A DNA stretch of 64,000 bases, from positions 5,639,550-5,703,549 of the forward strand of contig NC_092617.1 in assembly GCF_047663525.1 (NCBI RefSeq), in the 5' to 3' direction. The stretch comes from Anas platyrhynchos. Taxonomy: Eukaryota. The notes below the pieces were generated by a model. The model saw nothing but the letters and a program-made list of their open reading frames with translations. It was not told where the DNA came from and searched no databases. The translations under genes and the position numbers were made by a program. Numbering within the stretch: the first letter of the stretch is position 1; the number at the start of each line of letters is the position of its first letter. This document shows, in pieces, positions 1 to 64,000 of the stretch.

Positions 1-560
1 TTTTTGGAGGACACGCCCGCATTTTGGAAGCCACACCCCTTTTTGGGAAGCCACGCCCACTTTGTGAGGACACGCCCCCTTTTGGAGAAGCCACGCCCCT
101 TTTTGGGAGGACAAGCCCATTTTTTTTGGGAAGCCACGCCCCTTTTTGGGAAGCCACGCCCCTTTTTTGGAATCCACGTCCATTTTGGGAAGCCACGCCC
201 CCTTTTGGGAAATCACGTCCATTTTGGGAAGCCACGCCCGCTTTTTTTGGGAAGCCACGCCCATTTTTTGGAATCCACGCCCATTTTTGGAAGATACGCC
301 CCCTTTTTGGGAAGACACCCCCAATTTTGGGAAACCACGCCCCTTTTTTGGAAGACACGCCCCCTTTTGGGGAGGACACGCCCCCTTTTGGGGAAGCCAC
401 GCCACTTTTTGGGAAGCCACTCCCCGTTTTTGGAAGCCACACCCCTTTTTCGGAGGAGAAGACCATTTTGGGGACAAAACACCCATTTTTGGGAAGCCAC
501 GCCCCCTTTTAGGAAGCCACGCCCCCATTTTGGAGGCCACGCCCCCTTATGAATGAATAA
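1..560. repeat. ~20-bp tandem minisatellite TTTTGGGAAGCCACGCCCC (~27 units); each unit carries a CACGCCC (KLF/Sp GT-box-like) core
   Basis: Direct reading. Confidence 0.9.
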
Positions 561-860
561 AGGCTCTTGGCCCCGCCCCCCGTGTCATGACGTCATTGGC
601 CACGCCCCCTTCCCTTAAACCCCGCCCCTTTCCCCTTAACCCCCGCCCATTTCCCTTAAACCCCGCCCCTTTTACCCCAAACCCCGCCCCCTCCCTCCTT
701 CCACCAATCCCCTCCGCCCTCCTCCCGCTCTCAGCCAATCGCGCGCCGCGGGGGGCGTGGCCAGCGCGCGGGGGCGGCGCGGCGGCGGCGGGGGGGGGCT
801 CAGTCGGCGGCGGGACGCCGAAGGGTGCGGATCGGAGGGGTAAAAAGGGGAATTAAGCGG
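540..860. promoter_or_regulatory. CpG-island-like block: six tandem GC boxes (CCCCGCCCC), a CCAAT box (cagccaatcgcgcg ~731) and a G/C-rich core (745..830)
   Basis: Sequence composition and motifs; gene assignment unknown (possibly a divergent neighbour or an upstream non-coding TTC5 exon; a GTAAAA donor-like site at ~838). Confidence 0.35.
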
Positions 861-950
861 AATTAATTAAGGTAATTAATTAATTAAGGGGATTAATTAA
901 GGGGATTAATTAAGGGGATTAATTAAGGGGATTAATTAATTAAGGGGCTC
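860..950. repeat. (GGGGATTAATTAA)n, ~6 units
   Basis: Direct reading. Confidence 0.9.
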
Positions 951-1059
951 GACCCGCGTTCCTCCCGCCGCCCCCAGCAGTAGGCGCCGGGCTTTTAGCG
1001 GCGTCGTAGATTAAAAAATATTTAAAAAATAAAATAAAAAAAAGCGGCTCCAGGCTTCG

Positions 1060-1340
1060 CTCGCGCTGCCCGGAGGTACCGGGGGCAGCGCGGATTTCAC
1101 GGGCTCGTACAAGGGGGTCCTGGGGGGGTCCCCGGGGGTCCTGAGGGGGGGTCCCGGGGGGTCTCTGGGGGGGTCCTGGGGGGGTCCTGGGGGGGTCCCT
1201 GGGGGGGTCTCTGGGGGGGTCCCCGGGGGTCTCTGGGGGGGTCCTGGGGGGGGTCCTGGGGGGGTCTGGGGGGGTCCCGGGGGTCTCTGGGGGGGTCCCT
1301 GGGGGGGTCCTGGGGGTCCTGGGGGGGGGGGGGGGGGGAG
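1060..1340. repeat. GGGGGTCC(C)TGGGGGGGTCTC-type 14-21-bp G-rich minisatellite (yields a spurious Pro-rich minus-strand ORF)
   Basis: Direct reading. Confidence 0.85.
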
Positions 1341-1399
1341 AGGCACAAAATGGCGGCGGCGGACATTTTGTGGAGGGGAATCGTCTTTTTTTGCACTTA

Positions 1400-3300
1400 A
1401 AGGGTTAAATTGTTTGTTTTAAGGTTCGTTTTTTCGTTTTTTTCTCCTTTTTCTGTCAGTTTTTGTGGTTTAATGGGTGTTTTCGAGGTCGGAGCGCTGA
1501 GGTAAGCCTCACACCCCTTCAAACCCTCCTAATTCTCATTTTAAAGCCCAATTTTCCCTTTTAAATTCTATTTTATTTTCTTTAACCACTTAAATTATTT
1601 ATTTTAAACTCTCTTTTTTCATTTTTTTCTCCTTTTCCTGTCAGTTTTTGTGCTTTAATGGCTATTTTCGAACCCGGAGTGCTCAGCTAAGCCTCACACC
1701 CATTCAAATCCTCCTTCTGAACCCTAATTTTCCCTTTTAAATTCCCTTTTTTCCTTCTTTAGCCACTTAAATAATTTATTTTAAACTCTCTTTTTTCATT
1801 TTTTTCTCCTTTTCCTGTCAGTTTTTGTGCTTTAATGGCTATTTTCGAACCCGGAGCGCTCAGCTAAGCCTCACACCCCTTCAAACCCTCCTTCTAAACC
1901 CTAATTTTCCCTTTTAAATTCCCTTTTATCTTCTTTAACCACTTAAATTATTTATTTTAAACTCCCTTTTTTCGTTTTTTTCTTAATTTTCTGTCATTTT
2001 TGGTATTTTAATCTCTATTTCCGACCCCGGAGCGCTCAGGTGAGCCTCGCACCCCTTCAAACCCTCCTCCTTCCCCTTTTAACCCCTAATTTTCTTTTTA
2101 AATTCACTTTTTCGCCTTTTAACTAACTAATTATCCATTTTAACTTCATTTTATTTTATTTTCTTCTCCTTTTTCTGTCAGTTTTTGTGTTTTAATGGCT
2201 ATTTTCGAGCCCGGAACGCTCTCACCCCTTCAACTCCCCCCCCCATTTCCCTTCCTCTTTCCCCTTTTAAGCCCTAATTTTCCCTTTTAAATCAATTTTT
2301 TCCATTTTTAACTAACTTATTATTCTTTTTAATCTTAATTTTTTCGTTTTCTTCTTCATTTTCTGTCACTTTTTGTGTTTTAATGGCTATTTTTGAACCC
2401 AGAACAACACATTTTGTGGAGGCACTCCGGGCACATTTACCACCTCCCCTCCTTTATTATCCCTAAATCTTTTTAAAATCCGCTTTTTTCCACTTAAATT
2501 ATTTATTTTAAACTTCATTTTTTCATTTTTTTCTCAATTTTCTGTCACATTTTGTGTTTTAATGGCTATTTTCGAACCCAGAACACATTTTTGTGGAGGC
2601 GCTCCGGGCACGTTTCCCTCCCTTTTTATCCCTAAATCTTCCTTTTAAAATCCGTTTTTTTTCGACTTAAGCCCTTAAATTATTTATTTTAAACTCTCTT
2701 TTTTGATTTTTTATTCCCTTTTCTGTCACTTTTTGTGTTTTAATGGCTATTTTCGAGCCCGGAACGCTCTCACCCCTTTAACCCCCCCCCCCATTTCCCT
2801 TCCTTTTTCCCCTTTTAACCCCCAAATTTTCCCTTCAAAACCCCATTTTCTTCTTTTTTAAACCCATTTTTTCCCTTTTTCCTTCATTTTTAATTATTTT
2901 CCTTAAATATTAATAACTATTTTTAAGCCCAGAGCGCTCAATAAATCCTCACGCCCCTTTACACCCTCCCCATTTCCCCTCCATTTTTCCCCTTTTTACC
3001 CCCATTTTTCCCCTTTTTACCTCATTTTATCTATTTTTAAACTCCCTTTTTTTCCCTTAAACCCCATTTTTTCCCTTTTTTCCCCTTTTTTCTTACATTT
3101 TTAATTTTTAATCCCTTTCTTCAATCCTAGAGCCCTCACGCCCCCTCAACCCACCTTTTATCCCCATTTTTTACCCCAATTTCCCCTCTTTTTCCCCCTT
3201 TTCACCCCCAATTTTCCCTTTAAACCCCTTTTTTTCCCTCATTTTCCCCCTTTTTTCTTTTATTTGATTAATTTTTGATAAATTCCGATTTCCAAGCCCT
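1400..3300. repeat. ~180-bp satellite, about 10 tandem monomers (conserved core ...CTGTCAGTTTTTGTGCTTTAATGGCTATTTTCGAACCCGGAGCGCTCAG...), diverging towards 3300
   Basis: Monomer restarts at ~1440, 1620, 1800, 1980, 2160, 2340, 2520, 2700. Confidence 0.85.
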
Positions 3301-3785
3301 GAGCACCCAGATGAGGCTCTGCCTGGGTAAATTTCACCATTTTTACGCTTTTTTACAGCTTTTCGTCGCAATAAACACCCCGTGCTTGTGCCAAAAAGCC
3401 CCAAAAGCTGAAATTTGGGGTAAAATCTTTAAAAAATGGTAAAAAATAATAAAAACAGTTTAAAAAAAGAGCAGATTCCCATTTTTCTCAGTCACAGCGC
3501 CACGGGCGAGCTTAAAAGTGGGTTAAAAGCGGGGATTTTTGGTAAATATCTTTTTAAGGGGGGTTAGGAGCAGAAAATGATTAAAAATGGGCAAAAAGGG
3601 TGAAAAATTTTGGGGGATTTTGGGTTTTTTACCTCAGCGCTGAGCTGAGGGGGCTGCTCCCGGCTTTACAGCGCGGTTTGGAGCCCTGGGCTGGGGTTAA
3701 AAGCCAGGGGGAGGAAAAGGATTAAAAATAGGTATTAAATAATGATTAAAAATGTAATAAAATGATAAAAAACGCCGATTTTGCC

Positions 3786-4227
3786 TCATTTTGGGATGTT
3801 TCTTGGGGAGGGGGGGGGGAGGAAGCGCTGAGGCGCCGCCATTTTGAGTGTGGCGCCCAACCCGGCCACAGGGCGGCGCCATTTTGGTTGTGGCATTGCC
3901 CATATATGGAGCGGGGCGGGCGAACGGTGGCTTCCTATTGGTCGGATTTTCGCGGGGCGGTGGAACCCTGCGCTCCTATTGGTCGGATTTTCGCGGGCTA
4001 GGCCGCCATCTTGAGTGTGGCAGCGCCCGCGGGGATGAGGGGGCCGCCATCTTGGGTGCGGCGATGCCCATATATGGAGCGGGGCGGGCGAAGCGTGGCT
4101 TCCTATTGGTCGGTTTTTCGCGCGCTCGGGCGCCATCTTGAGTGCGGCGCCGCCATCTTGGGAAGGTCGCGGGGGCCAAACCGGAAAAGGGGGCAACCGG
4201 AAGTGGGGGGGCGTGGCCACGGCAGCA
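3786..4227 (+). promoter_or_regulatory. TTC5: TTC5 proximal promoter: tandemly duplicated ~168-bp unit carrying two perfect CArG boxes (CCATATATGG at 3900..3909 and 4068..4077), three inverted CCAAT boxes (CCTATTGGTCGG at ~3933, ~3974, ~4100) and about six YY1-like GCCGCCAT(C/T)TTG motifs
   Basis: Motifs read directly; located immediately 5' of the TTC5 ATG at 4228. Confidence 0.6.
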
Positions 4228-4311
4228 ATGGCGGCGGCCGAGGAGGAGGCGGCGGCGGCGGCCGAGGGGGACGGGGAAGGGGGCGACGAGGAGGCCCTGA
4301 GGGCCCTGGAG
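4228..4311 (+). CDS. TTC5: TTC5 coding exon 1 (MAAAEEEAAAAAEGDGEGGDEEALRALE), ATG at 4228, donor GTGGGG
   Basis: Acidic N-terminus matches human MMADEEEEVKPILQKLQE; phase 0 into exon 2. Confidence 0.7.
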
Positions 4312-7300
4312 GTGGGGGGGGGCTGGGGGGAGGGGCTGGTTGCCATGGAGACCGGGGGGGGAGGGGGGGTTGCTATGGGGCCTAAGGGGGGGGGCGAGGC
4401 CTGGTTGCCATGGAAACGGGGCCTAGAGGGGGACAAGGCCTGGTTGCAATGGAGATTTTGGGTGAAAAAGTCCCATTTCTATGGAGATTTGGGGTGTCAG
4501 GGCCTGGTTGCCATGGAAACGGGGCCTAGAGGGTGACAAGGCCTGGTTGCTGTGGAGATTTGGGGTGAAAAAGTCCCATTTCTATGAAGATTTTGGGGTA
4601 AAAAAGCATGGTTTCCATGGAAACGAGGCCTAGAGGGGTACAAAACCCAGTTGCTATGGAGATTTGGGGTGACAAGGCCTGGTTGCCATGGAAACGAGGC
4701 CTAGAGGGTGACAAAACCCGGTTGCCATGGAGATTTGGGGTGAAAAAGCCTGGTTTCCATGGAAACGGGGAGATTTGGAGTGAAAAAGTCCCGTTTCTAT
4801 GGTAATTTGGGGTGAAAAAGCCTGGTTTCCATGGAAACGAGGCCTAAAAGGGGACAAGGCCTGGTTGCTATGGAGATTTGGGGTGAAAAAGTCCCATTTC
4901 TGTGGCAATTTGGGGTGACAGGGCCTGGTTGCCATGGAAACGAGGCCTAGAGGGGACAAGGCCTGGTTGCTATGGAGATTTGGGGTGAAAAAGTCCCATT
5001 TCTATGGCAATTTGGGATGACAGGGCCTGGTTGCCATGGAAACGAGGCCTAGAGGGGGACAAAACCCGGTTGCCATGGAGATTTGGGGTGACAAGGCCCC
5101 GTTTCTATGGAGATTTGGGGGTGACAGGGCCTGGTTGCCATGGAAACGAGGCCTAGAGGGGACAAGGCCTGGTTGCCATGGAGATTTGGGGTGAAAAAGC
5201 CTGGTTTCCATGGAAACGGGGAGATTTGGGGTGAAAAAGTCCCGTTTCTATGGAAATTTGGGGTGACAGGGCCTGGTTGCCATGGAAACGAGGCCTAGAG
5301 GGGGACAAGGCCTGGTTGCTGTGGAGATTTGGGGTGAAAAAGTCCCGTTTCTATGGAGATTTGGGGGTGACAGGGCCTGGTTGCCATGGAAACGGGGTGA
5401 TTTTGGGGTGATTTGGGGTGAAAAAGTCCCGTTTCTATGGAAATTTGGGGGTGACAGGGCCTGGTTGCCATGGAAACGAGGCCTAGAAGGTGACAAGGCC
5501 CCGTTTCCATGGTGATTTGGGGTGAAAAAGTCCCGTTTCTATGGAGATTTGGGGTGTCAGGGTCTGGTTGCCATGGAAACGGGGAGATTTGGGGTGAAAA
5601 AATCCCGTTTCTATGGTAATTTGGGGGTGACAGGGCCTGGTTGCCATGGAAACAAGGCCTAGAGGGTGACAAAACCCGGTTGCTATGGAGATTTGGGGTG
5701 AAAAAGTCCCGTTTCTATGGAGATTTTGGGGTAAAAAAGCATGGTTTCCATGGAAACGAGGCCTAGAGGGGTACAAAACCCAGTTGCTATGGAGATTTGG
5801 GGTGACAAGGCCTGGTTGCCATGGAAACGGGGTGATTTTGGGGTGATTTGGGGTGAAAAAGTCCTGTTTCTATGGAAATTTGGGGTGACAAGGCCTGGTT
5901 GCCATGGAAACGAGGCCTAGAGGGGACAAGGCCTGGTTGCTGTGGAGATTTGGGGTGAAAAAGTCCCGTTTCTATGGAGATTTGGGGGTGACAGGGCCTG
6001 GTTGCCATGGAAACGAGGCCTAGAGCTGACAAGGCCCCGTTTCCATGGTGATTTGGGGTGAAAAAGTCCCATTTCTATGGTAATTTGGGGTGAAAAAGCC
6101 TGGTTTCCATGGAAACGGGGAGATTTGGGGTGAAAAAGTCCCGTTTCCATGGAAATTTGGGGTGACAGGGCCTGGTTGCCATGGAAACGAGGCCTAGAGG
6201 GGACAAGGCCTGGTTGCTGTGGAGATTTGGGGTGAAAAAGTCCCATTTCTATGACAATTTGGGGTGACAGGGCCTGGTTGCCATGGAAACGAGGCCTAGA
6301 GGGGGACAAGGCCTGGTTGCCATGGAGATTTGGGGGTGACAGGGCCTGGTTGCCATGGAAACGGGGTGATTTGGGGTGACAAGGCCCCGTTTCTATGGAG
6401 ATTTGGGGTGAAAAAGTCCCATTTCTATGGAGATTTGGGGTGACAAGGCCTGGTTGCCATGGAAACGCGGCCTAGAGGGGGACAAGGCCTGGTTGCTATG
6501 GAGATTTGGGGTGAAAAAGTCCCGTTTCTATGGAAATTTGGGGTGACAGGGCCTGGTTGCCATGGAAACGGGGCCTAGAGGGTGACAAGGCCCGGTTGCC
6601 ATGGAGATTTGGGGTGAAAAAGCTTGGTTTCCATGGAAACGGGGTGATTTGGGGTGACAAGGCCCCGTTTCTATGGAGATTTGGGGTGAAAAAGTCCCAT
6701 TTCTATGACAATTTGGGGTGACAGGGCCTGGTTGCCATGGAAACGAGGCCTAAAAGGGGACAAGGCCTGGTTGCCATGGAGATTTTGGGGTGACAGGGCC
6801 CGGTTGCCATGGAAACGGGGTGATTTGGGGTGATTTGGGGTGACAAGGCCCCGTTTCTATGGTAATTTGGGGTGTCAGGGCCTGGTTGCCATGGAAACGG
6901 GGCCTAGAGGGGGACAAGGCCTGGTTGCTATGGAGATTTGGGGTGAAAAACTCCCATTTCTATGAAAATTTGGGGTGTCAGGGCCTGGTTGCCATGGAAA
7001 CGGGGCCTAGAAGGGGACAAGGCCTGGTTGCTATGGAGATTTGAGGTGAAAAAGTCCCGTTTCTATGGAAATTTCGGGTGACAAGGCCTGGTTGCCATGG
7101 AAACGAGGCCTAGAGGGGGATGAGGCCTGGTTGCTATGGAGATTTGGGGTGAAAAACTCCCATTTCTATGAAAATTTGGGGTGTCAGGGCCCGGTTGCCA
7201 TGGAAACTAGGCCTAAAAGGGGACGAGGCCTGGTTGCTATGGAGATTTGGGGTGAAAAAGTCCCATTTCTGTGACAATTTGGGGTGACAAGGCCTGGTTG

Positions 7301-10300
7301 CCATGGAAACGGGGCCTAGAGGGGGACAAAACCCGGTTGCCATGGAGATTTGGGGTGAAAAAGCCTGGTTTCCATGGAAACAGGGAGATTTGGGGTGAAA
7401 AAGCCCCATTTCTATGGCAATTTGGGGTGTCAGGGCCCGGTTGCCATGGAAACTAGGCCTAGAGGGGGACAAGGCCTGGTTGCTGTGGAGATTTGGGGTG
7501 AAAAAGTCCCGTTTCTATGGAGATTTTGGGGTGAAAAAGCATGGTTTCCATGGAAACGGGGAGATTTGGGGTGAAAAAGTCCCGTTTCTATGGCAATTTG
7601 GGTTGACAGGGCCTGGTTGCCATGGAAACGAGGCCTAGAAGGTGACAAGGCCCCGTTTCCATGGTGATTTGGGGTGAAAAAGTCCCGTTTCTATGACAAT
7701 TTGGGGTGACAGGGCCTGGTTTCCATGGAAACGGGGAGATTTGGGGTGAAAAAGTCCCATTTCTATGACAATTTGGGGTGACAAGGCCTGGTTGCCATGG
7801 AAACGAGGCCTAGAGGTGACAAGGCCCGGTTGCCATGGAGATTTTGGGGTGAAAAAGCCTGGTTTCCATGGAAACGGGGTGATTTGGGGTGACAAGGACC
7901 CGTTTCTATGGAGATTTGGGGTGAAAAAGTCCCATTTCTATGACAATTTGGGGGTGACAGGGCCTGGTTGCCATGGAAACGGGGTAATTTGGGGTGACAA
8001 AACCCGGTTGCCATGGAGATTTGGGGTGAAAAAGTCCCGTTTCTATGACAATTTGGGGTGAAAAAGCCTGGTTTCCATGGAAACGGGGTGATTTGGGGTG
8101 ACAAAGTCCCGTTTCTATGGAGATTTTGGGGTGACAAGGCCCGGTTGCCATGGTGACGACCCCAAAATCCCTTTTTTTCCCCCCAGGAGATGGTGGCCGA
8201 GCTGTACCGCTTCAAGGACAGCCTGCGGCTGGGTGACAACCCCCAGAAGGGTGACAACGACACCCCCATGGGTGACAACAACCCCACAGGTGACAAAAAT
8301 ACCCCTAAAGGTGACAAAAACACCCCCACGGGTGACAAAAATACCCCTAAGGGTGACAAAAACAACCCCAAGGGTGACAAAAACACCCCCACGGGTGACA
8401 AAAACACCCCTAAGGGTGACAAAAACACCCCAAAAGGTGACAAAAACACCCTAAAAGTGACAAAAACACCCCTAAGGGTGACAAAAACACCCCGAAGGGT
8501 GACAAAAACACCCCCAGGGTGACAAAAACACCCCTAAAGGTGACAAAAATACACTAAGGGTGACAAAAACACCCTAAGGGTGACAAAAATACCCCTAAAG
8601 GTGACAAAAACACCCCCAGGGTGACAAAAATACCTCTAAGGGTGACAAAAATACCCCAAAGGGTGACAAAAATACCCCTAAGGGTGACAAAAACACCCCT
8701 AAAAGTGACAAAAACACCCAAAAAATGACAAAAACACCCTAAAAGTGACAAAAACACCCCAAAAGGTGACAAAAACACCCTAAGGGTGACAAAAAAACCC
8801 AAAGGGTGACAAAAACACCCCTAAGGGTGACAAAAACACCCTAAAAGTGACAAAAATACCCCTAAGGGTGACAAAAACACCCTAAAAGTGACAAAAATAC
8901 CCCTAAGGGTGACAAAAATACCCTAAGGGTGATAAAAACACCCCCAGGGTGACAAAAACACCCCCACAGGTGACAAGAAGACCCCCACGGGTGACAAAAA
9001 CCCCCCAAAAAGTGACACCGACCCCCAAAAAGGTGACGGCGGTCGCCTGGCGGCGCTGGAGGAGGAGATGGAGCGCACGGTGCAGCGCATGGAGGCCGTG
9101 CACGGTGAGCCCCAAAATCACCCAAAACCCCCGAAAAACCCCACCCATAACCCCAAAACCCTGCCAAAAACCCAAAAACCCTGCCCAAAACCCAAAAACC
9201 CCACCCAGAACCCCAAAAACCCTGCCCACAACCCAAAAAACCCCACCCATAACCCCAAAACCCTGCCCATAACCCAAAAAACCCCACCCATAACCCCAAA
9301 AACCCACGCACAACCCCAAAAAACCCGCGCACAACCCAAAAACCCCCACCGAAAACCCAAAAACCCCCACCCATAACCCAAAAAACCCCACCCATAATCC
9401 AAAAACCCCACCCACAACCCAAAAAAACCCGCCCATAACCCCAAAAAAACCCACCCAGAACCCCAAAACTCCGCCCACAACCCAAAAAACCCCGCCCAGA
9501 ACCCAAAAACCCCACCCAAAACCCAAAAAACCCCACCCAGAACCCAAAAACCCCACCCAAAACCCAAAAAACCCCACCCATAACCCAAAAACCCCGCTTA
9601 CAACCCAAAAACCCCCGCCCAAAACCCCAAAACCCTGCCCACAACCCAAAAAACCCCACCCATAACCCAAAAAACCCCACCCAGAACCCAAAAACTCTGC
9701 CCATAACCCAAAAAACCCCGCATACAACCCCAAAAACCCCGCCCACAACCCAAAAAACCCCGCCCAGAACCCAAAATCCTGCCAAAAACCCAAAAACCCC
9801 ACCCACAACCCAAAAAACCCTGCCCACAACCCAAAAACCCCGCCCAGAACCCCAAAAACCCCGCCCACAACCCCAAAAACCCTGCCCACAACCCAAAAAA
9901 CCCCACCCAGAACCCCAAAAACCCCGCCCATAACCTAAAAACCCCGTCCAAAACCCAAAAAAACCCCACCCATAACCCAAAAAACCCCGCCCAGAACCCA
10001 AAAAACCCCGCCCACAACCCAAAAAACCCCACCTACGACCCCAAAAACCCCACCCAAAACCCAAAAACCTGCCCAGAACCCAAAAAATCCCACCCATAAC
10101 CCAAAAAACCCCACCCAAAACCCAAAAAACCCCACCCACAACCCCAAAAAACCCCGCCCAGAACCCCAAAAACCCCGCCCAGAACCCAAAGACCCCACCC
10201 ATAACCCAAAAAACCCCACCCAAAACCCAAAAACCCCGCCCAGAACCCCAAAACCCCACCCAAAACCCAAAAAACCCCGCCCAGAACCCAAAAACCCCGC

Positions 10301-13300
10301 CCAGAACCCAAAAACCCCGCCCAGAACCCAAAAACCCCGCCCAGAACCCAAAAAACCCTGCCAAAAACCCAAAAAAACCCGCCCAGAACCCAAAATCCTG
10401 CCAAAAACCCAAAAACCCCACCCACAACCCCTAAAACCCCGCCTACAACCCCAAAAACCCCACCCATAACCCAAAAACCCCACCCATAACCCAAAAACTC
10501 CACCCATAACCCAAAAAACCCCACCCCAAACCCAAAAACCCCACGCACAACCCAAAAACCCCACCCATAACCCAAAAAACCCTGCCCACAACCCAAAAAA
10601 CCCCACCCAAAACTCAAAAACCCCGCCCAGAACCCCAAAAACCCCGCCCACAACCCAAAAAACTCCTCCCACAACCCAAAAAACCCCGCCCAGAACCCAA
10701 AACCCTGCCAAAAACTCCAAAAGCCCCGCCCACAATGATTAGGCCACGCCTACAAGCCCCAAAGCCCCGCCCACAACCCCCACAAGCCCCGCCCACAAGG
10801 CCCCAAACCACGCCCCGTTAAGGCCACGCCCCGTCTATCCTTGCCTGCCCCTTATTTGGCTCTGGCCACGCCCCCTCCGTCTAAACCACGCCCCCTCCAC
10901 CAAGCCACGCCCCCTCCATTAAACCACACCCCCTCCATTAGGCCCCGCCCCCTCCTTTAAGCCACGCCCCCTTCCCATAAGCCACACCCCTATTAGACCC
11001 CGCCCACCTCCATTAAGCCCCACCCCCCTATTAGACCGCGCCCCCTCCCCCAAGCCCCGCCCCGTCCATTAAGCCCCACCCCTTTAATTAAGCCCCGCCC
11101 CCTCCCTTAAGCCCCGCCCCCTCCCTTTAACCCCACCCTAACCCCACCCCCATATTAAGCCCCGCCCACCTCCCCTAAGCCCCGCCCCCTCCCCTAAGCC
11201 ACGCCCCCTATTAGACCCCACCCACCTCCATTAAGCCCCGCCCACCTCCATTAGGCCACACCCCTCCCTTAAGCCCCGCCCCTCCCTTAAACCCCGCCCA
11301 CCTCCATTAAGCCCCTCCCACCTCCCTTAAGCCCCACCCCCCCCAAGCCCCTCCCCCTTTAAGCCCCGACCCCTCCCCTTAAGCCCCACCCCCAATATTA
11401 AGCCCTGCCCACCTCCATTAAGCCCCGCCCACCTCCATTAAGCCCCGCCCACCTCCCCAAGCCCCGCCCACCTCCATTAAGCCCCACCCCTTCCCTTAAG
11501 CCCCACCCACCTCCTCCAAGCCCCGCCCACCTCCATTAAGCCCCACCCCCAATATTAAGCCCCGCCCACCTCCCCCAAGCCCCGCCCACCCCCTTTTTTG
11601 AAGCCCCGCCCCCTTTTTGAAGCCCCGCCCCCTCAGTGTCCCCCCAGGGCCGGGGCCGGGCGCTGCTGCTGCGGGCGCGGGCGCTGGAGGCGGCCCCGGG
11701 GGGCCGGGGGAGGGCGGAGGCGGCGCTGGGCAGGGCCCTGAAGCTGCAGCCGGGGCTGGCGCCCGCCTGGACCCGCCTGGGGGAGGCCCGGTGGAGCCAC
11801 GGGGACATCACGGGGGCCACGAGGTGCTTCCAGGGGGCGCTGGCGCATGTAAGTAACCCTATAGAGGATCTGGGGGGGATTTTGGGGTTATATCGGGGGT
11901 TATAGGGTCAAAAAGGGGGGTTTAGGGTTGATATTGGGGGTTATGGGGTCAGTATGGGGTGTTATAGGGTCAATATTGGGGGTTATAGGGTCAGTATCAG
12001 GCGTTATGGGGTCAATTTTGGGGTTATAGGGTCATTATTGGGGGATATGGGGTCAAGATCAGGGGTTATAGGATCGATATCAGGGGTTATAGGGTCAATA
12101 TTGGGGGTTATGGGGTCAATATTGGGGGTTATAGGGTCAATATCAGGGGTTATAGGGTCGATTTTGGGGTTATAGGGTCGATATTGGGGCTTATAGGGTC
12201 AATATTGGGGGTTATGGGGTTGATTTAAGGGTTATAGGGTCAATACCAGGGGTTAAAGGATCACTTTTGGGGTTATAGGGTCAATATTGGGGGTTATAGA
12301 ATCAATATCAGGGGTTATAGGGTCCGTATGGGGTGTTATAGGGTTGATTTAGTGGTTATAGGGTCAATATTGGGGGTTATAGGGGGATTTGGGGGGGATT
12401 TGGGGGGTTATAGGGTCGATATCAGGGGTTATAGGGTCAATAGTGGGGGTTATAGGGTCAATATCAGGGGTTATGGGGTCAATATTGGGGTTATAGGGTC
12501 AGGATCAGGGGTTATGGGGTCGATTTCAGGGGTTATAGGGTCAAAAAGAGGGGGTTTAGGGTTGATTTTGGGGTTATAGGGTCGATATCAGGGGTTATAG
12601 GGTCAATATTGGGGGTTATGGGGTCAATATTGGGGGTTATGGGGTCAAAAAGAGGGGTTTTAGGGTCGATTTTGGGGTTATAGGGTCGATATTGGGGGTT
12701 ATAGGGTCAGTATCAGGGGTTATGGGGTCACTATGGGGAGTTAAAGGGTCGATTTTGGGGTTATAGGGTCAATATCAGGGGTTGTAGGGTCGATATCAGG
12801 GGTAATGGGGTCAAAAAGAGGGGTTTTAGGGTCAGTTTAGGGGTTATAGGGTCAATTTAGGGGTTATAGGGTCGATTTAGGGGTTATGGGGTCAGTATGG
12901 GGGTTATGGGGTGGATTTAGGGGATTTGGGGCGATTTGGGGTCAATTTGGGGTGGATGTAGGGGATTTTGGGGGGATTTGGTGTGGATTTGGGGTCTTTT
13001 GGGGTGCATTTGGGGGATTTGGGGCTATTTAGGGTGGATTCGGGGTGGATTTCGGGGATTTAGGGTCATTTGGGGTGGATTCGGGGCGGATTCGGGGTCA
13101 TTTGGGGTAGATTTGGGGGATTTGGGGTCTTTCGGGGTGGATTTGGGGGATTTGGGGTCAATTTGGGATTGATGGGTGGATTTAGGGGATTTGGGGTGGA
13201 TTTGGGGGATTTGGGGTCATTTGGGAGATTTGGGGGGGATTTGGGGTGGATTTGGGGCAGATTCAGGGTGAATTTGGGGGATTTAGGGTCAATTTGGGCT

Positions 13301-16300
13301 AGATTTGGGGGATTTGGGGTCATTTTGGGTGGATTTGGGGTGGATTTAGTGCATTTGGTTTTTTTCCATTTTTTTTTTTTCCTGTTTTTTTTCCTTTTTT
13401 TTGTTTTTTTTTTCCCTTTTTTGTTTTTTTCCCTTTTTGCTTTTTTTCCCTCTTTTATTTTTTTTCCTTTTTTTTCCCATTTTTGTTTTATTCTTTTTTT
13501 TGTTTTTTTCCCTTTTTTGTTTTTTTTTCCCTTTTTTTCCCATTTTTGTTTTTTTTTCCTTTTTTTTCCCATTTTTGTTTTTTTTCCCTTTTTTTCCCTT
13601 TTTTGTTTTTTTTCCCTTTTTTTTTCCCTTTTTATTTTTTTTTCCTTTTTTCTTTTTTTTCCCTTTTTTGTTTTTTTTTCCCTTTTTTTCCCTTTTTTGT
13701 TTTTTTCCCTTTTTTTTCCCTTTTTTGTTTTTTTTTTTCCCGTTTTTGTTTTTTTTTCCCCATTTTTGTTTTTTTCCCCTTTTTTTCCCTTTTTCTTTTC
13801 CCTTTTTTATTTTTTTTCCATTTTTTCCCGTTTTTCTTTTTTTCCCCCTTTTAGTGTTTTTTCCCTTTTTTTTATTTTTTCCCATTTTCGTTGTTTTTTC
13901 CCTTTTTTGTTTTTTTCCCTCTTTTATTTTTTTTCCTTTTTTTTTCCCCTTTTTGTTTTTTTTTCCATTTTTTTCCCTTTTTTTCTTTTTTCCCATTTAT
14001 TTCCTTTTTATTTTTTTCCCTTTTTTTTTCTTTTTTCCCTCTTTTATCTTTTCCCTTTTTTCTTTTTTTTCCCTTTTTCTTTTTTTTCCCTTTTTTCTTT
14101 TTTTTCCCTTTCTTTTTTTTCCCATTTTTGTTTTTTTTCCCATTTTTGTTTTTTTTCTCTTTTTTTTTTTTTTCCATTTTTTTTCCCCGTTTTTTGTTTT
14201 TCCATTTTTTCCCCTTTTTTTTCTTTTTTCCCCTTTTTTTTCTTTTTTCCCCTTTTTTTCCATTTTTTCCCCTTTTTTTTCTTTTTCCCCCTTTTTTTTC
14301 TTTTTCCCATTTTTCCCATTTTCCCCCTTTTTCCCCCCAAAAGTGCGACGACCCCGAAGCCCACCGCCTGCTGTCCATGGCCCTTCGCCGGGGGGGGTCC
14401 CTGCAGGAGGGGCTGGCCCAGGCCGAGGCCGCCGTGCGCTGCGACCCCACAGCCGGCAGCTCCTGGTGTGAGTGGGGGGCTTACGGGGTCCTTATAGGGT
14501 CGGGGGGCTTTTGGGGGGTCCCTATGGGGTCAGCGGGTCGGGGTCAACAGGGTTTGGTCGGGACGGTTTTGGGGTTAAATGCTGCGATTTTGGGGTCAAT
14601 CGGGCTAAAGGGGGAGGTTCTAGGGATAAAAGATCTTTTAGGGTCGTTTTGGGGTTTTATAGGGTCGGGGGGCTTCTGGGGGGTCCCTATGGGGTCAGCG
14701 GGTCGGGGGCAATAGGGTTTGGTCGGGATGGTTTTGGGGTTAAATGCTGCGATTTTGGGGTCGATCGGGCTAAAGGGGGAGGTTCTAGGATTGAAAAATC
14801 TTATGGGGTCGTTTTGGGGTTTTATAGGGTCGGGGGGCTTCGGGGGGGTCCCTATGGGGTCAGCGGGTCGGGGCCAATAGGGTTTGGTCAGGACGGTTTT
14901 GGGGTTAAATGCTGCGATTTTGGGGTCGATCGGGCTAAAGGGGGAGGTTCTAGGGATAAAAGATCTTTTAGGGTCGTTTTGGGGTTTTATAGGGTCGGGG
15001 GGCTTTTAGGGGGTCCCTATGGGGTCAGCGGGTTGGGGTTAAGGGGGGTTAATGGGGAGGTTTTTGGGGTTAAATGCTGCGATTTTGGGGTCGATCGGGC
15101 TAAAGGGGGAGGTTCTAGGGCTTTGGGAACATTTAGGGTCGTTTTGGGGTTTTATAGGGTCGGGGGGCTTCAGGGGGGTCCCTATGGGGTCAGCGGGTCG
15201 GGGTTAAGGGGGGTTAATGGGGAGGTTTTTGGGGTTAATTCATGCGATTTTGGGGTCGATCGGGCTAAAGGGGGAGGTTCTAGGGATAAAAGATCTTTTA
15301 GGGTCGTTTTGGGGTTTTATAGGGTCGGGGGGCTTTTGGGGGGTCCCTATGGGGTCACCGGGTCGGGGGCAATAGGGTTTGGTCGGGGGGGTTTTGGGGT
15401 TAATTCATGCGATTTTGGGGTCGATCGGGCTAAAGGGGGAGGTTCTAGGGCTAAAAGATCTTTTAGGGTCGTTTTGGGGTTTTATAGGGTCGGGGGGCTT
15501 TTGGGGGGTCCCTATGGGGTCAGCGGGTCGGGGGCAATAGGGTTTGGTGGGGAGGATTTTGGGGTTAATTCATGCAATTTTGGGGTCGATCGGGCTAAAG
15601 GGGGAGGTTCTAGGGATAAAAGATCTTTTAGGGTCGTTTTGGGGTTTTATAGGGTCGGGGGGCTTCTGGGGGGTCCCTATGGGGTCAGCGGGTCGGGGTC
15701 AATAGGGTTTGGTGGGGACATTTTTGGGGTTAATTCATGCGATTTTGGGGTCGATCGGGCTAAAGGGGGAGGTTCTAGGGCTAAAAGATGTTTTAGGGTC
15801 GTTTTGGGGTTTTATAGGGTCGGGGGGCTTTTGGGGGGTCCCTATGGGGTCAGCGGGTCGGGGTTAAGGGGGGTTAATGGGGAGGTTTTTGGGGTTAAAT
15901 GCTGCGATTTTGGGGTCGATCGGGCTAAAGGGGGAGGCTCTAGGGCTATGAGAATATTTAGAGTCGTTTTGGGGTTTTATAGGGTCGGGGGGCTTTTGGG
16001 GGGTTCCTATGGGGTCAGCGGGTCGGGGTCAATAGGGTTTGGTCAGGAGGTTTTTGGGGTTAATTCCTGCGATTTTGGGGTCGATCGGGCTAAAGGGGGA
16101 GGTTCTAGGGCTTTGGGAACATTTAGGGTCGTTTTGGGGTTTTATAGGGTCGGGGGGCTTTTAGGGGGTCCCTGTGGGGTCAGCGGGTCGGGGTCAATAG
16201 GGTTTGGTGGGGAGGTTTTTGGGGTTAAATGCTGCGATTTTGGGATCAATCGGGCTAAAGGGGGAAGTTCTAGGGATAAAAGATCTTTTAGGGTCGGTTT

Positions 16301-19300
16301 GGGGTTTTATAGGGTCGGGGGGCTTTTGGGGGGTCCCTGTGGGGTCAGGGGGTGTTTATGGGGTCGTTATAGGGTCGGGGGGCTTTATGGGGTCTTATAG
16401 GGTCGTTATTGGGTCGGGAGGTTTTTATAGGGTTTTGGGGTTTTTATGGGGTTTTGGGGTTTTTATGGGGTCCTTATAGGTTCGGGGGGGTTTTATGGGG
16501 TCAGGGGGGTTTTATGGGGTCGGGGAGGTTTTTGGGGTCAGGGGGTGGTTATGGGGTCGTTATGGGGTCGGGGGGCTTTATGGGGTCTTATAGGGTCGTT
16601 ATAGGGTCGGGAGGTTTTTATAGGGTTTTGGGGTTTTTATGGGGTTTTGGGGATTTTATGGGGTCCTTATAGGTTCGGGGGGGGTTTATGGGGTCAGGGG
16701 GTGTTTATGGGGTCGTTATAGGGTCGGGGGGCTTTATGGGGTCTTATAGGGTCGGGAGGTTTTTATAGGGTTTTGGGGTTTTTATGGGGTTTTGGGGTTT
16801 TTATGGGGTCCTTATAGGTTCGGGGGGGGTTTATGGGGTCAGGGGGTGTTTATGGGGTCGTTATAGGGTCGGGGGGCTTTATGGGGTCTTATAGGGTCGG
16901 GAGGTTTTTATAGGGTTTTGGGGTTTTTATGGGGTTTTGGGGTTTTTATGGGGTCCTTATAGGGTCGGGGGGCTTTTATGGGGTCGGGGGGGTTTTATGG
17001 GGTCGGGGGTTGTTTATGGGGTCGTTTTGGGGTCCCTAAATCCCCGTTTTTTCCCCCAGACGTGCTGGGCAACGCCTACGTCTCGCTCTTCTTCGCCGGG
17101 GGGCAGAGCCCCGAGGCCGCTCGCCGCGCGCTGGGCGCCTACGCGCAGGCGGTAGGCGGCCCTATAAATTTTTGGGGGACCCTATAGGGCCGGGGGGGGA
17201 CCCTATAGGGCCGGGGGGGACCCTATAGGGCCTTTGGGGTCCCTATAAGGCCTGGGGGGGCGTTATGGGGCAGGGGGAGGGCGTTATAGGGCCGGGGAGG
17301 GCGTTATAGGGCCGGGGAGGGGTTATAGGGTCAGGGGGTCTTGTAGGGTCCCTATAGGGCCGGGGGTCGCTATGGGGTCTCTATGGGGCCCTATAGACTC
17401 TATAGGGTCGCTATAGGGCCGGGGGTGTCTATGGGGTCCCTATGGGGCCCTATGGTCCCTATAGGGCCTGGGGCTGCTATGGGGTCTCTATGGGGCCCTA
17501 TAGTCGCTATAGGGTCCCTATAGGGCCAGGAGTGTCTATGGGGTCGTTATGGGGCCCTATGGCCACTATAGGGCCTGGGGCTGCTATGGGGTCTCTATGG
17601 GGCCCTATAGTCGCTATAGGGTCACTATAGGGCCCTATAGGGCTGGAGTTTGCTATGGGGTCCCTATAGGGCCAGGGGGTTCCATGGGGTCGTTATGGGG
17701 CCCTATGGCCACTATAGGGCCTGGGGCCGCTATGGGGTCTCTATGGGGCCCTATAGACTCTATAGGGTCACTATAGGGCCCTATAGGGCTGGAGTTTGCT
17801 ATGGGGTCCCTATAGGGCCGGGGGTGTCTATGGGGTCCCTATGGGGCCCTATGGTCCCTATAGGGCTTGGGGACGCTATGGGGTCTCTATGGGGCCCTAT
17901 AGACTCTATAGGGTCACTATAGGGCCAGGGCTGTCTATGGGGTCCCTATAGGGCCAGGGGGTTCCATGGGGTCCCTATGGGGCCATACGGCCACTATAGG
18001 GCCTGGGGCCGCTATGGGGTCTCTATGGGGCCCTGTAGTCTCTATAGGGTCACTGTGGGGCCCTATAGGGCTGGAGTTTGCTATGGGGTCCCTATAGGGC
18101 CAGGGGTGTCTATGGGGTCTCTATGGGGCCCTATGGCTGCTATAGGGCCTGGGGCCGCTATGGGGTCTCTATGGGGCCCTATAGACTCTATAGGGTCACT
18201 ATAGGGCCCTATAGGGCTGGAGTTTGCTATGGGGTCCCTATAGGGCCAGGGGTGTCTATGGGGTCCCTATAGGGCCGGGGGTGTCTATGGGGTCCCTATA
18301 GGGCCTGGGGCTGCTATGGGGTCTCTATGGGGCCCTATAGTCGCTATAGGGTCCCTATAGGGCCAGGGGTGTCTATGGGGTCATTATGGGGCCATACGGC
18401 CACTATAGGGCCTGGGGCCGCTATGGGGTCTCTATGGGGCCCTATAGACGCTATAGGGTCACTGTGGGGCCCTACAGCCCCTATAGGGCCCTATGGTCGC
18501 TATGGGGCCCTATGGGGCCTAGCGGGGCCTATTGGGGCCTATGGGGCAGGCCCCGTTGCTAGGGCCCGGCCCGGTTGCTAGGGGGCGTGGCCCCACGTCT
18601 CCATGGTAACGAGGCCCCGCCCCCCCCCCCGTCAGGAAAAAATCGACCCCGCCGCCGCAGCCAATCCCGACCTCCACCTCAACCGCGCCACGGTACGGCA
18701 GCCAATGGGGAGCGAGCGGGGGCGGGACTAAGGGCGGGAGGGCGGGGGGGGGAGGCAGCCAATGGGGAGCGAGCGGGGGCGGGACTAGGGGCGGGAGGGA
18801 AGAGCGGCGGGGGAATCAGCCAATGGGGAGCGAGGAGCGGCGCGGCTCAGCCAATGGGCGCGCAGCTGCTGCAGTACCAGGAGCGCTACGGGGCCGCCCT
18901 GGAGGGGCTGGCGCGCGCCGCCGCCTTGGCGCCGGAGTGGGCGGAGCCGCGCATGCGCCACGCGAGGCTCCTCGACTTCCTGGGCCGCCTCTGCGCGTTG
19001 CTGGGCAACCGCGTGAGTGACGGGAGGGGGGGGGGGCGGGGCTTAAAGGGGAAGGGGCGGGGCTTAAGGGAGGGGGCGGGGTTTAAGGGAGGGGGAGGCG
19101 GCGGCCATTTTGGGGGGGGTTTGGGGGAGATTTTGGGGATTTGGGGGTGGTTTTGGGGGGTTTTGGGGGGATTTTAGGGAATTTGGGGGGGATTTGGAGA
19201 GATTTGGGGGATTTGGGGGGGAATTAGAGGGATTTTGGGGGATTTTAGAGGGATTTTGTTGGAATTTGCAGAATTTGGGGCATTTTGGGGGACTTTGGGG

Positions 19301-22300
19301 GGATTTTGGGGGGATTTTGTGGTAATTTGGGGGGATTGGGGGCATTTTGGGGATGATTTAGGGGACTTTGGGGGGATTTTGGGGGATTTTGTGGTAATTT
19401 GAGGGGATTTGGGGGATTTTGGGGGCAATTTGAGGGATTTTGGGGGATTTTAGAGGGATTTTGTGGGAATTTGCAGAATTTGGGGCATTTTGGGGGGATT
19501 TTGGGGGGATTTGGGGGATGATTTGGGGGATTTTGGGGGGATTTTGGGGGGATTTTGAGGTAATTTGAGGGGATTTGGGGCATTTTGGGGGAATTTGGAG
19601 GGATTTGGGGGATTTTGGGGATGATTTGGGGGACTTTGGGGGGATTTTGTGGTAATTTGGTGGGATTTGGGAGGATTTTGGGGGGAATTTGAGGGATTTT
19701 GGGGGATTTTAGAGGGATTTTGTTGGAATTTGCAGAATTTGGGGCATTTTGGGGGGTTTTTGGGGGGATTTGGGGGAATTTTGGGGAGGATTTGGGGCAT
19801 TTTGGGGGGTTTTGGGGGAGTTTGGGGCGTTTTGGGGGATCTTGGGGGGACTTTGGGGGGATTTAGGGCATTTGGGTGGGATTTTAGGGGATTTTGGGGG
19901 GATTTGGAGGGATTTGGTGGGGGATTTGGGGTATTTTGGGGGGATTTTGGGGGGATTTTAGGGGGAATTGGGGGGGTTTGGTGGGATTTGGGGGTTTTTG
20001 GGGGGATTTGGGGGAGGATTTGTGGGATTTTGTGGGGATTTTGTGGGAATTTGGGGGTTTTGGGGGGGATTTGGGGGAATTTTGGGACAACTTGGGGGCA
20101 TTTTGGGGGAATTTGGGAAAATCTGGGGCAATTTGGGGGGATTTTGTTGTAATTTGGGGGATTTAGGGCGTTTTGGGGACATTTGGATGGATTTGGGGGC
20201 ATTTTGGGCGGATTTTGGGGGATTTGGGAGAATTTTGGGGTGATATGGGGCAACCTTGGGGCATTTTGGAGGGATTTGGGGAGGATTTGGGGCATTTGGG
20301 GGCATTTTAGGGGAATTTGGGGCATTTTGGGTGGATTTGGGGCAATTTGAGGGATTTGGTGTATTTTGGGGGGAATTTGGGGGTTTGGGGAATTTGGGGG
20401 GAAATTTGGAGGAATTTGGGGGCATTTTAAGGGGGATTTGGGGCCATTTGGGGTGGATTTGGGACCATTTGGGGCCGTCTTTGGTAGATTTGGGGCCATT
20501 TAGGGTTATTTTGGGTCCTTTGGGGTGGATTTGGGGCCATTTGGGGTGGTTTTGGGTCCATTTAGAATTATTTTGGGTCCTTTGGCGTGGATTTGGGGCC
20601 ATTTGGGGCCATCTTTGGTGGATTTGGGTCCATTTGGGGTGGATTTGGGGCCATTTGGGGTTATTTTGGGATCATTTAGGGTTATTTTGGGTCCTTTGGG
20701 GTGGATTTGGGGCCATTTGGGGTGGATTTGGGGCCTTTTAGGGTTATTCGGGGTCCATTTGGGGCCATATAGCGTGAATTTGGGGCCATTTGGGGTTATT
20801 TTGGGTCCTTTGGAGTGGATTTGGGGCCATTTGGGGCCATTTTGGGTGGTTTGGGGGCCATTTAGGGTGGATTTGGGGCCATTTTGGGTGGTTTTGGGGC
20901 CATTTGGGGTGAACTTGGGGCCATTTGGGGCCATTTTGGGTGGATTTGGGTGGTTTTGGGGCCATTTAGGGTTATTTTGGGTCCTTTGGGGTGGATTTGG
21001 GGCCATTTGGGGTGGATTTGGGACCATTTAGGGTGGATTTGGGGCCATTTAGGGTTATTTTGGGTCCTTTGGGGTGGTTTTGGGCCATTTTGGGTGCTTT
21101 TGGGGCCATTTTGGGTGGATTTGAGGCCATTTTGGGTGGATTTGGGGCCATTTGGGGTTATTTTGGGTGTTTTTGGGGGACATTTTGGGTGTTTTTGGGG
21201 CCATTTGGGGTTATTTTGGGGCCATTTGGGGCCATTGAGGGTGGATTTGGGGCCATTTATGGTTATTTTGGGTCCATTTGGGGTGGATTTGGGGCTGGTT
21301 TTGGGTCCATTTCCCTCCTTTTAGGGCAAAGTGCGGGGCAAGCGGCTGCGGGGCCTTTTGGGGTCGCTGCCCCCGTCCCTTTTGGGGCCGCTGGGGGGGG
21401 TCCCGACCCTTTTGGGGTCGCTGCGTTTTGGGGCCAACCCCGGGCGGGCGCTGCTGGGCCGGGTCCTCTTCAGCCTCACCCCGGACGAGGGCGTCCCCCT
21501 GTGAGTTTTGGGGTCATTTTGGGGGTTTTTGGGGTTTTTGGGGGGGGTTATGGGGTCGGGGAGGGGTTGTAGGGTCAGGGGGAGGGGGGGTTTGGGGGGG
21601 TTTAGGGGGGTTTTGGGGGGTTTAGGGGGGTTTTGGGGAGGTTTTAGGGGTTTTTGGGGGGTTTTGGGTGATCCTATCAGCGGGAGCATGGCCCTATAAG
21701 TGCACTGGGGTGTACTGGGAGGGGACTGGGGGATACTGGGAGGGGACTGGGCTATACTGGGAGGGACTGGGGGGGACTGGGATATGCTGGGAGGGACTGG
21801 GAGGGGACTGGGGGGGACTGGGAGGGACTGGGAGGGGACTGGGAGGGGAGTGGGGGATACTGGGAGAGGACTAGGATATACTGGGAGGGACTGGGAGGGG
21901 ACTGGGGGATACTGGGAGGGGACTGGGCGATACTGGGAGGGGACTGGGCTATACTGGGAGGGACTGGGGGGGGCTGGGATGAACTGGGAGGGATTGGGAG
22001 GGGTTGTTGGGTACTGGGGGAGAACTGGGATATACTGGGAGGGCACTGGGAGGGGACTGGGGGATACTGGGATATACTGGGAGGGCTCTGTGCTGCTTTA
22101 TACTGGGCTATACCAGTTTGTACCGGTATATACTGGTCCGTACTGGTCCATACTGGTTTATACTGGTCCATACTGGTTTGTACTGGTTTATACTGGTTCT
22201 TACTGGTTTATACTGGTTTGTACTGGTTCTTACTGGTTTGTACTGGTGCAGGACGCTGGGGGTGGCGGATGGGGCGGGGGCGGTGGCGGCCGTCAGCGTC

Positions 22301-23854
22301 TTCAACGCGGCCCCAAACTGGGGGGTACTGGTGGGGGACGCCCTGGGGCTGCCCGAGCCCCGCCTGCGCCAGCAACTGGTGCAGCACCAGGGGAAGGTAA
22401 CTGGGAGCACTGGGAGGCGCTGGGAGGGGGTTTGGGGGGGGCTGGGGGGGGACTGGGAGGGACTGGGAGGCACTGGGAAGGGGTTTGGGGGGGGTTAAAG
22501 GGGACTGGGAGGGAACTGGGATATACTGGGAGTGACTGGGAGGGGACTGGGAGGGGGTTAAGGGGGACTGGGAGGGCACTGGGATGAACTGGGAGGGATT
22601 GGGAGGGGGTTGTTGGTTAGTGGGGGGGAACTGGGATGAACTGGGAGTAAACTGGAATATACTGGGAGCAACTGGGAGGGACTGGGAGGGGGTTTGGGGG
22701 GCATATGGGGGGACTGGGAGGGGGCTGGGATGTACTGGGAGGGGACTGGGCCATACTGGGAGGGACTGGGAGGGACTGGTAAGGGGTTAAAGGGGACTGG
22801 GAGGGTACTGGGAGGATACTGGGAGGGAACTGGGATATACTGGGAGGGACTGGGAGGGGGTTAGGGAGGATTGGGGGGTATTGGGATTTACTGGGAGGGT
22901 ACTGGGAGGGCACTGGGTTATACTGGGAGGGACTGGGATGAACTGGGAGGGGGTCTGGGGAGGTGTGGGCATACAGGGAAGGCCTGGGCTATACTGGGAG
23001 GGAGCTGGGGGGCACTGGGGTGTACTGGGAGGGGACTGGGATGAACTGGGAGGACACTGGGATATACTGGGAGGGACTGGGAGGGGACTGGGGCATACTG
23101 GGATATACTGGGAGGGGTCTGTGCTACTTTATACTGGTTTGTACTGGGCCGTACCAGTTTGTACCAGTATATACTGGTCCGTACTGGTCCATACTGGTTT
23201 ATACTGGTCCATACTGGTTTGTACTGGTTTATACTGGTCCGTACTGGTCTATTTATACTGGTCCTTACTGGTGTATACTGGTTTGTACTGGGCTATACCA
23301 GTTTGTACCAGTATATACCGGTCCGTACTGGTCCCTACTGGTCCCTACTGGTCCGTACTGGTCCCTACTGGTCCGTACTGGTCCTTACTGGTTTATACTG
23401 GTTCTTACTGGTCTATTTATACTGGTCCTTACTGGTGTATACTGGTTTGTACTGGGCTATACCAGTTTGTACCAGTATATACCGGTCCCTACTGGTCCGT
23501 ACTGGTCCATACTGGTCTATACTGGTCCCTACTGGTCCGTACTGGTCCTTACTGGTTTATACTGGTTCTTACTGGTCTATTTATACTGGTCCTTACTGGT
23601 GTATACTGGTTTGTACTGGGCTATACCACTTTGTACCAGTATATACCAGTCCCTACTGGTCCATACTGGTCCCTACTGGTCCATACTGGTCCGTACTGGT
23701 CCTTACTGGTTTATACTGGTTCTTACTGGTGCAGACGTTCTCCTTCGTGTCCATCCGGGTCCCGTCCCCGCTGTCCCTGGTGGTCAACGGGCGCCGCCCC
23801 CCCCCCTCGGCCGCCGCCCCCCCCCGGCTGCAGTGCTCCAACCCCCCCAATTAA
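4228..23854 (+). CDS. TTC5: TTC5 (tetratricopeptide repeat domain 5, Strap) complete CDS, join(4228..4311,8187..8232,9033..9104,11637..11848,14344..14467,17060..17151,18636..18692,18866..19012,21325..21500,22252..22396,23735..23854), 1275 nt, 424 aa
   Basis: Spliced translation is colinear with vertebrate TTC5 (ALRALEEMVAELYRFKD; EEEMERTVQRMEAV; ALKLQPGLAPAWTRLGEARW TPR; YVLGNAYVSLFFAGGQSPEAARRALGAYAQA; EKIDPAAAANPDLHLNRAT; LLQYQERYGAALEGLARAAALAPEW; GKVRGKRLRGLLGSLPP; VSVFNAAPNWGVLVGDALGLPEPRLRQQLVQHQGK; TFSFVSIRVPSPLSLVVNGRRP). All junctions are GT-AG and the phases are consistent. Confidence 0.85.
4330..8160. repeat. ~3.8 kb complex tandem array in TTC5 intron 1 built from ~40-bp subunits GCCTGGTTGCCATGGAAACGAGGCCTAGAGGGGGACAAG and GGAGATTTGGGGTGAAAAAGTCCCGTTTCTATGG
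   Basis: Direct reading. Confidence 0.9.
8187..8232 (+). CDS. TTC5: TTC5 exon 2 (EMVAELYRFKDSLRL+G)
   Basis: Acceptor tttttttccccccag; donor G|GTGACA lies within the first unit of the 21-bp intronic repeat. Confidence 0.85.
8233..8940. repeat. 21-bp minisatellite GGTGACAAAAACACCCCTAAG (~34 units), TTC5 intron 2; period is a multiple of 3
   Basis: Direct reading. Confidence 0.9.
9033..9104 (+). CDS. TTC5: TTC5 exon 3 (GDGGRLAALEEEMERTVQRMEAVH+G)
   Basis: Acceptor ccaaaaag; donor G|GTGAGC; matches human EMEKTLQQMEEVVG. Confidence 0.85.
9110..10740. repeat. 20-bp minisatellite AACCCAAAAACCCCGCCCAG (~80 units), TTC5 intron 3; every unit carries an Sp1 GC box CCCCGCCC
   Basis: Direct reading. 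Confidence 0.9.
10800..11630. repeat. 22-bp minisatellite AAGCCCCGCCCACCTCCATT (~35 units), TTC5 intron 3; GC box in every unit
   Basis: Direct reading. Confidence 0.9.
11637..11848 (+). CDS. TTC5: TTC5 exon 4 (VSPQGRGRALLLRARALEAAPGGRGRAEAALGRALKLQPGLAPAWTRLGEARWSHGDITGATRCFQGALAH)
   Basis: Acceptor ccctcag chosen because it keeps the frame; donor CAT|GTAAGT; TPR region matches human [33 protein letters not shown]. Confidence 0.75.
11860..12930. repeat. 21-bp minisatellite GGGGTTATAGGGTCAATATTG (~50 units), TTC5 intron 4
   Basis: Direct reading. Confidence 0.9.
13340..14335. repeat. ~1 kb polypyrimidine tract (T5-8 C2-3)n on the plus strand, TTC5 intron 4, ending at the exon 5 acceptor
   Basis: Direct reading. 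Confidence 0.9.
14344..14467 (+). CDS. TTC5: TTC5 exon 5 (CDDPEAHRLLSMALRRGGSLQEGLAQAEAAVRCDPTAGSSW+T)
   Basis: Acceptor ccccccaaaag; donor T|GTGAGT; matches human CRNKVSLQNLSMVLRQL..DGRSW. Confidence 0.85.
14470..16400. repeat. ~160-bp higher-order repeat, about 12 tandem copies (GGGGGCTTTTGGGGGGTCCCTATGGGGTCAGCGGGTCGGGG...GGGCTAAAGGGGGAGGTTCTAGG...), TTC5 intron 5
   Basis: Monomer restarts at ~14495, 14655, 14815, 14975, and so on. Confidence 0.9.
17060..17151 (+). CDS. TTC5: TTC5 exon 6 (YVLGNAYVSLFFAGGQSPEAARRALGAYAQA)
   Basis: Acceptor ttttttcccccag; donor GCG|GTAGGC; matches human [31 protein letters not shown]. Confidence 0.85.
17160..18560. repeat. CCCTATAGGGCC / GGGGTCTCTATGGGGCCCTATAG family arrays, TTC5 intron 6
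   Basis: Direct reading. Confidence 0.85.
18636..18692 (+). CDS. TTC5: TTC5 exon 7 (EKIDPAAAANPDLHLNRAT)
   Basis: Acceptor ccccccccccgtcag; donor ACG|GTACGG; matches human EKVDRKASSNPDLHLNRAT. Confidence 0.85.
18693..18865 (+). promoter_or_regulatory. TTC5: Three and a half tandem ~48-bp units, each carrying CAGCCAATGG (CCAAT) plus GGGCGGG (GC box), filling TTC5 intron 7; the last unit supplies the exon 8 acceptor
   Basis: Direct repeat reading. Confidence 0.5.
18866..19012 (+). CDS. TTC5: TTC5 exon 8 (LLQYQERYGAALEGLARAAALAPEWAEPRMRHARLLDFLGRLCALLGNR)
   Basis: Acceptor gcgcgcag lies in the last unit of the CCAAT/GC repeat; an in-frame alternative acceptor 15 nt upstream (ctcag|ccaatggg) is possible; donor CGC|GTGAGT; matches human [28 protein letters not shown]. 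Confidence 0.75.
19090..21300. repeat. G4T4-like arrays (GGGGGATTTTGG)n, 19090..20470, then 21-bp GGGGCCATTTGGGGTGGATTT units, 20470..21300; TTC5 intron 8
   Basis: Direct reading. Confidence 0.9.
21325..21500 (+). CDS. TTC5: TTC5 exon 9 (GKVRGKRLRGLLGSLPPSLLGPLGGVPTLLGSLRFGANPGRALLGRVLFSLTPDEGVP+CT)
   Basis: Acceptor ttccctccttttag; donor CT|GTGAGT; matches human GKVKTKKLQSMLGSLRP..KVVFSLTTEEKVP. Confidence 0.85.
21700..23730. repeat. (GGGACTGGGAGG)n arrays (21700..22100, 22400..23130) and 12-bp (TACTGGTCCNTA)n arrays (22100..22250, 23130..23730); TTC5 introns 9-10
   Basis: Direct reading. Confidence 0.9.
22252..22396 (+). CDS. TTC5: TTC5 exon 10 (L TLGVADGAGAVAAVSVFNAAPNWGVLVGDALGLPEPRLRQQLVQHQGK)
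   Basis: Acceptor tactggtgcag comes from the 12-bp TACTGGT satellite; donor AAG|GTAACT; matches human [47 protein letters not shown]. Confidence 0.85.
23735..23854 (+). CDS. TTC5: TTC5 terminal exon (TFSFVSIRVPSPLSLVVNGRRPPPSAAAPPRLQCSNPPN*), stop TAA 23852..23854
   Basis: Acceptor tcttactggtgcag, again from the TACTGGT satellite; matches human [23 protein letters not shown]..RPQCE*. Confidence 0.9.
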   Translation, partial: TFSFVSIRVPSPLSLVVNGRRPPPSAAAPPRLQCSNPPN

Positions 23855-23878
23855 CCAATTACCCCCCTCATTAACGCG

Positions 23879-23886
23879 TGACGTCA
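23879..23886. promoter_or_regulatory. Perfect palindromic CRE (TGACGTCA) 25 nt after the TTC5 stop codon, followed by GC boxes (23890..23945)
   Basis: Exact 8-mer consensus. Confidence 0.4.
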
Positions 23887-23899
23887 TCAATCCGCGCCC

Positions 23900-25100
23900 C
23901 GCCCCCTGCCCTGGGGTGGGCGGGGCTTGGGAAAAGGGGGCGGGGCCGCATGGGGGCCGCCATCTTGGGGGTGGCGGCGGGAGGTGGGGGCGGCCATGTT
24001 GGGTGTGGCAAAGGGGGAGTGGGGGCCGCCATCTTGGAGGGGGTGTGGCCCATGGGGGGGGCGGGGCTGAGGGGGTGGGGCCAAGGGCGTGGAGGGCATG
24101 GGGGGGTGGGGCCTGGTCACGTGAGGGCGGCCATCTTGGGTGGGCGTGTCTTAATGGAGGCGGCCATCTTGGGTGTGGCCATCACCATGGGGACCCCGCC
24201 ATGTTGGGTGTGGCCCCCACACACGTAGGCAGCCATCTTGGGTGTGGCCCAGTGGCATATGAAGGCAGCCATATTGGGTGTGGCACCCCCCCTAACAGTC
24301 AGCCATCTTGGGTGTGGCCAACCCCTTAGAAGTCCACCATGTTGGGTGTGGCACCCCAAAAAGCAGTCAGCCATGTTGGGTGTGGCCCAGTGACACAAGG
24401 GCAGCCATCTTGGGTGTGCCAGCCCCCTTCAGAGCCCGCCATCTTGGGTGTGGCCCAGTCACAAAAAGGCAGCCATGTTGGGTGGGGCCAAGGTCATGAA
24501 GGCAGCCATCTTGGGTGTGGCCACTGTCATGGAGGCGGCCATCTTGGGTGTGGCACACCCCCTCGGAGCCCGCCATGTTGGGTGTGACACCCCCCAAGCA
24601 GTCAGCCATCTTGGGTGTGGCCAAGTCCCATGAAGGCGGCCATCTTGGGTGTGGCAATCACCATAGGGACCCCACCATCTTGGGTGTGGCCACCCCACCA
24701 TTGGGCAGCCATCTTGGGTGGGCGTGTCCTAATGGAGGCAGCCATCTTGGGTGTGGCATCCCCCCAAAACAGGCAGCCATCTTGGGTGGGTGTGTCCCCA
24801 CTGCCGTCGGCCATCTTGGGTGTGGCCCCGTCACATCAAGGCGGCCATGTTGGGTGTGGCAACCCCCTGGGGGTGGCCATCTTGGGTGTGGCAATCACCA
24901 TGGAGGCCGCCATCTTGGGCGTGGCCAACCCCGAAGCAGTCAGCCATCTTGGGCGTGGCCTACATCACGGGGGCGGCCATGTTGGGTGTGGCCCAGTCCC
25001 ATGGGGGCGGCCATCTTGGGCGTGGCCAACCCTGGGGGCGGCCATCTTGGGCGTGTCGCCGTCCCCCCGGGGGCGGCCATGTTGGGCGTGGCGCCCCGGT
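23900..25100. promoter_or_regulatory. ~1.2 kb tandem array (~40-bp unit, about 30 copies) of GGC(C/A)GCCAT(C/G)TTGGGTGTGGC; each unit carries the YY1 core consensus (GCCATnTT / AAGATGGC); sits between the convergent 3' ends of TTC5 and HNRNPC
   Basis: Direct reading; motif matches the YY1 core consensus. Confidence 0.55.
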
Positions 25101-25116
25101 TACAAACCATCCGTCC

Positions 25117-25122
25117 TTTAAT
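25117..25122 (-). terminator. HNRNPC: ATTAAA poly(A) signal candidate on the minus strand, ~235 nt downstream of the HNRNPC stop codon
   Basis: Hexamer (plus-strand TTTAAT). Confidence 0.35.
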
Positions 25123-25129
25123 CGTTAAC

Positions 25130-25235
25130 GAGGTATCAAAATTAAAAGGGGGCGGGGCCAACGGCGGGGAGGGGGCGGGGCCAAACAGGGAGGGGGCGGG
25201 GCCACAGGAGGAGGGGGCGGGGCTAAATTGGGGGG
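25130..25235. promoter_or_regulatory. Four tandem GC boxes (GGGGCGGGGCC) with ~25-bp spacing, inside the presumed HNRNPC 3' UTR region
   Basis: Direct reading. Confidence 0.4.
25141..25146 (+). terminator. TTC5: ATTAAA poly(A) signal candidate on the plus strand (possible TTC5 3' end; would imply a ~1.3 kb 3' UTR spanning the YY1 array)
   Basis: Hexamer only; no AATAAA elsewhere in the GC-rich 23855..25140 interval. Confidence 0.3.
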
Positions 25236-25352
25236 GGGGGAGGGGCACAACACCACGAACACGGGGAGGGGGGGGAGGGGAGGGGGATGGGGGGGGGGGT
25301 CCCGGCCTTCACCGTTCTGCGCTCGCGATTTTTGGGGTGAAAAACGGCGATT

Positions 25353-39153
<13,801 letters not shown>

Positions 39154-39179
39154 TCAGTGAGGTCATCAGTGAGGTCATC

Positions 39180-41340
39180 AAGTCGTTAGGGGAGGCATCA
39201 GGTCGGCAGGGAGGTCATTGGGGCGTTAGGGGGGGAATTAGGGGGGTTATTGGGGCCTTAGGGGGGGTATTTGGGTCGTTAGGGGGGTAACTGGGACATT
39301 AGGGGGGGAATTGGGGGGGTAATTGGGGCATTAGGGGGGTAATTGGGGCGTTAAGGGGGTATTTAGGTCGTTAGGGGGGTCATTGGGGGGGAATTAGGGG
39401 GGTAATAAGGGCATTAGGGGGGTTATTGGGTCATTAGGGGGGACATTAGGGGGGTGGTGAGGTTATTGGGGGGGCATTAGGGGGATAATTGGGGCGTTAG
39501 GGGGGTAATTAGGGGGGTAATTGGGTCATTAGGGGGGTAACTGGGGTGTTAAGGGGGTAATTGGGGCATTGGGGGGGCATTAGGGGGGTAATTGGGGCGT
39601 TAGGGGGGTAATTAGGGCATTAGGGGGGGAATTAGGGGGGAATTGGGGCCTTAAGGGGGGTGTTAGGGGGGTAATTGGGGGATTAGGGGGGTTATTGGGG
39701 TGTTAGGGGGGTAATTGGGGCATTGGGGGGGAATTAGGGGGGAATTGGGGCCTTACGGGGGGGATTAGGGGGGTAATTGGGGGGAATAAGGGGGGTAATT
39801 GGGGCGTTAGGGGGGAATTGGGGAGTTAGGGGGGTAATTAGGGGGGTAATTGGGGCCTTAGGGGGGCATTAGGGGGGTAATTGGGGTGTTAAGGGGGTAT
39901 TTGGGTCATTAAAGGGGGGTTAGGGGGTTAATTGGGGAATTAGGGGGCTAATTGGGTCCTTAGGGGGTAAATTAGGGGGGTAATTGGGGGGTTAGGGGGG
40001 TGATTGGGGCCTTAGGGAGGTAATTAGGGCATTAGGGGGGGAATTAGGGGGGAATTGGGGCCTTACGGGGGGCATTAGGGGGGTTATTGGGGGGAATTAG
40101 GGGGGTAATTGGGTCGTTAGGGGGGTAATTGGGGCATTAGGGGGGGAATTAGGGGGTAATTGGGTCATTAGGGGGGTAACTGGGGTGTTAAGGGGGTAAT
40201 TGGGGCATTAGGGGGGTAATTGGGGCGTTAGGGGGGTAATTAGGGCATTAGGGGGGGAATTAGGGGGGTAATTGGGTCGTTAGGGGGGTAACTGGGGTGT
40301 TAAGGGGGTAATTGGGGCATTAGGGGGGGCATTAGGGGGGTAATTGGGGCGTTAGGGGGGTAATTAGGGCATTAGGGGGGGAATTAGGGGGGGAATTGGG
40401 GCCTTAAGGGGGGTGTTAAGGGGGTAATTGGGGACTTAGGGAGGAAATTAGGGGGGTAATTAGGGCATTAGGGGGGTAATTGGGGCGTTAGGGGGGGAAT
40501 TAGGGGGTAATTGGGGTGTTATGGGGGGAATTGGGGAGTTAAGGGAAGCATTAGGGGAGTAATTGGGGAATTAGGGGGGTATTTGGGTCGTTGGGGGGGC
40601 ATTGGGGGCAAATTAGGGGGGTAATCGGGTCATGAGGGGGGTAATTGGGGCATTAGGGGGGCATCAGGGGGGTAACTGGGGTGTTAGGGGGTAATTGGGG
40701 ACTTAGGGGGGGCATAAGGTCACTAGGGAGGTTATTAGGGTGGTAATTAGGGGGTAATTGGGGCATTAGGGGGGTAATTGGGGCATTAGGGGGGGCATTA
40801 GGGGGGTAACTGGGGCGTTGGGGGGTAATTGGGGGATTAGGGGGGGAATTGGGGCATTACAGGGGTAATTAGAGGGATAATTTGGGGATTAGGAGGGTTA
40901 TTGGGGGGAATTAGGGGGGTTATTGGGTCATTAGGGGGGTAATTAGGTCGTTAGGGGGATAATTAGGGGGGTAATTAGGGGATTAGGGGGGTAATTGGGG
41001 CGTTAGGGAGGTAATTAGGTCGTTAGGGGGATAATTAGGGGGGTAATTAGGGGATTAGGGGGGTTATTGGGGGGGATTAGGGGGGTAATTGGGGCGTTAG
41101 GGAGGTAATTAGGTCGTTAGGGGGATAATTAGGGGGGTAATTAGGGCGTTGGGGGGCATCAGTGACGTCATCAGGGGGGTGGTGAGGTCATCAGTGAGGT
41201 CATCAAGTCGTTAGGGGGGTCATTAGGGGGGTAATTGGGTAATTAGGGGGGTAACTGGGTAATTAGGGGGGTAATTGGGTCATTAGGGGGGTAATTAGGG
41301 CATTAGGGGGCTAATTAGGGCCTTAGGGAGGTCATTAGGG
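39180..41340. repeat. 22-bp minisatellite GGGGGGTAATTGGGGCATTAGG (~95 units) in the HNRNPC 5' intron/flank
   Basis: Direct reading. Confidence 0.9.
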
Positions 41341-41470
41341 AGGGGAGGGGGCGGAGCCAACAGGAAAGGGGGCGGGGCTAAAGGAAAAGGGGGCGGGGCC
41401 AAAGGGAAAGGGGCGGGGCCAAAGAGGGCGGGGCCAAAAGGGCTTGGGCTGGGGGCGGGGCTCGTTACCG
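41340..41470 (-). promoter_or_regulatory. HNRNPC: GC-box cluster (five GGGGCGGGGC[CT]AAAGG units); a minus-strand GTAACG donor-like site at ~41466; candidate alternative HNRNPC 5' exon or promoter
   Basis: Motifs only. Confidence 0.3.
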
Positions 41471-42640
41471 GCGCTCATTAGCACCACTAATTAGGGCTGG
41501 GGGGGCTAATTAGGGTTGGGGGCTACTAATTAGGGCTGGGGGGACGCTAATTAGGGCTGAGAGCTGCTAATTAGGGCTGGGGGGGCTCTAATTAGGGTTG
41601 GGGGCCACTAATTAGGGCCTAATTAGGTCCCCTGGGTCGTTAAGGAGGCTAATTACTCGCACTAATTAAATCCCAGAGCTCCAACACCATTGGTTAATGA
41701 GCCTAAGGGGTCGTTAATTAGGGTTGGGGGGTAATGAGGGGTGGCTAATTAGCGTTCTATGCTAATGAGGGAGTGCTAATTACTCTCATATGCTAATGAG
41801 GTAACAGTAACCAACATTGTATGCTAATGAAGGGTGTTAATTACCATCGTGTGCTAATGAGGGGCTGCTAATTAGGCTTGAATGCTAATGAGGGGTGCCC
41901 CAATCAGCCTTGTATGCTAATGAGGGAGTGCTAATTACTGCCATGTGTTAATGATGGGCTGTTAATTACCCTTGTATGTTAATTAGGTGGGCTCTTCCTA
42001 CCTATATATACTAATGAGGGGTCATTAATTAGCTTTACATGCTAATTAGGGAGTCGTAATTAGCATTATGTGCTAATGAGGCACATTTATATCCACTGAA
42101 TGCTAATGAGGGGCTGCTAATTACCCTCATATACTAATTAGGGCGATAATACTTGGCATTATATGATAATTAGGTTCTTAATTACCACTGCGGGCTAATT
42201 ACCCTTAATTAGGAGTCATTAATCACCAACGTATGCTAATAAGGTGATGATAATTACTATTAAATGCTAATTGGTGGTGTTAATTACTTCTTCGTGCTAA
42301 TGAGGGGCAGTTAATTACCCTCATATGCTAATTAGGGGGGGTAATGATTGGCATTATATGCTAATTAGGGTTTTAATTACCACTGCGGGCTAATTACCCT
42401 TAATTAGGGGGGTCATTAATCACCATTGTATACTAATTAGGTGATCACAATTACCATTAACTGCTAATTGGTGATGTTAATTACTGCTCCGTGCTAATAA
42501 GGGGCTGTTAATTACCCTCATATGCTAATTAGGGGGGGAATAATTGGCATTATATGCTAATGAGGGGTCGCTAATTACCTTCATATGCTAATGAGGGGGT
42601 AATATTTGGAGGGGGGGTGGTCTTTTAACGAACTCACCTG
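41470..42640. repeat. TAATTA-rich ~58-bp array (ATGCTAATGAGG...GCTAATTACC...), same family as 28150..29540
   Basis: Direct reading. Confidence 0.8.
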
Positions 42641-42649
42641 GGGGGAGGG

Positions 42650-43080
42650 GCGCTAATTAAGCCTGGCCGTTAATTAGCGGCGCTAATTACCCATGAATGA
42701 CACCGATTAATTAGGAGGGGACGAGGTTGGGGGGGAGGGGGGGGGGTAATTAAGGAAGGGGGAGGGGCCCCCGGAGCGCTGCGAGGGGCGGGAGCGGCGC
42801 CCCCCCGCCCCCCCCCCTTAATGAGCGGCGCTAATTAGCGGCGCTAATTAACGGGGGGGGGGGGAGGGGCCCCCCTCTTACCGTGGCCGGGGGTCCGGGG
42901 GTGTCCGCGGGTCCGTGGGGAGGGGGGGCGGGGGTGGGGCCCCCCCCATCGGCGCAAAGGGGGCGGGGCTTAAAGGGAGGGGGCGGGGCTTAAGGGAAGG
43001 GGGCGGGGCTTGGGGGAAGGGGGCGGGGCTTGGGGGAAGGGGCGGGGCTTCAAAAATTCGGGGGCTCTCGACCACGACCG
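42650..43080 (-). promoter_or_regulatory. HNRNPC: CpG island with five tandem GGGGGCGGGGCTTAAGGGA GC-box units (42955..43060) and a canonical minus-strand splice donor CACG|GTAAGAG at plus 42881/42880; best candidate for the HNRNPC promoter plus non-coding exon 1
   Basis: The first coding exon of HNRNPC starts with an acceptor (39134), so an upstream 5' exon is required; this is the nearest CpG island on the correct side with a GTAAGA donor on the correct strand. Confidence 0.45.
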
Positions 43081-43129
43081 TGGGGGGTAGGGGTTATAAA
43101 GGGGGGGGGGGGTGGGGGAGGAGAGAAAG

Positions 43130-44290
43130 GGGGAATTAAAAAAAAAGGGGAAAAAGGGAAATCGGAAAAGAAAAATTGAAAAGAAAAAAGAAAAATTTAA
43201 AAAGAAAAATTAAAAAAAGAAAAAATAAAAAATTTGAAAATAAAAAATCAAAAATTTCAAAATAAAAAATGAAAATTTCAAAATAAAAAATGGAAATTTG
43301 AAAATAAAAAATCAAAAATTAAAAATAAAAAAGGAAAATTCAAAATAAAAAATCAAAAATTAAAAATAAAAAAGGAAAATTCAAAATAAAAAATCAAAAA
43401 TTAAAAAAAGAAAAATTTCAAAATAAAAAATAAAAATTTCAAAATAAAAAATCGAAATTAAAAATAAAAAATAGAAATAGAAAAAGAAAAAAGTAAAATT
43501 TTTAAAGGGAAAAAGAGAAATTTAAAAATAAAATTTGAAATGTTAAAATAAAAAAAAAGAAAAATTTAAAATAAAAAATCAAAATTTCTAAATAAAAACC
43601 AAAATTTTAAAATAAAAATTAAATTTTAAAATAAAAAATGAAATTTTAAAATAAAGAACCAAAACTTTAAAATAAACAATGAAATTTTAAAATAAAATAA
43701 CTAAAATTTTAAAAGAACCAAAATTTCAAACTAAAAATTGAAATTTGAAAACCAAACTTAACATTTAACACATAAAATCAAACTTTCTAAACTAAATTTG
43801 AAACGTTAACACATAGAAACAAACTTTTGAAACAAAATCGAAAATGTCGAAACGAAAACCTAAATTTTAAAAGAAAATTCAAAATTTCAACACAATAAAT
43901 GAAAATTTCAAAACTAAATTATCAAAATAAAAATGAAAATAAAAAATAAATGAAAAATTCAAAATAAAAAATGAAAATTTCAAAATAAAAAATGGAAATA
44001 AAAAAATAAAAAATGAATATAAAAAATAAAAAAATGAAAATTTCAAAATAAAAAATGAAAAATTCAAAATAAAAAACGAAAATTTCAAAATAAAAAACCA
44101 AAATTTGAAAAAAAAATAAAAATTAAAACCAAAAATTTAAAAATTAAAAAAATCGAAATATAAAAATAAAAAATTAAAAATAAAAAAAATAAAAATAAAA
44201 AATAAAAATATAAAAATAAAAAAATTAAAAATAAAAAAATTAAAAATAAAAAAAGGAAATTTCTAAATCTGAAAATTATTAAAAAAAAAG
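43130..44290. repeat. A-rich low-complexity array (AAAATAAAAAATCAAAATTTC)n
   Basis: Direct reading. Confidence 0.9.
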
Positions 44291-44499
44291 CCACGAACCA
44301 CGAGAGGATTGGTGCAAAAGAAGTGAAAAGGAGGAAAAATCACCGACTTCCGGAGGCGCAAAACAGCCGAGGAGCAACCGGGTCCCGCTCTGCGCTGGGG
44401 AGGAAAAACGGGGCAGGTTTTGGGGACGTTTCGGCCTTTTTTGGTTCATTTCACCTAGTCTCCATTTCCTCACCCTCGCCTGGCCTCCCTGGGGGGGTT

Positions 44500-47400
44500 C
44501 GGACTCAATTTGGGCTTTTTTCACCCTTTTTTGCCCTTTTCTACCTTTCTGACCTCTTTTTGGCCTTTTTTGGCCTTTTTTTTGCCCTTTTCTGCCTTTT
44601 TTTTTTGCCTATTTTTTTAGCCTCTTTTACCCTTTCCTGCCTCTTTTTCCCTCTTCTTTTTGCCCTTTCCGGCCTCTTTTTTGCCCTTTTCTACCTTTTT
44701 TGGCCTCATTTTTAAGCCTCTTTTACCCTTTCCAGCCTCTTTTACCTTTCTGACCTCTTTTTTTGCCCTTTTCTACCCTTTTTTGGCCTCTTTTATCCTT
44801 TCCAGCCTCTTTTTCCCTTTTGACCTCTTTTTTAGTCTTTTCAGCCTCTTTTTTGCCCTTTTCTACATTTTTTTACCTCTTTTTTAAGTCTCTTTTATCC
44901 TTTCCAGCCTCTTTTACATTTCTGACCTCTTTTTTGGCCTCTTTTTTTCCCATTTCTACCTTTTTTTGGCCTCTTTTATCCTTTCCAGCCTCTTTTTCCC
45001 TTTTTCCCTCTTTTTTGCACTTTTCTACCCTTTTTTGGCCTCTTTTTAAGCCTCTTTTATCCTTTCCGGCCTCTTTTACTTTTCTGACCTCTTTTTTGGT
45101 CTTTTCAGCCTCTTTTTTACCCTTTTCTACTTTTTTTGGTCTCTCTTACCCTTTATGGCCTCTTTTTTGGGCCTCTTTTACCTTTTTGGCCTCATTTTTG
45201 CCCTTTTTGGCCTCTTTTTTTCCCAGCCTCCCTTATTTGGCCTCTTTCAGCCCTTTTTCACCCTTTTTTTTGGGGGCCTCTCCGATTTGCCCTTTTTGAC
45301 CTCTTTTTGGCCTCCCTTGGCCTCATTTTTGCCCTTTTCAGCCTCATTTTTCGCCTCTTTTCAGCCTCCGTTTTTTAGCCTTTTTGGCCGCTTTTTGGCC
45401 TCCGATTTTTAACTTTTTTGACCTCTTTTTGGCCTCTTTTTTGGTTTTGGCCTCTAATTTTTGACCTTTTTGGCCTCTTTTTTGCTTTTGGCCTCTAATT
45501 TTTGGCCCTTTTGGCCTCTTTTTGCCCTCTTTTGGTTTTGGCCTCCAATTTTGGCTTTTTTGGCCTCTGTTTTCCTTTTTCTGGCCTTTTTGGCCTCTTT
45601 TTTGTTTTCAGCCTCAAGTTTTTGCCCTTTTTGGCCTCTACCTGCTGCTTTTTTGGCCTCTTTTCTGGTTTCGGCCTCTAACTTTGGGCCTTTTCAGCCT
45701 CTATTTTTGTTTTGGCCTCTCTTTTTTGGCCTTTTTGGCCTCTTTGCCCTTTTTAGCCTCTACTTACCCTCTTCTTGGGCTTTCTGGCCTCTATTTGCCC
45801 TTATTTTGGTCTTTTTGGCCTCTATTTACCTTTTTTGCCCTTTTTGGCCTCTCTTTGCCCTTTTTGGCCTCTATTTGCGCTTTTCTTGGCCTTTTTGGCC
45901 TTTATTTGCCCTTTTCTTTGCCTTTTTAGCCTCTATTTGCCCTTTTTGGCCTCTATTTACCCTTTTCGGCCTCTATTTACCTTTTCTTGCCTTTTTTTGG
46001 CCTCTACTTGCCCTTTTCTTGACCTTTTTGGCCTTTATTTGCCCTTTTCTTGCCTTTTTTGCCCTTTTTTTGCCCTTTTTGGCCTCTATTTGCCCTTTTC
46101 AGCCTTTACTTACCCTGTTTTTGGCCTCTCTTTGCCCTTTTCTTGCCCTTTTTGCCCTTTTCTTGCCCTTATTGACCTTTTTGGCCTCTATTTGCCTTTT
46201 TTGGCCTCTATTTACCTTTTTTGATCTTTTCGGCCTCTCTTTGCCCTTTTCTCACCCTTTTTGCCCTCTATTTACCCTTTTCTTGCCCTTTTTGCCTTTT
46301 TCTTGCCTTTTTTGCCTTTTTTTTGTCCTTTTTGGCCTCTCTTTGCCCGTTTCTTGTCCTTTTTGGCCTCTATTTACCTTTTTTGATCTTTTCGGCCTCT
46401 CTTTGCCCTTTTCTTGCCCTTTTTGCCCTTTTCTTGCCTTTCTTGCCCTTTTTTTGCCCTTTTCTTGCCTTTCTTGCCCTTTTTTTGCCCTTTTCTTGCC
46501 TTTTTTGCCCTTTTCTTACCCTTTTTGGCCTCTCTTTGCCCTTTTCTTGCCCTTTTTGGCCTCTATTTACCTTTTTTTACCCTTTCCGGCCTCTTTTTGC
46601 CCTTTTCTTGCCTTTTTTTGCCCTTTTCTTGCACTTTTTGGCCTCTATTTACCTTTTCTTGCCTTTTTTAGCCTCTCTTTGCCCTTTTCTTGCCCTTTTT
46701 GGCCTCTATTTACCCTCTTTTTGCCCTTTTCTTGACCTTTTTGGCCTCTATTTACCTTTTTTGATCTTTTCGGCCTCTCTTTGCCCTTTTCTCACCCTTT
46801 TCTTGCCCTTTTTGCCCTTTTTACCCTTTTCTTGGCCTTTTTGGCCTCTATTTACCTTTTTTTGATCTTTTTGGCCTCTACTTGCCCTTTTCTTGCCCTT
46901 TTTGCCCTTTTCTTGCCTTTCTTGCCCTTTTTTTGCCCTTTTCTTGCCTTTTTTGCCCTTTTCTTACCCTTTTTGGCCTCTCTTTGCCTTTTTCTTGCCC
47001 TTTTTGGCCTCTATTTACCTTTTTTTACCCTTTCCGGCCTCTTTTTGCCCTTTTCTTGCCTTTTTTTGCCCTTTTCTTGCCCTTTTTGGCCTCTATTTAC
47101 CTTTTTTTACCCTTTCCGGCCTCTCTTTGCCCTTTTCTTGCCCTTTTTGGCCTCTATTTACCTTCTCTTTGCCCTTTTCTTGCCTTTTTTGGCCCCTATT
47201 TACCTTTTTTTTATCTTTTCGGCCTCTCTTTGCCCTTTTCTTGCCCTTTTTGCCCTTTTCTTGCCCTTTTTGGCCTCTACTTACCCTTTTCTTGCCTTTT
47301 TTGCCTTTTTTTTGTCCTTTTTGGCCTCTCTTTGCCCTTTTTGGCCTCTATTTACCTTCTTTTTGCCCTTTTCTTGTCTTTTTTGGCCTCTATTTACCTT

Positions 47401-47510
47401 TTTTTTTTATCTTTTTGGCCTCTTTTTACCCTTTTCTCACCCTTTTCTTGCCCTTTTTACCCTTTTCTCGCCCTTTTCGGCCTCTTTCCCTTCCTTTCCC
47501 CTTTTCCTCA
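44500..47510. repeat. ~3 kb C/T-rich ~30-bp minisatellite TTTTGGCCTCTATTTGCCCTTTTCTTGCCC
   Basis: Direct reading. Confidence 0.9.
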
Positions 47511-48239
47511 CCCCCCCTTTATAAAAACCGACGGCGGGGGGGCGTTAAAAAAAAAAAAATAAAAAAATTAAAAAAAAAAACATAAAAAAAACACAAAAAT
47601 GGGTTAAAAATCCCCCGCGCCCCAACCCCCGGCCCCGCTCTCTCCCCCCCCCGCGGCCGCACCGGCGGTTTTTTCGGTCCTTTTTTTGGGGCGAAAAGGG
47701 GGGGAAAAGGGGCCCAGCGGAGGGGGGTGGGGAAGGGAAAGTTGTTTTTTTGGGGTGTTTTTGGGGTTTTTTTTTTAGGAAAGGGGGGGGGAGGGGGGGA
47801 CACGGTCACTTACTGTGGCTGGCGGCTCAAAAAAATTTTTGGCGCTGCAAGGGAGAAAAAAAACGGCAAAACAGCCCGGGTTAGGACGCTCCCCGAAAAA
47901 GCCCTTTTTCCCCTCAAAACGGTGGCGGGGTGAAAACGGCAAAGGGGAGGGTGGTGGGGGGAGGGGAGAGGGGGGGGGAAAAGGGGGTTTTTGGGGTTTT
48001 TTTTTTTGGGGGGGGGCCAGGCGAAGCTGGGCTCCGGGGGGTGTCGGCCTCGCTGCCCCTGCGGAAGGAGAAGGGAGAGGCGTGAGTCAGGTTTTGGGGG
48101 GGGGGGGCGGCCGCGGGGGGCCCCCCCCCCGGGGGTGTCGCTCGCGCGCGCGGTTTTTGGGGGGGTGGGAGAGGGGAGGGGGGGGTTTGGGGGTCGTTCC
48201 CCACCTCCCTGCTAGAAAGAGAAACCCAGAAGCTAAGCC

Positions 48240-50640
48240 GTGGGGGGGGTGGGGGGGGGTTAGAGGGGGAATTGGGGGGGTAGAGGGGGATTTGGGGGGG
48301 GTTATGGGGGAAATTGGGGGGGTTATGGGGGGAATTGGGGGGGTTTGGGGGGTTAAAGGGGAAAATGGGGGGGTTAGAGGGGGGTTAGAGGGGAAATTGG
48401 GGGGGTTTGGGGGAGTTAAAGGGGAAATGGGGGGGGTTGGGGGGGGTTATGGGGGGGTTAGAGAGGAAATGGGGGGGTTAAAGGGGAAATTGGGGGGGGG
48501 TTGGGGGGTTAAAGGGGGAATTGGGGGGTTATGAAGGGAATTGGGGGGGTTTGGGGGTTTAAAGGGGGAAATGGGGGGTTAAAGGAGAAATTGGGGGAGT
48601 TTCGGGGGGTTAGAGGGGAAATTGGGGGGGGTTAAAGGAGAAATTGGGGGGTTGGGGGGGCTAAAGGGGGAAATGGGGGGTTAGAGGGGGGTTAAAGGGG
48701 GAAATGGGGGGGTTAGAGGGGGGTTAGGGGGAAAAATGGGGGGGTTAAAGGGGAAATGGGGGGGTTATGGGGGGAATTGGGGGGGTTGGGGGGGGTTAAA
48801 GGGGAAATGGGGGGGTTATGGGGGAAATTGGGGGGGTTGGGGGGGGTTAAAGGGGAAATGGGGGGGTTATGGGGGGAATTGGGGGGGTTTGGGGGGGTTA
48901 AAGGGGAAATGGGGGGGGTTCGGGGGGTTATGGGGGGGTTAAAGGGGAAATGGGGGGTTAAAGGAGAAATTGGGGGGGGTTGGGGGGGGTTAGAGGGGGA
49001 AATTGGGGGGGTTATGGGGGGAATTGGGGGGGTTTGGGGGGTTAAAGGGGGAAATGGGGGGGTTATGGGGGGAATTGGGGGGGTTTGGGGGGGTTAAAGG
49101 GGGAAATGGGGGGGTTATGGGGGGAATTGGGGGGGTTTGGGGGGGTTAAAGGGGAAATGGGGGGGGTTAAAGGGGAAATTGGGGGGGTTGGGGGGTTAAA
49201 GGGGAAAATGGGGGGGTTAAAGGGGGAAATGGGGGGGGTTGGGGGGAATGGGGGGTTTGGGGGGTTAAAGGGGAAAATGGGGGGGTTATGGGGGGAATTG
49301 GGGGGTTTGGGGGGGTTAAAGGGGAAAATGGGGGGGTTATGGGGGGAATTGGGGGGGTTAAAGGGGAAATTGGGGGGGGTGGGGGGGTTATGGGGGAATT
49401 AGAGGGGGAATTGGGGGGGTTAGAGGGAAAATGGGGGGGTTAAAAGGGGGGTTATGGGGGAAAACGGGGGGGTAAAGGGGAAATTGGGGGAGTTAAAGGG
49501 GGTTAAAGAGGAAAATGGGGGAGTTTGGGGGGGTTATATGGGAAATTGGGGGGGGTTATATGGAAAATGGGGGTCATGGGGGGTTAGGGGGAAATTAGGG
49601 GGGTTAGAAAGGGAAACGGGGGGGTCATGGGGTAAAATAGGGGGTTATATGGGAAATTAGGGGGTTACGGGGGGTTAAAGGGGAACTGGGGGGGGTTAGA
49701 GAGAAATTGGGGGGAAAAAGGGGAAATTGGGGTTTAGAGAGGAAATTGGGGGGTTAGAGGGGAAATTGGGGGTTTATGGGGGGGTAAAAGAGGAAAATGG
49801 GGGGGTTATGGGGGAAAATGGGGAGGATTAGGGGGGTTAGAGTAGGAAATGGGGGGGTTATGGGGGAAATTGGGGGGTTATAAGGAAAAATTAGGGGGGT
49901 TATGGGGTCTAAGGGGCAGTTAGAGGGGGAAATGGGGGGGTTAGGGGAGAAATGGGGGGGTTATGGGGGGGGTAGAGGGTGAAACGGGGGGGTTAGAGGA
50001 AGAATTGGGGGGTTAGAAGGTGAAATGGGGGGGTTAGAGGGGAATTTGGGGGATTTTAGGGTGAAATGGGGGGGTTAGGGGAGAAAATTGGGGGGTTGGA
50101 GAAGAAATGGGGGGTTATGGGGGGGAAATTGGGGGGTTAGAGGGGGAAAAAAGGGGGCTGGGGGGGTTAGAGGGTGAAATGGGGGGTTAGAGGGGGGTTG
50201 GGGGGGAATTTGGGGGATTTTAGGGTGAAACGGGGGGGTAGAGGGGGGTTGGGGGGAATTTGGGGGATTTTAGGGTGAAATGGGGGTTAGAGGAAGAATT
50301 GGGGGGGTTAGAGGGTGAAATGGGGGGGTTGGGGGGGCTTAAAGGGGGAATTGGGGGGGTCGGGGGAAGCTGAGAAGGAAAATGGGGGGGTTTAGGGTGA
50401 AATGGGGGGTTAGAAGGGGGTTGGGGGGCAATTAGGGGGATTTTAGGGTGAAATGGGGGGTTGGGGGGGCTTAAAGGGGGAATTGGGGGGGTCAGGGGGG
50501 GCTGAGAAGGAAAATGGGGGGGTCTGGGGGGAAATGGGGGGGGCAGGGGGTAAATGGGGGGTCTGGGGGGGGTAAATGGGGGGTCGCGGGTGTCTGGGGG
50601 GGGATTTGGGGGGGTTTTGGGGGGGGGGGGTTTGAGGGGG
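48240..50640. repeat. ~2.4 kb G-rich array GGGGGTTAAAGGGGAAATGGGGGGGTTATGGGGGGAATTGG (G-quadruplex-prone)
   Basis: Direct reading. Confidence 0.9.
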
Positions 50641-50799
50641 GGTCCCCTCGGCGCTCGGAGCCTTCCCCTGCAAAAGAAACGGGGCCGGGAAAAGGGGGGG
50701 TGGGGGGGGGGTGAGGGGGGGGGGGTTGGGGCTCCAAAAATTTAAGGGGGGGGGTCAAAAACCGAGGGGGGAGGGGCCGGGCCCCGCCCCCAGCCAGGC

Positions 50800-51620
50800 C
50801 CGCCCCCTTTCTCCTCACAGAGCCCCCCCCCCCCCCCCCCCCAAACAGGCCTCAGCGGCCTTATCGCGGCCCTGTCGCGCTCCTATCGCGACGTACCCCA
50901 CTTTTAACCCCCCCCCCTCTCCTTTTAACCCCCCCCCCTCTCTTTTTAACCCCCCCCCCGGGCTCTTTTCCCGCTTTCCCCCCTCAGCTTCAGCCCCGGC
51001 CCCTCAGCGCCTCTCCCCTCCCCCCCCCCCACCCCCCCCCCAACCCCATCCCTCCCCCTTTTTGGCGAATAAAAACCCAAAACTCCTCAGATTTGACCCA
51101 AAATCGTTTCGGGACCTTCCCTAAAACCCCCCCCGGCCCCCTCAGCGGCGGCCTCACCCCTGGGCCCCGCCGCTCCGCCGCCGCCGCCGCCGCCGCCTGC
51201 TCACAAAATGGCGCCCGCGCCGCCCTCTGCGCCGCTCCGGCCGGGAGCCCGCGGCCCCGCCCCTTTTCTCCTCAGGACGCGCGGCGATTGGAGGAGGGAG
51301 GCGTCAATCACGACGCTGGCCAATGGGAGGCGAGGAGGGGAGGGAGCGCGGGGAGAAGCGCGGGAGGAGGGATAAGGGGGGATGAGACTGCGGTGGGGGC
51401 GGAGCGCGGATTGGGCGGCGCGGGTGTCCGTCAAGAGGAGGAGCCAATAGGGAAAGGGGGCGGGAGGGGAGGGCCCGCCTCTTGGCTCGGAGGGTTGAGG
51501 CAGCGGGAGGGCGGGGCTTCGGCGGAGAGCGCGCTGTGATTGGTTGGCGCCTCAGGAACGCCGCGATGCGATTGGCTGGCGGCGCTGTCACTCCCTCCCT
51601 CACTCCCTCAGGCGCCCCCA
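50800..51620. promoter_or_regulatory. Orphan CpG island with a cluster of five CCAAT/ATTGG (NF-Y type) boxes (gattggagg ~51289, ggccaatggg ~51321, agccaatagg ~51443, tgattggttgg ~51537, cgattggctgg ~51568), a GCCGCC run and a YY1-like CAAAATGGCGCC (~51206)
   Basis: Motifs read directly; no conserved coding exon recognised nearby. Confidence 0.4.
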
Positions 51621-52459
51621 CCCCCCCCCCAAATGTCCCAAAAGAAGCACTTTTCACCCCAAAAAGTTACAAAAAAACACCACTTTGCTTTTATTGGAAA
51701 AGACCGAAGGGCTACCGGCTACGGCCAAAGTGAGGAGGGGGGGGTTGGGGGGCCAAAAAAAAAAAAAAACGTAAAATAAAAAATAAATATTTATCCTCCT
51801 GTGAGGCAGGGGGATAAATAAGGCGGAATCGGGGTTTTTGGGGTGTTTTTTTTGGGGTGCCCCCCTTAAATTTTTTAGGGACCCCCCCCCCGTATTGTCC
51901 CAGCGCGTTTTGGGCCCGTCTGAGGAGCTTTTTGGGGTCCCCCACCCCAAATTGATCCGTTTTGAGGGGGGACGCAGATTTTGGGGTGAATTCGGGGGAT
52001 TTTGGGGTCCCCCCTAACTCTATGGCTTTTTGGGGACCTCCCCCTGCACGTCGGGGGGGCTCGGCCCCGGTTTTGGGGTCGTTAACCCCAATTTTGGGGC
52101 TGTTTTGGGCTCCCTTTGGGGTCGGCGGCCGCCATTTTGTGCCGCCCGCGCCCCATTTTTGAGGCTTTCTTTGCCCAAATTTTGGGGTTTTCGAGCCCAA
52201 ATGTGGGGTTTTCGAGCCCAAATTTTCACAATTTGGGGATTTCGGACCCTATATCTCCTCCCCTTAAAAAAAAGGGCGACCCCCACCCCAAAAAAAAAAG
52301 ACAAAAAACCCCAACCCCGCCACGCCTTGGTCCGGCCCCCGCCCCCCCCAAAAAAAACCCCCCCCCGAACCCCCCAAAAAACCCCAAAAACCCAGGAAAT
52401 CGGGGGCAAAAAACGAGTCCGTGAAGGATTTTTGGGGGGAATTTGGGTCCCCCCAACCC

Positions 52460-64000
<11,541 letters not shown>

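What the first reader, a model, noticed from the sequence alone, without database searches (positions are those of the whole stretch)
3786..4227. TTC5 promoter is a tandem duplication carrying paired CArG boxes, CCAAT boxes and YY1-like sites
A ~168-bp unit is duplicated (units centred ~3830-4000 and ~4000-4170). Each unit contains a perfect SRF CArG box CCATATATGG (3900..3909 and 4068..4077), an inverted CCAAT box (CCTATTGGTCGG) and GCCGCCAT(C/T)TTG YY1-like motifs, ending about 50 nt before the ATG. Paired CArG plus YY1 (a known SRF competitor at CArG elements) suggests serum- or immediate-early-type regulation, which is not expected for TTC5.
Basis: seen in the sequence. Interest (0 to 1): 0.5.

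Follow-up and report, generated by a model that had tools for sequence, protein, structure and literature searches.

The report
Duplicated YY1-site promoter of duck TTC5
The block is the CpG-island promoter just upstream of the mallard TTC5 gene: an old bird-wide cluster of YY1-type sites that was tandemly duplicated in the duck lineage, while its eye-catching SRF (CArG) boxes are a duck-only novelty with no support yet for serum-type regulation.

Summary
Window 3826-4168 is a head-to-tail repeat directly upstream of the TTC5 start codon (4229). The gene is essentially identical to Anas platyrhynchos TTC5. The unit is better described as about 127 bp: YY1 site, YY1 site, CArG plus GC box, inverted CCAAT. 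There are two full copies (80.6% identical), an extra 41-bp CCAAT copy, and a truncated third copy. That gives 6 YY1 consensus sites, 3 CCAAT boxes and 2 CArG boxes.

Same-strand YY1 sites at -80 to -210, and an ETS plus GC box at -20 to -31, recur upstream of TTC5 in crane, king vulture, seriema and pigeon. So this is a conserved proximal promoter; its TSS is not mapped.

The CArG box is absent from all eight other species examined. It sits in the slot where other birds have a further YY1 site. CArG-type decamers are not enriched in the window. SRF or immediate-early control is therefore possible but unsupported.

The upstream CpG island (600-838) belongs to a conserved SNORA79 host gene.

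Unexpectedly, a same-orientation array of about 32 YY1 sites lies just 3' of TTC5, and all seven birds examined have one.

Verdict: an ordinary promoter of a known kind with a lineage-specific duplication.

The parts
3826..3957 (+). Repeat unit 1 (A-A-B-C): two YY1-type modules, CArG plus GC box, inverted CCAAT module
   Evidence: 80.6% identical to unit 2
3958..3998 (+). Extra 41-bp copy of the CCAAT module (C2).
   Evidence: TRF period 41 over 3911-3997; C1 vs C2 83%
3999..4125 (+). Repeat unit 2 (A-A-B-C)
4126..4168 (+). Truncated unit 3: two YY1-type modules 20 nt apart
   Evidence: family D8 (3952-4027 vs 4079-4154, spacing 127, 82%)
3835..3854 (+). YY1-type module A1, GCCGCCATTTTGAGTGTGGC (YY1 consensus plus GT/CACCC box)
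3875..3894 (+). Module A2, GGCGCCATTTTGGTTGTGGC. Seriema has a near-identical 20-mer, GCCGCCATTTTGGTTGTGGC
4002..4021 (+). Module A3, GCCGCCATCTTGAGTGTGGC
4043..4062 (+). Module A4, GCCGCCATCTTGGGTGCGGC
4129..4148 (+). Module A5, GGCGCCATCTTGAGTGCGGC
4149..4168 (+). Module A6, GCCGCCATCTTGGGAAGGTC
3900..3909 (.). CArG box 1, CCATATATGG (palindromic), followed by GC box GGGGCGGG at 3913-3920
4068..4077 (.). CArG box 2, CCATATATGG, followed by GC box at 4081-4088. The 28-nt block TGCCCATATATGGAGCGGGGCGGGCGAA is identical in both units
3934..3945 (-). Inverted CCAAT box, copy 1 (CCTATTGGTCGG)
3975..3986 (-). Inverted CCAAT box, copy 2
4102..4113 (-). Inverted CCAAT box, copy 3
4180..4218 (+). Core-promoter block: ACCGGAAAAG, ACCGGAAGTG (ETS consensus, 4196-4205) and GC box GGGCGTGGCC (4209-4218). 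ETS at about -25..-31 recurs in crane, pigeon, zebra finch and RNA contig L003. A GC box at about -20 was scored in duck, pigeon and zebra finch
4229..4312 (+). TTC5 coding exon 1 (MAAAEEE...ALRALE), with GT donor at 4313
600..838 (+). Separate upstream CpG island with CCAAT boxes and a conserved GGTAA donor. This is the promoter and exon 1 of the SNORA79 host gene, not part of the duplication
950..1112 (+). SNORA79-like H/ACA snoRNA in the intron after that exon. Rfam reported the match for 950-1039; the 3' end at about 1112 is inferred from alignment A3
   Evidence: Rfam RF00600, 44.1 bits, E = 2.5e-5, below gathering 55. Orthologous hits in crane (42.5 bits) and ostrich (28.6 bits). Alignment A3
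23951..25092 (+). 3' flank minisatellite: about 32 units of 34 bp, each carrying the same + oriented YY1-type 17-mer as the promoter modules. It lies between the TTC5 stop codon and the HNRNPC 3' end

Best explanation
Window 3826-4228 is the proximal, TATA-less CpG-island promoter of mallard TTC5.

Its ancestral neognath core has three parts. The first is a short same-orientation cluster of consensus YY1 sites (GCCGCCATnTTG, spaced about 23 nt, often extended by a GT/CACCC box). The second is an inverted CCAAT (NF-Y-type) box with GC boxes. The third is an ETS site plus GC box 20-31 nt before the ATG.

In the duck lineage a cassette of about 127 bp (YY1, YY1, CArG/GC box, CCAAT) was copied head to tail, presumably by slippage or unequal exchange in a very repeat-prone region. 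Together with a 41-bp internal duplication and a truncated third copy, this gives 6 YY1, 3 CCAAT and 2 CArG motifs.

The CArG box is most likely a derived version of the third YY1 site. CCATTTTGG becomes CCATATATGG by one insertion and one substitution. It happens to match the SRF consensus and was then duplicated with its unit.

The expected behaviour is constitutive, housekeeping-type initiation between or just downstream of the YY1 and ETS sites, giving a short 5' UTR. The duplication simply adds more of the same sites.

What is shown: the sequence anatomy, the gene identity, the CpG island, conservation of the YY1, CCAAT and ETS elements, and non-conservation of the CArG box. What is inferred: factor binding, TSS position, the origin of the CArG box from a YY1 site, and the functional effect of the duplication.
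For: - Gene identity and exon 1.
- Repeat anatomy.
- CpG island of GC 0.70 and o/e 0.98, flanked by 35-42% GC DNA.
- + strand cgCCATntt sites relative to the ATG: duck -392, -352, -225, -184, -98, -78; crane -192, -164, -141; vulture -208, -160; seriema -139, -115; pigeon -132, -86. None is on the minus strand in that interval. Each count exceeds Markov simulations, P <= 0.0006.
- Near-identical 17-20-mers occur across species, for example duck GCCATTTTGAGTGTGGCG and the same string in pigeon.
- ETS CGGAAG lies at -25..-31 in duck, crane, pigeon, zebra finch and RNA contig L003. A GC box at -20 was scored in duck, pigeon and zebra finch.
- An inverted CCAAT box is present in crane, pigeon and L003.
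- The CArG box sits 22-24 nt after the second YY1 module, where seriema, crane and pigeon have another GCCGCCATnTTGG.
- The locus is full of minisatellites.
- Clusters of YY1 sites near the TSS that keep their presence, but not their number or spacing, between species are a described class (PMC2665242).
- The YY1 motif is over-represented just downstream of human TSSs (PMC8384218, citing Xi et al. 2007).
Against: - No TSS, expression or binding data for duck could be reached.
- An upstream promoter (600-838) exists on the same strand. A zebra-finch RefSeq model splices from its homologue into TTC5 exon 1, so some TTC5 transcripts may start upstream.
- RNA contig L003 extends 269 nt upstream of the ATG, through the CCAAT and YY1 sites.
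- The zebra finch and ostrich proximal regions lack + strand YY1 sites, so the cluster is not universal in birds.
- The 28-nt CArG plus GC-box block is identical in both units, although the units are only 80.6% identical overall. This hints at constraint or gene conversion on that block.
- Descent of the CArG box from a YY1 site rests on position and a short similarity only.
Confidence: 0.62

Rival explanations
1. First reader's reading. The paired CArG boxes make duck TTC5 an SRF target with serum, immediate-early or MRTF-type inducibility. The neighbouring YY1 sites would act as competitors of SRF.
For: - CCATATATGG is a perfect CC(A/T)6GG decamer, present twice.
- The 28-nt CArG plus GC-box block is 28/28 identical between units that are otherwise about 80% identical. 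Rough chance is 0.806^28 = 0.002 per position, about 0.05 after allowing for all positions.
- YY1 and SRF are documented to bind overlapping CArG elements (PMC7732823).
Against: - No homologous CArG box occurs in any of eight other TTC5 upstream regions.
- CArG-type decamers are not enriched in the window: 21 against 28.9 expected.
- The two copies are one duplicated event.
- There is no Ets/TCF half-site next to either box.
- The boxes lie 150-330 nt from the ATG, inside a YY1/NF-Y/Sp1 array typical of constitutive promoters.
- No paper in the searchable library links TTC5 transcription to SRF.
Confidence: 0.1
2. The block is not the main TSS region. TTC5 is transcribed from the upstream CpG island (600-838), which became free when the CCNB1IP1 coding exons disappeared from this interval in neognaths. 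The block would then be intronic or part of a long 5' leader.
For: - The upstream island, its GGTAA donor and an intronic SNORA79 are conserved from ostrich to duck.
- CCNB1IP1 coding exons are 92% conserved between ostrich and gharial, yet they are not found between that island and TTC5 in duck, crane, vulture, seriema or pigeon. The host transcript therefore needs downstream exons.
- The zebra-finch TTC5 model uses exons at 5001-5112 and 5306-5371, then an acceptor at about 6336 just upstream of exon 1.
- L003 carries 269 nt upstream of the ATG.
Against: - The block is itself a CpG island with conserved YY1, ETS and GC-box elements at fixed distances from the ATG.
- The candidate acceptor AG at 4224-4225 has a 30% pyrimidine tract and no conserved counterpart.
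- L003 is colinear with promoter-like DNA, so there is no intron within 269 nt of the ATG in that species.
- The zebra-finch model was forced upstream because the canonical ATG is out of frame in that assembly, and its first 'exon' is the snoRNA itself.
- AATAAA signals at 2940, 3370, 3448 and 3756 could terminate the host transcript before TTC5.
Confidence: 0.13
3. The promoter YY1 cluster and the same-orientation YY1 array 3' of TTC5 work as a pair. They could form a YY1-mediated gene loop, an insulated mini-domain, or a termination barrier between the convergent TTC5 and HNRNPC genes. The duck duplication would strengthen the 5' partner.
For: - The same 17-mer (GCCATCTTGGGTGTGGC) occurs at both ends in duck: 5-6 copies at the 5' end and about 28-32 copies at the 3' end, all on the + strand.
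- A + oriented YY1-type array occupies the gap downstream of TTC5 in crane, vulture, seriema, pigeon, zebra finch and ostrich, although the surrounding DNA is unalignable.
- Gharial and gibbon have none.
Against: - There is no binding or contact data.
- Ostrich and zebra finch have the 3' array but no + strand YY1 cluster at the promoter.
- Many other motif-bearing minisatellites fill this locus, so arrays may simply arise easily here.
- The 3' array is preceded by CCAAT, Sp1 and CRE motifs and may instead be an orphan promoter.
Confidence: 0.08
4. The extra copies are functionally inert. A neutral minisatellite-type expansion happened to include the promoter's motifs, and one unit would do the same job.
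For: - The region is saturated with tandem repeats of 20-180 bp.
- Copy number of the YY1 sites varies freely among birds, from 0 to 6.
- Spacers between motifs have diverged to about 73% in the A-spacer-A part.
Against: - The motif cores are intact in all copies. All six copies keep CGCCAT, all three CCAAT modules keep TCCTATTGGTCGG, and both CArG/GC blocks are identical, while the spacers diverged.
- The A-part versus B+C-part identity differs (72.7% against 88.9%), but only modestly (Fisher P = 0.026).
Confidence: 0.07

Closest known systems
Clustered YY1-binding sites near transcription start sites (Kang, Chung & Kim 2009, ECMFinder; PMC2665242). Examples: Peg3 first intron, Akt1s1, Psmb5, Rsrc2
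   Same: Three or more cgCCATntt motifs lie within 500 bp, close to a gene start. The presence and orientation of the cluster are conserved between species, while copy number, spacing and surrounding sequence are not.
   Different: The described cases are mammalian and several are imprinting control regions. Here the cluster is avian and sits upstream of the ATG of a housekeeping-type gene. It is extended by a GT/CACCC box in several species, and in duck it has been enlarged by duplication of a whole 127-bp cassette. YY1 binding is not shown.
TATA-less CpG-island promoters built from YY1, NF-Y, Sp1/KLF and ETS sites, with the YY1 motif peaking just downstream of the TSS (Xi et al. 2007, as cited in PMC8384218)
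   Same: It is a CpG island over exon 1 with no TATA box. It has an inverted CCAAT box, GC boxes, an ETS consensus ACCGGAAGTG close to the ATG, and a strand-specific YY1 consensus.
   Different: The TSS is unmapped, so the position of the YY1 sites relative to it is unknown. Six YY1 sites spread over 330 bp is unusually many.
Serum response elements of immediate-early and actin-type genes (c-fos, Egr1; SRF with TCF or MRTF), including YY1/SRF overlap at CArG boxes (PMC7732823)
   Same: There is a perfect CC(A/T)6GG decamer, in two copies, with YY1-type sites nearby.
   Different: There is no flanking Ets/TCF site and no conservation in any other species examined. The YY1 sites do not overlap the CArG boxes but lie at least 22 nt away. 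No evidence of inducibility exists.
Intron-encoded SNORA79 in the CCNB1IP1 host gene next to TTC5 in mammals (gene order RPPH1, SNORA79B, CCNB1IP1, TTC5 in sheep; PMC8355708)
   Same: The upstream island at 600-838 and the snoRNA-like element at 950-1112 lie directly upstream of TTC5 on the same strand. Both are conserved in all birds examined.
   Different: The Rfam score is below the gathering threshold (44.1 against 55). The duck copy carries an A-rich insertion. CCNB1IP1 coding exons are missing from this interval in the five neognaths checked.

Membership tests
Serum response element (SRF CArG box of immediate-early type) | CC(A/T)6GG core | tested here: met
   CCATATATGG at 3900-3909 and 4068-4077. 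However, such decamers are not enriched in the window: 21 against 28.9 expected.
Serum response element (SRF CArG box of immediate-early type) | Adjacent Ets/TCF half-site (GGA[A/T]) for ternary-complex factors, as in the c-fos SRE | tested here: not met
   The flanks are GGCATTGC-CCATATATGG-AGCGGGGCGGG in both copies. There is no GGAA or GGAT within 10 nt.
Serum response element (SRF CArG box of immediate-early type) | Conservation of the CArG box in orthologous promoters | tested here: not met
   It is absent at the homologous place in crane, king vulture, seriema, pigeon, zebra finch, ostrich, gharial and gibbon.
Serum response element (SRF CArG box of immediate-early type) | SRF occupancy and serum- or MRTF-dependent induction | not testable with these tools
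   No duck ChIP or expression data were available. No paper links TTC5 to SRF.
Clustered YY1-binding sites (Kang et al. 2009 criterion) | At least 3 cgCCATntt motifs (up to 1 mismatch in the lower-case bases) within 500 bp | tested here: met
   Six lie in 330 bp, all on the + strand. Simulation gives 0.07 expected for the 290-nt interval, P < 0.0002.
Clustered YY1-binding sites (Kang et al. 2009 criterion) | Location within 5 kb of the gene's TSS | tested here: inconclusive
   The cluster lies 78-392 nt upstream of the ATG. The TSS itself is not mapped.
Clustered YY1-binding sites (Kang et al. 2009 criterion) | A cluster present at the homologous place in other species | tested here: met
   Crane has 3. 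Vulture, seriema and pigeon have 2 each, all + strand at -86..-208. Only crane reaches the formal threshold of 3. Zebra finch and ostrich have none.
Clustered YY1-binding sites (Kang et al. 2009 criterion) | YY1 bound in vivo | not testable with these tools
   No avian YY1 ChIP data were accessible.
TATA-less CpG-island promoter | CpG island (GC > 0.55, CpG o/e > 0.6, > 200 bp) overlapping the first exon | tested here: met
   Window 3801-4320 has GC 0.70, CpG o/e 0.98 and 56 CpGs. Exon 1 is at 4229-4312.
TATA-less CpG-island promoter | Conserved proximal factor sites at a fixed distance from the gene start | tested here: met
   ETS CGGAAG lies at -25..-31 in duck, crane, pigeon, zebra finch and L003. 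A GC box at -20 was scored in duck, pigeon and zebra finch.
TATA-less CpG-island promoter | Mapped transcription start sites inside the island | not testable with these tools
   The duck RefSeq proteins P0001 and P0121 are not on record in the contig index. The only 5' RNA evidence comes from another bird: L003 with 269 nt and L004 with 12 nt of leader.
Tandem duplication / minisatellite | Head-to-tail copies in register | tested here: met
   Families D7 and D8 and TRF period 41. Alignment A1. Unit identities are 80.6% overall, 72.7% for the A part and 88.9% for the B+C part.
SNORA79 (Rfam RF00600), for the upstream island only | Score at or above the Rfam gathering threshold | tested here: not met
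   Scores are 44.1 bits (duck), 42.5 (crane) and 28.6 (ostrich), against a gathering score of 55. The matches cover the full model length. The crane alignment shows an H-box-like AGAGAA and a terminal ACA. The matches are syntenic across species. The snoRNA gene lies next to CCNB1IP1 and TTC5 in mammals.

The most novel reading that the evidence does not exclude
In birds, TTC5 is bracketed by same-orientation arrays of consensus YY1 sites. One is a small cluster in the promoter, enlarged in duck by the duplication. The other is a minisatellite of 3-32 or more sites in the gap between the convergent TTC5 and HNRNPC genes. On this reading the two arrays act together, as YY1-bound architectural elements, a gene loop, or a boundary or termination barrier. 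The 3' array is conserved in position and orientation from ostrich to passerines although nothing around it aligns.
Probability: 0.1. Interest if true: 0.6.

Novelty: new member of a known kind. Interest (0 to 1): 0.3.

Why it matters
As found, this is a textbook-style CpG-island promoter, and its duplication is a lineage-specific curiosity.

It is useful as a clean natural example of two things. First, tandem duplication multiplies factor sites in a promoter. Second, a consensus SRF site can arise from a neighbouring motif without any ancestral SRF role. That is a caution against reading regulation from single motif matches.

If the CArG boxes did bind SRF, duck TTC5 (the tubulin-autoregulation factor) would be tied to the actin-sensing MRTF/SRF pathway. 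That would be interesting, but it has no support here.

The more promising lead is the bird-wide YY1-site array downstream of TTC5. It is a conserved-by-position, unalignable regulatory candidate of the kind described so far mainly at mammalian imprinted loci.

Tried and rejected
1. Fetching the duck locus from another assembly failed. RefSeq isoforms X2 (P0001) and X1 (P0121) are not on record in the contig index. No second duck haplotype or annotated 5' UTR could be compared.

2. No other anseriform or galliform TTC5 locus was reachable. The only close relative (P0002, Logan contig L010) is a partial transcript without the 5' end and with 19 nt after the stop codon.

3. Two metagenome scans with the CArG/GC-box block and the CCAAT module found nothing.

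4. tblastx of neighbouring-gene regions against the window was swamped by repeat noise. A restricted repeat gave a clean negative for CCNB1IP1 exons.

5. Rfam at gathering threshold found nothing in the window or in six loci. Only the E-value mode revealed the SNORA79-like element.

6. Literature searches for TTC5 with SRF, and for YY1-site arrays in birds, found nothing relevant. Xi et al. 2007 is not held.

7. Rejected: RPPH1 as the identity of the conserved upstream element, because there is no RNase P match.

8. Rejected: the 3' array as the promoter of RABGGTA. That gene follows TTC5 only in the pigeon scaffold. In the other neognaths examined a convergent RRM gene follows; in duck it is identified as HNRNPC by its C-terminus and conserved 3' end.

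9. The bacterial promoter/terminator scanner, protein-structure tools and the phage, plasmid and E. coli collections were not used. They do not bear on a vertebrate promoter.
Full report
**1. What the window is**

The window is avian, GC-rich and saturated with tandem repeats. A recalled human TTC5 sequence was used only as a lead. By tblastn it found a chain of exons on the + strand from about 8.2 to 23.8 kb. The concatenated translation matches solved TTC5 structures (6t59, E = 7.5e-91). Its best database relative is Anas platyrhynchos TTC5 isoform X2.

Mapping that protein back shows about 100% identity in every exon. This includes exon 1 (ATG 4229 to 4312, MAAAEEEAAAAAEGDGEGGDEEALRALE, donor GT at 4313). 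The window is therefore mallard or domestic duck, or a very close relative. The finding lies directly upstream of the TTC5 start codon.

**2. Check of the observation**

- CArG CCATATATGG at 3900-3909 and 4068-4077.
- Inverted CCAAT CCTATTGGTCGG at 3934, 3975 and 4102.
- G[CG]CGCCAT[CT]TTG at 3835, 3875, 4002, 4043, 4129 and 4149, all on the + strand.
- ACCGGAAGTG at 4196 and a GC box at 4209.

The repeat is real. Segment 3870-3954 matches 4038-4122 at 88% with 168-nt spacing. Segment 3952-4027 matches 4079-4154 at 82% with 127-nt spacing. A 41-bp period spans 3911-3997.

Together these show a unit of about 127 bp with the order A-A-B-C. A is a YY1-type module, B is the CArG plus GC box, and C is the CCAAT module. 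The layout is:
- unit 1, 3832-3957;
- an extra 41-bp C copy, 3958-3998;
- unit 2, 3999-4125;
- a truncated unit 3 with two A modules, 4126-4168.

Units 1 and 2 are 80.6% identical. The A-spacer-A half is 72.7% identical and the B+C half 88.9% (Fisher P = 0.026). The 28-nt CArG/GC-box block is identical in both units. At this divergence the copies are old, so this is not an assembly artefact.

Chance does not explain the YY1-type sites. There are 27 matches with up to 1 mismatch in the window, against 0.92 expected. It easily explains a CArG decamer: 21 in the window against 28.9 expected. The 'pair' is one event copied by the duplication.

**3. Is it the promoter?**

Window 3801-4320 is a CpG island (GC 0.70, CpG o/e 0.98) set in 35-42% GC, CpG-poor DNA.

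I fetched TTC5 loci of ostrich, whooping crane, king vulture, seriema, pigeon, zebra finch, gharial and gibbon. I also fetched RNA-derived contigs of another bird.

Using the published cluster pattern cgCCATntt (PMC2665242), + strand sites lie at these positions relative to the ATG:

| Species | Positions |
|---|---|
| Duck | -392, -352, -225, -184, -98, -78 |
| Crane | -192, -164, -141 |
| Vulture | -208, -160 |
| Seriema | -139, -115 |
| Pigeon | -132, -86 |

None is on the minus strand in that interval. Each count is far above Markov simulations (P <= 0.0006).

The similarity extends beyond the YY1 core. Duck GCCATTTTGAGTGTGGCG equals the pigeon sequence. Duck GGCGCCATTTTGGTTGTGGC compares with seriema GCCGCCATTTTGGTTGTGGC. 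So the module is a 17-20-mer made of a YY1 consensus plus a GT/CACCC box.

An inverted CCAAT box accompanies the sites in crane, pigeon and RNA contig L003. L003 reads TTCCTATTGGCT, against duck CTTCCTATTGGTC.

An ETS core CGGAAG lies at -25..-31 in duck, crane, pigeon, zebra finch and L003. A GC box at about -20 was scored in duck, pigeon and zebra finch.

Gharial and gibbon have none of this. Ostrich has only GC boxes. Zebra finch has CCAAT, ETS and GC boxes, and a minus-strand YY1 motif over the ATG.

The block is thus a conserved neognath proximal promoter by every sequence criterion. Its TSS could not be mapped.

**4. The CArG boxes**

None of the eight other species has a CArG box at the homologous place.

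In the multiple alignment, the duck GCCCATATATGG lies 22-24 nt after the second YY1 module. That is the register where seriema, crane and pigeon carry a further GCCGCCATnTTGG. The ancestral sites are spaced about 23 nt. CCATTTTGG differs from CCATATATGG by one inserted A and one T-to-A change.

I infer that the CArG box is a derived YY1 site. This rests on position and a short similarity only.

Neither box has an Ets/TCF half-site beside it. No paper in the library connects TTC5 transcription with SRF. Overlap of YY1 and SRF on some CArG boxes is well documented (PMC7732823).

The perfect identity of the 28-nt CArG/GC block between otherwise diverged units is weak evidence for constraint or gene conversion (roughly P about 0.05). 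So SRF input is not excluded. I give it about 0.1.

**5.

The upstream island (600-838; GC 0.62, o/e 0.99) has CCAAT boxes and a donor, GGTAA. The donor is conserved in vulture, seriema, ostrich, crane and zebra finch.

It is followed by an element at 950-1112 that is 81-85% conserved in all birds. This element matches SNORA79 over the full model length. Scores are 44.1 bits for duck, 42.5 for crane and 28.6 for ostrich. All are below the gathering score of 55.

In sheep the gene order is RPPH1, SNORA79B, CCNB1IP1, TTC5 (PMC8355708). In ostrich and gharial a CCNB1IP1-type RING gene lies between this element and TTC5. Its exons are 92% identical between ostrich and gharial. They are not found in that interval in duck, crane, vulture, seriema or pigeon.

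So the island has its own reason to exist, as a snoRNA host promoter. The host transcript still needs downstream exons.

A zebra-finch RefSeq TTC5 model does join host exons to an acceptor just upstream of TTC5 exon 1. That model starts inside the snoRNA, and it exists because the canonical ATG is out of frame in that assembly.

In duck the proposed acceptor at 4225 has a 30% pyrimidine tract and no conserved counterpart. AATAAA signals at 2940-3756 could end the host transcript first. I rate 'block is intronic, TSS upstream' at about 0.13.

**6. Context and an unexpected finding**

The same + oriented YY1-type 17-mer forms a minisatellite of about 32 units of 34 bp at 23951-25092. This begins 100 nt after the TTC5 stop codon. 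It is preceded by a CRE palindrome and GC boxes. It ends exactly where the conserved 3' end of the convergent HNRNPC gene begins (C-terminus [18 protein letters not shown] on the minus strand).

Same-orientation arrays occupy the homologous gap in six other birds. The surrounding DNA does not align.

| Species | Copies and period |
|---|---|
| Crane | about 10 copies |
| Vulture | about 5 copies |
| Seriema | about 3 copies |
| Pigeon | 4 copies |
| Zebra finch | about 30 copies, 29-bp period |
| Ostrich | 21 copies, 36-bp period |

Gharial and gibbon lack such an array.

This fits the known class of clustered YY1 sites that are conserved in presence but not in spacing (PMC2665242). It is the most interesting lead here. 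Possible roles are an orphan promoter, a boundary or termination element between convergent genes, or a partner of the promoter cluster. None of these is tested.

The locus is also packed with other motif-bearing satellites:
- 42 perfect X-box-like palindromes in intron 1;
- a GCCACGCCCC array at 1-548;
- CCCCGCCCA arrays in intron 2.

So tandem amplification of short GC-rich motifs is evidently easy in this DNA. That is the simplest origin for the promoter duplication.

**7. Verdict**

It is a TTC5 promoter rich in YY1 and CCAAT sites. The SRF or immediate-early reading is not supported.

By kind, it is a new member of the known class of YY1-cluster CpG-island promoters, with a lineage-specific tandem duplication. 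Interest is modest, at 0.3. The avian 3' YY1 array is the item most worth following up.

Noticed in passing
window 23951-25092 (also L002 14013-14370, L005 16745-16900, L006 13640-13740, L009 10880-11030, L011 17742-18655, L001 28030-28933): A minisatellite of about 32 x 34 bp whose units each carry a + oriented YY1 consensus (GCCATCTTGGGTGTGGC). It fills the gap between the TTC5 stop codon and the 3' end of convergent HNRNPC. A same-orientation array sits in the homologous gap in all seven birds examined, including ostrich. Gharial and gibbon have none.
   Followed up: partly
window 600-1112: A conserved CpG-island promoter with a GGTAA donor (about 838), followed by a SNORA79-like H/ACA snoRNA (950-1112). 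Rfam gives 44.1 bits, below gathering 55, and the duck copy has an A-rich insertion. The element is syntenic in six birds. It looks like the 5' part of the CCNB1IP1/SNORA79 host gene.
   Followed up: partly
window 1-4228; L002 7463-10000; L005 6693-10000; L006 7498-10000; L009 1-5000: CCNB1IP1 (HEI10) coding exons are 92% identical between ostrich and gharial. They are not detectable between SNORA79 and TTC5 in duck, crane, vulture, seriema or pigeon. The gene may be lost or relocated in neognath birds. I did not check whether it exists elsewhere in their genomes.
   Followed up: partly
window 4398-8153 (TTC5 intron 1): Almost the whole intron is a satellite of about 103 bp. It contains 42 perfect palindromes GTT[GT]CCATGG[AC]AAC, which fit the RFX X-box consensus. 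Counting both strands gives 84 matches against 0.01 expected.
   Followed up: no
window 8247-9017: A 21-bp minisatellite (about 37 copies) encoding GDKNTPK-type heptads inside 'exon 2' of TTC5. Reading straight through from 8187 hits a stop at 8520, and the heptads recur in all three frames. RefSeq isoforms X1 and X2 retain only 3-4 repeats and differ by exactly one repeat. Most of the array must therefore be spliced out, or it differs in copy number between assemblies.
   Followed up: partly
window 1-548; 9130-10807; 10865-11634; 1405-2765: Further tandem arrays built on promoter-type motifs: 27 x 20 bp with GCCACGCCCC (KLF/Sp-like), 81 x 21 bp with CCCCGCCCA, and 40 x 19-20 bp with GCCCCGCCCC...ATTAA. 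There is also an AT-rich 177-181-bp repeat whose units carry a polypyrimidine-CAG acceptor and, in some copies, a GTAAG/GTGAG donor.
   Followed up: no
window 25095-39130, minus strand: HNRNPC lies convergent to TTC5. Its last coding exon ends ...[18 protein letters not shown] at about 25375. An ATTAAA on the minus strand at 25117 places its poly(A) site at the edge of the YY1 array. No AATAAA or ATTAAA occurs on the + strand between the TTC5 stop (23851) and 25141. The duck TTC5 3' UTR may therefore run through the whole array.
   Followed up: partly
window 1340-1370: An inverted repeat CACAAAATG-GCGGCGGCGG-ACATTTTGTG containing a minus-oriented GCCGCCATTTTG. It lies just after a (GGGGGTCCT)n repeat, downstream of the snoRNA.
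   Followed up: no
L011 5001-6520 (zebra finch): The RefSeq TTC5 model (582 aa) starts inside SNORA79 and translates through it. The canonical ATG at 6421 (GAAGATGGCGGCG, a minus-strand YY1 motif over the start codon) is out of frame with the end of exon 1 in this assembly. This is probably a homopolymer error or a real frameshift that forced an artificial N-terminal extension.
   Followed up: partly
L001 26250-27900 (ostrich): The ostrich has a different satellite of about 100 bp (GGACGTGGGGACATCGGGGACGTGGACGTGAGGGACAT...) directly after the TTC5 poly(A) signal, ahead of its YY1 array. It also has a minus-oriented array of CAAGATGGCGGCCGCCATGG units at 8259-9551, inside the CCNB1IP1 gene.
   Followed up: no

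What the first reader, a model, noticed from the sequence alone, without database searches (positions are those of the whole stretch)
4330..8160. ~100 tandem RFX X-box-like palindromes in TTC5 intron 1
The dominant subunit contains GGTTGCCATGGAAACG / GGTTGCCATGGAGATT / GGTTGCTATGGAGATT. These are one or two mismatches from the palindromic RFX X-box consensus GTTGCCATGGCAAC (GTNRCC-N0-3-RGYAAC). Functional X-boxes of similar quality drive ciliary genes. A 3.8 kb array of about 100 such sites inside a single intron could act as a transcription-factor sink, or be fortuitous.
Basis: partly seen in the sequence, partly recalled or inferred. Interest (0 to 1): 0.5.

Follow-up and report, generated by a model that had tools for sequence, protein, structure and literature searches.

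The report
Duck TTC5 intron repeat mimicking RFX sites
Intron 1 of the duck TTC5 gene is almost entirely a 3.8 kb tandem repeat whose 109 units each carry a sequence that scores like a genuine RFX transcription-factor site, but it looks like a lineage-specific by-product of the runaway intron repeat expansion typical of small bird chromosomes, not a conserved regulatory element.

Summary
Window 4325-8160 is a higher-order tandem array of 109 units (32-40 bp) that fills TTC5 intron 1 (4312-8186). The gene model reproduces the Anas platyrhynchos RefSeq TTC5 proteins exactly.

With the human RFX2 JASPAR matrix, 108, 96 and 75 units score at or above 0.80, 0.85 and 0.90. Shuffles give 2.1, 0.25 and 0, and the other 60 kb of the window gives 32, 3 and 1. 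Some 14-mers are identical to validated X-boxes (C. elegans xbx-6 and che-11, human MAP1A).

The multiplicity comes from amplification, not from about 100 independent events. The window is 81% tandem repeat, and every TTC5 intron is 89-99% repeat.

Intron 1 holds unrelated repeat units in ostrich, eagle and budgerigar. It holds no repeat in crane or gharial. No ortholog has an X-box there.

The most variable columns are CpG sites, and their decay degrades the motif in class C units.

The best reading is a neutral, duck-lineage intronic minisatellite of the kind described as "sequence stuttering" on avian dot chromosomes, whose founder unit happened to contain an X-box-grade palindrome. RFX occupancy, and any sink, enhancer or silencer effect, remain untested and unsupported by conservation.

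The parts
3900..4227 (+). TTC5 promoter and 5' region. It is CpG-island-like, with repeated GCCGCCATCTTG (YY1-like), CCTATTGG (CCAAT-like) and CCGGAAGTG (ETS-like) motifs. This is context for the array, not part of it.
   Evidence: Sequence read. Over 3701-4311, GC is 0.63 and CpG observed/expected is 1.05, against 0.34 in the array.
4228..4311 (+). TTC5 exon 1, the coding part (MAAAEEEAAAAAEGDGEGGDEEALRALE). The GT donor is at 4312.
   Evidence: 100% match to duck XP_071885811.1. Exact GT-AG model.
4312..8186 (+). TTC5 intron 1, 3875 bp, 99% covered by tandem repeats.
4325..4397 (+). Degenerate leading edge of the array, two to three diverged units. It includes GTTGCCATGGAGAC at 4339, which is identical to the human MAP1A 3' X-box.
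   Evidence: MAP1A sequence from Table S5 of PMC5838959.
4398..8160 (+). Main higher-order tandem array.
- Class A: 39 bp, x28, GTTGCCATGGAAACGAGGCCTAGAGGGGGACAAGGCCTG.
- Class B: 32 bp, x27, GTTGCTATGGAGATTTGGGGTGAAAAAGTCCC.
- Class C: 32 bp, x39, GTTTCTATGGAAATTTGGGGTGACAGGGCCTG.
- Class D: 40 bp, x15, GTTTCCATGGAAACGGGGAGATTTGGGGTGAAAAAGTCCC.
Units are arranged mostly as ABC (103 bp), ABDC (143 bp) and DC (72 bp).
   Evidence: Self-identity is highest at lags 103, then 32, then 71/72.
4404..4506 (+). Example of one 103-bp ABC higher-order unit. Its class A unit carries GTTGCCATGGAAAC, which scores 0.98-0.99 with RFX2 MA0600.1.
5204..5243 (+). Example class D unit with the perfect 14-bp palindrome GTTTCCATGGAAAC, identical to the validated C. 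elegans xbx-6 X-box.
4588..4696 (+). 109-bp block repeated exactly at 5721-5829, 1133 bp away. This is evidence of recent multi-unit block duplication or conversion inside the array.
8161..8186 (+). Non-repeat 3' stub of intron 1, carrying the polypyrimidine tract and AG acceptor (...CCCTTTTTTTCCCCCCAG).
8187..8310 (+). TTC5 exon 2. Its 3' part already runs into the 21-bp, 7-codon GGTGACAAAAACACCCC repeat. Isoform X2 uses a donor 21 nt upstream, at 8289.

Best explanation
The feature is a duck-lineage intronic minisatellite with higher-order structure. It belongs to the class of local repeat expansion recently described as 'sequence stuttering' in genes on avian dot chromosomes.

Proposed history (inferred). 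A short founder segment of about 32-40 bp in intron 1 happened to contain a GTTGCCATGG[A/T]GAC-type palindrome. It was amplified by slippage, unequal exchange or gene conversion. It then diversified into four unit classes and was re-amplified as 72-, 103- and 143-bp blocks and larger ones. The array now fills the intron except for the splice signals.

On this reading the roughly 100 X-box-grade motifs are copies of one chance event, not the product of selection for RFX binding.

What is shown: the anatomy of the array, the repeat context of the gene and window, and the lack of conservation in orthologs. What is inferred: the amplification mechanism and neutrality.

RFX proteins may well bind such sequences incidentally if the chromatin is open. 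No conserved regulatory role is indicated.
For: - Repeat context. The window is 81% tandem repeat, and all nine TTC5 introns measured are 89-99% repeat, each with its own unit. This matches published descriptions. Chicken dot-chromosome introns are filled with imperfect tandems of tens to hundreds of bp that stay inside introns (PMC12954441). In zebra finch, more than 70% of dot-chromosome intron sequence is minisatellite, with units in multiples of 10-11 bp (bioRxiv 10.1101/2025.10.17.683159).
- Confinement. The array stops about 13-18 bp from the donor and 26 bp from the acceptor.
- Orthologs. Intron 1 is a 29-bp repeat in ostrich, a 21-bp repeat in the eagle Morphnus and an 11/22-bp repeat in budgerigar. 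It is about 80 bp and repeat-free in crane, and repeat-free in gharial.
- No shared origin detected. The duck unit shows no above-null similarity to any ortholog intron 1. No ortholog intron 1 has an RFX2 site scoring 0.88 or more.
- Contrast. The ACTGGGAGGG arrays in the 3' introns are shared across birds, so orthologous arrays can persist. The lack of sharing at intron 1 is therefore informative.
- Recent activity. There are internal block duplications, including a 109-bp exact repeat 1.1 kb apart.
- Variation pattern. The most variable columns are CpG sites. The G1-to-A change in CGTTTC degrades the motif in about 40% of class C units. The non-X-box segment ATTTGGGGTG is as invariant as the core.
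- Methylation signature. CpG observed/expected is 0.34 in the array against 1.05 in the promoter.
- Chance at the unit level. A shuffled higher-order unit carries a site scoring 0.90 or more at 2.5e-4. Across thousands of arrays and hundreds of transcription-factor motifs, such coincidences are expected (inference).
Against: - The motif quality is unusually high. Thirty units score 0.98-0.99 with human RFX2 MA0600.1, above every validated human X-box scored (0.82-0.95). Some 14-mers are identical to validated sites.
- In classes A and D the 14-bp core is about ten-fold and about four-fold less variable than the rest of the unit (0.010 vs 0.105; 0.018 vs 0.077). This could reflect constraint. 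However, only a few variable columns are involved, and they define subfamilies rather than independent events.
- The first 1.3 kb or so of the array lies inside the 'permissive' window of -2300 to +1400 reported for functional human X-boxes (PMC5838959).
- At relative score 0.95 or more the array holds 35 sites. Random sequence of bird-genome size would give about 0-30. Locally it is therefore not a negligible pool of strong sites.
- Neither dot-chromosome membership in duck nor length polymorphism between individuals was verified.
Confidence: 0.75

Rival explanations
1. Functional RFX platform. The amplified X-boxes are occupied by RFX factors and act on TTC5. They could work as an intronic enhancer, for example in testis or multiciliated cells. 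They could work as a silencer placed downstream of the transcription start, as reported for the two X-boxes in human MAP1A exon 1. Or they could titrate RFX as a sink.
For: - 75 units score 0.90 or more and 35 sites score 0.95 or more with human RFX2 MA0600.1. Shuffles give zero.
- Some units are identical to validated sites: xbx-6, che-11 and MAP1A.
- The array starts about 100 bp downstream of the ATG, within the reported positional window for functional X-boxes.
- The core is less variable than the flanks in classes A and D.
- RFX1 is reported to recruit DNMT1, HDAC1 and SUV39H1 (abstract of PMC3046540). A repressive outcome is therefore conceivable.
Against: - No X-box is present in TTC5 intron 1 of five other sauropsids, and there is no shared array.
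- The array is one of nine stuttered introns in the gene.
- CpG decay is eroding the motif in class C.
- CpG observed/expected of 0.34 suggests germline methylation rather than a protected regulatory element.
- No literature link between TTC5 and RFX was found.
- As a genome-wide sink, 75 sites compare with an estimated 1900-3200 chance sites of equal score per 1.05 Gb, plus the real targets. That is only a few percent.
Confidence: 0.12
2. Structure-driven repeat. The palindromic core matters because it forms hairpins or cruciforms in DNA, or stem-loops in the pre-mRNA. These would promote slippage and expansion, or influence splicing. On this reading the resemblance to an X-box is irrelevant.
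For: - About 41 units have 8-10 of 11 arm positions complementary, and 12 have a perfect 14-bp palindrome.
- A 206-nt stretch folds at -38.3 kcal/mol as single-stranded DNA. Shuffles average -26.1, giving z = -3.95.
- Six of 119 non-redundant arrays in the window carry perfect palindromes of 12 bp or more, each rare in shuffles of its own unit.
- Dot-chromosome introns are reported to be enriched in inverted repeats and other non-B motifs.
Against: - Most arrays in the window have no notable palindrome. Only 11 of 119 fall at or below the 0.05 shuffle fraction, against about 6 expected.
- 66 of the 109 units (classes B and C) have lost the palindrome yet were amplified just as much.
- No experiment here bears on structure formation.
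Confidence: 0.1
3. Assembly artefact. The array length or organisation comes from misassembly of a repetitive region.
For: Such regions are hard to sequence and assemble (PMC12954441 and bioRxiv 10.1101/2025.10.17.683159). No reads were available to check this.
Against: - Units are diverged and ordered in a non-trivial higher-order pattern with degenerate edges.
- The flanking exons match the RefSeq proteins exactly.
- Comparable arrays occur in independent assemblies of other birds.
Confidence: 0.03

Closest known systems
Intronic 'sequence stuttering' minisatellites of avian dot-chromosome genes (Hron et al. 2026, PMC12954441; zebra finch T2T non-B DNA study, bioRxiv 10.1101/2025.10.17.683159)
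   Same: - The intron is almost entirely replaced by imperfect tandem copies of a local motif of tens of bp.
- The repeats are confined between the splice sites.
- Each intron of the gene has its own unit.
- Unit lengths are near multiples of 10-11 bp (32, 40, 72, 103, 143).
- The surroundings are GC-rich and repeat-saturated.
- Repeats are absent in a non-avian ortholog (gharial).
   Different: - This case is in duck, whereas the phenomenon was described mainly in chicken and zebra finch.
- It has clear four-class higher-order organisation.
- The unit carries a 14-bp palindrome of X-box quality.
- No exon-derived seed was detected: the best exon hit is 20.3 bits, against the paper's 42.1-bit threshold. 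It would therefore be the purely intronic subtype.
- Length polymorphism and dot-chromosome assignment were not checked.
RFX X-box promoter elements (for example human MAP1A exon-1 X-boxes, C. elegans xbx-6 and che-11)
   Same: The sequence is identical or near-identical, and PWM scores equal or exceed those of validated sites. The position is close to and downstream of the start of the gene, as in MAP1A.
   Different: - Functional X-boxes are single or paired and usually conserved between species. Here there are 109 copies with no ortholog conservation.
- The strict vertebrate consensus RGYAAC is violated in the right half-site (GGAAAC or GGAGAT).
- No binding or expression evidence exists.
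Tandem repeats that act as clustered transcription-factor binding platforms or decoys, such as CTCF-bound macrosatellites and GGAA microsatellites bound by EWS-FLI1 (from general knowledge, not checked here)
   Same: Dozens of high-scoring sites for one factor in one array, created by repeat amplification.
   Different: Those cases have demonstrated occupancy and phenotypic or expression effects. Here occupancy is unknown, and the comparative evidence argues against selected function.
Higher-order-repeat satellites (alpha-satellite-like organisation)
   Same: Diverged monomer classes are arranged in multi-monomer blocks that are themselves tandemly repeated, with degenerate edges.
   Different: The scale is far smaller (3.8 kb). 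The array is intronic and euchromatic, with no centromeric context.

Membership tests
RFX X-box cis-element | Sequence matches an RFX position weight matrix at the level of validated sites | tested here: met
   Human RFX2 MA0600.1: 108 of 109 units score 0.80 or more and 75 score 0.90 or more. Validated human sites score 0.82-0.95. With the C. elegans matrix, 64 units reach the median of the real sites. Some 14-mers are identical to the xbx-6, che-11 and MAP1A sites.
RFX X-box cis-element | Strict vertebrate consensus GTNRC(C/N)-N0-3-RGYAAC | tested here: not met
   Only 1 match in the array. The right half-site is GGAAAC or GGAGAT, which breaks the Y position.
RFX X-box cis-element | Position near the transcription start (robust window -500 to +500; permissive window -2300 to +1400; PMC5838959) | tested here: inconclusive
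   The array spans roughly +100 to +3930 from the ATG. Only the first third lies in the permissive window. The transcription start site itself is unknown.
RFX X-box cis-element | Conservation of the motif at the orthologous position | tested here: not met
   No site scoring 0.88 or more in intron 1 of ostrich, eagle, crane, budgerigar or gharial.
RFX X-box cis-element | RFX occupancy, and expression that depends on the X-box or on RFX | not testable with these tools
   No ChIP, EMSA or expression data were available. No paper in the library links TTC5 to RFX.
Avian intronic sequence stuttering | Intron largely composed of imperfect tandem repeats with units of tens to hundreds of bp | tested here: met
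   Intron 1 is 99% covered by TRF arrays. Units are 32-40 bp with higher-order periods of 72, 103 and 143 bp.
Avian intronic sequence stuttering | Repeat blocks confined to the intron, with exons intact | tested here: met
   The array spans 4325-8160 inside intron 4312-8186. The spliced model reproduces the RefSeq proteins exactly.
Avian intronic sequence stuttering | Gene-wide and region-wide phenomenon, with different local motifs in different introns | tested here: met
   All nine introns measured are 89-99% repeat and the window is 81% repeat. The X-box core k-mers are unique to intron 1.
Avian intronic sequence stuttering | Located on a dot chromosome | tested here: inconclusive
   The duck protein maps to a 6.3 Mb record and the ostrich ortholog to a 7.0 Mb record. 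The composition and repeat load fit a dot chromosome, but the chromosome class was not verified.
Avian intronic sequence stuttering | Extensive length variation of the intron between individuals | not testable with these tools
   Only one haplotype was available.
Avian intronic sequence stuttering | Seed copied from the adjacent exon (the exon-stuttering subtype only) | tested here: not met
   The best exon-to-intron-1 BLASTN hit is 20.3 bits, below the published 42.1-bit threshold. The neighbouring 21-bp array does overlap exon 2 and its donor.
Transcription-factor sink or decoy array | The number of strong sites is large relative to the genome-wide pool | tested here: inconclusive
   There are 75 sites scoring 0.90 or more, against about 1900-3200 expected by chance per 1.05 Gb. 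There are 35 sites scoring 0.95 or more, against about 0-30 by chance. The real duck genome was not scanned.
Known structured RNA family (miRNA or snoRNA cluster in an intron) | Match to an Rfam covariance model at its gathering score | tested here: not met
   The best hits score 18-24 bits against gathering scores of 45-150.

The most novel reading that the evidence does not exclude
A single high-affinity X-box just downstream of the TTC5 promoter was amplified in the duck lineage into about 75-100 RFX sites. This would create a species-specific RFX super-cluster with one of two effects. It could couple TTC5, the tubulin-autoregulation factor, to the RFX ciliogenic or spermiogenic programme. 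Alternatively it could nucleate RFX1-dependent repression, or locally sequester RFX. More generally, it would show that intron 'stuttering' on bird dot chromosomes can manufacture dense homotypic transcription-factor site clusters and so rewire gene regulation quickly.
Probability: 0.1. Interest if true: 0.65.

Novelty: new member of a known kind. Interest (0 to 1): 0.3.

Why it matters
If the array is only what it appears to be, it is a clean, fully annotated example in duck of the intron repeat expansion recently described in chicken and zebra finch. It has clear higher-order structure, and the comparative series shows the same intron filled independently by unrelated units in different bird lineages.

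It is also a warning for motif-based scans. In these regions one chance motif is copied a hundred-fold, so shuffle controls report enormous 'enrichment' that reflects amplification rather than selection.

If RFX does bind, it would be a natural experiment on how repeat expansion creates homotypic binding-site clusters next to a promoter.

Tried and rejected
- Exon origin of the unit. By eye, the 3' end of exon 1 and the 5' end of exon 2 resembled the unit. BLASTN of the exons against intron 1 gave at most 20.3 bits, so this was rejected.
- Common origin with ortholog intron-1 repeats or with the crane unique intron. Local alignments were all within the shuffle null.
- General enrichment of palindromes in the window's arrays. 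Enrichment was only mild: 11 of 119 arrays at or below the 0.05 shuffle fraction.
- A G-quadruplex explanation for this array. Only 2 canonical G4 motifs lie in intron 1, against 152 in the gene.
- Known RNA families. Nothing approached a gathering score.
- The same unit elsewhere. Two exact-pattern scans of metagenome contigs found nothing. A protein search with a 130-aa ORF from the array found no relatives.
- The duck reference locus and the kiwi and pigeon loci. These could not be fetched.
- tblastx of the window against ortholog loci. The output was swamped by repeat-against-repeat hits and served only to locate exons and shared 3'-intron arrays.
- Species guess. I first assumed chicken. 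The exon matches show the window is Anas platyrhynchos.

Full report
**What is there**

Window 4325-8160 is a tandem array. TRF reports nested periods of 32, 40, 71/72, 103, 143 and 278 bp. Anchoring on the conserved core NTT[GT]C[CTA][AG]TG gives 109 consecutive units with no gaps. Unit lengths are 30-40 bp, plus three units of 50-51 bp.

The units fall into four classes.
- A: 39 bp, x28, GTTGCCATGGAAACGAGGCCTAGAGGGGGACAAGGCCTG.
- B: 32 bp, x27, GTTGCTATGGAGATTTGGGGTGAAAAAGTCCC.
- C: 32 bp, x39, GTTTCTATGGAAATTTGGGGTGACAGGGCCTG.
- D: 40 bp, x15, GTTTCCATGGAAACGGGGAGATTTGGGGTGAAAAAGTCCC.

They are ordered mostly as ABC (103 bp), ABDC (143 bp) and DC (72 bp). Ungapped self-identity peaks at lags 103, 32 and 71/72. 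There are long internal duplications, including a 109-bp exact repeat at 4588 and 5721. The edges of the array (4325-4397 and the last unit at 8144) are degenerate.

**Gene context and species**

A probe recalled from memory (human TTC5) located TTC5 exons on the + strand. A database search then returned Anas platyrhynchos TTC5 and its isoform X1.

Every exon of XP_071885811.1 matches the window at 100% inside the exon bounds. A GT-AG model built from the window translates exactly to both RefSeq isoforms. Its exons are 4228-4311, 8187-8310 (X2: 8289), 8970-9104, 11637-11848, 14344-14467, 17060-17151, 18636-18692, 18866-19012, 21325-21500, 22252-22396 and 23735-23854.

The window is therefore duck, and the array fills TTC5 intron 1 (4312-8186). 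It leaves about 13-18 bp at the donor and 26 bp (polypyrimidine tract and AG) at the acceptor.

**Are the motifs X-box-like beyond chance?**

Yes. I used two matrices taken from papers rather than from memory.

The first was built from 30 validated 14-bp C. elegans X-boxes (Table 1 of PMC3245922).
- Leave-one-out scores of the real sites have a median of 17.8 bits and a lower quartile of 16.3 bits.
- In the array, 72 units reach 16.3 bits and 64 reach 17.8 bits.
- In the remaining 60 kb of the window, one site does.

The second was the human RFX2 ChIP-seq matrix JASPAR MA0600.1, printed in the supplement of PMC5838959.

| Relative score | Array units | Rest of window | Dinucleotide shuffles (mean) |
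|---|---|---|---|
| 0.80 or more | 108 | 32 | 2.08 |
| 0.85 or more | 96 | 3 | 0.25 |
| 0.90 or more | 75 | 1 | 0.00 |

Validated human X-boxes score 0.82-0.95 on the same scale.

Several array 14-mers are identical to validated sites.
- GTTTCCATGGAAAC (x12) is the xbx-6 site.
- GTTGCCATGGAGAT (x9) is the reverse complement of the che-11 site.
- GTTGCCATGGAGAC (at 4339) is the human MAP1A 3' X-box.

Some details need correcting.
- The ...GGAGAT variants are 3-4 mismatches from the perfect palindrome, not one or two.
- The strict consensus GTNRCC-N0-3-RGYAAC matches only once.
- Only classes A and D (43 units) are true or near palindromes.

**Why the multiplicity is not evidence of function**

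The 109 sites are copies of one founder, so shuffling the array tests amplification rather than selection. The relevant null is at the unit level. A shuffled 103-bp higher-order unit carries a site scoring 0.90 or more with probability 2.5e-4, and a site scoring 0.95 or more with probability 5e-5.

This window alone has about 119 non-redundant arrays. Repeat-rich bird microchromosomes hold very many more, and there are hundreds of known transcription-factor motifs. A near-perfect match of some array to some factor is therefore expected. This last step is inference, not a measurement.

**Context: every intron looks like this**

TRF covers 81% of the window. All nine TTC5 introns measured are 89-99% tandem repeat, each with a different unit.

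The X-box core k-mers occur only in intron 1. The unit's other half (TTTGGGGTGAA) is shared with arrays at 25-37 kb.

This matches the recently described 'sequence stuttering' of chicken dot-chromosome genes. That description covers introns filled with imperfect tandems of tens to hundreds of bp, confined to introns, polymorphic in length, and sometimes seeded from the adjacent exon (PMC12954441). It also matches the zebra finch T2T finding that more than 70% of dot-chromosome intron sequence is minisatellite, with units in multiples of 10-11 bp. The periods here (32, 40, 72, 103, 143) fit that pattern.

For intron 1, an exon-derived seed was tested and rejected: the best hit was 20.3 bits, against the paper's 42.1-bit threshold.

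**Comparative test**

TTC5 loci were fetched for five other species, and intron 1 was examined in each.

| Species | Intron 1 length | Repeat content |
|---|---|---|
| Ostrich | about 890 bp | 29-bp unit GGACGCCTGGGCCCCGCGGGAGCATCCCC, x29.5 |
| Crested eagle (Morphnus) | about 940 bp | 21-bp unit GGGGGAGGGGCCTTTTTGTGA, x40 |
| Budgerigar | about 1.2 kb | TTTTAACCCC, x103 |
| Whooping crane | about 80 bp | none |
| Gharial | about 2.7 kb | none |

- No ortholog has an RFX2 site scoring 0.88 or more in intron 1.
- The duck unit has no above-null similarity to any of these sequences.
- By contrast, the ACTGGGAGGG-type arrays of the 3' introns are shared by duck, ostrich, eagle, crane and quail. 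Orthologous arrays can persist, so their absence at intron 1 is informative.
- The Montezuma quail contig lacks the 5' end of the gene. The duck reference locus could not be fetched. How far the array extends within Galloanserae is therefore unknown.

**Signs of constraint or decay**

- Within classes A and D, the 14-bp core diverges from the class consensus less than the rest of the unit (0.010 vs 0.105 and 0.018 vs 0.077).
- In class C, core and rest diverge equally (0.126 vs 0.119).
- The non-X-box segment ATTTGGGGTG is as invariant as the core.
- The most variable columns are CpG sites: ACG[A/G]GG, and CGTTTC changing to CATTTC. The second change removes G1 of the motif in about 40% of class C units.
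- CpG observed/expected is 0.34 in the array against 1.05 in the promoter.

Together these fit germline-methylated, largely neutral sequence. The low variability in classes A and D rests on a handful of subfamily-defining columns, and I do not regard it as evidence of selection.

**Other readings considered**

- Structure. The palindrome could matter structurally. A 206-nt stretch folds better than shuffles as single-stranded DNA (z = -3.95). Six of 119 arrays have perfect palindromes of 12 bp or more. However, most arrays have none, and the non-palindromic B and C units were amplified equally.
- G-quadruplexes. These do not explain this array: it has 2 canonical motifs against 152 in the whole gene.
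- Known RNA families. None is matched.
- Other copies. No similar unit was found in metagenome contigs. No protein-database relatives of an ORF from the array were found.
- Literature. No paper in the library links TTC5 with RFX.

**The sink idea**

Random sequence of bird-genome size would contain about 1900-3200 windows scoring 0.90 or more, and about 0-30 scoring 0.95 or more. The array holds 75 and 35 respectively.

As a genome-wide sink it would add at most a few percent at moderate stringency. It is a non-trivial local cluster of very strong sites. Incidental RFX binding is therefore plausible, and a local effect on TTC5 cannot be excluded. Nothing in the comparative or contextual evidence requires one.

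**Verdict**

- The feature is a new member of a known kind: a duck-lineage intronic minisatellite of the avian stuttering type, with higher-order structure, whose unit happens to be X-box-grade.
- Confidence in this reading is 0.75.
- The functional RFX reading is about 0.1 and needs ChIP, methylation and population long-read data.

Noticed in passing
window 8187-9104 (exon 2, intron 2, exon 3; 21-bp array at 8247-9017): The 21-bp array (unit AAGGGTGACAAAAACACCCCT, seven codons, read as GDKNTPK) begins inside the exon 2 coding sequence. The frame stays open for about 85 codons. The repeated AG|GTGACA serves as the splice donor. RefSeq isoforms X1 and X2 (471 and 464 aa) differ by exactly one unit, with donors at 8310 and 8289. 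This looks like the 'exon stuttering' with alternative splice-site use described in PMC12954441.
   Followed up: partly
window 21502-23731; L001 19525-20866; L003 12962-13426; L004 8040-8620; L002 5230-7228: The 3' introns of TTC5 carry ACTGGGAGGG-type arrays of about 10-bp units in duck, ostrich, eagle, crane and quail. Duck and quail also share ACTGGTCC-type arrays. Budgerigar and gharial have neither. The unit resembles the sequence just after the exon 10 donor (AAG|GTAACTGGGAG). The arrays are therefore either ancient or repeatedly re-seeded from a conserved splice-proximal sequence.
   Followed up: partly
window 1-64000: 81% of the window is tandem repeat (403 TRF rows, about 119 non-redundant arrays). 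All nine TTC5 introns measured are 89-99% repeat. The + strand has a strong excess of G over C (19454 vs 13186), and the sign of the skew flips between arrays.
   Followed up: yes
window 3900-4227: The TTC5 promoter region has GCCGCCATCTTG (YY1-like) about five times, CTCCTATTGGTCGG (CCAAT-like) twice, and CCGGAAGTG (ETS-like). CpG observed/expected is 1.05.
   Followed up: partly
window 18597-18610: The only strong X-box-like site outside the array is GTCTCCATGGTAAC. It scores 20.3 bits with the C. elegans matrix and 0.90 or more with RFX2. It lies about 25 bp upstream of exon 7.
   Followed up: no
window 14492-16353, 17506-18547, 42819-42854, 57708-57975: Other arrays have units containing long perfect palindromes: TAAAAGATCTTTTA, CTATAGGGCCCTATAG and GGCCCTATAGGGCC, CGCTAATTAGCG, and TTTGGGCCCAAA. 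Each is rare in shuffles of its own unit.
   Followed up: partly
window 9130-11634, 12-548 and 18697-18858: Other arrays multiply short promoter-type motifs. GGGCGG GC-box cores occur about 44 times in 9-12 kb, and CCACGCCC occurs 14 times in the first 1 kb. The 158-bp intron at 18702-18859 is made of CAGCCAATGGG plus GC-box units.
   Followed up: partly
L001 4649-4667 (ostrich, about 350 bp upstream of the TTC5 ATG): A single X-box-like site, GGTTGCCGTGGCGAC, scores 0.95 with RFX2. It lies between the upstream RING-finger gene and TTC5. No counterpart was seen in the other loci.
   Followed up: no

What the first reader, a model, noticed from the sequence alone, without database searches (positions are those of the whole stretch)
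8187..23734. Functional TTC5 splice sites are embedded in satellite monomers
The exon 10 and exon 11 acceptors are both the identical 11-mer TACTGGTGCAG, a variant of the 12-bp TACTGGTCCNTA satellite that fills the 150-600 bp immediately upstream of each exon. The exon 2 donor G|GTGACA is the first unit of the 21-bp GGTGACAAAAACACC repeat, whose period is a multiple of 3; reading through would encode an in-frame (GDKNTPK)n tract for 110 codons. The exon 8 acceptor lies in the last unit of the CAGCCAATGG repeat and has an in-frame alternative 15 nt upstream. Splicing fidelity here depends on satellite sequence. Repeat-length polymorphism could create or abolish competing sites.
Basis: seen in the sequence. 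Interest (0 to 1): 0.6.

Follow-up and report, generated by a model that had tools for sequence, protein, structure and literature searches.

The report
Duck TTC5: repeat-filled introns, one new
This is the mallard duck TTC5 gene, whose introns are almost entirely local tandem repeats running right up to the splice sites (a pattern already described in chicken), and one of these introns looks newly created, because a repeat that once coded for protein expanded and is now mostly spliced out.

Summary
The window encodes an 11-exon TTC5 gene whose translation equals mallard RefSeq XP_071885812.1 and XP_071885811.1 exactly. All 10 introns are 93-99% tandem arrays and the exons 0%. TACTGGTGCAG occurs only twice in 64 kb, at the exon 10 and exon 11 acceptors. 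The exon 8 acceptor lies at the last CAGCCAATGG copy, with an in-frame AG 15 nt upstream.

Corrections:
- The satellite period is 10 bp, not 12.
- The GDKNTPK register lasts about 70 codons, not 110.
- RefSeq puts the exon 2 donor at repeat unit 4 (8289) or 5 (8310), not unit 1. The acceptor (8969|8970) is also inside the array.

The general pattern is already published for chicken dot chromosomes as "sequence stuttering" (Hron et al. 2026). The identical acceptors arise because duck intron 9 carries a copy of the intron 10 arrays; ostrich, crane and chicken intron 9 do not.

What goes beyond the published pattern is intron 2. Gharial, ostrich, crane and chicken have one uninterrupted exon there. 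In duck a coding 21-bp repeat expanded, lost its frame internally, and is removed at CAG|GTGACA...CAG|GTGACA. That fits intron birth by tandem duplication. No duck transcript reads were examined here.

The parts
4228..4311 (+). TTC5 exon 1 (ATG at 4228; donor GAG|GTGGGG)
   Evidence: The translation matches RefSeq XP_071885812.1 exactly.
4325..8153 (+). Intron 1 arrays (32-, 72-, 103- and 278-bp units such as ATTTGGGGTGACAAGGCCTGGTTGCCATGGAG)
   Evidence: TRF. Intron 1 is 99% covered by arrays.
8187..8289 (+). TTC5 exon 2 as in RefSeq X2. X1 extends it to 8310. From 8233 on, the exon consists of repeat units 1-3 (X2) or 1-4 (X1).
8233..9032 (+). Array of 40 GTGAC units (consensus GGTGACAAAAACACCCCTAAG). 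Units 1-10 and the last 4 are 18 or 21 nt and keep the frame. Thirteen interior units are 20 nt and break it.
   Evidence: GGTGACAAAAA occurs 27 times, all within this array.
8290..8969 (+). Intron 2 as annotated: 680 nt in X2, or 8311-8969 (659 nt) in X1. It is bounded by CAG|GTGACA at both ends and sits in phase 1 inside a Gly codon. It is absent from the other species examined.
   Evidence: The corresponding exon is uninterrupted in gharial, ostrich, crane and chicken.
8970..9104 (+). TTC5 exon 3 as in RefSeq. Its first 63 nt are repeat units.
10865..11636 (+). 19/20-bp GCCCCGCCCCCTCCATTAA array. Its last unit, GCCCCGCCCCCTCAG, forms the exon 4 acceptor.
11637..11848 (+). TTC5 exon 4
13369..14335 (+). 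T/C-rich (TTTTTTCCC)n array ending 8 nt before exon 5. The AG-free zone upstream of the acceptor is 487 nt.
14344..14467 (+). TTC5 exon 5
17060..17151 (+). TTC5 exon 6
18636..18692 (+). TTC5 exon 7 (contains GCAGCCAAT at 18657)
18697..18858 (+). Intron 7 repeat with 57-bp units, each carrying CAGCCAATGG followed by a GGGGCGGG box. Copies start at 18699, 18756, 18817 and 18848.
18866..19012 (+). TTC5 exon 8. The acceptor AG is at 18864-18865. In-frame alternative AGs lie 15 nt upstream (18849-18850) and 9 nt downstream.
21325..21500 (+). TTC5 exon 9. An array starts 4 nt after its donor.
21704..22251 (+). 3' part of intron 9: an ACTGGGAGG-type array followed by a TACTGGT 10-bp array, ending in TACTGGTGCAG (22241-22251). 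It is a copy of part of intron 10.
22252..22396 (+). TTC5 exon 10. It holds a third copy of ACTGGTGCAG at 22375-22384. The donor is AAG|GTAACTGGGAG.
22397..23734 (+). Intron 10: ACTGGGAGG-type arrays (22397-23121) followed by a TACTGGTCC 10-bp array (23171-23730), ending in TACTGGTGCAG (23724-23734).
   Evidence: Orthologous arrays occur in crane, chicken and ostrich.
23735..23854 (+). TTC5 exon 11, including the TAA stop

Best explanation
The region is the mallard TTC5 gene in a repeat-dense, GC-rich chromosome segment of the avian dot-chromosome type. Its neighbours are HNRNPC and SUPT16H. Local tandem duplication ('sequence stuttering') has filled every intron with arrays that stop only at the nucleotides selection protects: the exons and the minimal splice signals.

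Several splice sites are therefore terminal or variant repeat units. These are the acceptors of exons 3, 4, 8, 10 and 11 and the donors of exons 2, 9 and 10. For those acceptors, the branch point and pyrimidine tract must be supplied by repeat units.

The two identical acceptor 11-mers are paralogous. The intron 10 block (ACTGGGAGG array, then TACTGGTCC array) is old: it is seen in ostrich, crane and chicken. In the duck lineage it was copied into the 3' part of intron 9.

Intron 2 is a different case, a newly born intron.
1. The bird TTC5 linker between LYRFRD and EEMER is a hypervariable coding repeat that lies inside one ancestral exon.
2. In the duck lineage a 21-bp unit, GGTGACAAAAACACCCCTAAG (GDKNTPK), expanded to about 40 copies.
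3. Interior copies picked up 20-nt variants and stop codons.
4. The AG|GT carried by the units now serves as donor (8289 or 8310) and acceptor (8969), removing 659-680 nt and leaving 40-47 repeat-encoded residues in the protein.

Shown here: the anatomy, the identity to the RefSeq models, the absence of the intron in four outgroups, the paralogy of the arrays, and purifying selection on the gene.

Inferred: that the RefSeq junctions are the ones used in vivo, that X1 and X2 are alternative splicing rather than allelic array-length difference, and that the array grew from the coding repeat.
For: Gene and species:
- The window CDS equals XP_071885812.1 and XP_071885811.1 exactly.

Stuttering anatomy:
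- Introns are 93-99% TRF-covered and exons 0%. Arrays lie 0-41 nt from donors and 2-88 nt from acceptors.
- 81% of the window is arrays, and 91% of the TTC5 span.
- The pattern is published for chicken, including copying of splice sites and intron-length polymorphism (PMC12954441).

Array paralogy:
- TACTGGT occurs 57 times on the + strand, all within 22131-23724.
- Duck 21708-22246 aligns colinearly with 22707-23291 at 77% identity over 599 columns, E = 2.5e-135.
- Crane intron 10 ends ...(GTACTGGTCC)5 GTACTGGTGtcccccccccccgCAG|A. Chicken ends ...TACTGGTCCCACAG|ACG. Ostrich has the ACTGGGAGG array after the exon 10 donor.
- Intron 9 of ostrich, crane and chicken is unrelated and has ordinary acceptors.

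New intron:
- The homologous exon is uninterrupted in gharial, ostrich, crane and chicken. The other nine intron positions are conserved.
- CAGGTGACA occurs only at 8287 and 8967, which are the X2 donor and the acceptor.
- The array edges keep the frame, while 13 interior units are 20 nt; TRF also reports the array at a 41-bp period (= 21 + 20).
- Read-through ends in a stop codon.
- dN/dS is 0.27 against a related anseriform cDNA, so the gene is functional and the array must be removed.
- The related anseriform cDNA has GGCGAC-CCCCC coding repeats at the same place.
- Every bird examined has its own peptide repeat in this linker.
- The AG|GT...AG|GT, phase-1 Gly-codon geometry matches the Rogers/Hellsten model (PMC3265369).
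Against: - No duck RNA evidence was seen here. No duck transcript contig was found. XP_ records are computational models.
- That NCBI's Gnomon pipeline builds alternative isoforms only from transcript alignments is my recollection, not a tested fact.
- Units 5-10 stay in frame although they are annotated as intronic.
- Apart from intron 2, exon-versus-intron BLAST and k-mer screens did not exceed shuffled controls, so exon origin of the other arrays is not shown.
- ACTGGGAGG arrays also occur in HNRNPC introns. That family is not strictly local, which weakens the orthology argument for it.
- The intron 1 arrays share AGGGTGACAAAA with intron 2, so the array could have been seeded from intron 1.
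- Chromosome identity (a dot chromosome) was not tested directly.
Confidence: 0.75

Rival explanations
1. Exon 2 ends at the first repeat unit (8232|8233) and exon 3 starts at 9033. The whole 800-nt array is then intron, and no repeat-encoded residues are in the protein.
For: The pair is GT-AG and in frame, and gives a 424-aa product that aligns with orthologues without an insert. Non-avian TTC5 has a short linker.
Against: Both RefSeq isoforms use 8289 or 8310 as donor and 8970 as exon start. TGG|GTGACA lacks the -2A/-3C consensus that CAG|GTGACA has. The acceptor at 9032 is preceded by A-rich CCCCCAAAAAG, whereas the RefSeq acceptor has CACCCCCACAG. All other birds encode a long repeat linker here.
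Confidence: 0.12
2. Assembly or annotation artefact. The arrays, or their internal 20-nt units, are long-read assembly errors, and the intron inside the repeat was invented by the annotation pipeline to rescue the reading frame.
For: Such regions are hard to assemble. The chicken assembly examined has a poly-G frameshift in this very exon, which spoils its RefSeq N-terminus. No transcript evidence was seen.
Against: All 11 exons are intact and under purifying selection. The 20-nt units differ by several substitutions each, and TRF reports a 41-bp period for the array, which is not what random indel errors would give. Independent assemblies of crane, chicken and ostrich show the same array families at the same intron 10 position. 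Two isoforms differing by exactly one unit, flanked by unique units, are distinguishable in reads.
Confidence: 0.07
3. The intron 2 array did not grow from the coding repeat. It came from the intron 1 GGGGTGACA satellite family spreading across exon 2, as the intron 10 family spread into intron 9. Under this reading the new intron is an inserted satellite.
For: The intron 1 arrays carry GGGGTGACAA and AGGGTGACAAAA motifs. The end of chicken intron 1 also has GGGGTGACAGCGACGG. The intron 10 to intron 9 copy shows that spread across an exon is possible.
Against: The longest shared word is 12 nt. The frame-keeping diverged edge units encode GD-heptads continuous with the flanking coding sequence. 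The related anseriform cDNA and crane already have GGCGAC/GGTGAG GD/GE codons at this spot.
Confidence: 0.15
4. The identical 11-mer acceptors reflect convergent selection for a specific splicing signal rather than common descent of the arrays.
For: GGTGCAG| is also the exon 10 acceptor in crane. ACTGGTGCAG occurs a third time, inside exon 10.
Against: About 550 nt upstream of both acceptors align colinearly at 77% identity. Chicken and ostrich use different acceptor sequences for the same exons.
Confidence: 0.05

Closest known systems
Sequence stuttering / exon stuttering of chicken dot-chromosome genes (Hron et al. 2026, Genome Biol Evol, PMC12954441)
   Same: Introns are almost wholly imperfect local tandem blocks confined between intact exons. 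Repeats can include splice donor or acceptor sequence and create potential alternative sites. The regions are GC-rich. The authors also report repeat-rich, interspersed-repeat-poor regions and intron lengths that vary between individuals.
   Different: - That paper describes chicken and does not list TTC5.
- It states that repeat blocks never cross into exons and that coding regions stay intact. Here the exon 2 linker is itself a stuttered coding repeat, and part of it has become an intron.
- It states that orthologous introns expand independently. Here the intron 10 array families sit at the same place in ostrich, crane, chicken and duck.
- Here one family lies on both sides of exon 10.
Intron gain by tandem duplication of an AGGT-containing exon segment (Rogers 1989; Hellsten et al. 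2011, PMC3265369; potato RdRp case, PMC4974935)
   Same: The new intron lies inside an ancestral exon. It is bounded by AG|GT at both ends, its sequence is homologous to the flanking coding sequence, and it is in phase 1 inside a Gly codon, as in ATP2A1. Splicing restores the frame.
   Different: The duck case involves about 40 copies of a 21-bp unit rather than one duplication of a longer segment. Splicing does not restore the ancestral peptide exactly, because 40-47 repeat residues stay in. Several equivalent donors exist. The event is lineage-specific to duck or Anatidae, not 420 million years old.
Exitrons / intronisation of coding sequence
   Same: Coding-derived sequence inside an ancestral exon is removed by splicing, and the exon-derived edges keep their coding potential.
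   Different: Exitrons are usually optional and keep the frame when retained. Here retention gives a frameshift and a stop codon, so removal is obligatory for a full-length protein.
Satellite-filled introns of Drosophila Y-linked giant genes (reviewed by Fingerhut and Yamashita 2022, cited in PMC12954441)
   Same: Functional genes whose introns consist of tandem satellite DNA that must be transcribed and spliced.
   Different: The Drosophila introns are megabase-scale, simple satellites in heterochromatin with testis-specific expression. They are not exon-adjacent arrays on the scale of a few kilobases, and splice sites are not formed by repeat units.

Membership tests
Avian dot-chromosome sequence stuttering (Hron et al. 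2026) | Introns dominated by locally expanded imperfect tandem blocks, with exons left intact | tested here: met
   Introns are 93-99% TRF-covered and exons 0% (exon 11: 34%, not examined). The full CDS is intact.
Avian dot-chromosome sequence stuttering (Hron et al. 2026) | Repeat clusters are local, meaning specific to one intron | tested here: inconclusive
   GGTGACAAAAA occurs only in intron 2, CAGCCAATGG only in intron 7, and TACTGGTCC only in introns 9-10. ACTGGGAGG also occurs 61 times in HNRNPC introns, and one family spans exon 10.
Avian dot-chromosome sequence stuttering (Hron et al. 2026) | Location on a dot microchromosome (GC-rich, repeat-dense, poor in interspersed repeats) | tested here: inconclusive
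   81% of the window is tandem arrays. The RefSeq protein comes from a 6.3-Mb record. The chicken orthologue lies on a 322-kb chromosome record. Chromosome class and interspersed repeats were not examined.
Avian dot-chromosome sequence stuttering (Hron et al. 2026) | Exon stuttering: copies of an exon border with its splice site in the adjacent intron, scoring above shuffled controls | tested here: inconclusive
   Not above shuffles for the 11 exons using the minimal exon 2/3 boundaries. It is clearly met for the RefSeq exon 2/3 ends, which are repeat units. It is also seen in ostrich intron 7, which has 3 copies of the exon 8 start.
Avian dot-chromosome sequence stuttering (Hron et al. 2026) | Intron length varies between individuals | not testable with these tools
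   Only one duck sequence is available. X1 and X2 could reflect either splicing or alleles.
Intron gain by tandem duplication at AGGT (Rogers/Hellsten) | Intron absent at that position in outgroups and sister lineages | tested here: met
   There is a single exon in gharial, ostrich, crane and chicken.
Intron gain by tandem duplication at AGGT (Rogers/Hellsten) | Both intron ends are AG|GT copies of the same duplicated motif | tested here: met
   CAG|GTGACA occurs at 8287-8295 and 8967-8975, the only two copies in the window.
Intron gain by tandem duplication at AGGT (Rogers/Hellsten) | Intron sequence is homologous to the flanking coding sequence | tested here: met
   The same GTGAC unit series runs from exon 2 through the intron into exon 3.
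Intron gain by tandem duplication at AGGT (Rogers/Hellsten) | The new intron is actually spliced in vivo | not testable with these tools
   Only RefSeq models are available. No duck transcript contigs were found. Indirect support: read-through gives a stop codon and the gene has dN/dS of 0.27.
TTC5 orthologue | Full-length similarity to vertebrate TTC5, with TPR and TTC5_OB domains | tested here: met
   E = 5e-264 to duck TTC5 and 1e-105 to mammalian TTC5. The hits carry PF16669 (TTC5_OB) and TPR families. Nine of ten intron positions are shared with gharial.

The most novel reading that the evidence does not exclude
Duck TTC5 intron 2 is a spliceosomal intron born recently, after the duck lineage split from chicken and probably within Anseriformes. 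A coding minisatellite inside an ancestral exon stuttered out to about 40 copies, lost its frame internally, and is now removed at AG|GT sites carried by the repeat unit itself. Donors in successive units give protein isoforms that differ by one heptad. If this is general, dot-chromosome stuttering would be an active source of new introns and of length-variable protein linkers in a vertebrate group where intron gain is thought to be almost non-existent.
Probability: 0.55. Interest if true: 0.7.

Novelty: new variant of a known kind. Interest (0 to 1): 0.5.

Why it matters
The headline observation, splice sites sitting in satellite units, is a duck example of a pattern published for chicken in 2026. 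By itself it is confirmatory.

Three points add to the published picture:
- Stuttering can act inside a coding exon. The TTC5 linker is a different tandem peptide repeat in every bird examined.
- In duck this has produced what looks like a new intron with the textbook AG|GT...AG|GT signature. Documented vertebrate intron gains are very few, and this one is young enough to catch intermediates in related ducks and geese.
- Some stutter arrays are not ephemeral. The intron 10 families hold their position across ostrich, crane, chicken and duck, and an array block can be copied across an exon.

Practical consequences follow for annotating bird microchromosome genes, where junctions inside repeats are ambiguous. 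Array-length variants could also change splice choice or protein length.

Tried and rejected
- Exon-derived origin of the intron arrays. I suspected exon 10 (ACTGGGGGGTACTGGTGGGGG, AACTGGTGCAG), exon 7 (GCAGCCAAT) and exon 9 (CTTTTGGGG) had seeded the neighbouring satellites. BLASTn-short of every exon against every intron did not exceed 30 shuffles per exon (real maximum 26 bits; shuffles reached 30). Shared words were 12 nt or shorter and mostly G-runs. This is not demonstrated, and the third ACTGGTGCAG in exon 10 remains unexplained.
- Direct transcript evidence for duck. RefSeq X1 and X2 are not on record in the contig index. A second protein search with the N-terminal 185 aa returned only three distant bird hits. 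The only cDNA-like contigs found belong to a related anseriform (L005, SRR20314577) and to chicken.
- An out-of-order 'ostrich' exon hit was an artefact of two loci sharing one FASTA file. It was corrected.
- TTC5, CCNB1IP1 and RABGGTA were not found in the supplementary text of Hron et al..
- Intron 1 as the source of the intron 2 array. Only 12-mers are shared, so this is kept as a minor rival.
- No formal splice-site scoring was done (no MaxEnt-type model was available). The comparisons of site strength are by consensus only.
Full report
**What is in the window.**
TRF covers 81% of the 64 kb with tandem arrays. Sequence without repeats is confined to short islands. Probing with a remembered human TTC5 sequence and then reading the islands gave an 11-exon, all GT-AG coding sequence on the + strand from 4228 to 23854. 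A database search identified it as TTC5. The best hit was mallard RefSeq 'TTC5 isoform X2'.

With exon 2 ending at 8289 and exon 3 starting at 8970, the translation equals XP_071885812.1 residue for residue. With exon 2 ending at 8310 it equals XP_071885811.1. The window is therefore Anas platyrhynchos. Every junction from exon 3 onwards that I derived from sequence agrees with the annotation.

A cDNA-like Logan contig from a related anseriform (L005) runs uninterrupted across the homologous junctions. Downstream, on the minus strand, lie HNRNPC and SUPT16H, also with repeat-filled introns.

**Checking the stated observations.**
- TACTGGTGCAG occurs exactly twice in the window, ending at the last intron base before exons 10 and 11. 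None is expected by chance.
- The arrays upstream of these exons are 159 and 560 bp of TACTGGT-type units. The period is 10 bp (TACTGGTCCN), not 12.
- CAGCCAATGG occurs four times, all in the 173-nt intron 7, as the core of a 57-bp unit. The last copy ends 7 nt before the exon 8 acceptor, and its own AG gives an in-frame site 15 nt upstream. Another in-frame AG lies 9 nt downstream.
- GGTGACA at 8231 is indeed the first of about 40 units.
- Read-through from 8187 is open for 111 codons. The GD-heptad frame is lost at the first 20-nt unit, at 8437.
RefSeq instead splices CAG|GTGACA (8289|8290) or AAG|GTGACA (8310|8311) to CACAG|GTGACA (8969|8970). This leaves 40 or 47 repeat-encoded residues in the protein.
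- CAGGTGACA occurs only at those two places in the window.

**The pattern is gene-wide and already has a name.**
All ten TTC5 introns are 93-99% arrays and the exons are 0%. Arrays begin 0-41 nt after donors and end 2-88 nt before acceptors. The exon 4 acceptor is also the last unit of its array.

Hron et al. 2026 (PMC12954441) describe this for chicken dot chromosomes as 'sequence stuttering'. [quoted passage not shown] They also report that intron lengths vary between individual chickens. TTC5 is not among the genes named there.

**Why the two acceptors are identical.**
The TACTGGT family is confined to introns 9 and 10. Duck 21708-22246 aligns colinearly with 22707-23291 (77% over 599 columns, E = 2.5e-135). 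The alignment crosses the boundary between the ACTGGGAGG-type and TACTGGT-type arrays.

The intron 10 arrangement is old:
- Ostrich, crane and chicken all have ACTGGGAGG arrays straight after the exon 10 donor.
- Crane and chicken have the TACTGGTCC array before exon 11. Crane ends ...GTACTGGTGtcccccccccccgCAG|A, and chicken ends ...TACTGGTCCCACAG|ACG.
- Relative to crane, duck lacks the poly-C spacer, so the array abuts the AG directly.

Intron 9 of ostrich, crane and chicken is unrelated and has ordinary acceptors. The simplest reading is that the intron 10 block was copied into intron 9 in the duck lineage. The identical 11-mers are therefore paralogous, not convergent.

Two caveats apply. 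ACTGGGAGG arrays also occur in HNRNPC introns. A third ACTGGTGCAG sits inside exon 10 and is unexplained.

**Intron 2 is the interesting part.**
In gharial, the exon homologous to duck exons 2 plus 3 is one uninterrupted exon, while the other nine intron positions are conserved. It is also one exon in ostrich, crane and chicken.

The peptide between LYRFRD and EEMER is a conserved short linker in non-avian species. In every bird examined it is a different tandem peptide repeat:
- ostrich: GGDT
- chicken: D/G runs with length variants among transcripts
- zebra finch: CDP/TCDP
- cormorant: PTDxPxC
- king vulture: DPNR
- seriema: DLKA
- the related anseriform: GDPPG
- duck: GDKNTPK

In duck the array has frame-keeping, diverged edge units (ten at the 5' side, four at the 3' side). 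It has 13 interior 20-nt units, and TRF also reports the array at a 41-bp period, which equals 21 + 20. It cannot be translated through. The rest of the gene is under purifying selection, with dN/dS of 0.27 against the related anseriform cDNA over 364 codons. The array must therefore be removed, and the annotated removal is at AG|GT...AG|GT, in phase 1 of a Gly codon.

This is the geometry of the Rogers/Hellsten model of intron birth by tandem duplication of an AGGT-containing exon segment (PMC3265369). Hron et al. state that stutter blocks were never seen to cross into exons and that coding regions remain intact. TTC5 exon 2 is an exception, and duck shows where that can lead.

**What is not shown.**
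- I found no duck transcript sequences.
- XP_ records are models. My belief that alternative XP isoforms require transcript support rests on memory of NCBI's pipeline.
- 44 GT-AG pairs within exons 2-3 are in frame and stop-free, six of them with AG|GT donors.
- X1 versus X2 could be alternative splicing or allelic array length.
- Whether the array grew from the coding repeat or was seeded from the GGGGTGACA family of intron 1 is unresolved, because only 12-mers are shared.
- Exon origin of the other arrays was tested and not supported.

**Verdict.**
The general phenomenon is already known from chicken. The lineage-specific intron formed from a stuttered coding repeat, and the copy of an array block across exon 10, are new variants worth following up with duck RNA and with genomes of related species.

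Noticed in passing
window 25000-41750 (- strand): HNRNPC on the minus strand. Exon islands include 38902-39088 (RRM: [33 protein letters not shown]...), 36465-36565, 28029-28154 and 25575-25638. Its introns are also filled with arrays.
   Followed up: partly
window 52400-64000 (- strand): SUPT16H (FACT subunit) 3' exons on the minus strand, for example 52481-52746 ([13 protein letters not shown]), 55980-56132 and 61378-61712. Together with TTC5 and HNRNPC these genes lie together on human 14q11.2 (from memory).
   Followed up: no
window 36000-40000 (- strand): There are 61 copies of ACTGGGAGG on the minus strand, which is the sense orientation for HNRNPC, on both sides of its RRM exon. This is the same satellite family as in TTC5 introns 9 and 10, so the family is not strictly local.
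   Followed up: partly
window 3836-4200: The TTC5 promoter region appears to be tandemly duplicated. Blocks are repeated that contain GCCGCCATCTTG (YY1-like), CCCATATATGG (CArG-like) and CCTATTGGTCGG (inverted CCAAT), just upstream of the ATG at 4228.
   Followed up: no
window 18697-18858; L003 2388-2524: Each intron 7 unit pairs a CCAAT box (CAGCCAATGGG) with a GC box (GGGGCGGG), which looks promoter-like. Crane intron 7 also holds two CCAATG motifs, and exon 7 itself contains GCAGCCAAT.
   Followed up: no
L002 12640-13360 (ostrich): Ostrich intron 7 carries several copies of the exon 8 acceptor plus the exon start. YEERYGPALEG is encoded three times, and there are degenerate copies containing a stop codon. 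This is a clear case of exon stuttering.
   Followed up: partly
L004 2937-3153 (chicken): Exon 2 in the chicken assembly GCA_016700215.2 has a frame shift in a poly-G run relative to the transcript-derived proteins. This explains the aberrant N-terminus of XP_040550010.1 (MAAAMKMRMMMM...). Chicken transcripts also vary in D/G-run length, and one form (P0010) lacks 23 linker residues.
   Followed up: partly
window 22375-22384: A third copy of ACTGGTGCAG lies inside exon 10 (codons QLVQ), 12 nt before the donor. Its relation to the two acceptor copies is unexplained.
   Followed up: partly
window 21355-21436: Exon 9 contains three CTTTTGGGG(T/C)CGCTG copies (encoding LLGSL, LLGPL, LLGSL) and GTTTTGGGGCCA. 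These share 11-12-mers with arrays of introns 5 and 8. TTTGGGG occurs 563 times on the + strand of the window.
   Followed up: partly
window 3360-3380: An AATAAA signal at about 3372 sits in a non-repetitive island upstream of TTC5. In ostrich, a RING-finger gene ends just upstream of TTC5 on the same strand (L002 1-309). This may be the 3' end of the CCNB1IP1 orthologue.
   Followed up: no

Follow-up and report, generated by a model that had tools for sequence, protein, structure and literature searches.

The gap between the convergent mallard genes TTC5 and HNRNPC holds, between their poly(A) regions, an array of 32 head-to-tail units that each carry a candidate YY1 site, and this motif recurs immediately 3′ of TTC5, in unchanged strand orientation, in seven of the seven birds compared and in neither of two reptiles (gharial and turtle, both at background). 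The reading that we put forward, tentatively and with somewhat less than even confidence, is that this is a non-coding 32-site YY1 array, specific to birds and as old as birds, which is tied to the 3′ flank of TTC5, is under selection at the DNA level and serves as a boundary or roadblock. Positions are those of the window, the whole stretch of 64,000 nucleotides that was analysed.

The array and the convergent gap

The array lies on a repeat-saturated small mallard chromosome (a 6.3-Mb contig), and the window is filled wall to wall with minisatellites (403 TRF rows), so that a tandem array by itself is unremarkable. The last-exon translation of TTC5, FSFVSIRVPSPLSLVVNGRRPPPSAAAPPRLQCSNPPN followed by the stop, is 100% identical to the NCBI mallard TTC5 (isoform X2), and the HNRNPC exon is 93% identical to the human C-terminus (tblastn, with a hand-entered query validated by the match itself). 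Exact-protein look-ups of the TTC5 of mallard and of Nicobar pigeon gave no record. Because the HNRNPC stop on the minus strand faces TTC5 on the plus strand, the interval is a convergent 3′–3′ gap, as the preliminary description of this DNA had stated. The start codons of TTC5 (4228) and HNRNPC (39129) are about 20 kb and 14 kb away, respectively, and the array sits at the 3′ ends of both genes, outside the 5 kb around a transcription start site to which ECMFinder confines its clusters.

Table 1. Features of the TTC5–HNRNPC interval and of the TTC5 promoter, in window positions
Feature	Position	Strand	Description and basis
TTC5 promoter YY1 sites, six	3836–4170	+	Within the 20-mer GCCGCCAT(C/T)TTG(A/G)GTG(T/C)GGC; sequence
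TTC5 last coding exon	23732–23854	+	TAA stop at 23852–23854; ORF list, tblastn
Promoter-like block	23847–23950		CCAAT at 23847–23851 and 23855–23859, CRE TGACGTCA at 23879–23886, three GC boxes at 23895–23950
Array units 1–3	23954–24057	+	GGGCCGCCATCTTGG...; two match the 12-nt YY1 consensus perfectly; 16.6–18.8 bits
Array interruption, 67 bp	24058–24124		G-rich, with GC boxes and E-box CACGTG at 24118–24123; sequence reading
Array units 4–32 (29 contiguous)	24125–25092	+	TRF, pattern search, unit table, matrix scan
AT-rich island, putative HNRNPC poly(A) site	25096–25150	-	ATTAAA at 25122–25117, then GGATGGTTTGTA
Four GGGGCGGGGCC boxes	25147–25239		Inside the HNRNPC 3′ UTR; TRF period 21, 4.3 copies
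HNRNPC last coding exon	25353–25439	-	Stop at 25353–25355; tblastn

The unit count bears out the earlier estimate of about 30 tandem YY1-core units, but their length had been overstated at about 40 bp: the measured spacing is 31–36 bp with a mode of 34, TRF reports a period of 34 with 68% matches, and the spacers in units 4–32 are 12–17 nt long. The core consensus is GGC(G/A/C)GCCAT(C/G)TTGGGTGTGGC, while the spacer is nearly randomised; the minus-strand reading of the core, CAAGATGGCNGC, is the complete YY1 consensus and can also be written CAAGATGGC-N-GC. The strict motif GCCATNTTGGG occurs 29 times between 23959 and 25086, always on the plus strand, where 0.93 copies would be expected in the entire window. 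A canonical G-quadruplex is unlikely, since by eye each unit has a single GGG run.

The match to YY1 extends to every unit. A scan with a hand-entered YY1 matrix scored all 32 at 12.4–18.8 of 18.8 bits (relative score at least 0.91), so that the refutation envisaged beforehand, units scoring below a YY1 threshold, was looked for and none was found. By the published criterion, cgCCATntt with at most one mismatch, 32 of 32 units pass, six of them as perfect CGCCATNTT. ECMFinder defines a cluster as at least three cgCCATntt motifs within 500 bp, with at most one mismatch in the lower-case bases, and the duck array, whose 32 plus-strand sites span 1.25 kb, counts as one. The two variable positions of the core are those that YY1 reads least. 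Vertebrates have practically the same YY1 zinc fingers, and binding needs both T's of CGCCATNTT (PMC1904287). Judged from its sequence, the motif most likely has YY1 as its best candidate reader.

On the HNRNPC side the array is followed by the AT-rich island, which hardly varies between duck, eagle, crane and zebra finch; its ATTAAA and a plus-strand ATTAAA at 25141–25146 are the only poly(A) hexamers in 23800–25450. The four evenly spaced boxes described earlier as part of the intergenic interval are present, but they lie within the HNRNPC 3′ UTR, and they differ between birds.

Distribution, coding history and constraint

With one assembly per species, the site counts are 32 in duck, 21 in ostrich, 27 in emu, 4 in eagle, 32 in zebra finch, 11 in crane and 20 in budgerigar. 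Position and strand of the cluster are kept between birds, while site number (4–32), period (22–36 bp) and spacer vary; the neognath periods are 34, 29, 22 and 36 bp, with spacers that are unalignable. ECMFinder also asks that a cluster recur at the homologous position in several species, where the number of sites and their spacing may differ, and this is what the birds have. The spread of copy number from 4 in the eagle to 32 indicates that a large array is not required. The array adjoins TTC5 beside three different neighbours, namely a NUT-like gene, HNRNPC and an IRF-side locus. A literature search gave nothing specific on avian YY1 arrays or on NUTM1 in birds.

The six sites in the TTC5 promoter share the 20-mer and the orientation of the 3′ array and score 16.1–18.8 bits. 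Upstream of TTC5, eagle and crane have kept two such sites, no such site is found within 400 bp of the TTC5 start codon in budgerigar or within about 440 bp in ostrich, and in zebra finch the nearest is about 760 bp upstream. With promoter sites missing or distant in these three birds, YY1 looping between the TTC5 promoter and its 3′ end was dropped as an explanation.

In two palaeognaths, ostrich and emu, a homologous array keeps the reading frame and encodes 12-residue repeats (..PKMAA..); it lies within the last exon of a NUT-family gene convergent to TTC5, a homology that the preliminary description did not mention. The upstream exons of this gene match Pfam NUT (E = 7e-23), and its first exon differs between the two birds by four synonymous and no non-synonymous changes. 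Protein searches with the ostrich NUT-like product, either the full 413 residues or the non-repetitive 78, returned no matches. Every array spacing is divisible by three in ostrich (23 of 23) and emu (26 of 26), but few are in duck (9 of 31) and finch (5 of 32), and in all five neognath birds the frame is lost and the NUT-family gene is absent from the locus. The duck window has no NUT exons and its minus-strand ORFs reach at most 102 aa; a coding repeat in duck is ruled out by both frame and ORF length.

The core has nevertheless held. Pairwise identity among duck units is 0.87 in the core and 0.52 in the spacer (0.46 for shuffled spacers). Ten independent, spacer-matched pairs of duck units differ at 3.5% of their 17 fixed core positions and at 12.8% of their spacer positions, with 14 gap columns in addition (Fisher p = 0.003), so that the fixed core positions change about four times less than the spacers of the same pairs. 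The longest invariant block of the duck array exceeds that of the ten other arrays profiled in the window. Between birds, the 12 specified core positions have no consensus change despite the lost frame and unalignable spacers. Since the frame is lost and the periods differ among the five neognaths, the arrays must have turned over since coding ended; and since the core is unchanged while frame and spacers are not, we conclude that the core is probably held by selection acting on the DNA. Even where the array codes there may be such a constraint: in nearly every ostrich unit the base before AAG/AAC-ATG is C while the encoded residue varies (P, A, S, F), which hints at it. The two variable core positions also fall on the third bases of the ancestral Lys/Asn and Ala codons, so the YY1-like profile could in part be inherited from the coding repeat.

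Proposed role and alternative explanations

We propose that repeat expansion of the kind known from dot chromosomes (“sequence stuttering”) could have turned a single YY1-type site into many, closely packed between the end of TTC5 and the poly(A) site of HNRNPC, and that this binding platform, once occupied by protein, would act as a boundary or roadblock separating the convergent transcription units. The array does occupy the place expected of a boundary or termination element, with the TTC5 stop on one side and the HNRNPC poly(A) site on the other, and in eagle, finch and crane, though not in duck, a TTC5 poly(A) signal comes before it and the conserved HNRNPC island after it; we infer from this position and from the motif that the array may have such a role and that YY1 would occupy it. 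In a more far-reaching form, which we consider rather unlikely, it would be an avian architectural YY1 platform that has stayed beside the 3′ end of TTC5 from the last ancestor shared by living birds onwards, while the neighbouring gene changed at least three times, coding for PKMAA repeats in ostrich and emu and acting purely in cis as a boundary or terminator in neognaths. The distal edge of the array may be a recurrent rearrangement breakpoint.

The alternative that survives best, quite possible though on balance doubtful, is that the array is a functionless, self-renewing relic, the stranded PKMAA last-exon repeat of a NUT-family gene that was lost or rearranged away in neognaths. Expansion and contraction on a dot chromosome would maintain it, and its likeness to YY1 sites would be a by-product of the codons AAG-ATG-GCN-GCN. 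The in-frame array of ostrich and emu, with its Pfam NUT exons and its purely synonymous first-exon changes, fits this origin, as do the CpG depletion of the duck array and the tandem arrays that saturate the window. Chicken dot chromosomes undergo stuttering of local seeds, parts of exons included, which reaches intergenic DNA (PMC12954441), and because local repeat expansion is known there the relic is a serious rival. A second array of the same repeat family, with 55 sites, lies in an HNRNPC intron of zebra finch, and a further AAGATGGCGGCC array lies in a CCNB1IP1 intron of ostrich and emu; such arrays evidently spread with no obvious positional role. Other repeat families, ACTGGGAGGG and CTATGGGGC among them, are also common to these birds, so that sharing of a motif across species is by itself weak evidence. 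What speaks against a relic is the persistence of the 12 core positions after the frame was lost in five neognaths and the spacers became unalignable, the fourfold lower change of the duck core and the ostrich C that is kept though the residue varies.

It is distinctly improbable that the block ahead of the array is an unannotated promoter, with CCAAT, CRE and GC boxes, for a non-coding or antisense RNA whose start would lie upstream of the YY1 sites. In many TATA-less promoters YY1 sites do lie downstream of the start site, and the motif grammar here is promoter-like. The palindromic CRE reported just past the TTC5 stop is exactly there, followed by the GC boxes; it occurs three times in the window against 0.09 expected, with the remaining copies (588 and 41163) in promoter-like contexts. 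Eagle, crane and budgerigar likewise have a CCAAT-plus-GC-box module ahead of the array, and the genuine TTC5 promoter has the same 20-mer as the array. Against a promoter, the CRE is absent from the equivalent position in the other birds examined and is duck-only, in ostrich and emu a coding gene has the array as its 3′ end, and no transcript support was found, a single Logan transcript, of a related TTC5, ending 19 nt after the stop codon. Rfam gave no credible family either for the whole window at the gathering threshold or for the interval at E ≤ 1.

The CpG content weighs further against it. The 96-bp CCAAT/CRE/GC-box block has a CpG o/e of 0.77 and the TTC5 promoter one of 1.00, against 0.32 for the array overall, below the CpG-island cut-off of about 0.6, and 0.17–0.24 at its centre. 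The CpG of CGCCAT is present in just 6 of the 32 duck units, most of which read GGCCAT or AGCCAT, and in 10 of the 11 crane units. The duck value points to germline methylation, and the depletion argues against both a CpG-island promoter and a methylation switch. The suggestions made beforehand of an unannotated promoter, in its CpG-island version, and of a methylation-sensitive, imprinting-like element are therefore not upheld, or at least weakened.

Very unlikely, too, is an RNA-level element, in which the array would belong to a long duck TTC5 3′ UTR running to the ATTAAA at 25141 and would act through protein sites, microRNA sites or structure. The duck plus strand has neither AATAAA nor ATTAAA from the TTC5 stop to 25141, and with no canonical TTC5 signal ahead of it the array could be 3′ UTR in this species; in budgerigar the AATAAA comes after the first eight units. 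In eagle, finch and crane, however, the TTC5 poly(A) signal lies before the array, there is no Rfam match, and either strand folds no better than shuffles (z = +1.25 and +1.34), by which a structured RNA was also rejected.

That the array is a methylation-sensitive control region of the imprinting or X-inactivation type (Peg3, Xist, DXPas34) is scarcely credible: it is a tandem YY1-motif array, crane units read a perfect CGCCATCTT, and the length of about 1.1 kb and 34-bp period happen to resemble DXPas34, but few duck units have a CpG at the methylation-sensitive position, the array is CpG-poor, CTCF sites are lacking and genomic imprinting is not established in birds.

Returning to the boundary reading, if YY1 occupies the array, no YY1-site cluster of such deep conservation would have been described before in animals other than mammals, and this one would be the first at a convergent 3′–3′ junction rather than at a promoter or imprinting centre. 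If the reading is true, some tandem repeats of avian dot chromosomes are under selection and are not pure instability, and in the more far-reaching form one tandem repeat would have passed through two successive kinds of selection. The array that codes in ostrich and not in duck provides a natural experiment that separates protein-level from DNA-level constraint. If YY1 does not occupy it, the array would still be a well-dated example of the persistence of a stuttered repeat.

Comparison with known systems

DXPas34 at Tsix is an array of about 1.2 kb of 34-mers with YY1 sites, paired with CTCF sites and adjoining a promoter. The duck interval has no match to the CTCF consensus CCASYAGRKGGCRSY with up to one mismatch, on which a CTCF–YY1 pairing was rejected, and the likeness in length and period is probably a coincidence. 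The YY1 arrays of imprinted and X-inactivation loci (Peg3, Xist, Nespas) combine the CpG of CGCCAT with a CpG-island context; the duck array has the first in only 6 of its 32 units and does not have the second.

As a boundary, the array would have a parallel outside YY1. Older work on MAZ4 described similar pause elements between closely spaced genes; YY1 arrays are not known to act as roadblocks. MAZ/CTCF pause or insulator elements are likewise clustered zinc-finger sites downstream of a poly(A) site and can block polymerase, although they involve a different protein and a different motif (PMC7896315). YY1 clusters also occur within the coding regions of olfactory receptors, inside the ORF as in the NUT-like gene of ostrich and emu, but with 4–8 dispersed sites per gene instead of a tandem repeat of 20–30 units, and the duck array is non-coding (PMC2791781).

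The stuttering of avian dot chromosomes resembles the duck array in the imperfect expansion of a block of tens of bases within a GC-rich, repeat-saturated and gene-dense region; intergenic DNA is also affected there, and the stutters are dynamic and variable (PMC12954441). Unlike such dynamic stutters, the array keeps its 12-nt core and its position in seven birds, and its spacers are saturated while the core is not.

There is also a close likeness to the YY1 clusters of the Peg3-DMR type (Kim et al., 2006; ECMFinder, Kang et al., 2009, PMC2665242). The Peg3-type likeness proposed in the preliminary description holds for the conserved motif, position and strand and for the varying number and spacing, and does not hold for the methylation-sensitive CpG or the CpG-island context. 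Peg3-type clusters lie close to a transcription start or within the first intron and the duck array at a 3′ flank between convergent genes; the latter is also CpG-poor, avian and coding in some lineages, and its YY1 sites are candidates by sequence. In both, many motifs of the same orientation are packed within about 1 kb, and from one species to another the motif persists, though in other numbers and at other distances, in surroundings that can no longer be aligned; conserved YY1 clusters with this behaviour have mostly been confirmed by ChIP (PMC2665242).

The array and its surroundings in the duck

TTC5 and HNRNPC were placed in the window by tblastn with human queries that were validated by their matches; mallard TTC5 is 100% identical to the window in each exon and was the top match for the joined TTC5 exons in a database search. 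The interval between the two genes holds the elements that the preliminary description had listed, a CRE just 3' of the TTC5 stop followed by GC boxes, tandem units with a YY1 core and four evenly spaced boxes, and the unit length of ~40 bp needs correction: the 32 units, all on one strand, have a period of 31–36 bp with a mode of 34. The strict pattern GCCATNTTGGG has 29 matches in the array, all on the plus strand, where 0.93 would be expected in the entire window.

Coordinates of the main features (window positions unless a locus is named)
Feature	Position	Strand	Remarks
TTC5	start codon 4228; last exon 23732-23854	+	tblastn
CRE TGACGTCA	23879-23886		palindromic
GC boxes	directly after CRE		n=3
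Array	29 contiguous units 24125-25092	+	32 units: 3 units, 67-bp G-rich gap, then the 29
ATTAAA	25122-25117	-	then GT-rich stretch
ATTAAA	25141	+	
Four GGGGCGGGGCC boxes	25147-25239		
HNRNPC	start 39129; stop 25353-25355	-	tblastn
SUPT16H	beyond HNRNPC	-	
NUT-family (NUTM1-like) gene	ostrich L001 27969-29389; emu L005 44400-46080	-	converges on TTC5

Read on the minus strand, the core, the constant part of each unit, is CAAGATGGC-N-GC. A YY1 matrix scan had been set beforehand as the check on the motif claim and no unit fell below threshold: all 32 score 12.4–18.8 bits with a maximum of 18.8, although these values are approximate, the count matrix used being an approximation of JASPAR MA0095.2. 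Of the 57 window matches to this matrix above a relative score of 0.90, 32 are units of the array, and the shuffled region gives 1.4 matches at the laxer cut-off of 0.80. Every unit passes the published criterion for YY1 clusters, cgCCATntt with at most one mismatch among the lower-case bases (PMC2665242), and the two T's needed for YY1 binding (PMC1904287) are invariant. The interval contains no CTCF consensus.

Its only two poly(A) hexamers lie within an AT-rich island (25096-25150) that is near-invariant among duck, eagle, crane and zebra finch and that we read as the HNRNPC poly(A) site, in which case the four GGGGCGGGGCC boxes would fall within the HNRNPC 3' UTR and the array would start just past the HNRNPC cleavage site. 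AATAAA or ATTAAA directly follows the TTC5 stop, ahead of the array, in eagle, finch and crane; the hexamer scan of the duck interval gave no such TTC5 signal, so that a long TTC5 3' UTR in duck could include the array. A CCAAT-plus-GC-box block precedes the array in eagle, crane and budgerigar as well, and a CRE at the matching position was not found in the other birds compared.

Beyond HNRNPC, SUPT16H exons occupy 52500-64000, and nothing resembling RPGRIP1 was noticed between HNRNPC and SUPT16H in the window, in contrast to the human gene order. The contig is 6.3 Mb long and the 64-kb window yields 403 Tandem Repeats Finder rows, a landscape like the GC-rich, repeat-saturated one of avian dot chromosomes (PMC9974502; PMC12954441), on which seed expansion in situ is the rule (PMC12954441).

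The array across birds and its open frame in palaeognaths

The TTC5 locus was fetched for eight further species and sites were counted as cgCCATntt with at most one mismatch, except in budgerigar, where a regex was used.

YY1-type sites 3' of TTC5 by species
Species	Sites	Period	3' neighbour of TTC5
Duck (window)	32	34 bp	HNRNPC
Ostrich	21	36 bp	NUT-family gene
Emu	27	36 bp	NUT-family gene
Eagle (Morphnus)	4	30-36 bp	HNRNPC
Zebra finch	32	29 bp	HNRNPC
Crane	11, 10 perfect CGCCATCTT	36 bp	HNRNPC
Budgerigar	20 units by regex (no cgCCATntt score)	22, then 33-36 bp	not HNRNPC; IRF gene further on
Gharial	2 (background)	none	olfactory receptor
Soft-shelled turtle	6 in 10 kb (background)	none	none called

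In every bird compared the array lies immediately 3' of TTC5 on the TTC5 sense strand, in 4 to 32 copies, and since gharial and turtle are at background we take it to be bird-specific and to have been present at the avian root. The arrays share GC-N-GCCAT-N-TTGG, with periods and spacers (the variable remainder) differing by species, and they stay with TTC5 while the far-side gene changes. The stops of TTC5 and HNRNPC remain ~1.3–1.5 kb apart in each of the four neognaths that have these two genes as neighbours. Most of that gap in eagle (L002 19130-19840) and crane (L004 14500-15040) is a different array, GGGCTGGCTATGGGGCA..., and a duck TTC5 intron (17.2-18.5 kb) contains the same motif family (CTATGGGGC / CTATAGGGC). 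In budgerigar (L009 12726-13760) the first eight units, those of 22-bp period, come before an AATAAA, and the far end carries a promoter-like block made up of a pair of inverted YY1 motifs, several ETS sites (CCGGAAGT) and one TGACGTCA.

In ostrich and emu all motif spacings are divisible by three (23/23 and 26/26, units off 36 bp included), and the minus strand has an open frame across the array, made of 12-residue repeats with ..P-K/N-M-A-A at their ends, Lys-Met-Ala-Ala being encoded by AAG-ATG-GCN-GCN. Just upstream on that strand are two exons conserved between the two species, the first with 4 synonymous and 0 non-synonymous changes, that match Pfam NUT (PF12881, E = 7e-23) and align with the human NUTM1 segment PDPGLLSYINELCS...RDPLALIEELE. 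From the in-frame repeats and these exons we infer that in palaeognaths the array forms the C-terminal repeat of a NUT-family gene that converges on TTC5, a NUTM1-like gene ending in ~25 in-frame 12-residue repeats (..PKMAA..) of the YY1-like motif. No homologue of it was retrieved from the protein database, and none of the five neognaths has a NUT-family gene adjoining TTC5. In the duck only 9 of the 31 motif spacings are divisible by three, minus-strand ORFs reach at most 102 aa, the window has no NUT-like sequence, and it is the HNRNPC poly(A) site, as we read it, that adjoins the array; the other neognath arrays are also out of frame.

Upstream of TTC5 in ostrich and emu is a CCNB1IP1-like gene, the last intron of which (L001 8260-9552; L005 9981-10300) is full of partly palindromic GGTAAGATGGCGGCCGCCATGG units with YY1-type motifs oriented oppositely to the 3' array, so that palaeognath TTC5 is flanked on both sides by inverted YY1-like arrays.

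Other repeated elements near TTC5 and HNRNPC

Six sites in the TTC5 promoter (3836-4170) fit the YY1 consensus perfectly or nearly so and match the 3' array in a 20-mer and in orientation. Duplicated CArG boxes (CCATATATGG), GC boxes and ATTGG boxes alternate with them, and the promoter thus itself looks "stuttered". A conserved pair of such sites with GCGCATGCGC flanking occurs in eagle and crane; the closest in zebra finch is ~760 bp upstream of the start codon, and budgerigar and ostrich have none near theirs. TTC5 intron 1 (4398-8153) holds another transcription-factor-like motif in many copies, a 3.7-kb array of units with GTTGCCATGGAAAC, a near-perfect palindromic RFX X-box. From the TTC5 coding sequence (..GDKNTPKGDKNTP..) a 21-bp repeat (AAGGGTGACAAAAACACCCCT, ~37 copies) runs on at 8247-9017; its frame is not open throughout in the window and the annotated mallard protein has only part. 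In each of the six birds compared, the last TTC5 introns are taken up by ACTGGGAGGG arrays (21704-23121 in the window), and as the motif matches the sequence directly past the exon end at 22396 (AAG|GTGACTGGGAG), they appear to be stuttering seeded by this conserved 5' splice site.

Part of an HNRNPC exon recurs 521 bp upstream (copies at 37153-37070 and 36632-36333), with a matching GCCATTTTGGG just outside each (37134, 36613), which looks like exon stuttering. Upstream of HNRNPC, a GC-box mini-array (GGGGCGGGGCCAAAG, ~6 copies, 41160-41460) has a counterpart in its 3' UTR, and GTGACGTCATCA occurs at both 41162 and 23878. A third CRE (588-595) lies among GC and ATTGG boxes in what looks like a further promoter.

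Constraint on the core and readings of the array

Three observations favour constraint on the core in the duck. New periods and unrelated spacers mark array turnover after coding was lost, and despite this the 12 specified core positions show zero consensus change in any lineage. The 19-nt duck core has a mean pairwise identity of 0.87, with differences nearly all at two positions, and the spacers one of 0.52, barely over the 0.46 of shuffled spacers. In ten non-overlapping pairs of duck units with the most similar spacers, a choice biased against the result, 3.5% differ at the 17 fixed core positions versus 12.8% at spacer positions, which have 14 gap columns in addition (Fisher p = 0.003). 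The other two core positions are polymorphic, with a difference in 11 of 20 comparisons. These two are the positions least read by the YY1 matrix, and the array has the longest invariant block among eleven window arrays profiled.

The cluster of consensus YY1 motifs is thus, as judged from these loci, genuine, ancient and conserved, and it is located where the boundary or termination element suggested in the preliminary description would lie. We tentatively propose, as a possibility somewhat short of probable, that stuttering amplified the YY1 motif into a YY1 platform, that selection on the DNA keeps this platform, and that it may act as a boundary or roadblock where the TTC5 and HNRNPC termination zones converge. 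The main rival, that the array is a functionless, self-renewing relic of the NUT-gene repeat, we consider only a little less likely. It should be noted that the two free core positions coincide with third-codon positions of the ancestral frame, and that further repeat families are common to these birds, such as ACTGGGAGGG in the last TTC5 introns and the CTATGGGGC family. Ostrich and emu carry a different AAGATGGCGGCC array in a CCNB1IP1 intron. In zebra finch an HNRNPC intron (L003 26610-28138) holds another array (GGGGCGGCCATGTTGGATATGGGG, 55 sites, period 21–27 bp) that belongs to the family of the intergenic array, ~3 kb away.

The remaining suggestions have lost ground. The array has a CpG observed/expected ratio of 0.32 (0.17–0.24 centrally) versus 1.00 at the TTC5 promoter, and many units resemble CpG-decay products (GGCG to GGCA, GGGCGTGGC to GGGTGTGGC), which points to germline methylation and disfavours a CpG-island promoter. 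The analogy to methylation-sensitive, imprinting-style arrays is weakened by the same ratio and by the CpG that renders YY1 binding methylation-sensitive, kept in only 6 of 32 units. RNA-level readings found no support in Rfam or in folding of the interval.

The literature searched contained no description of the duck array. What is unusual in it is a history both coding and non-coding; it is best filed under two known kinds, the conserved YY1 clusters and the stutters of dot chromosomes.
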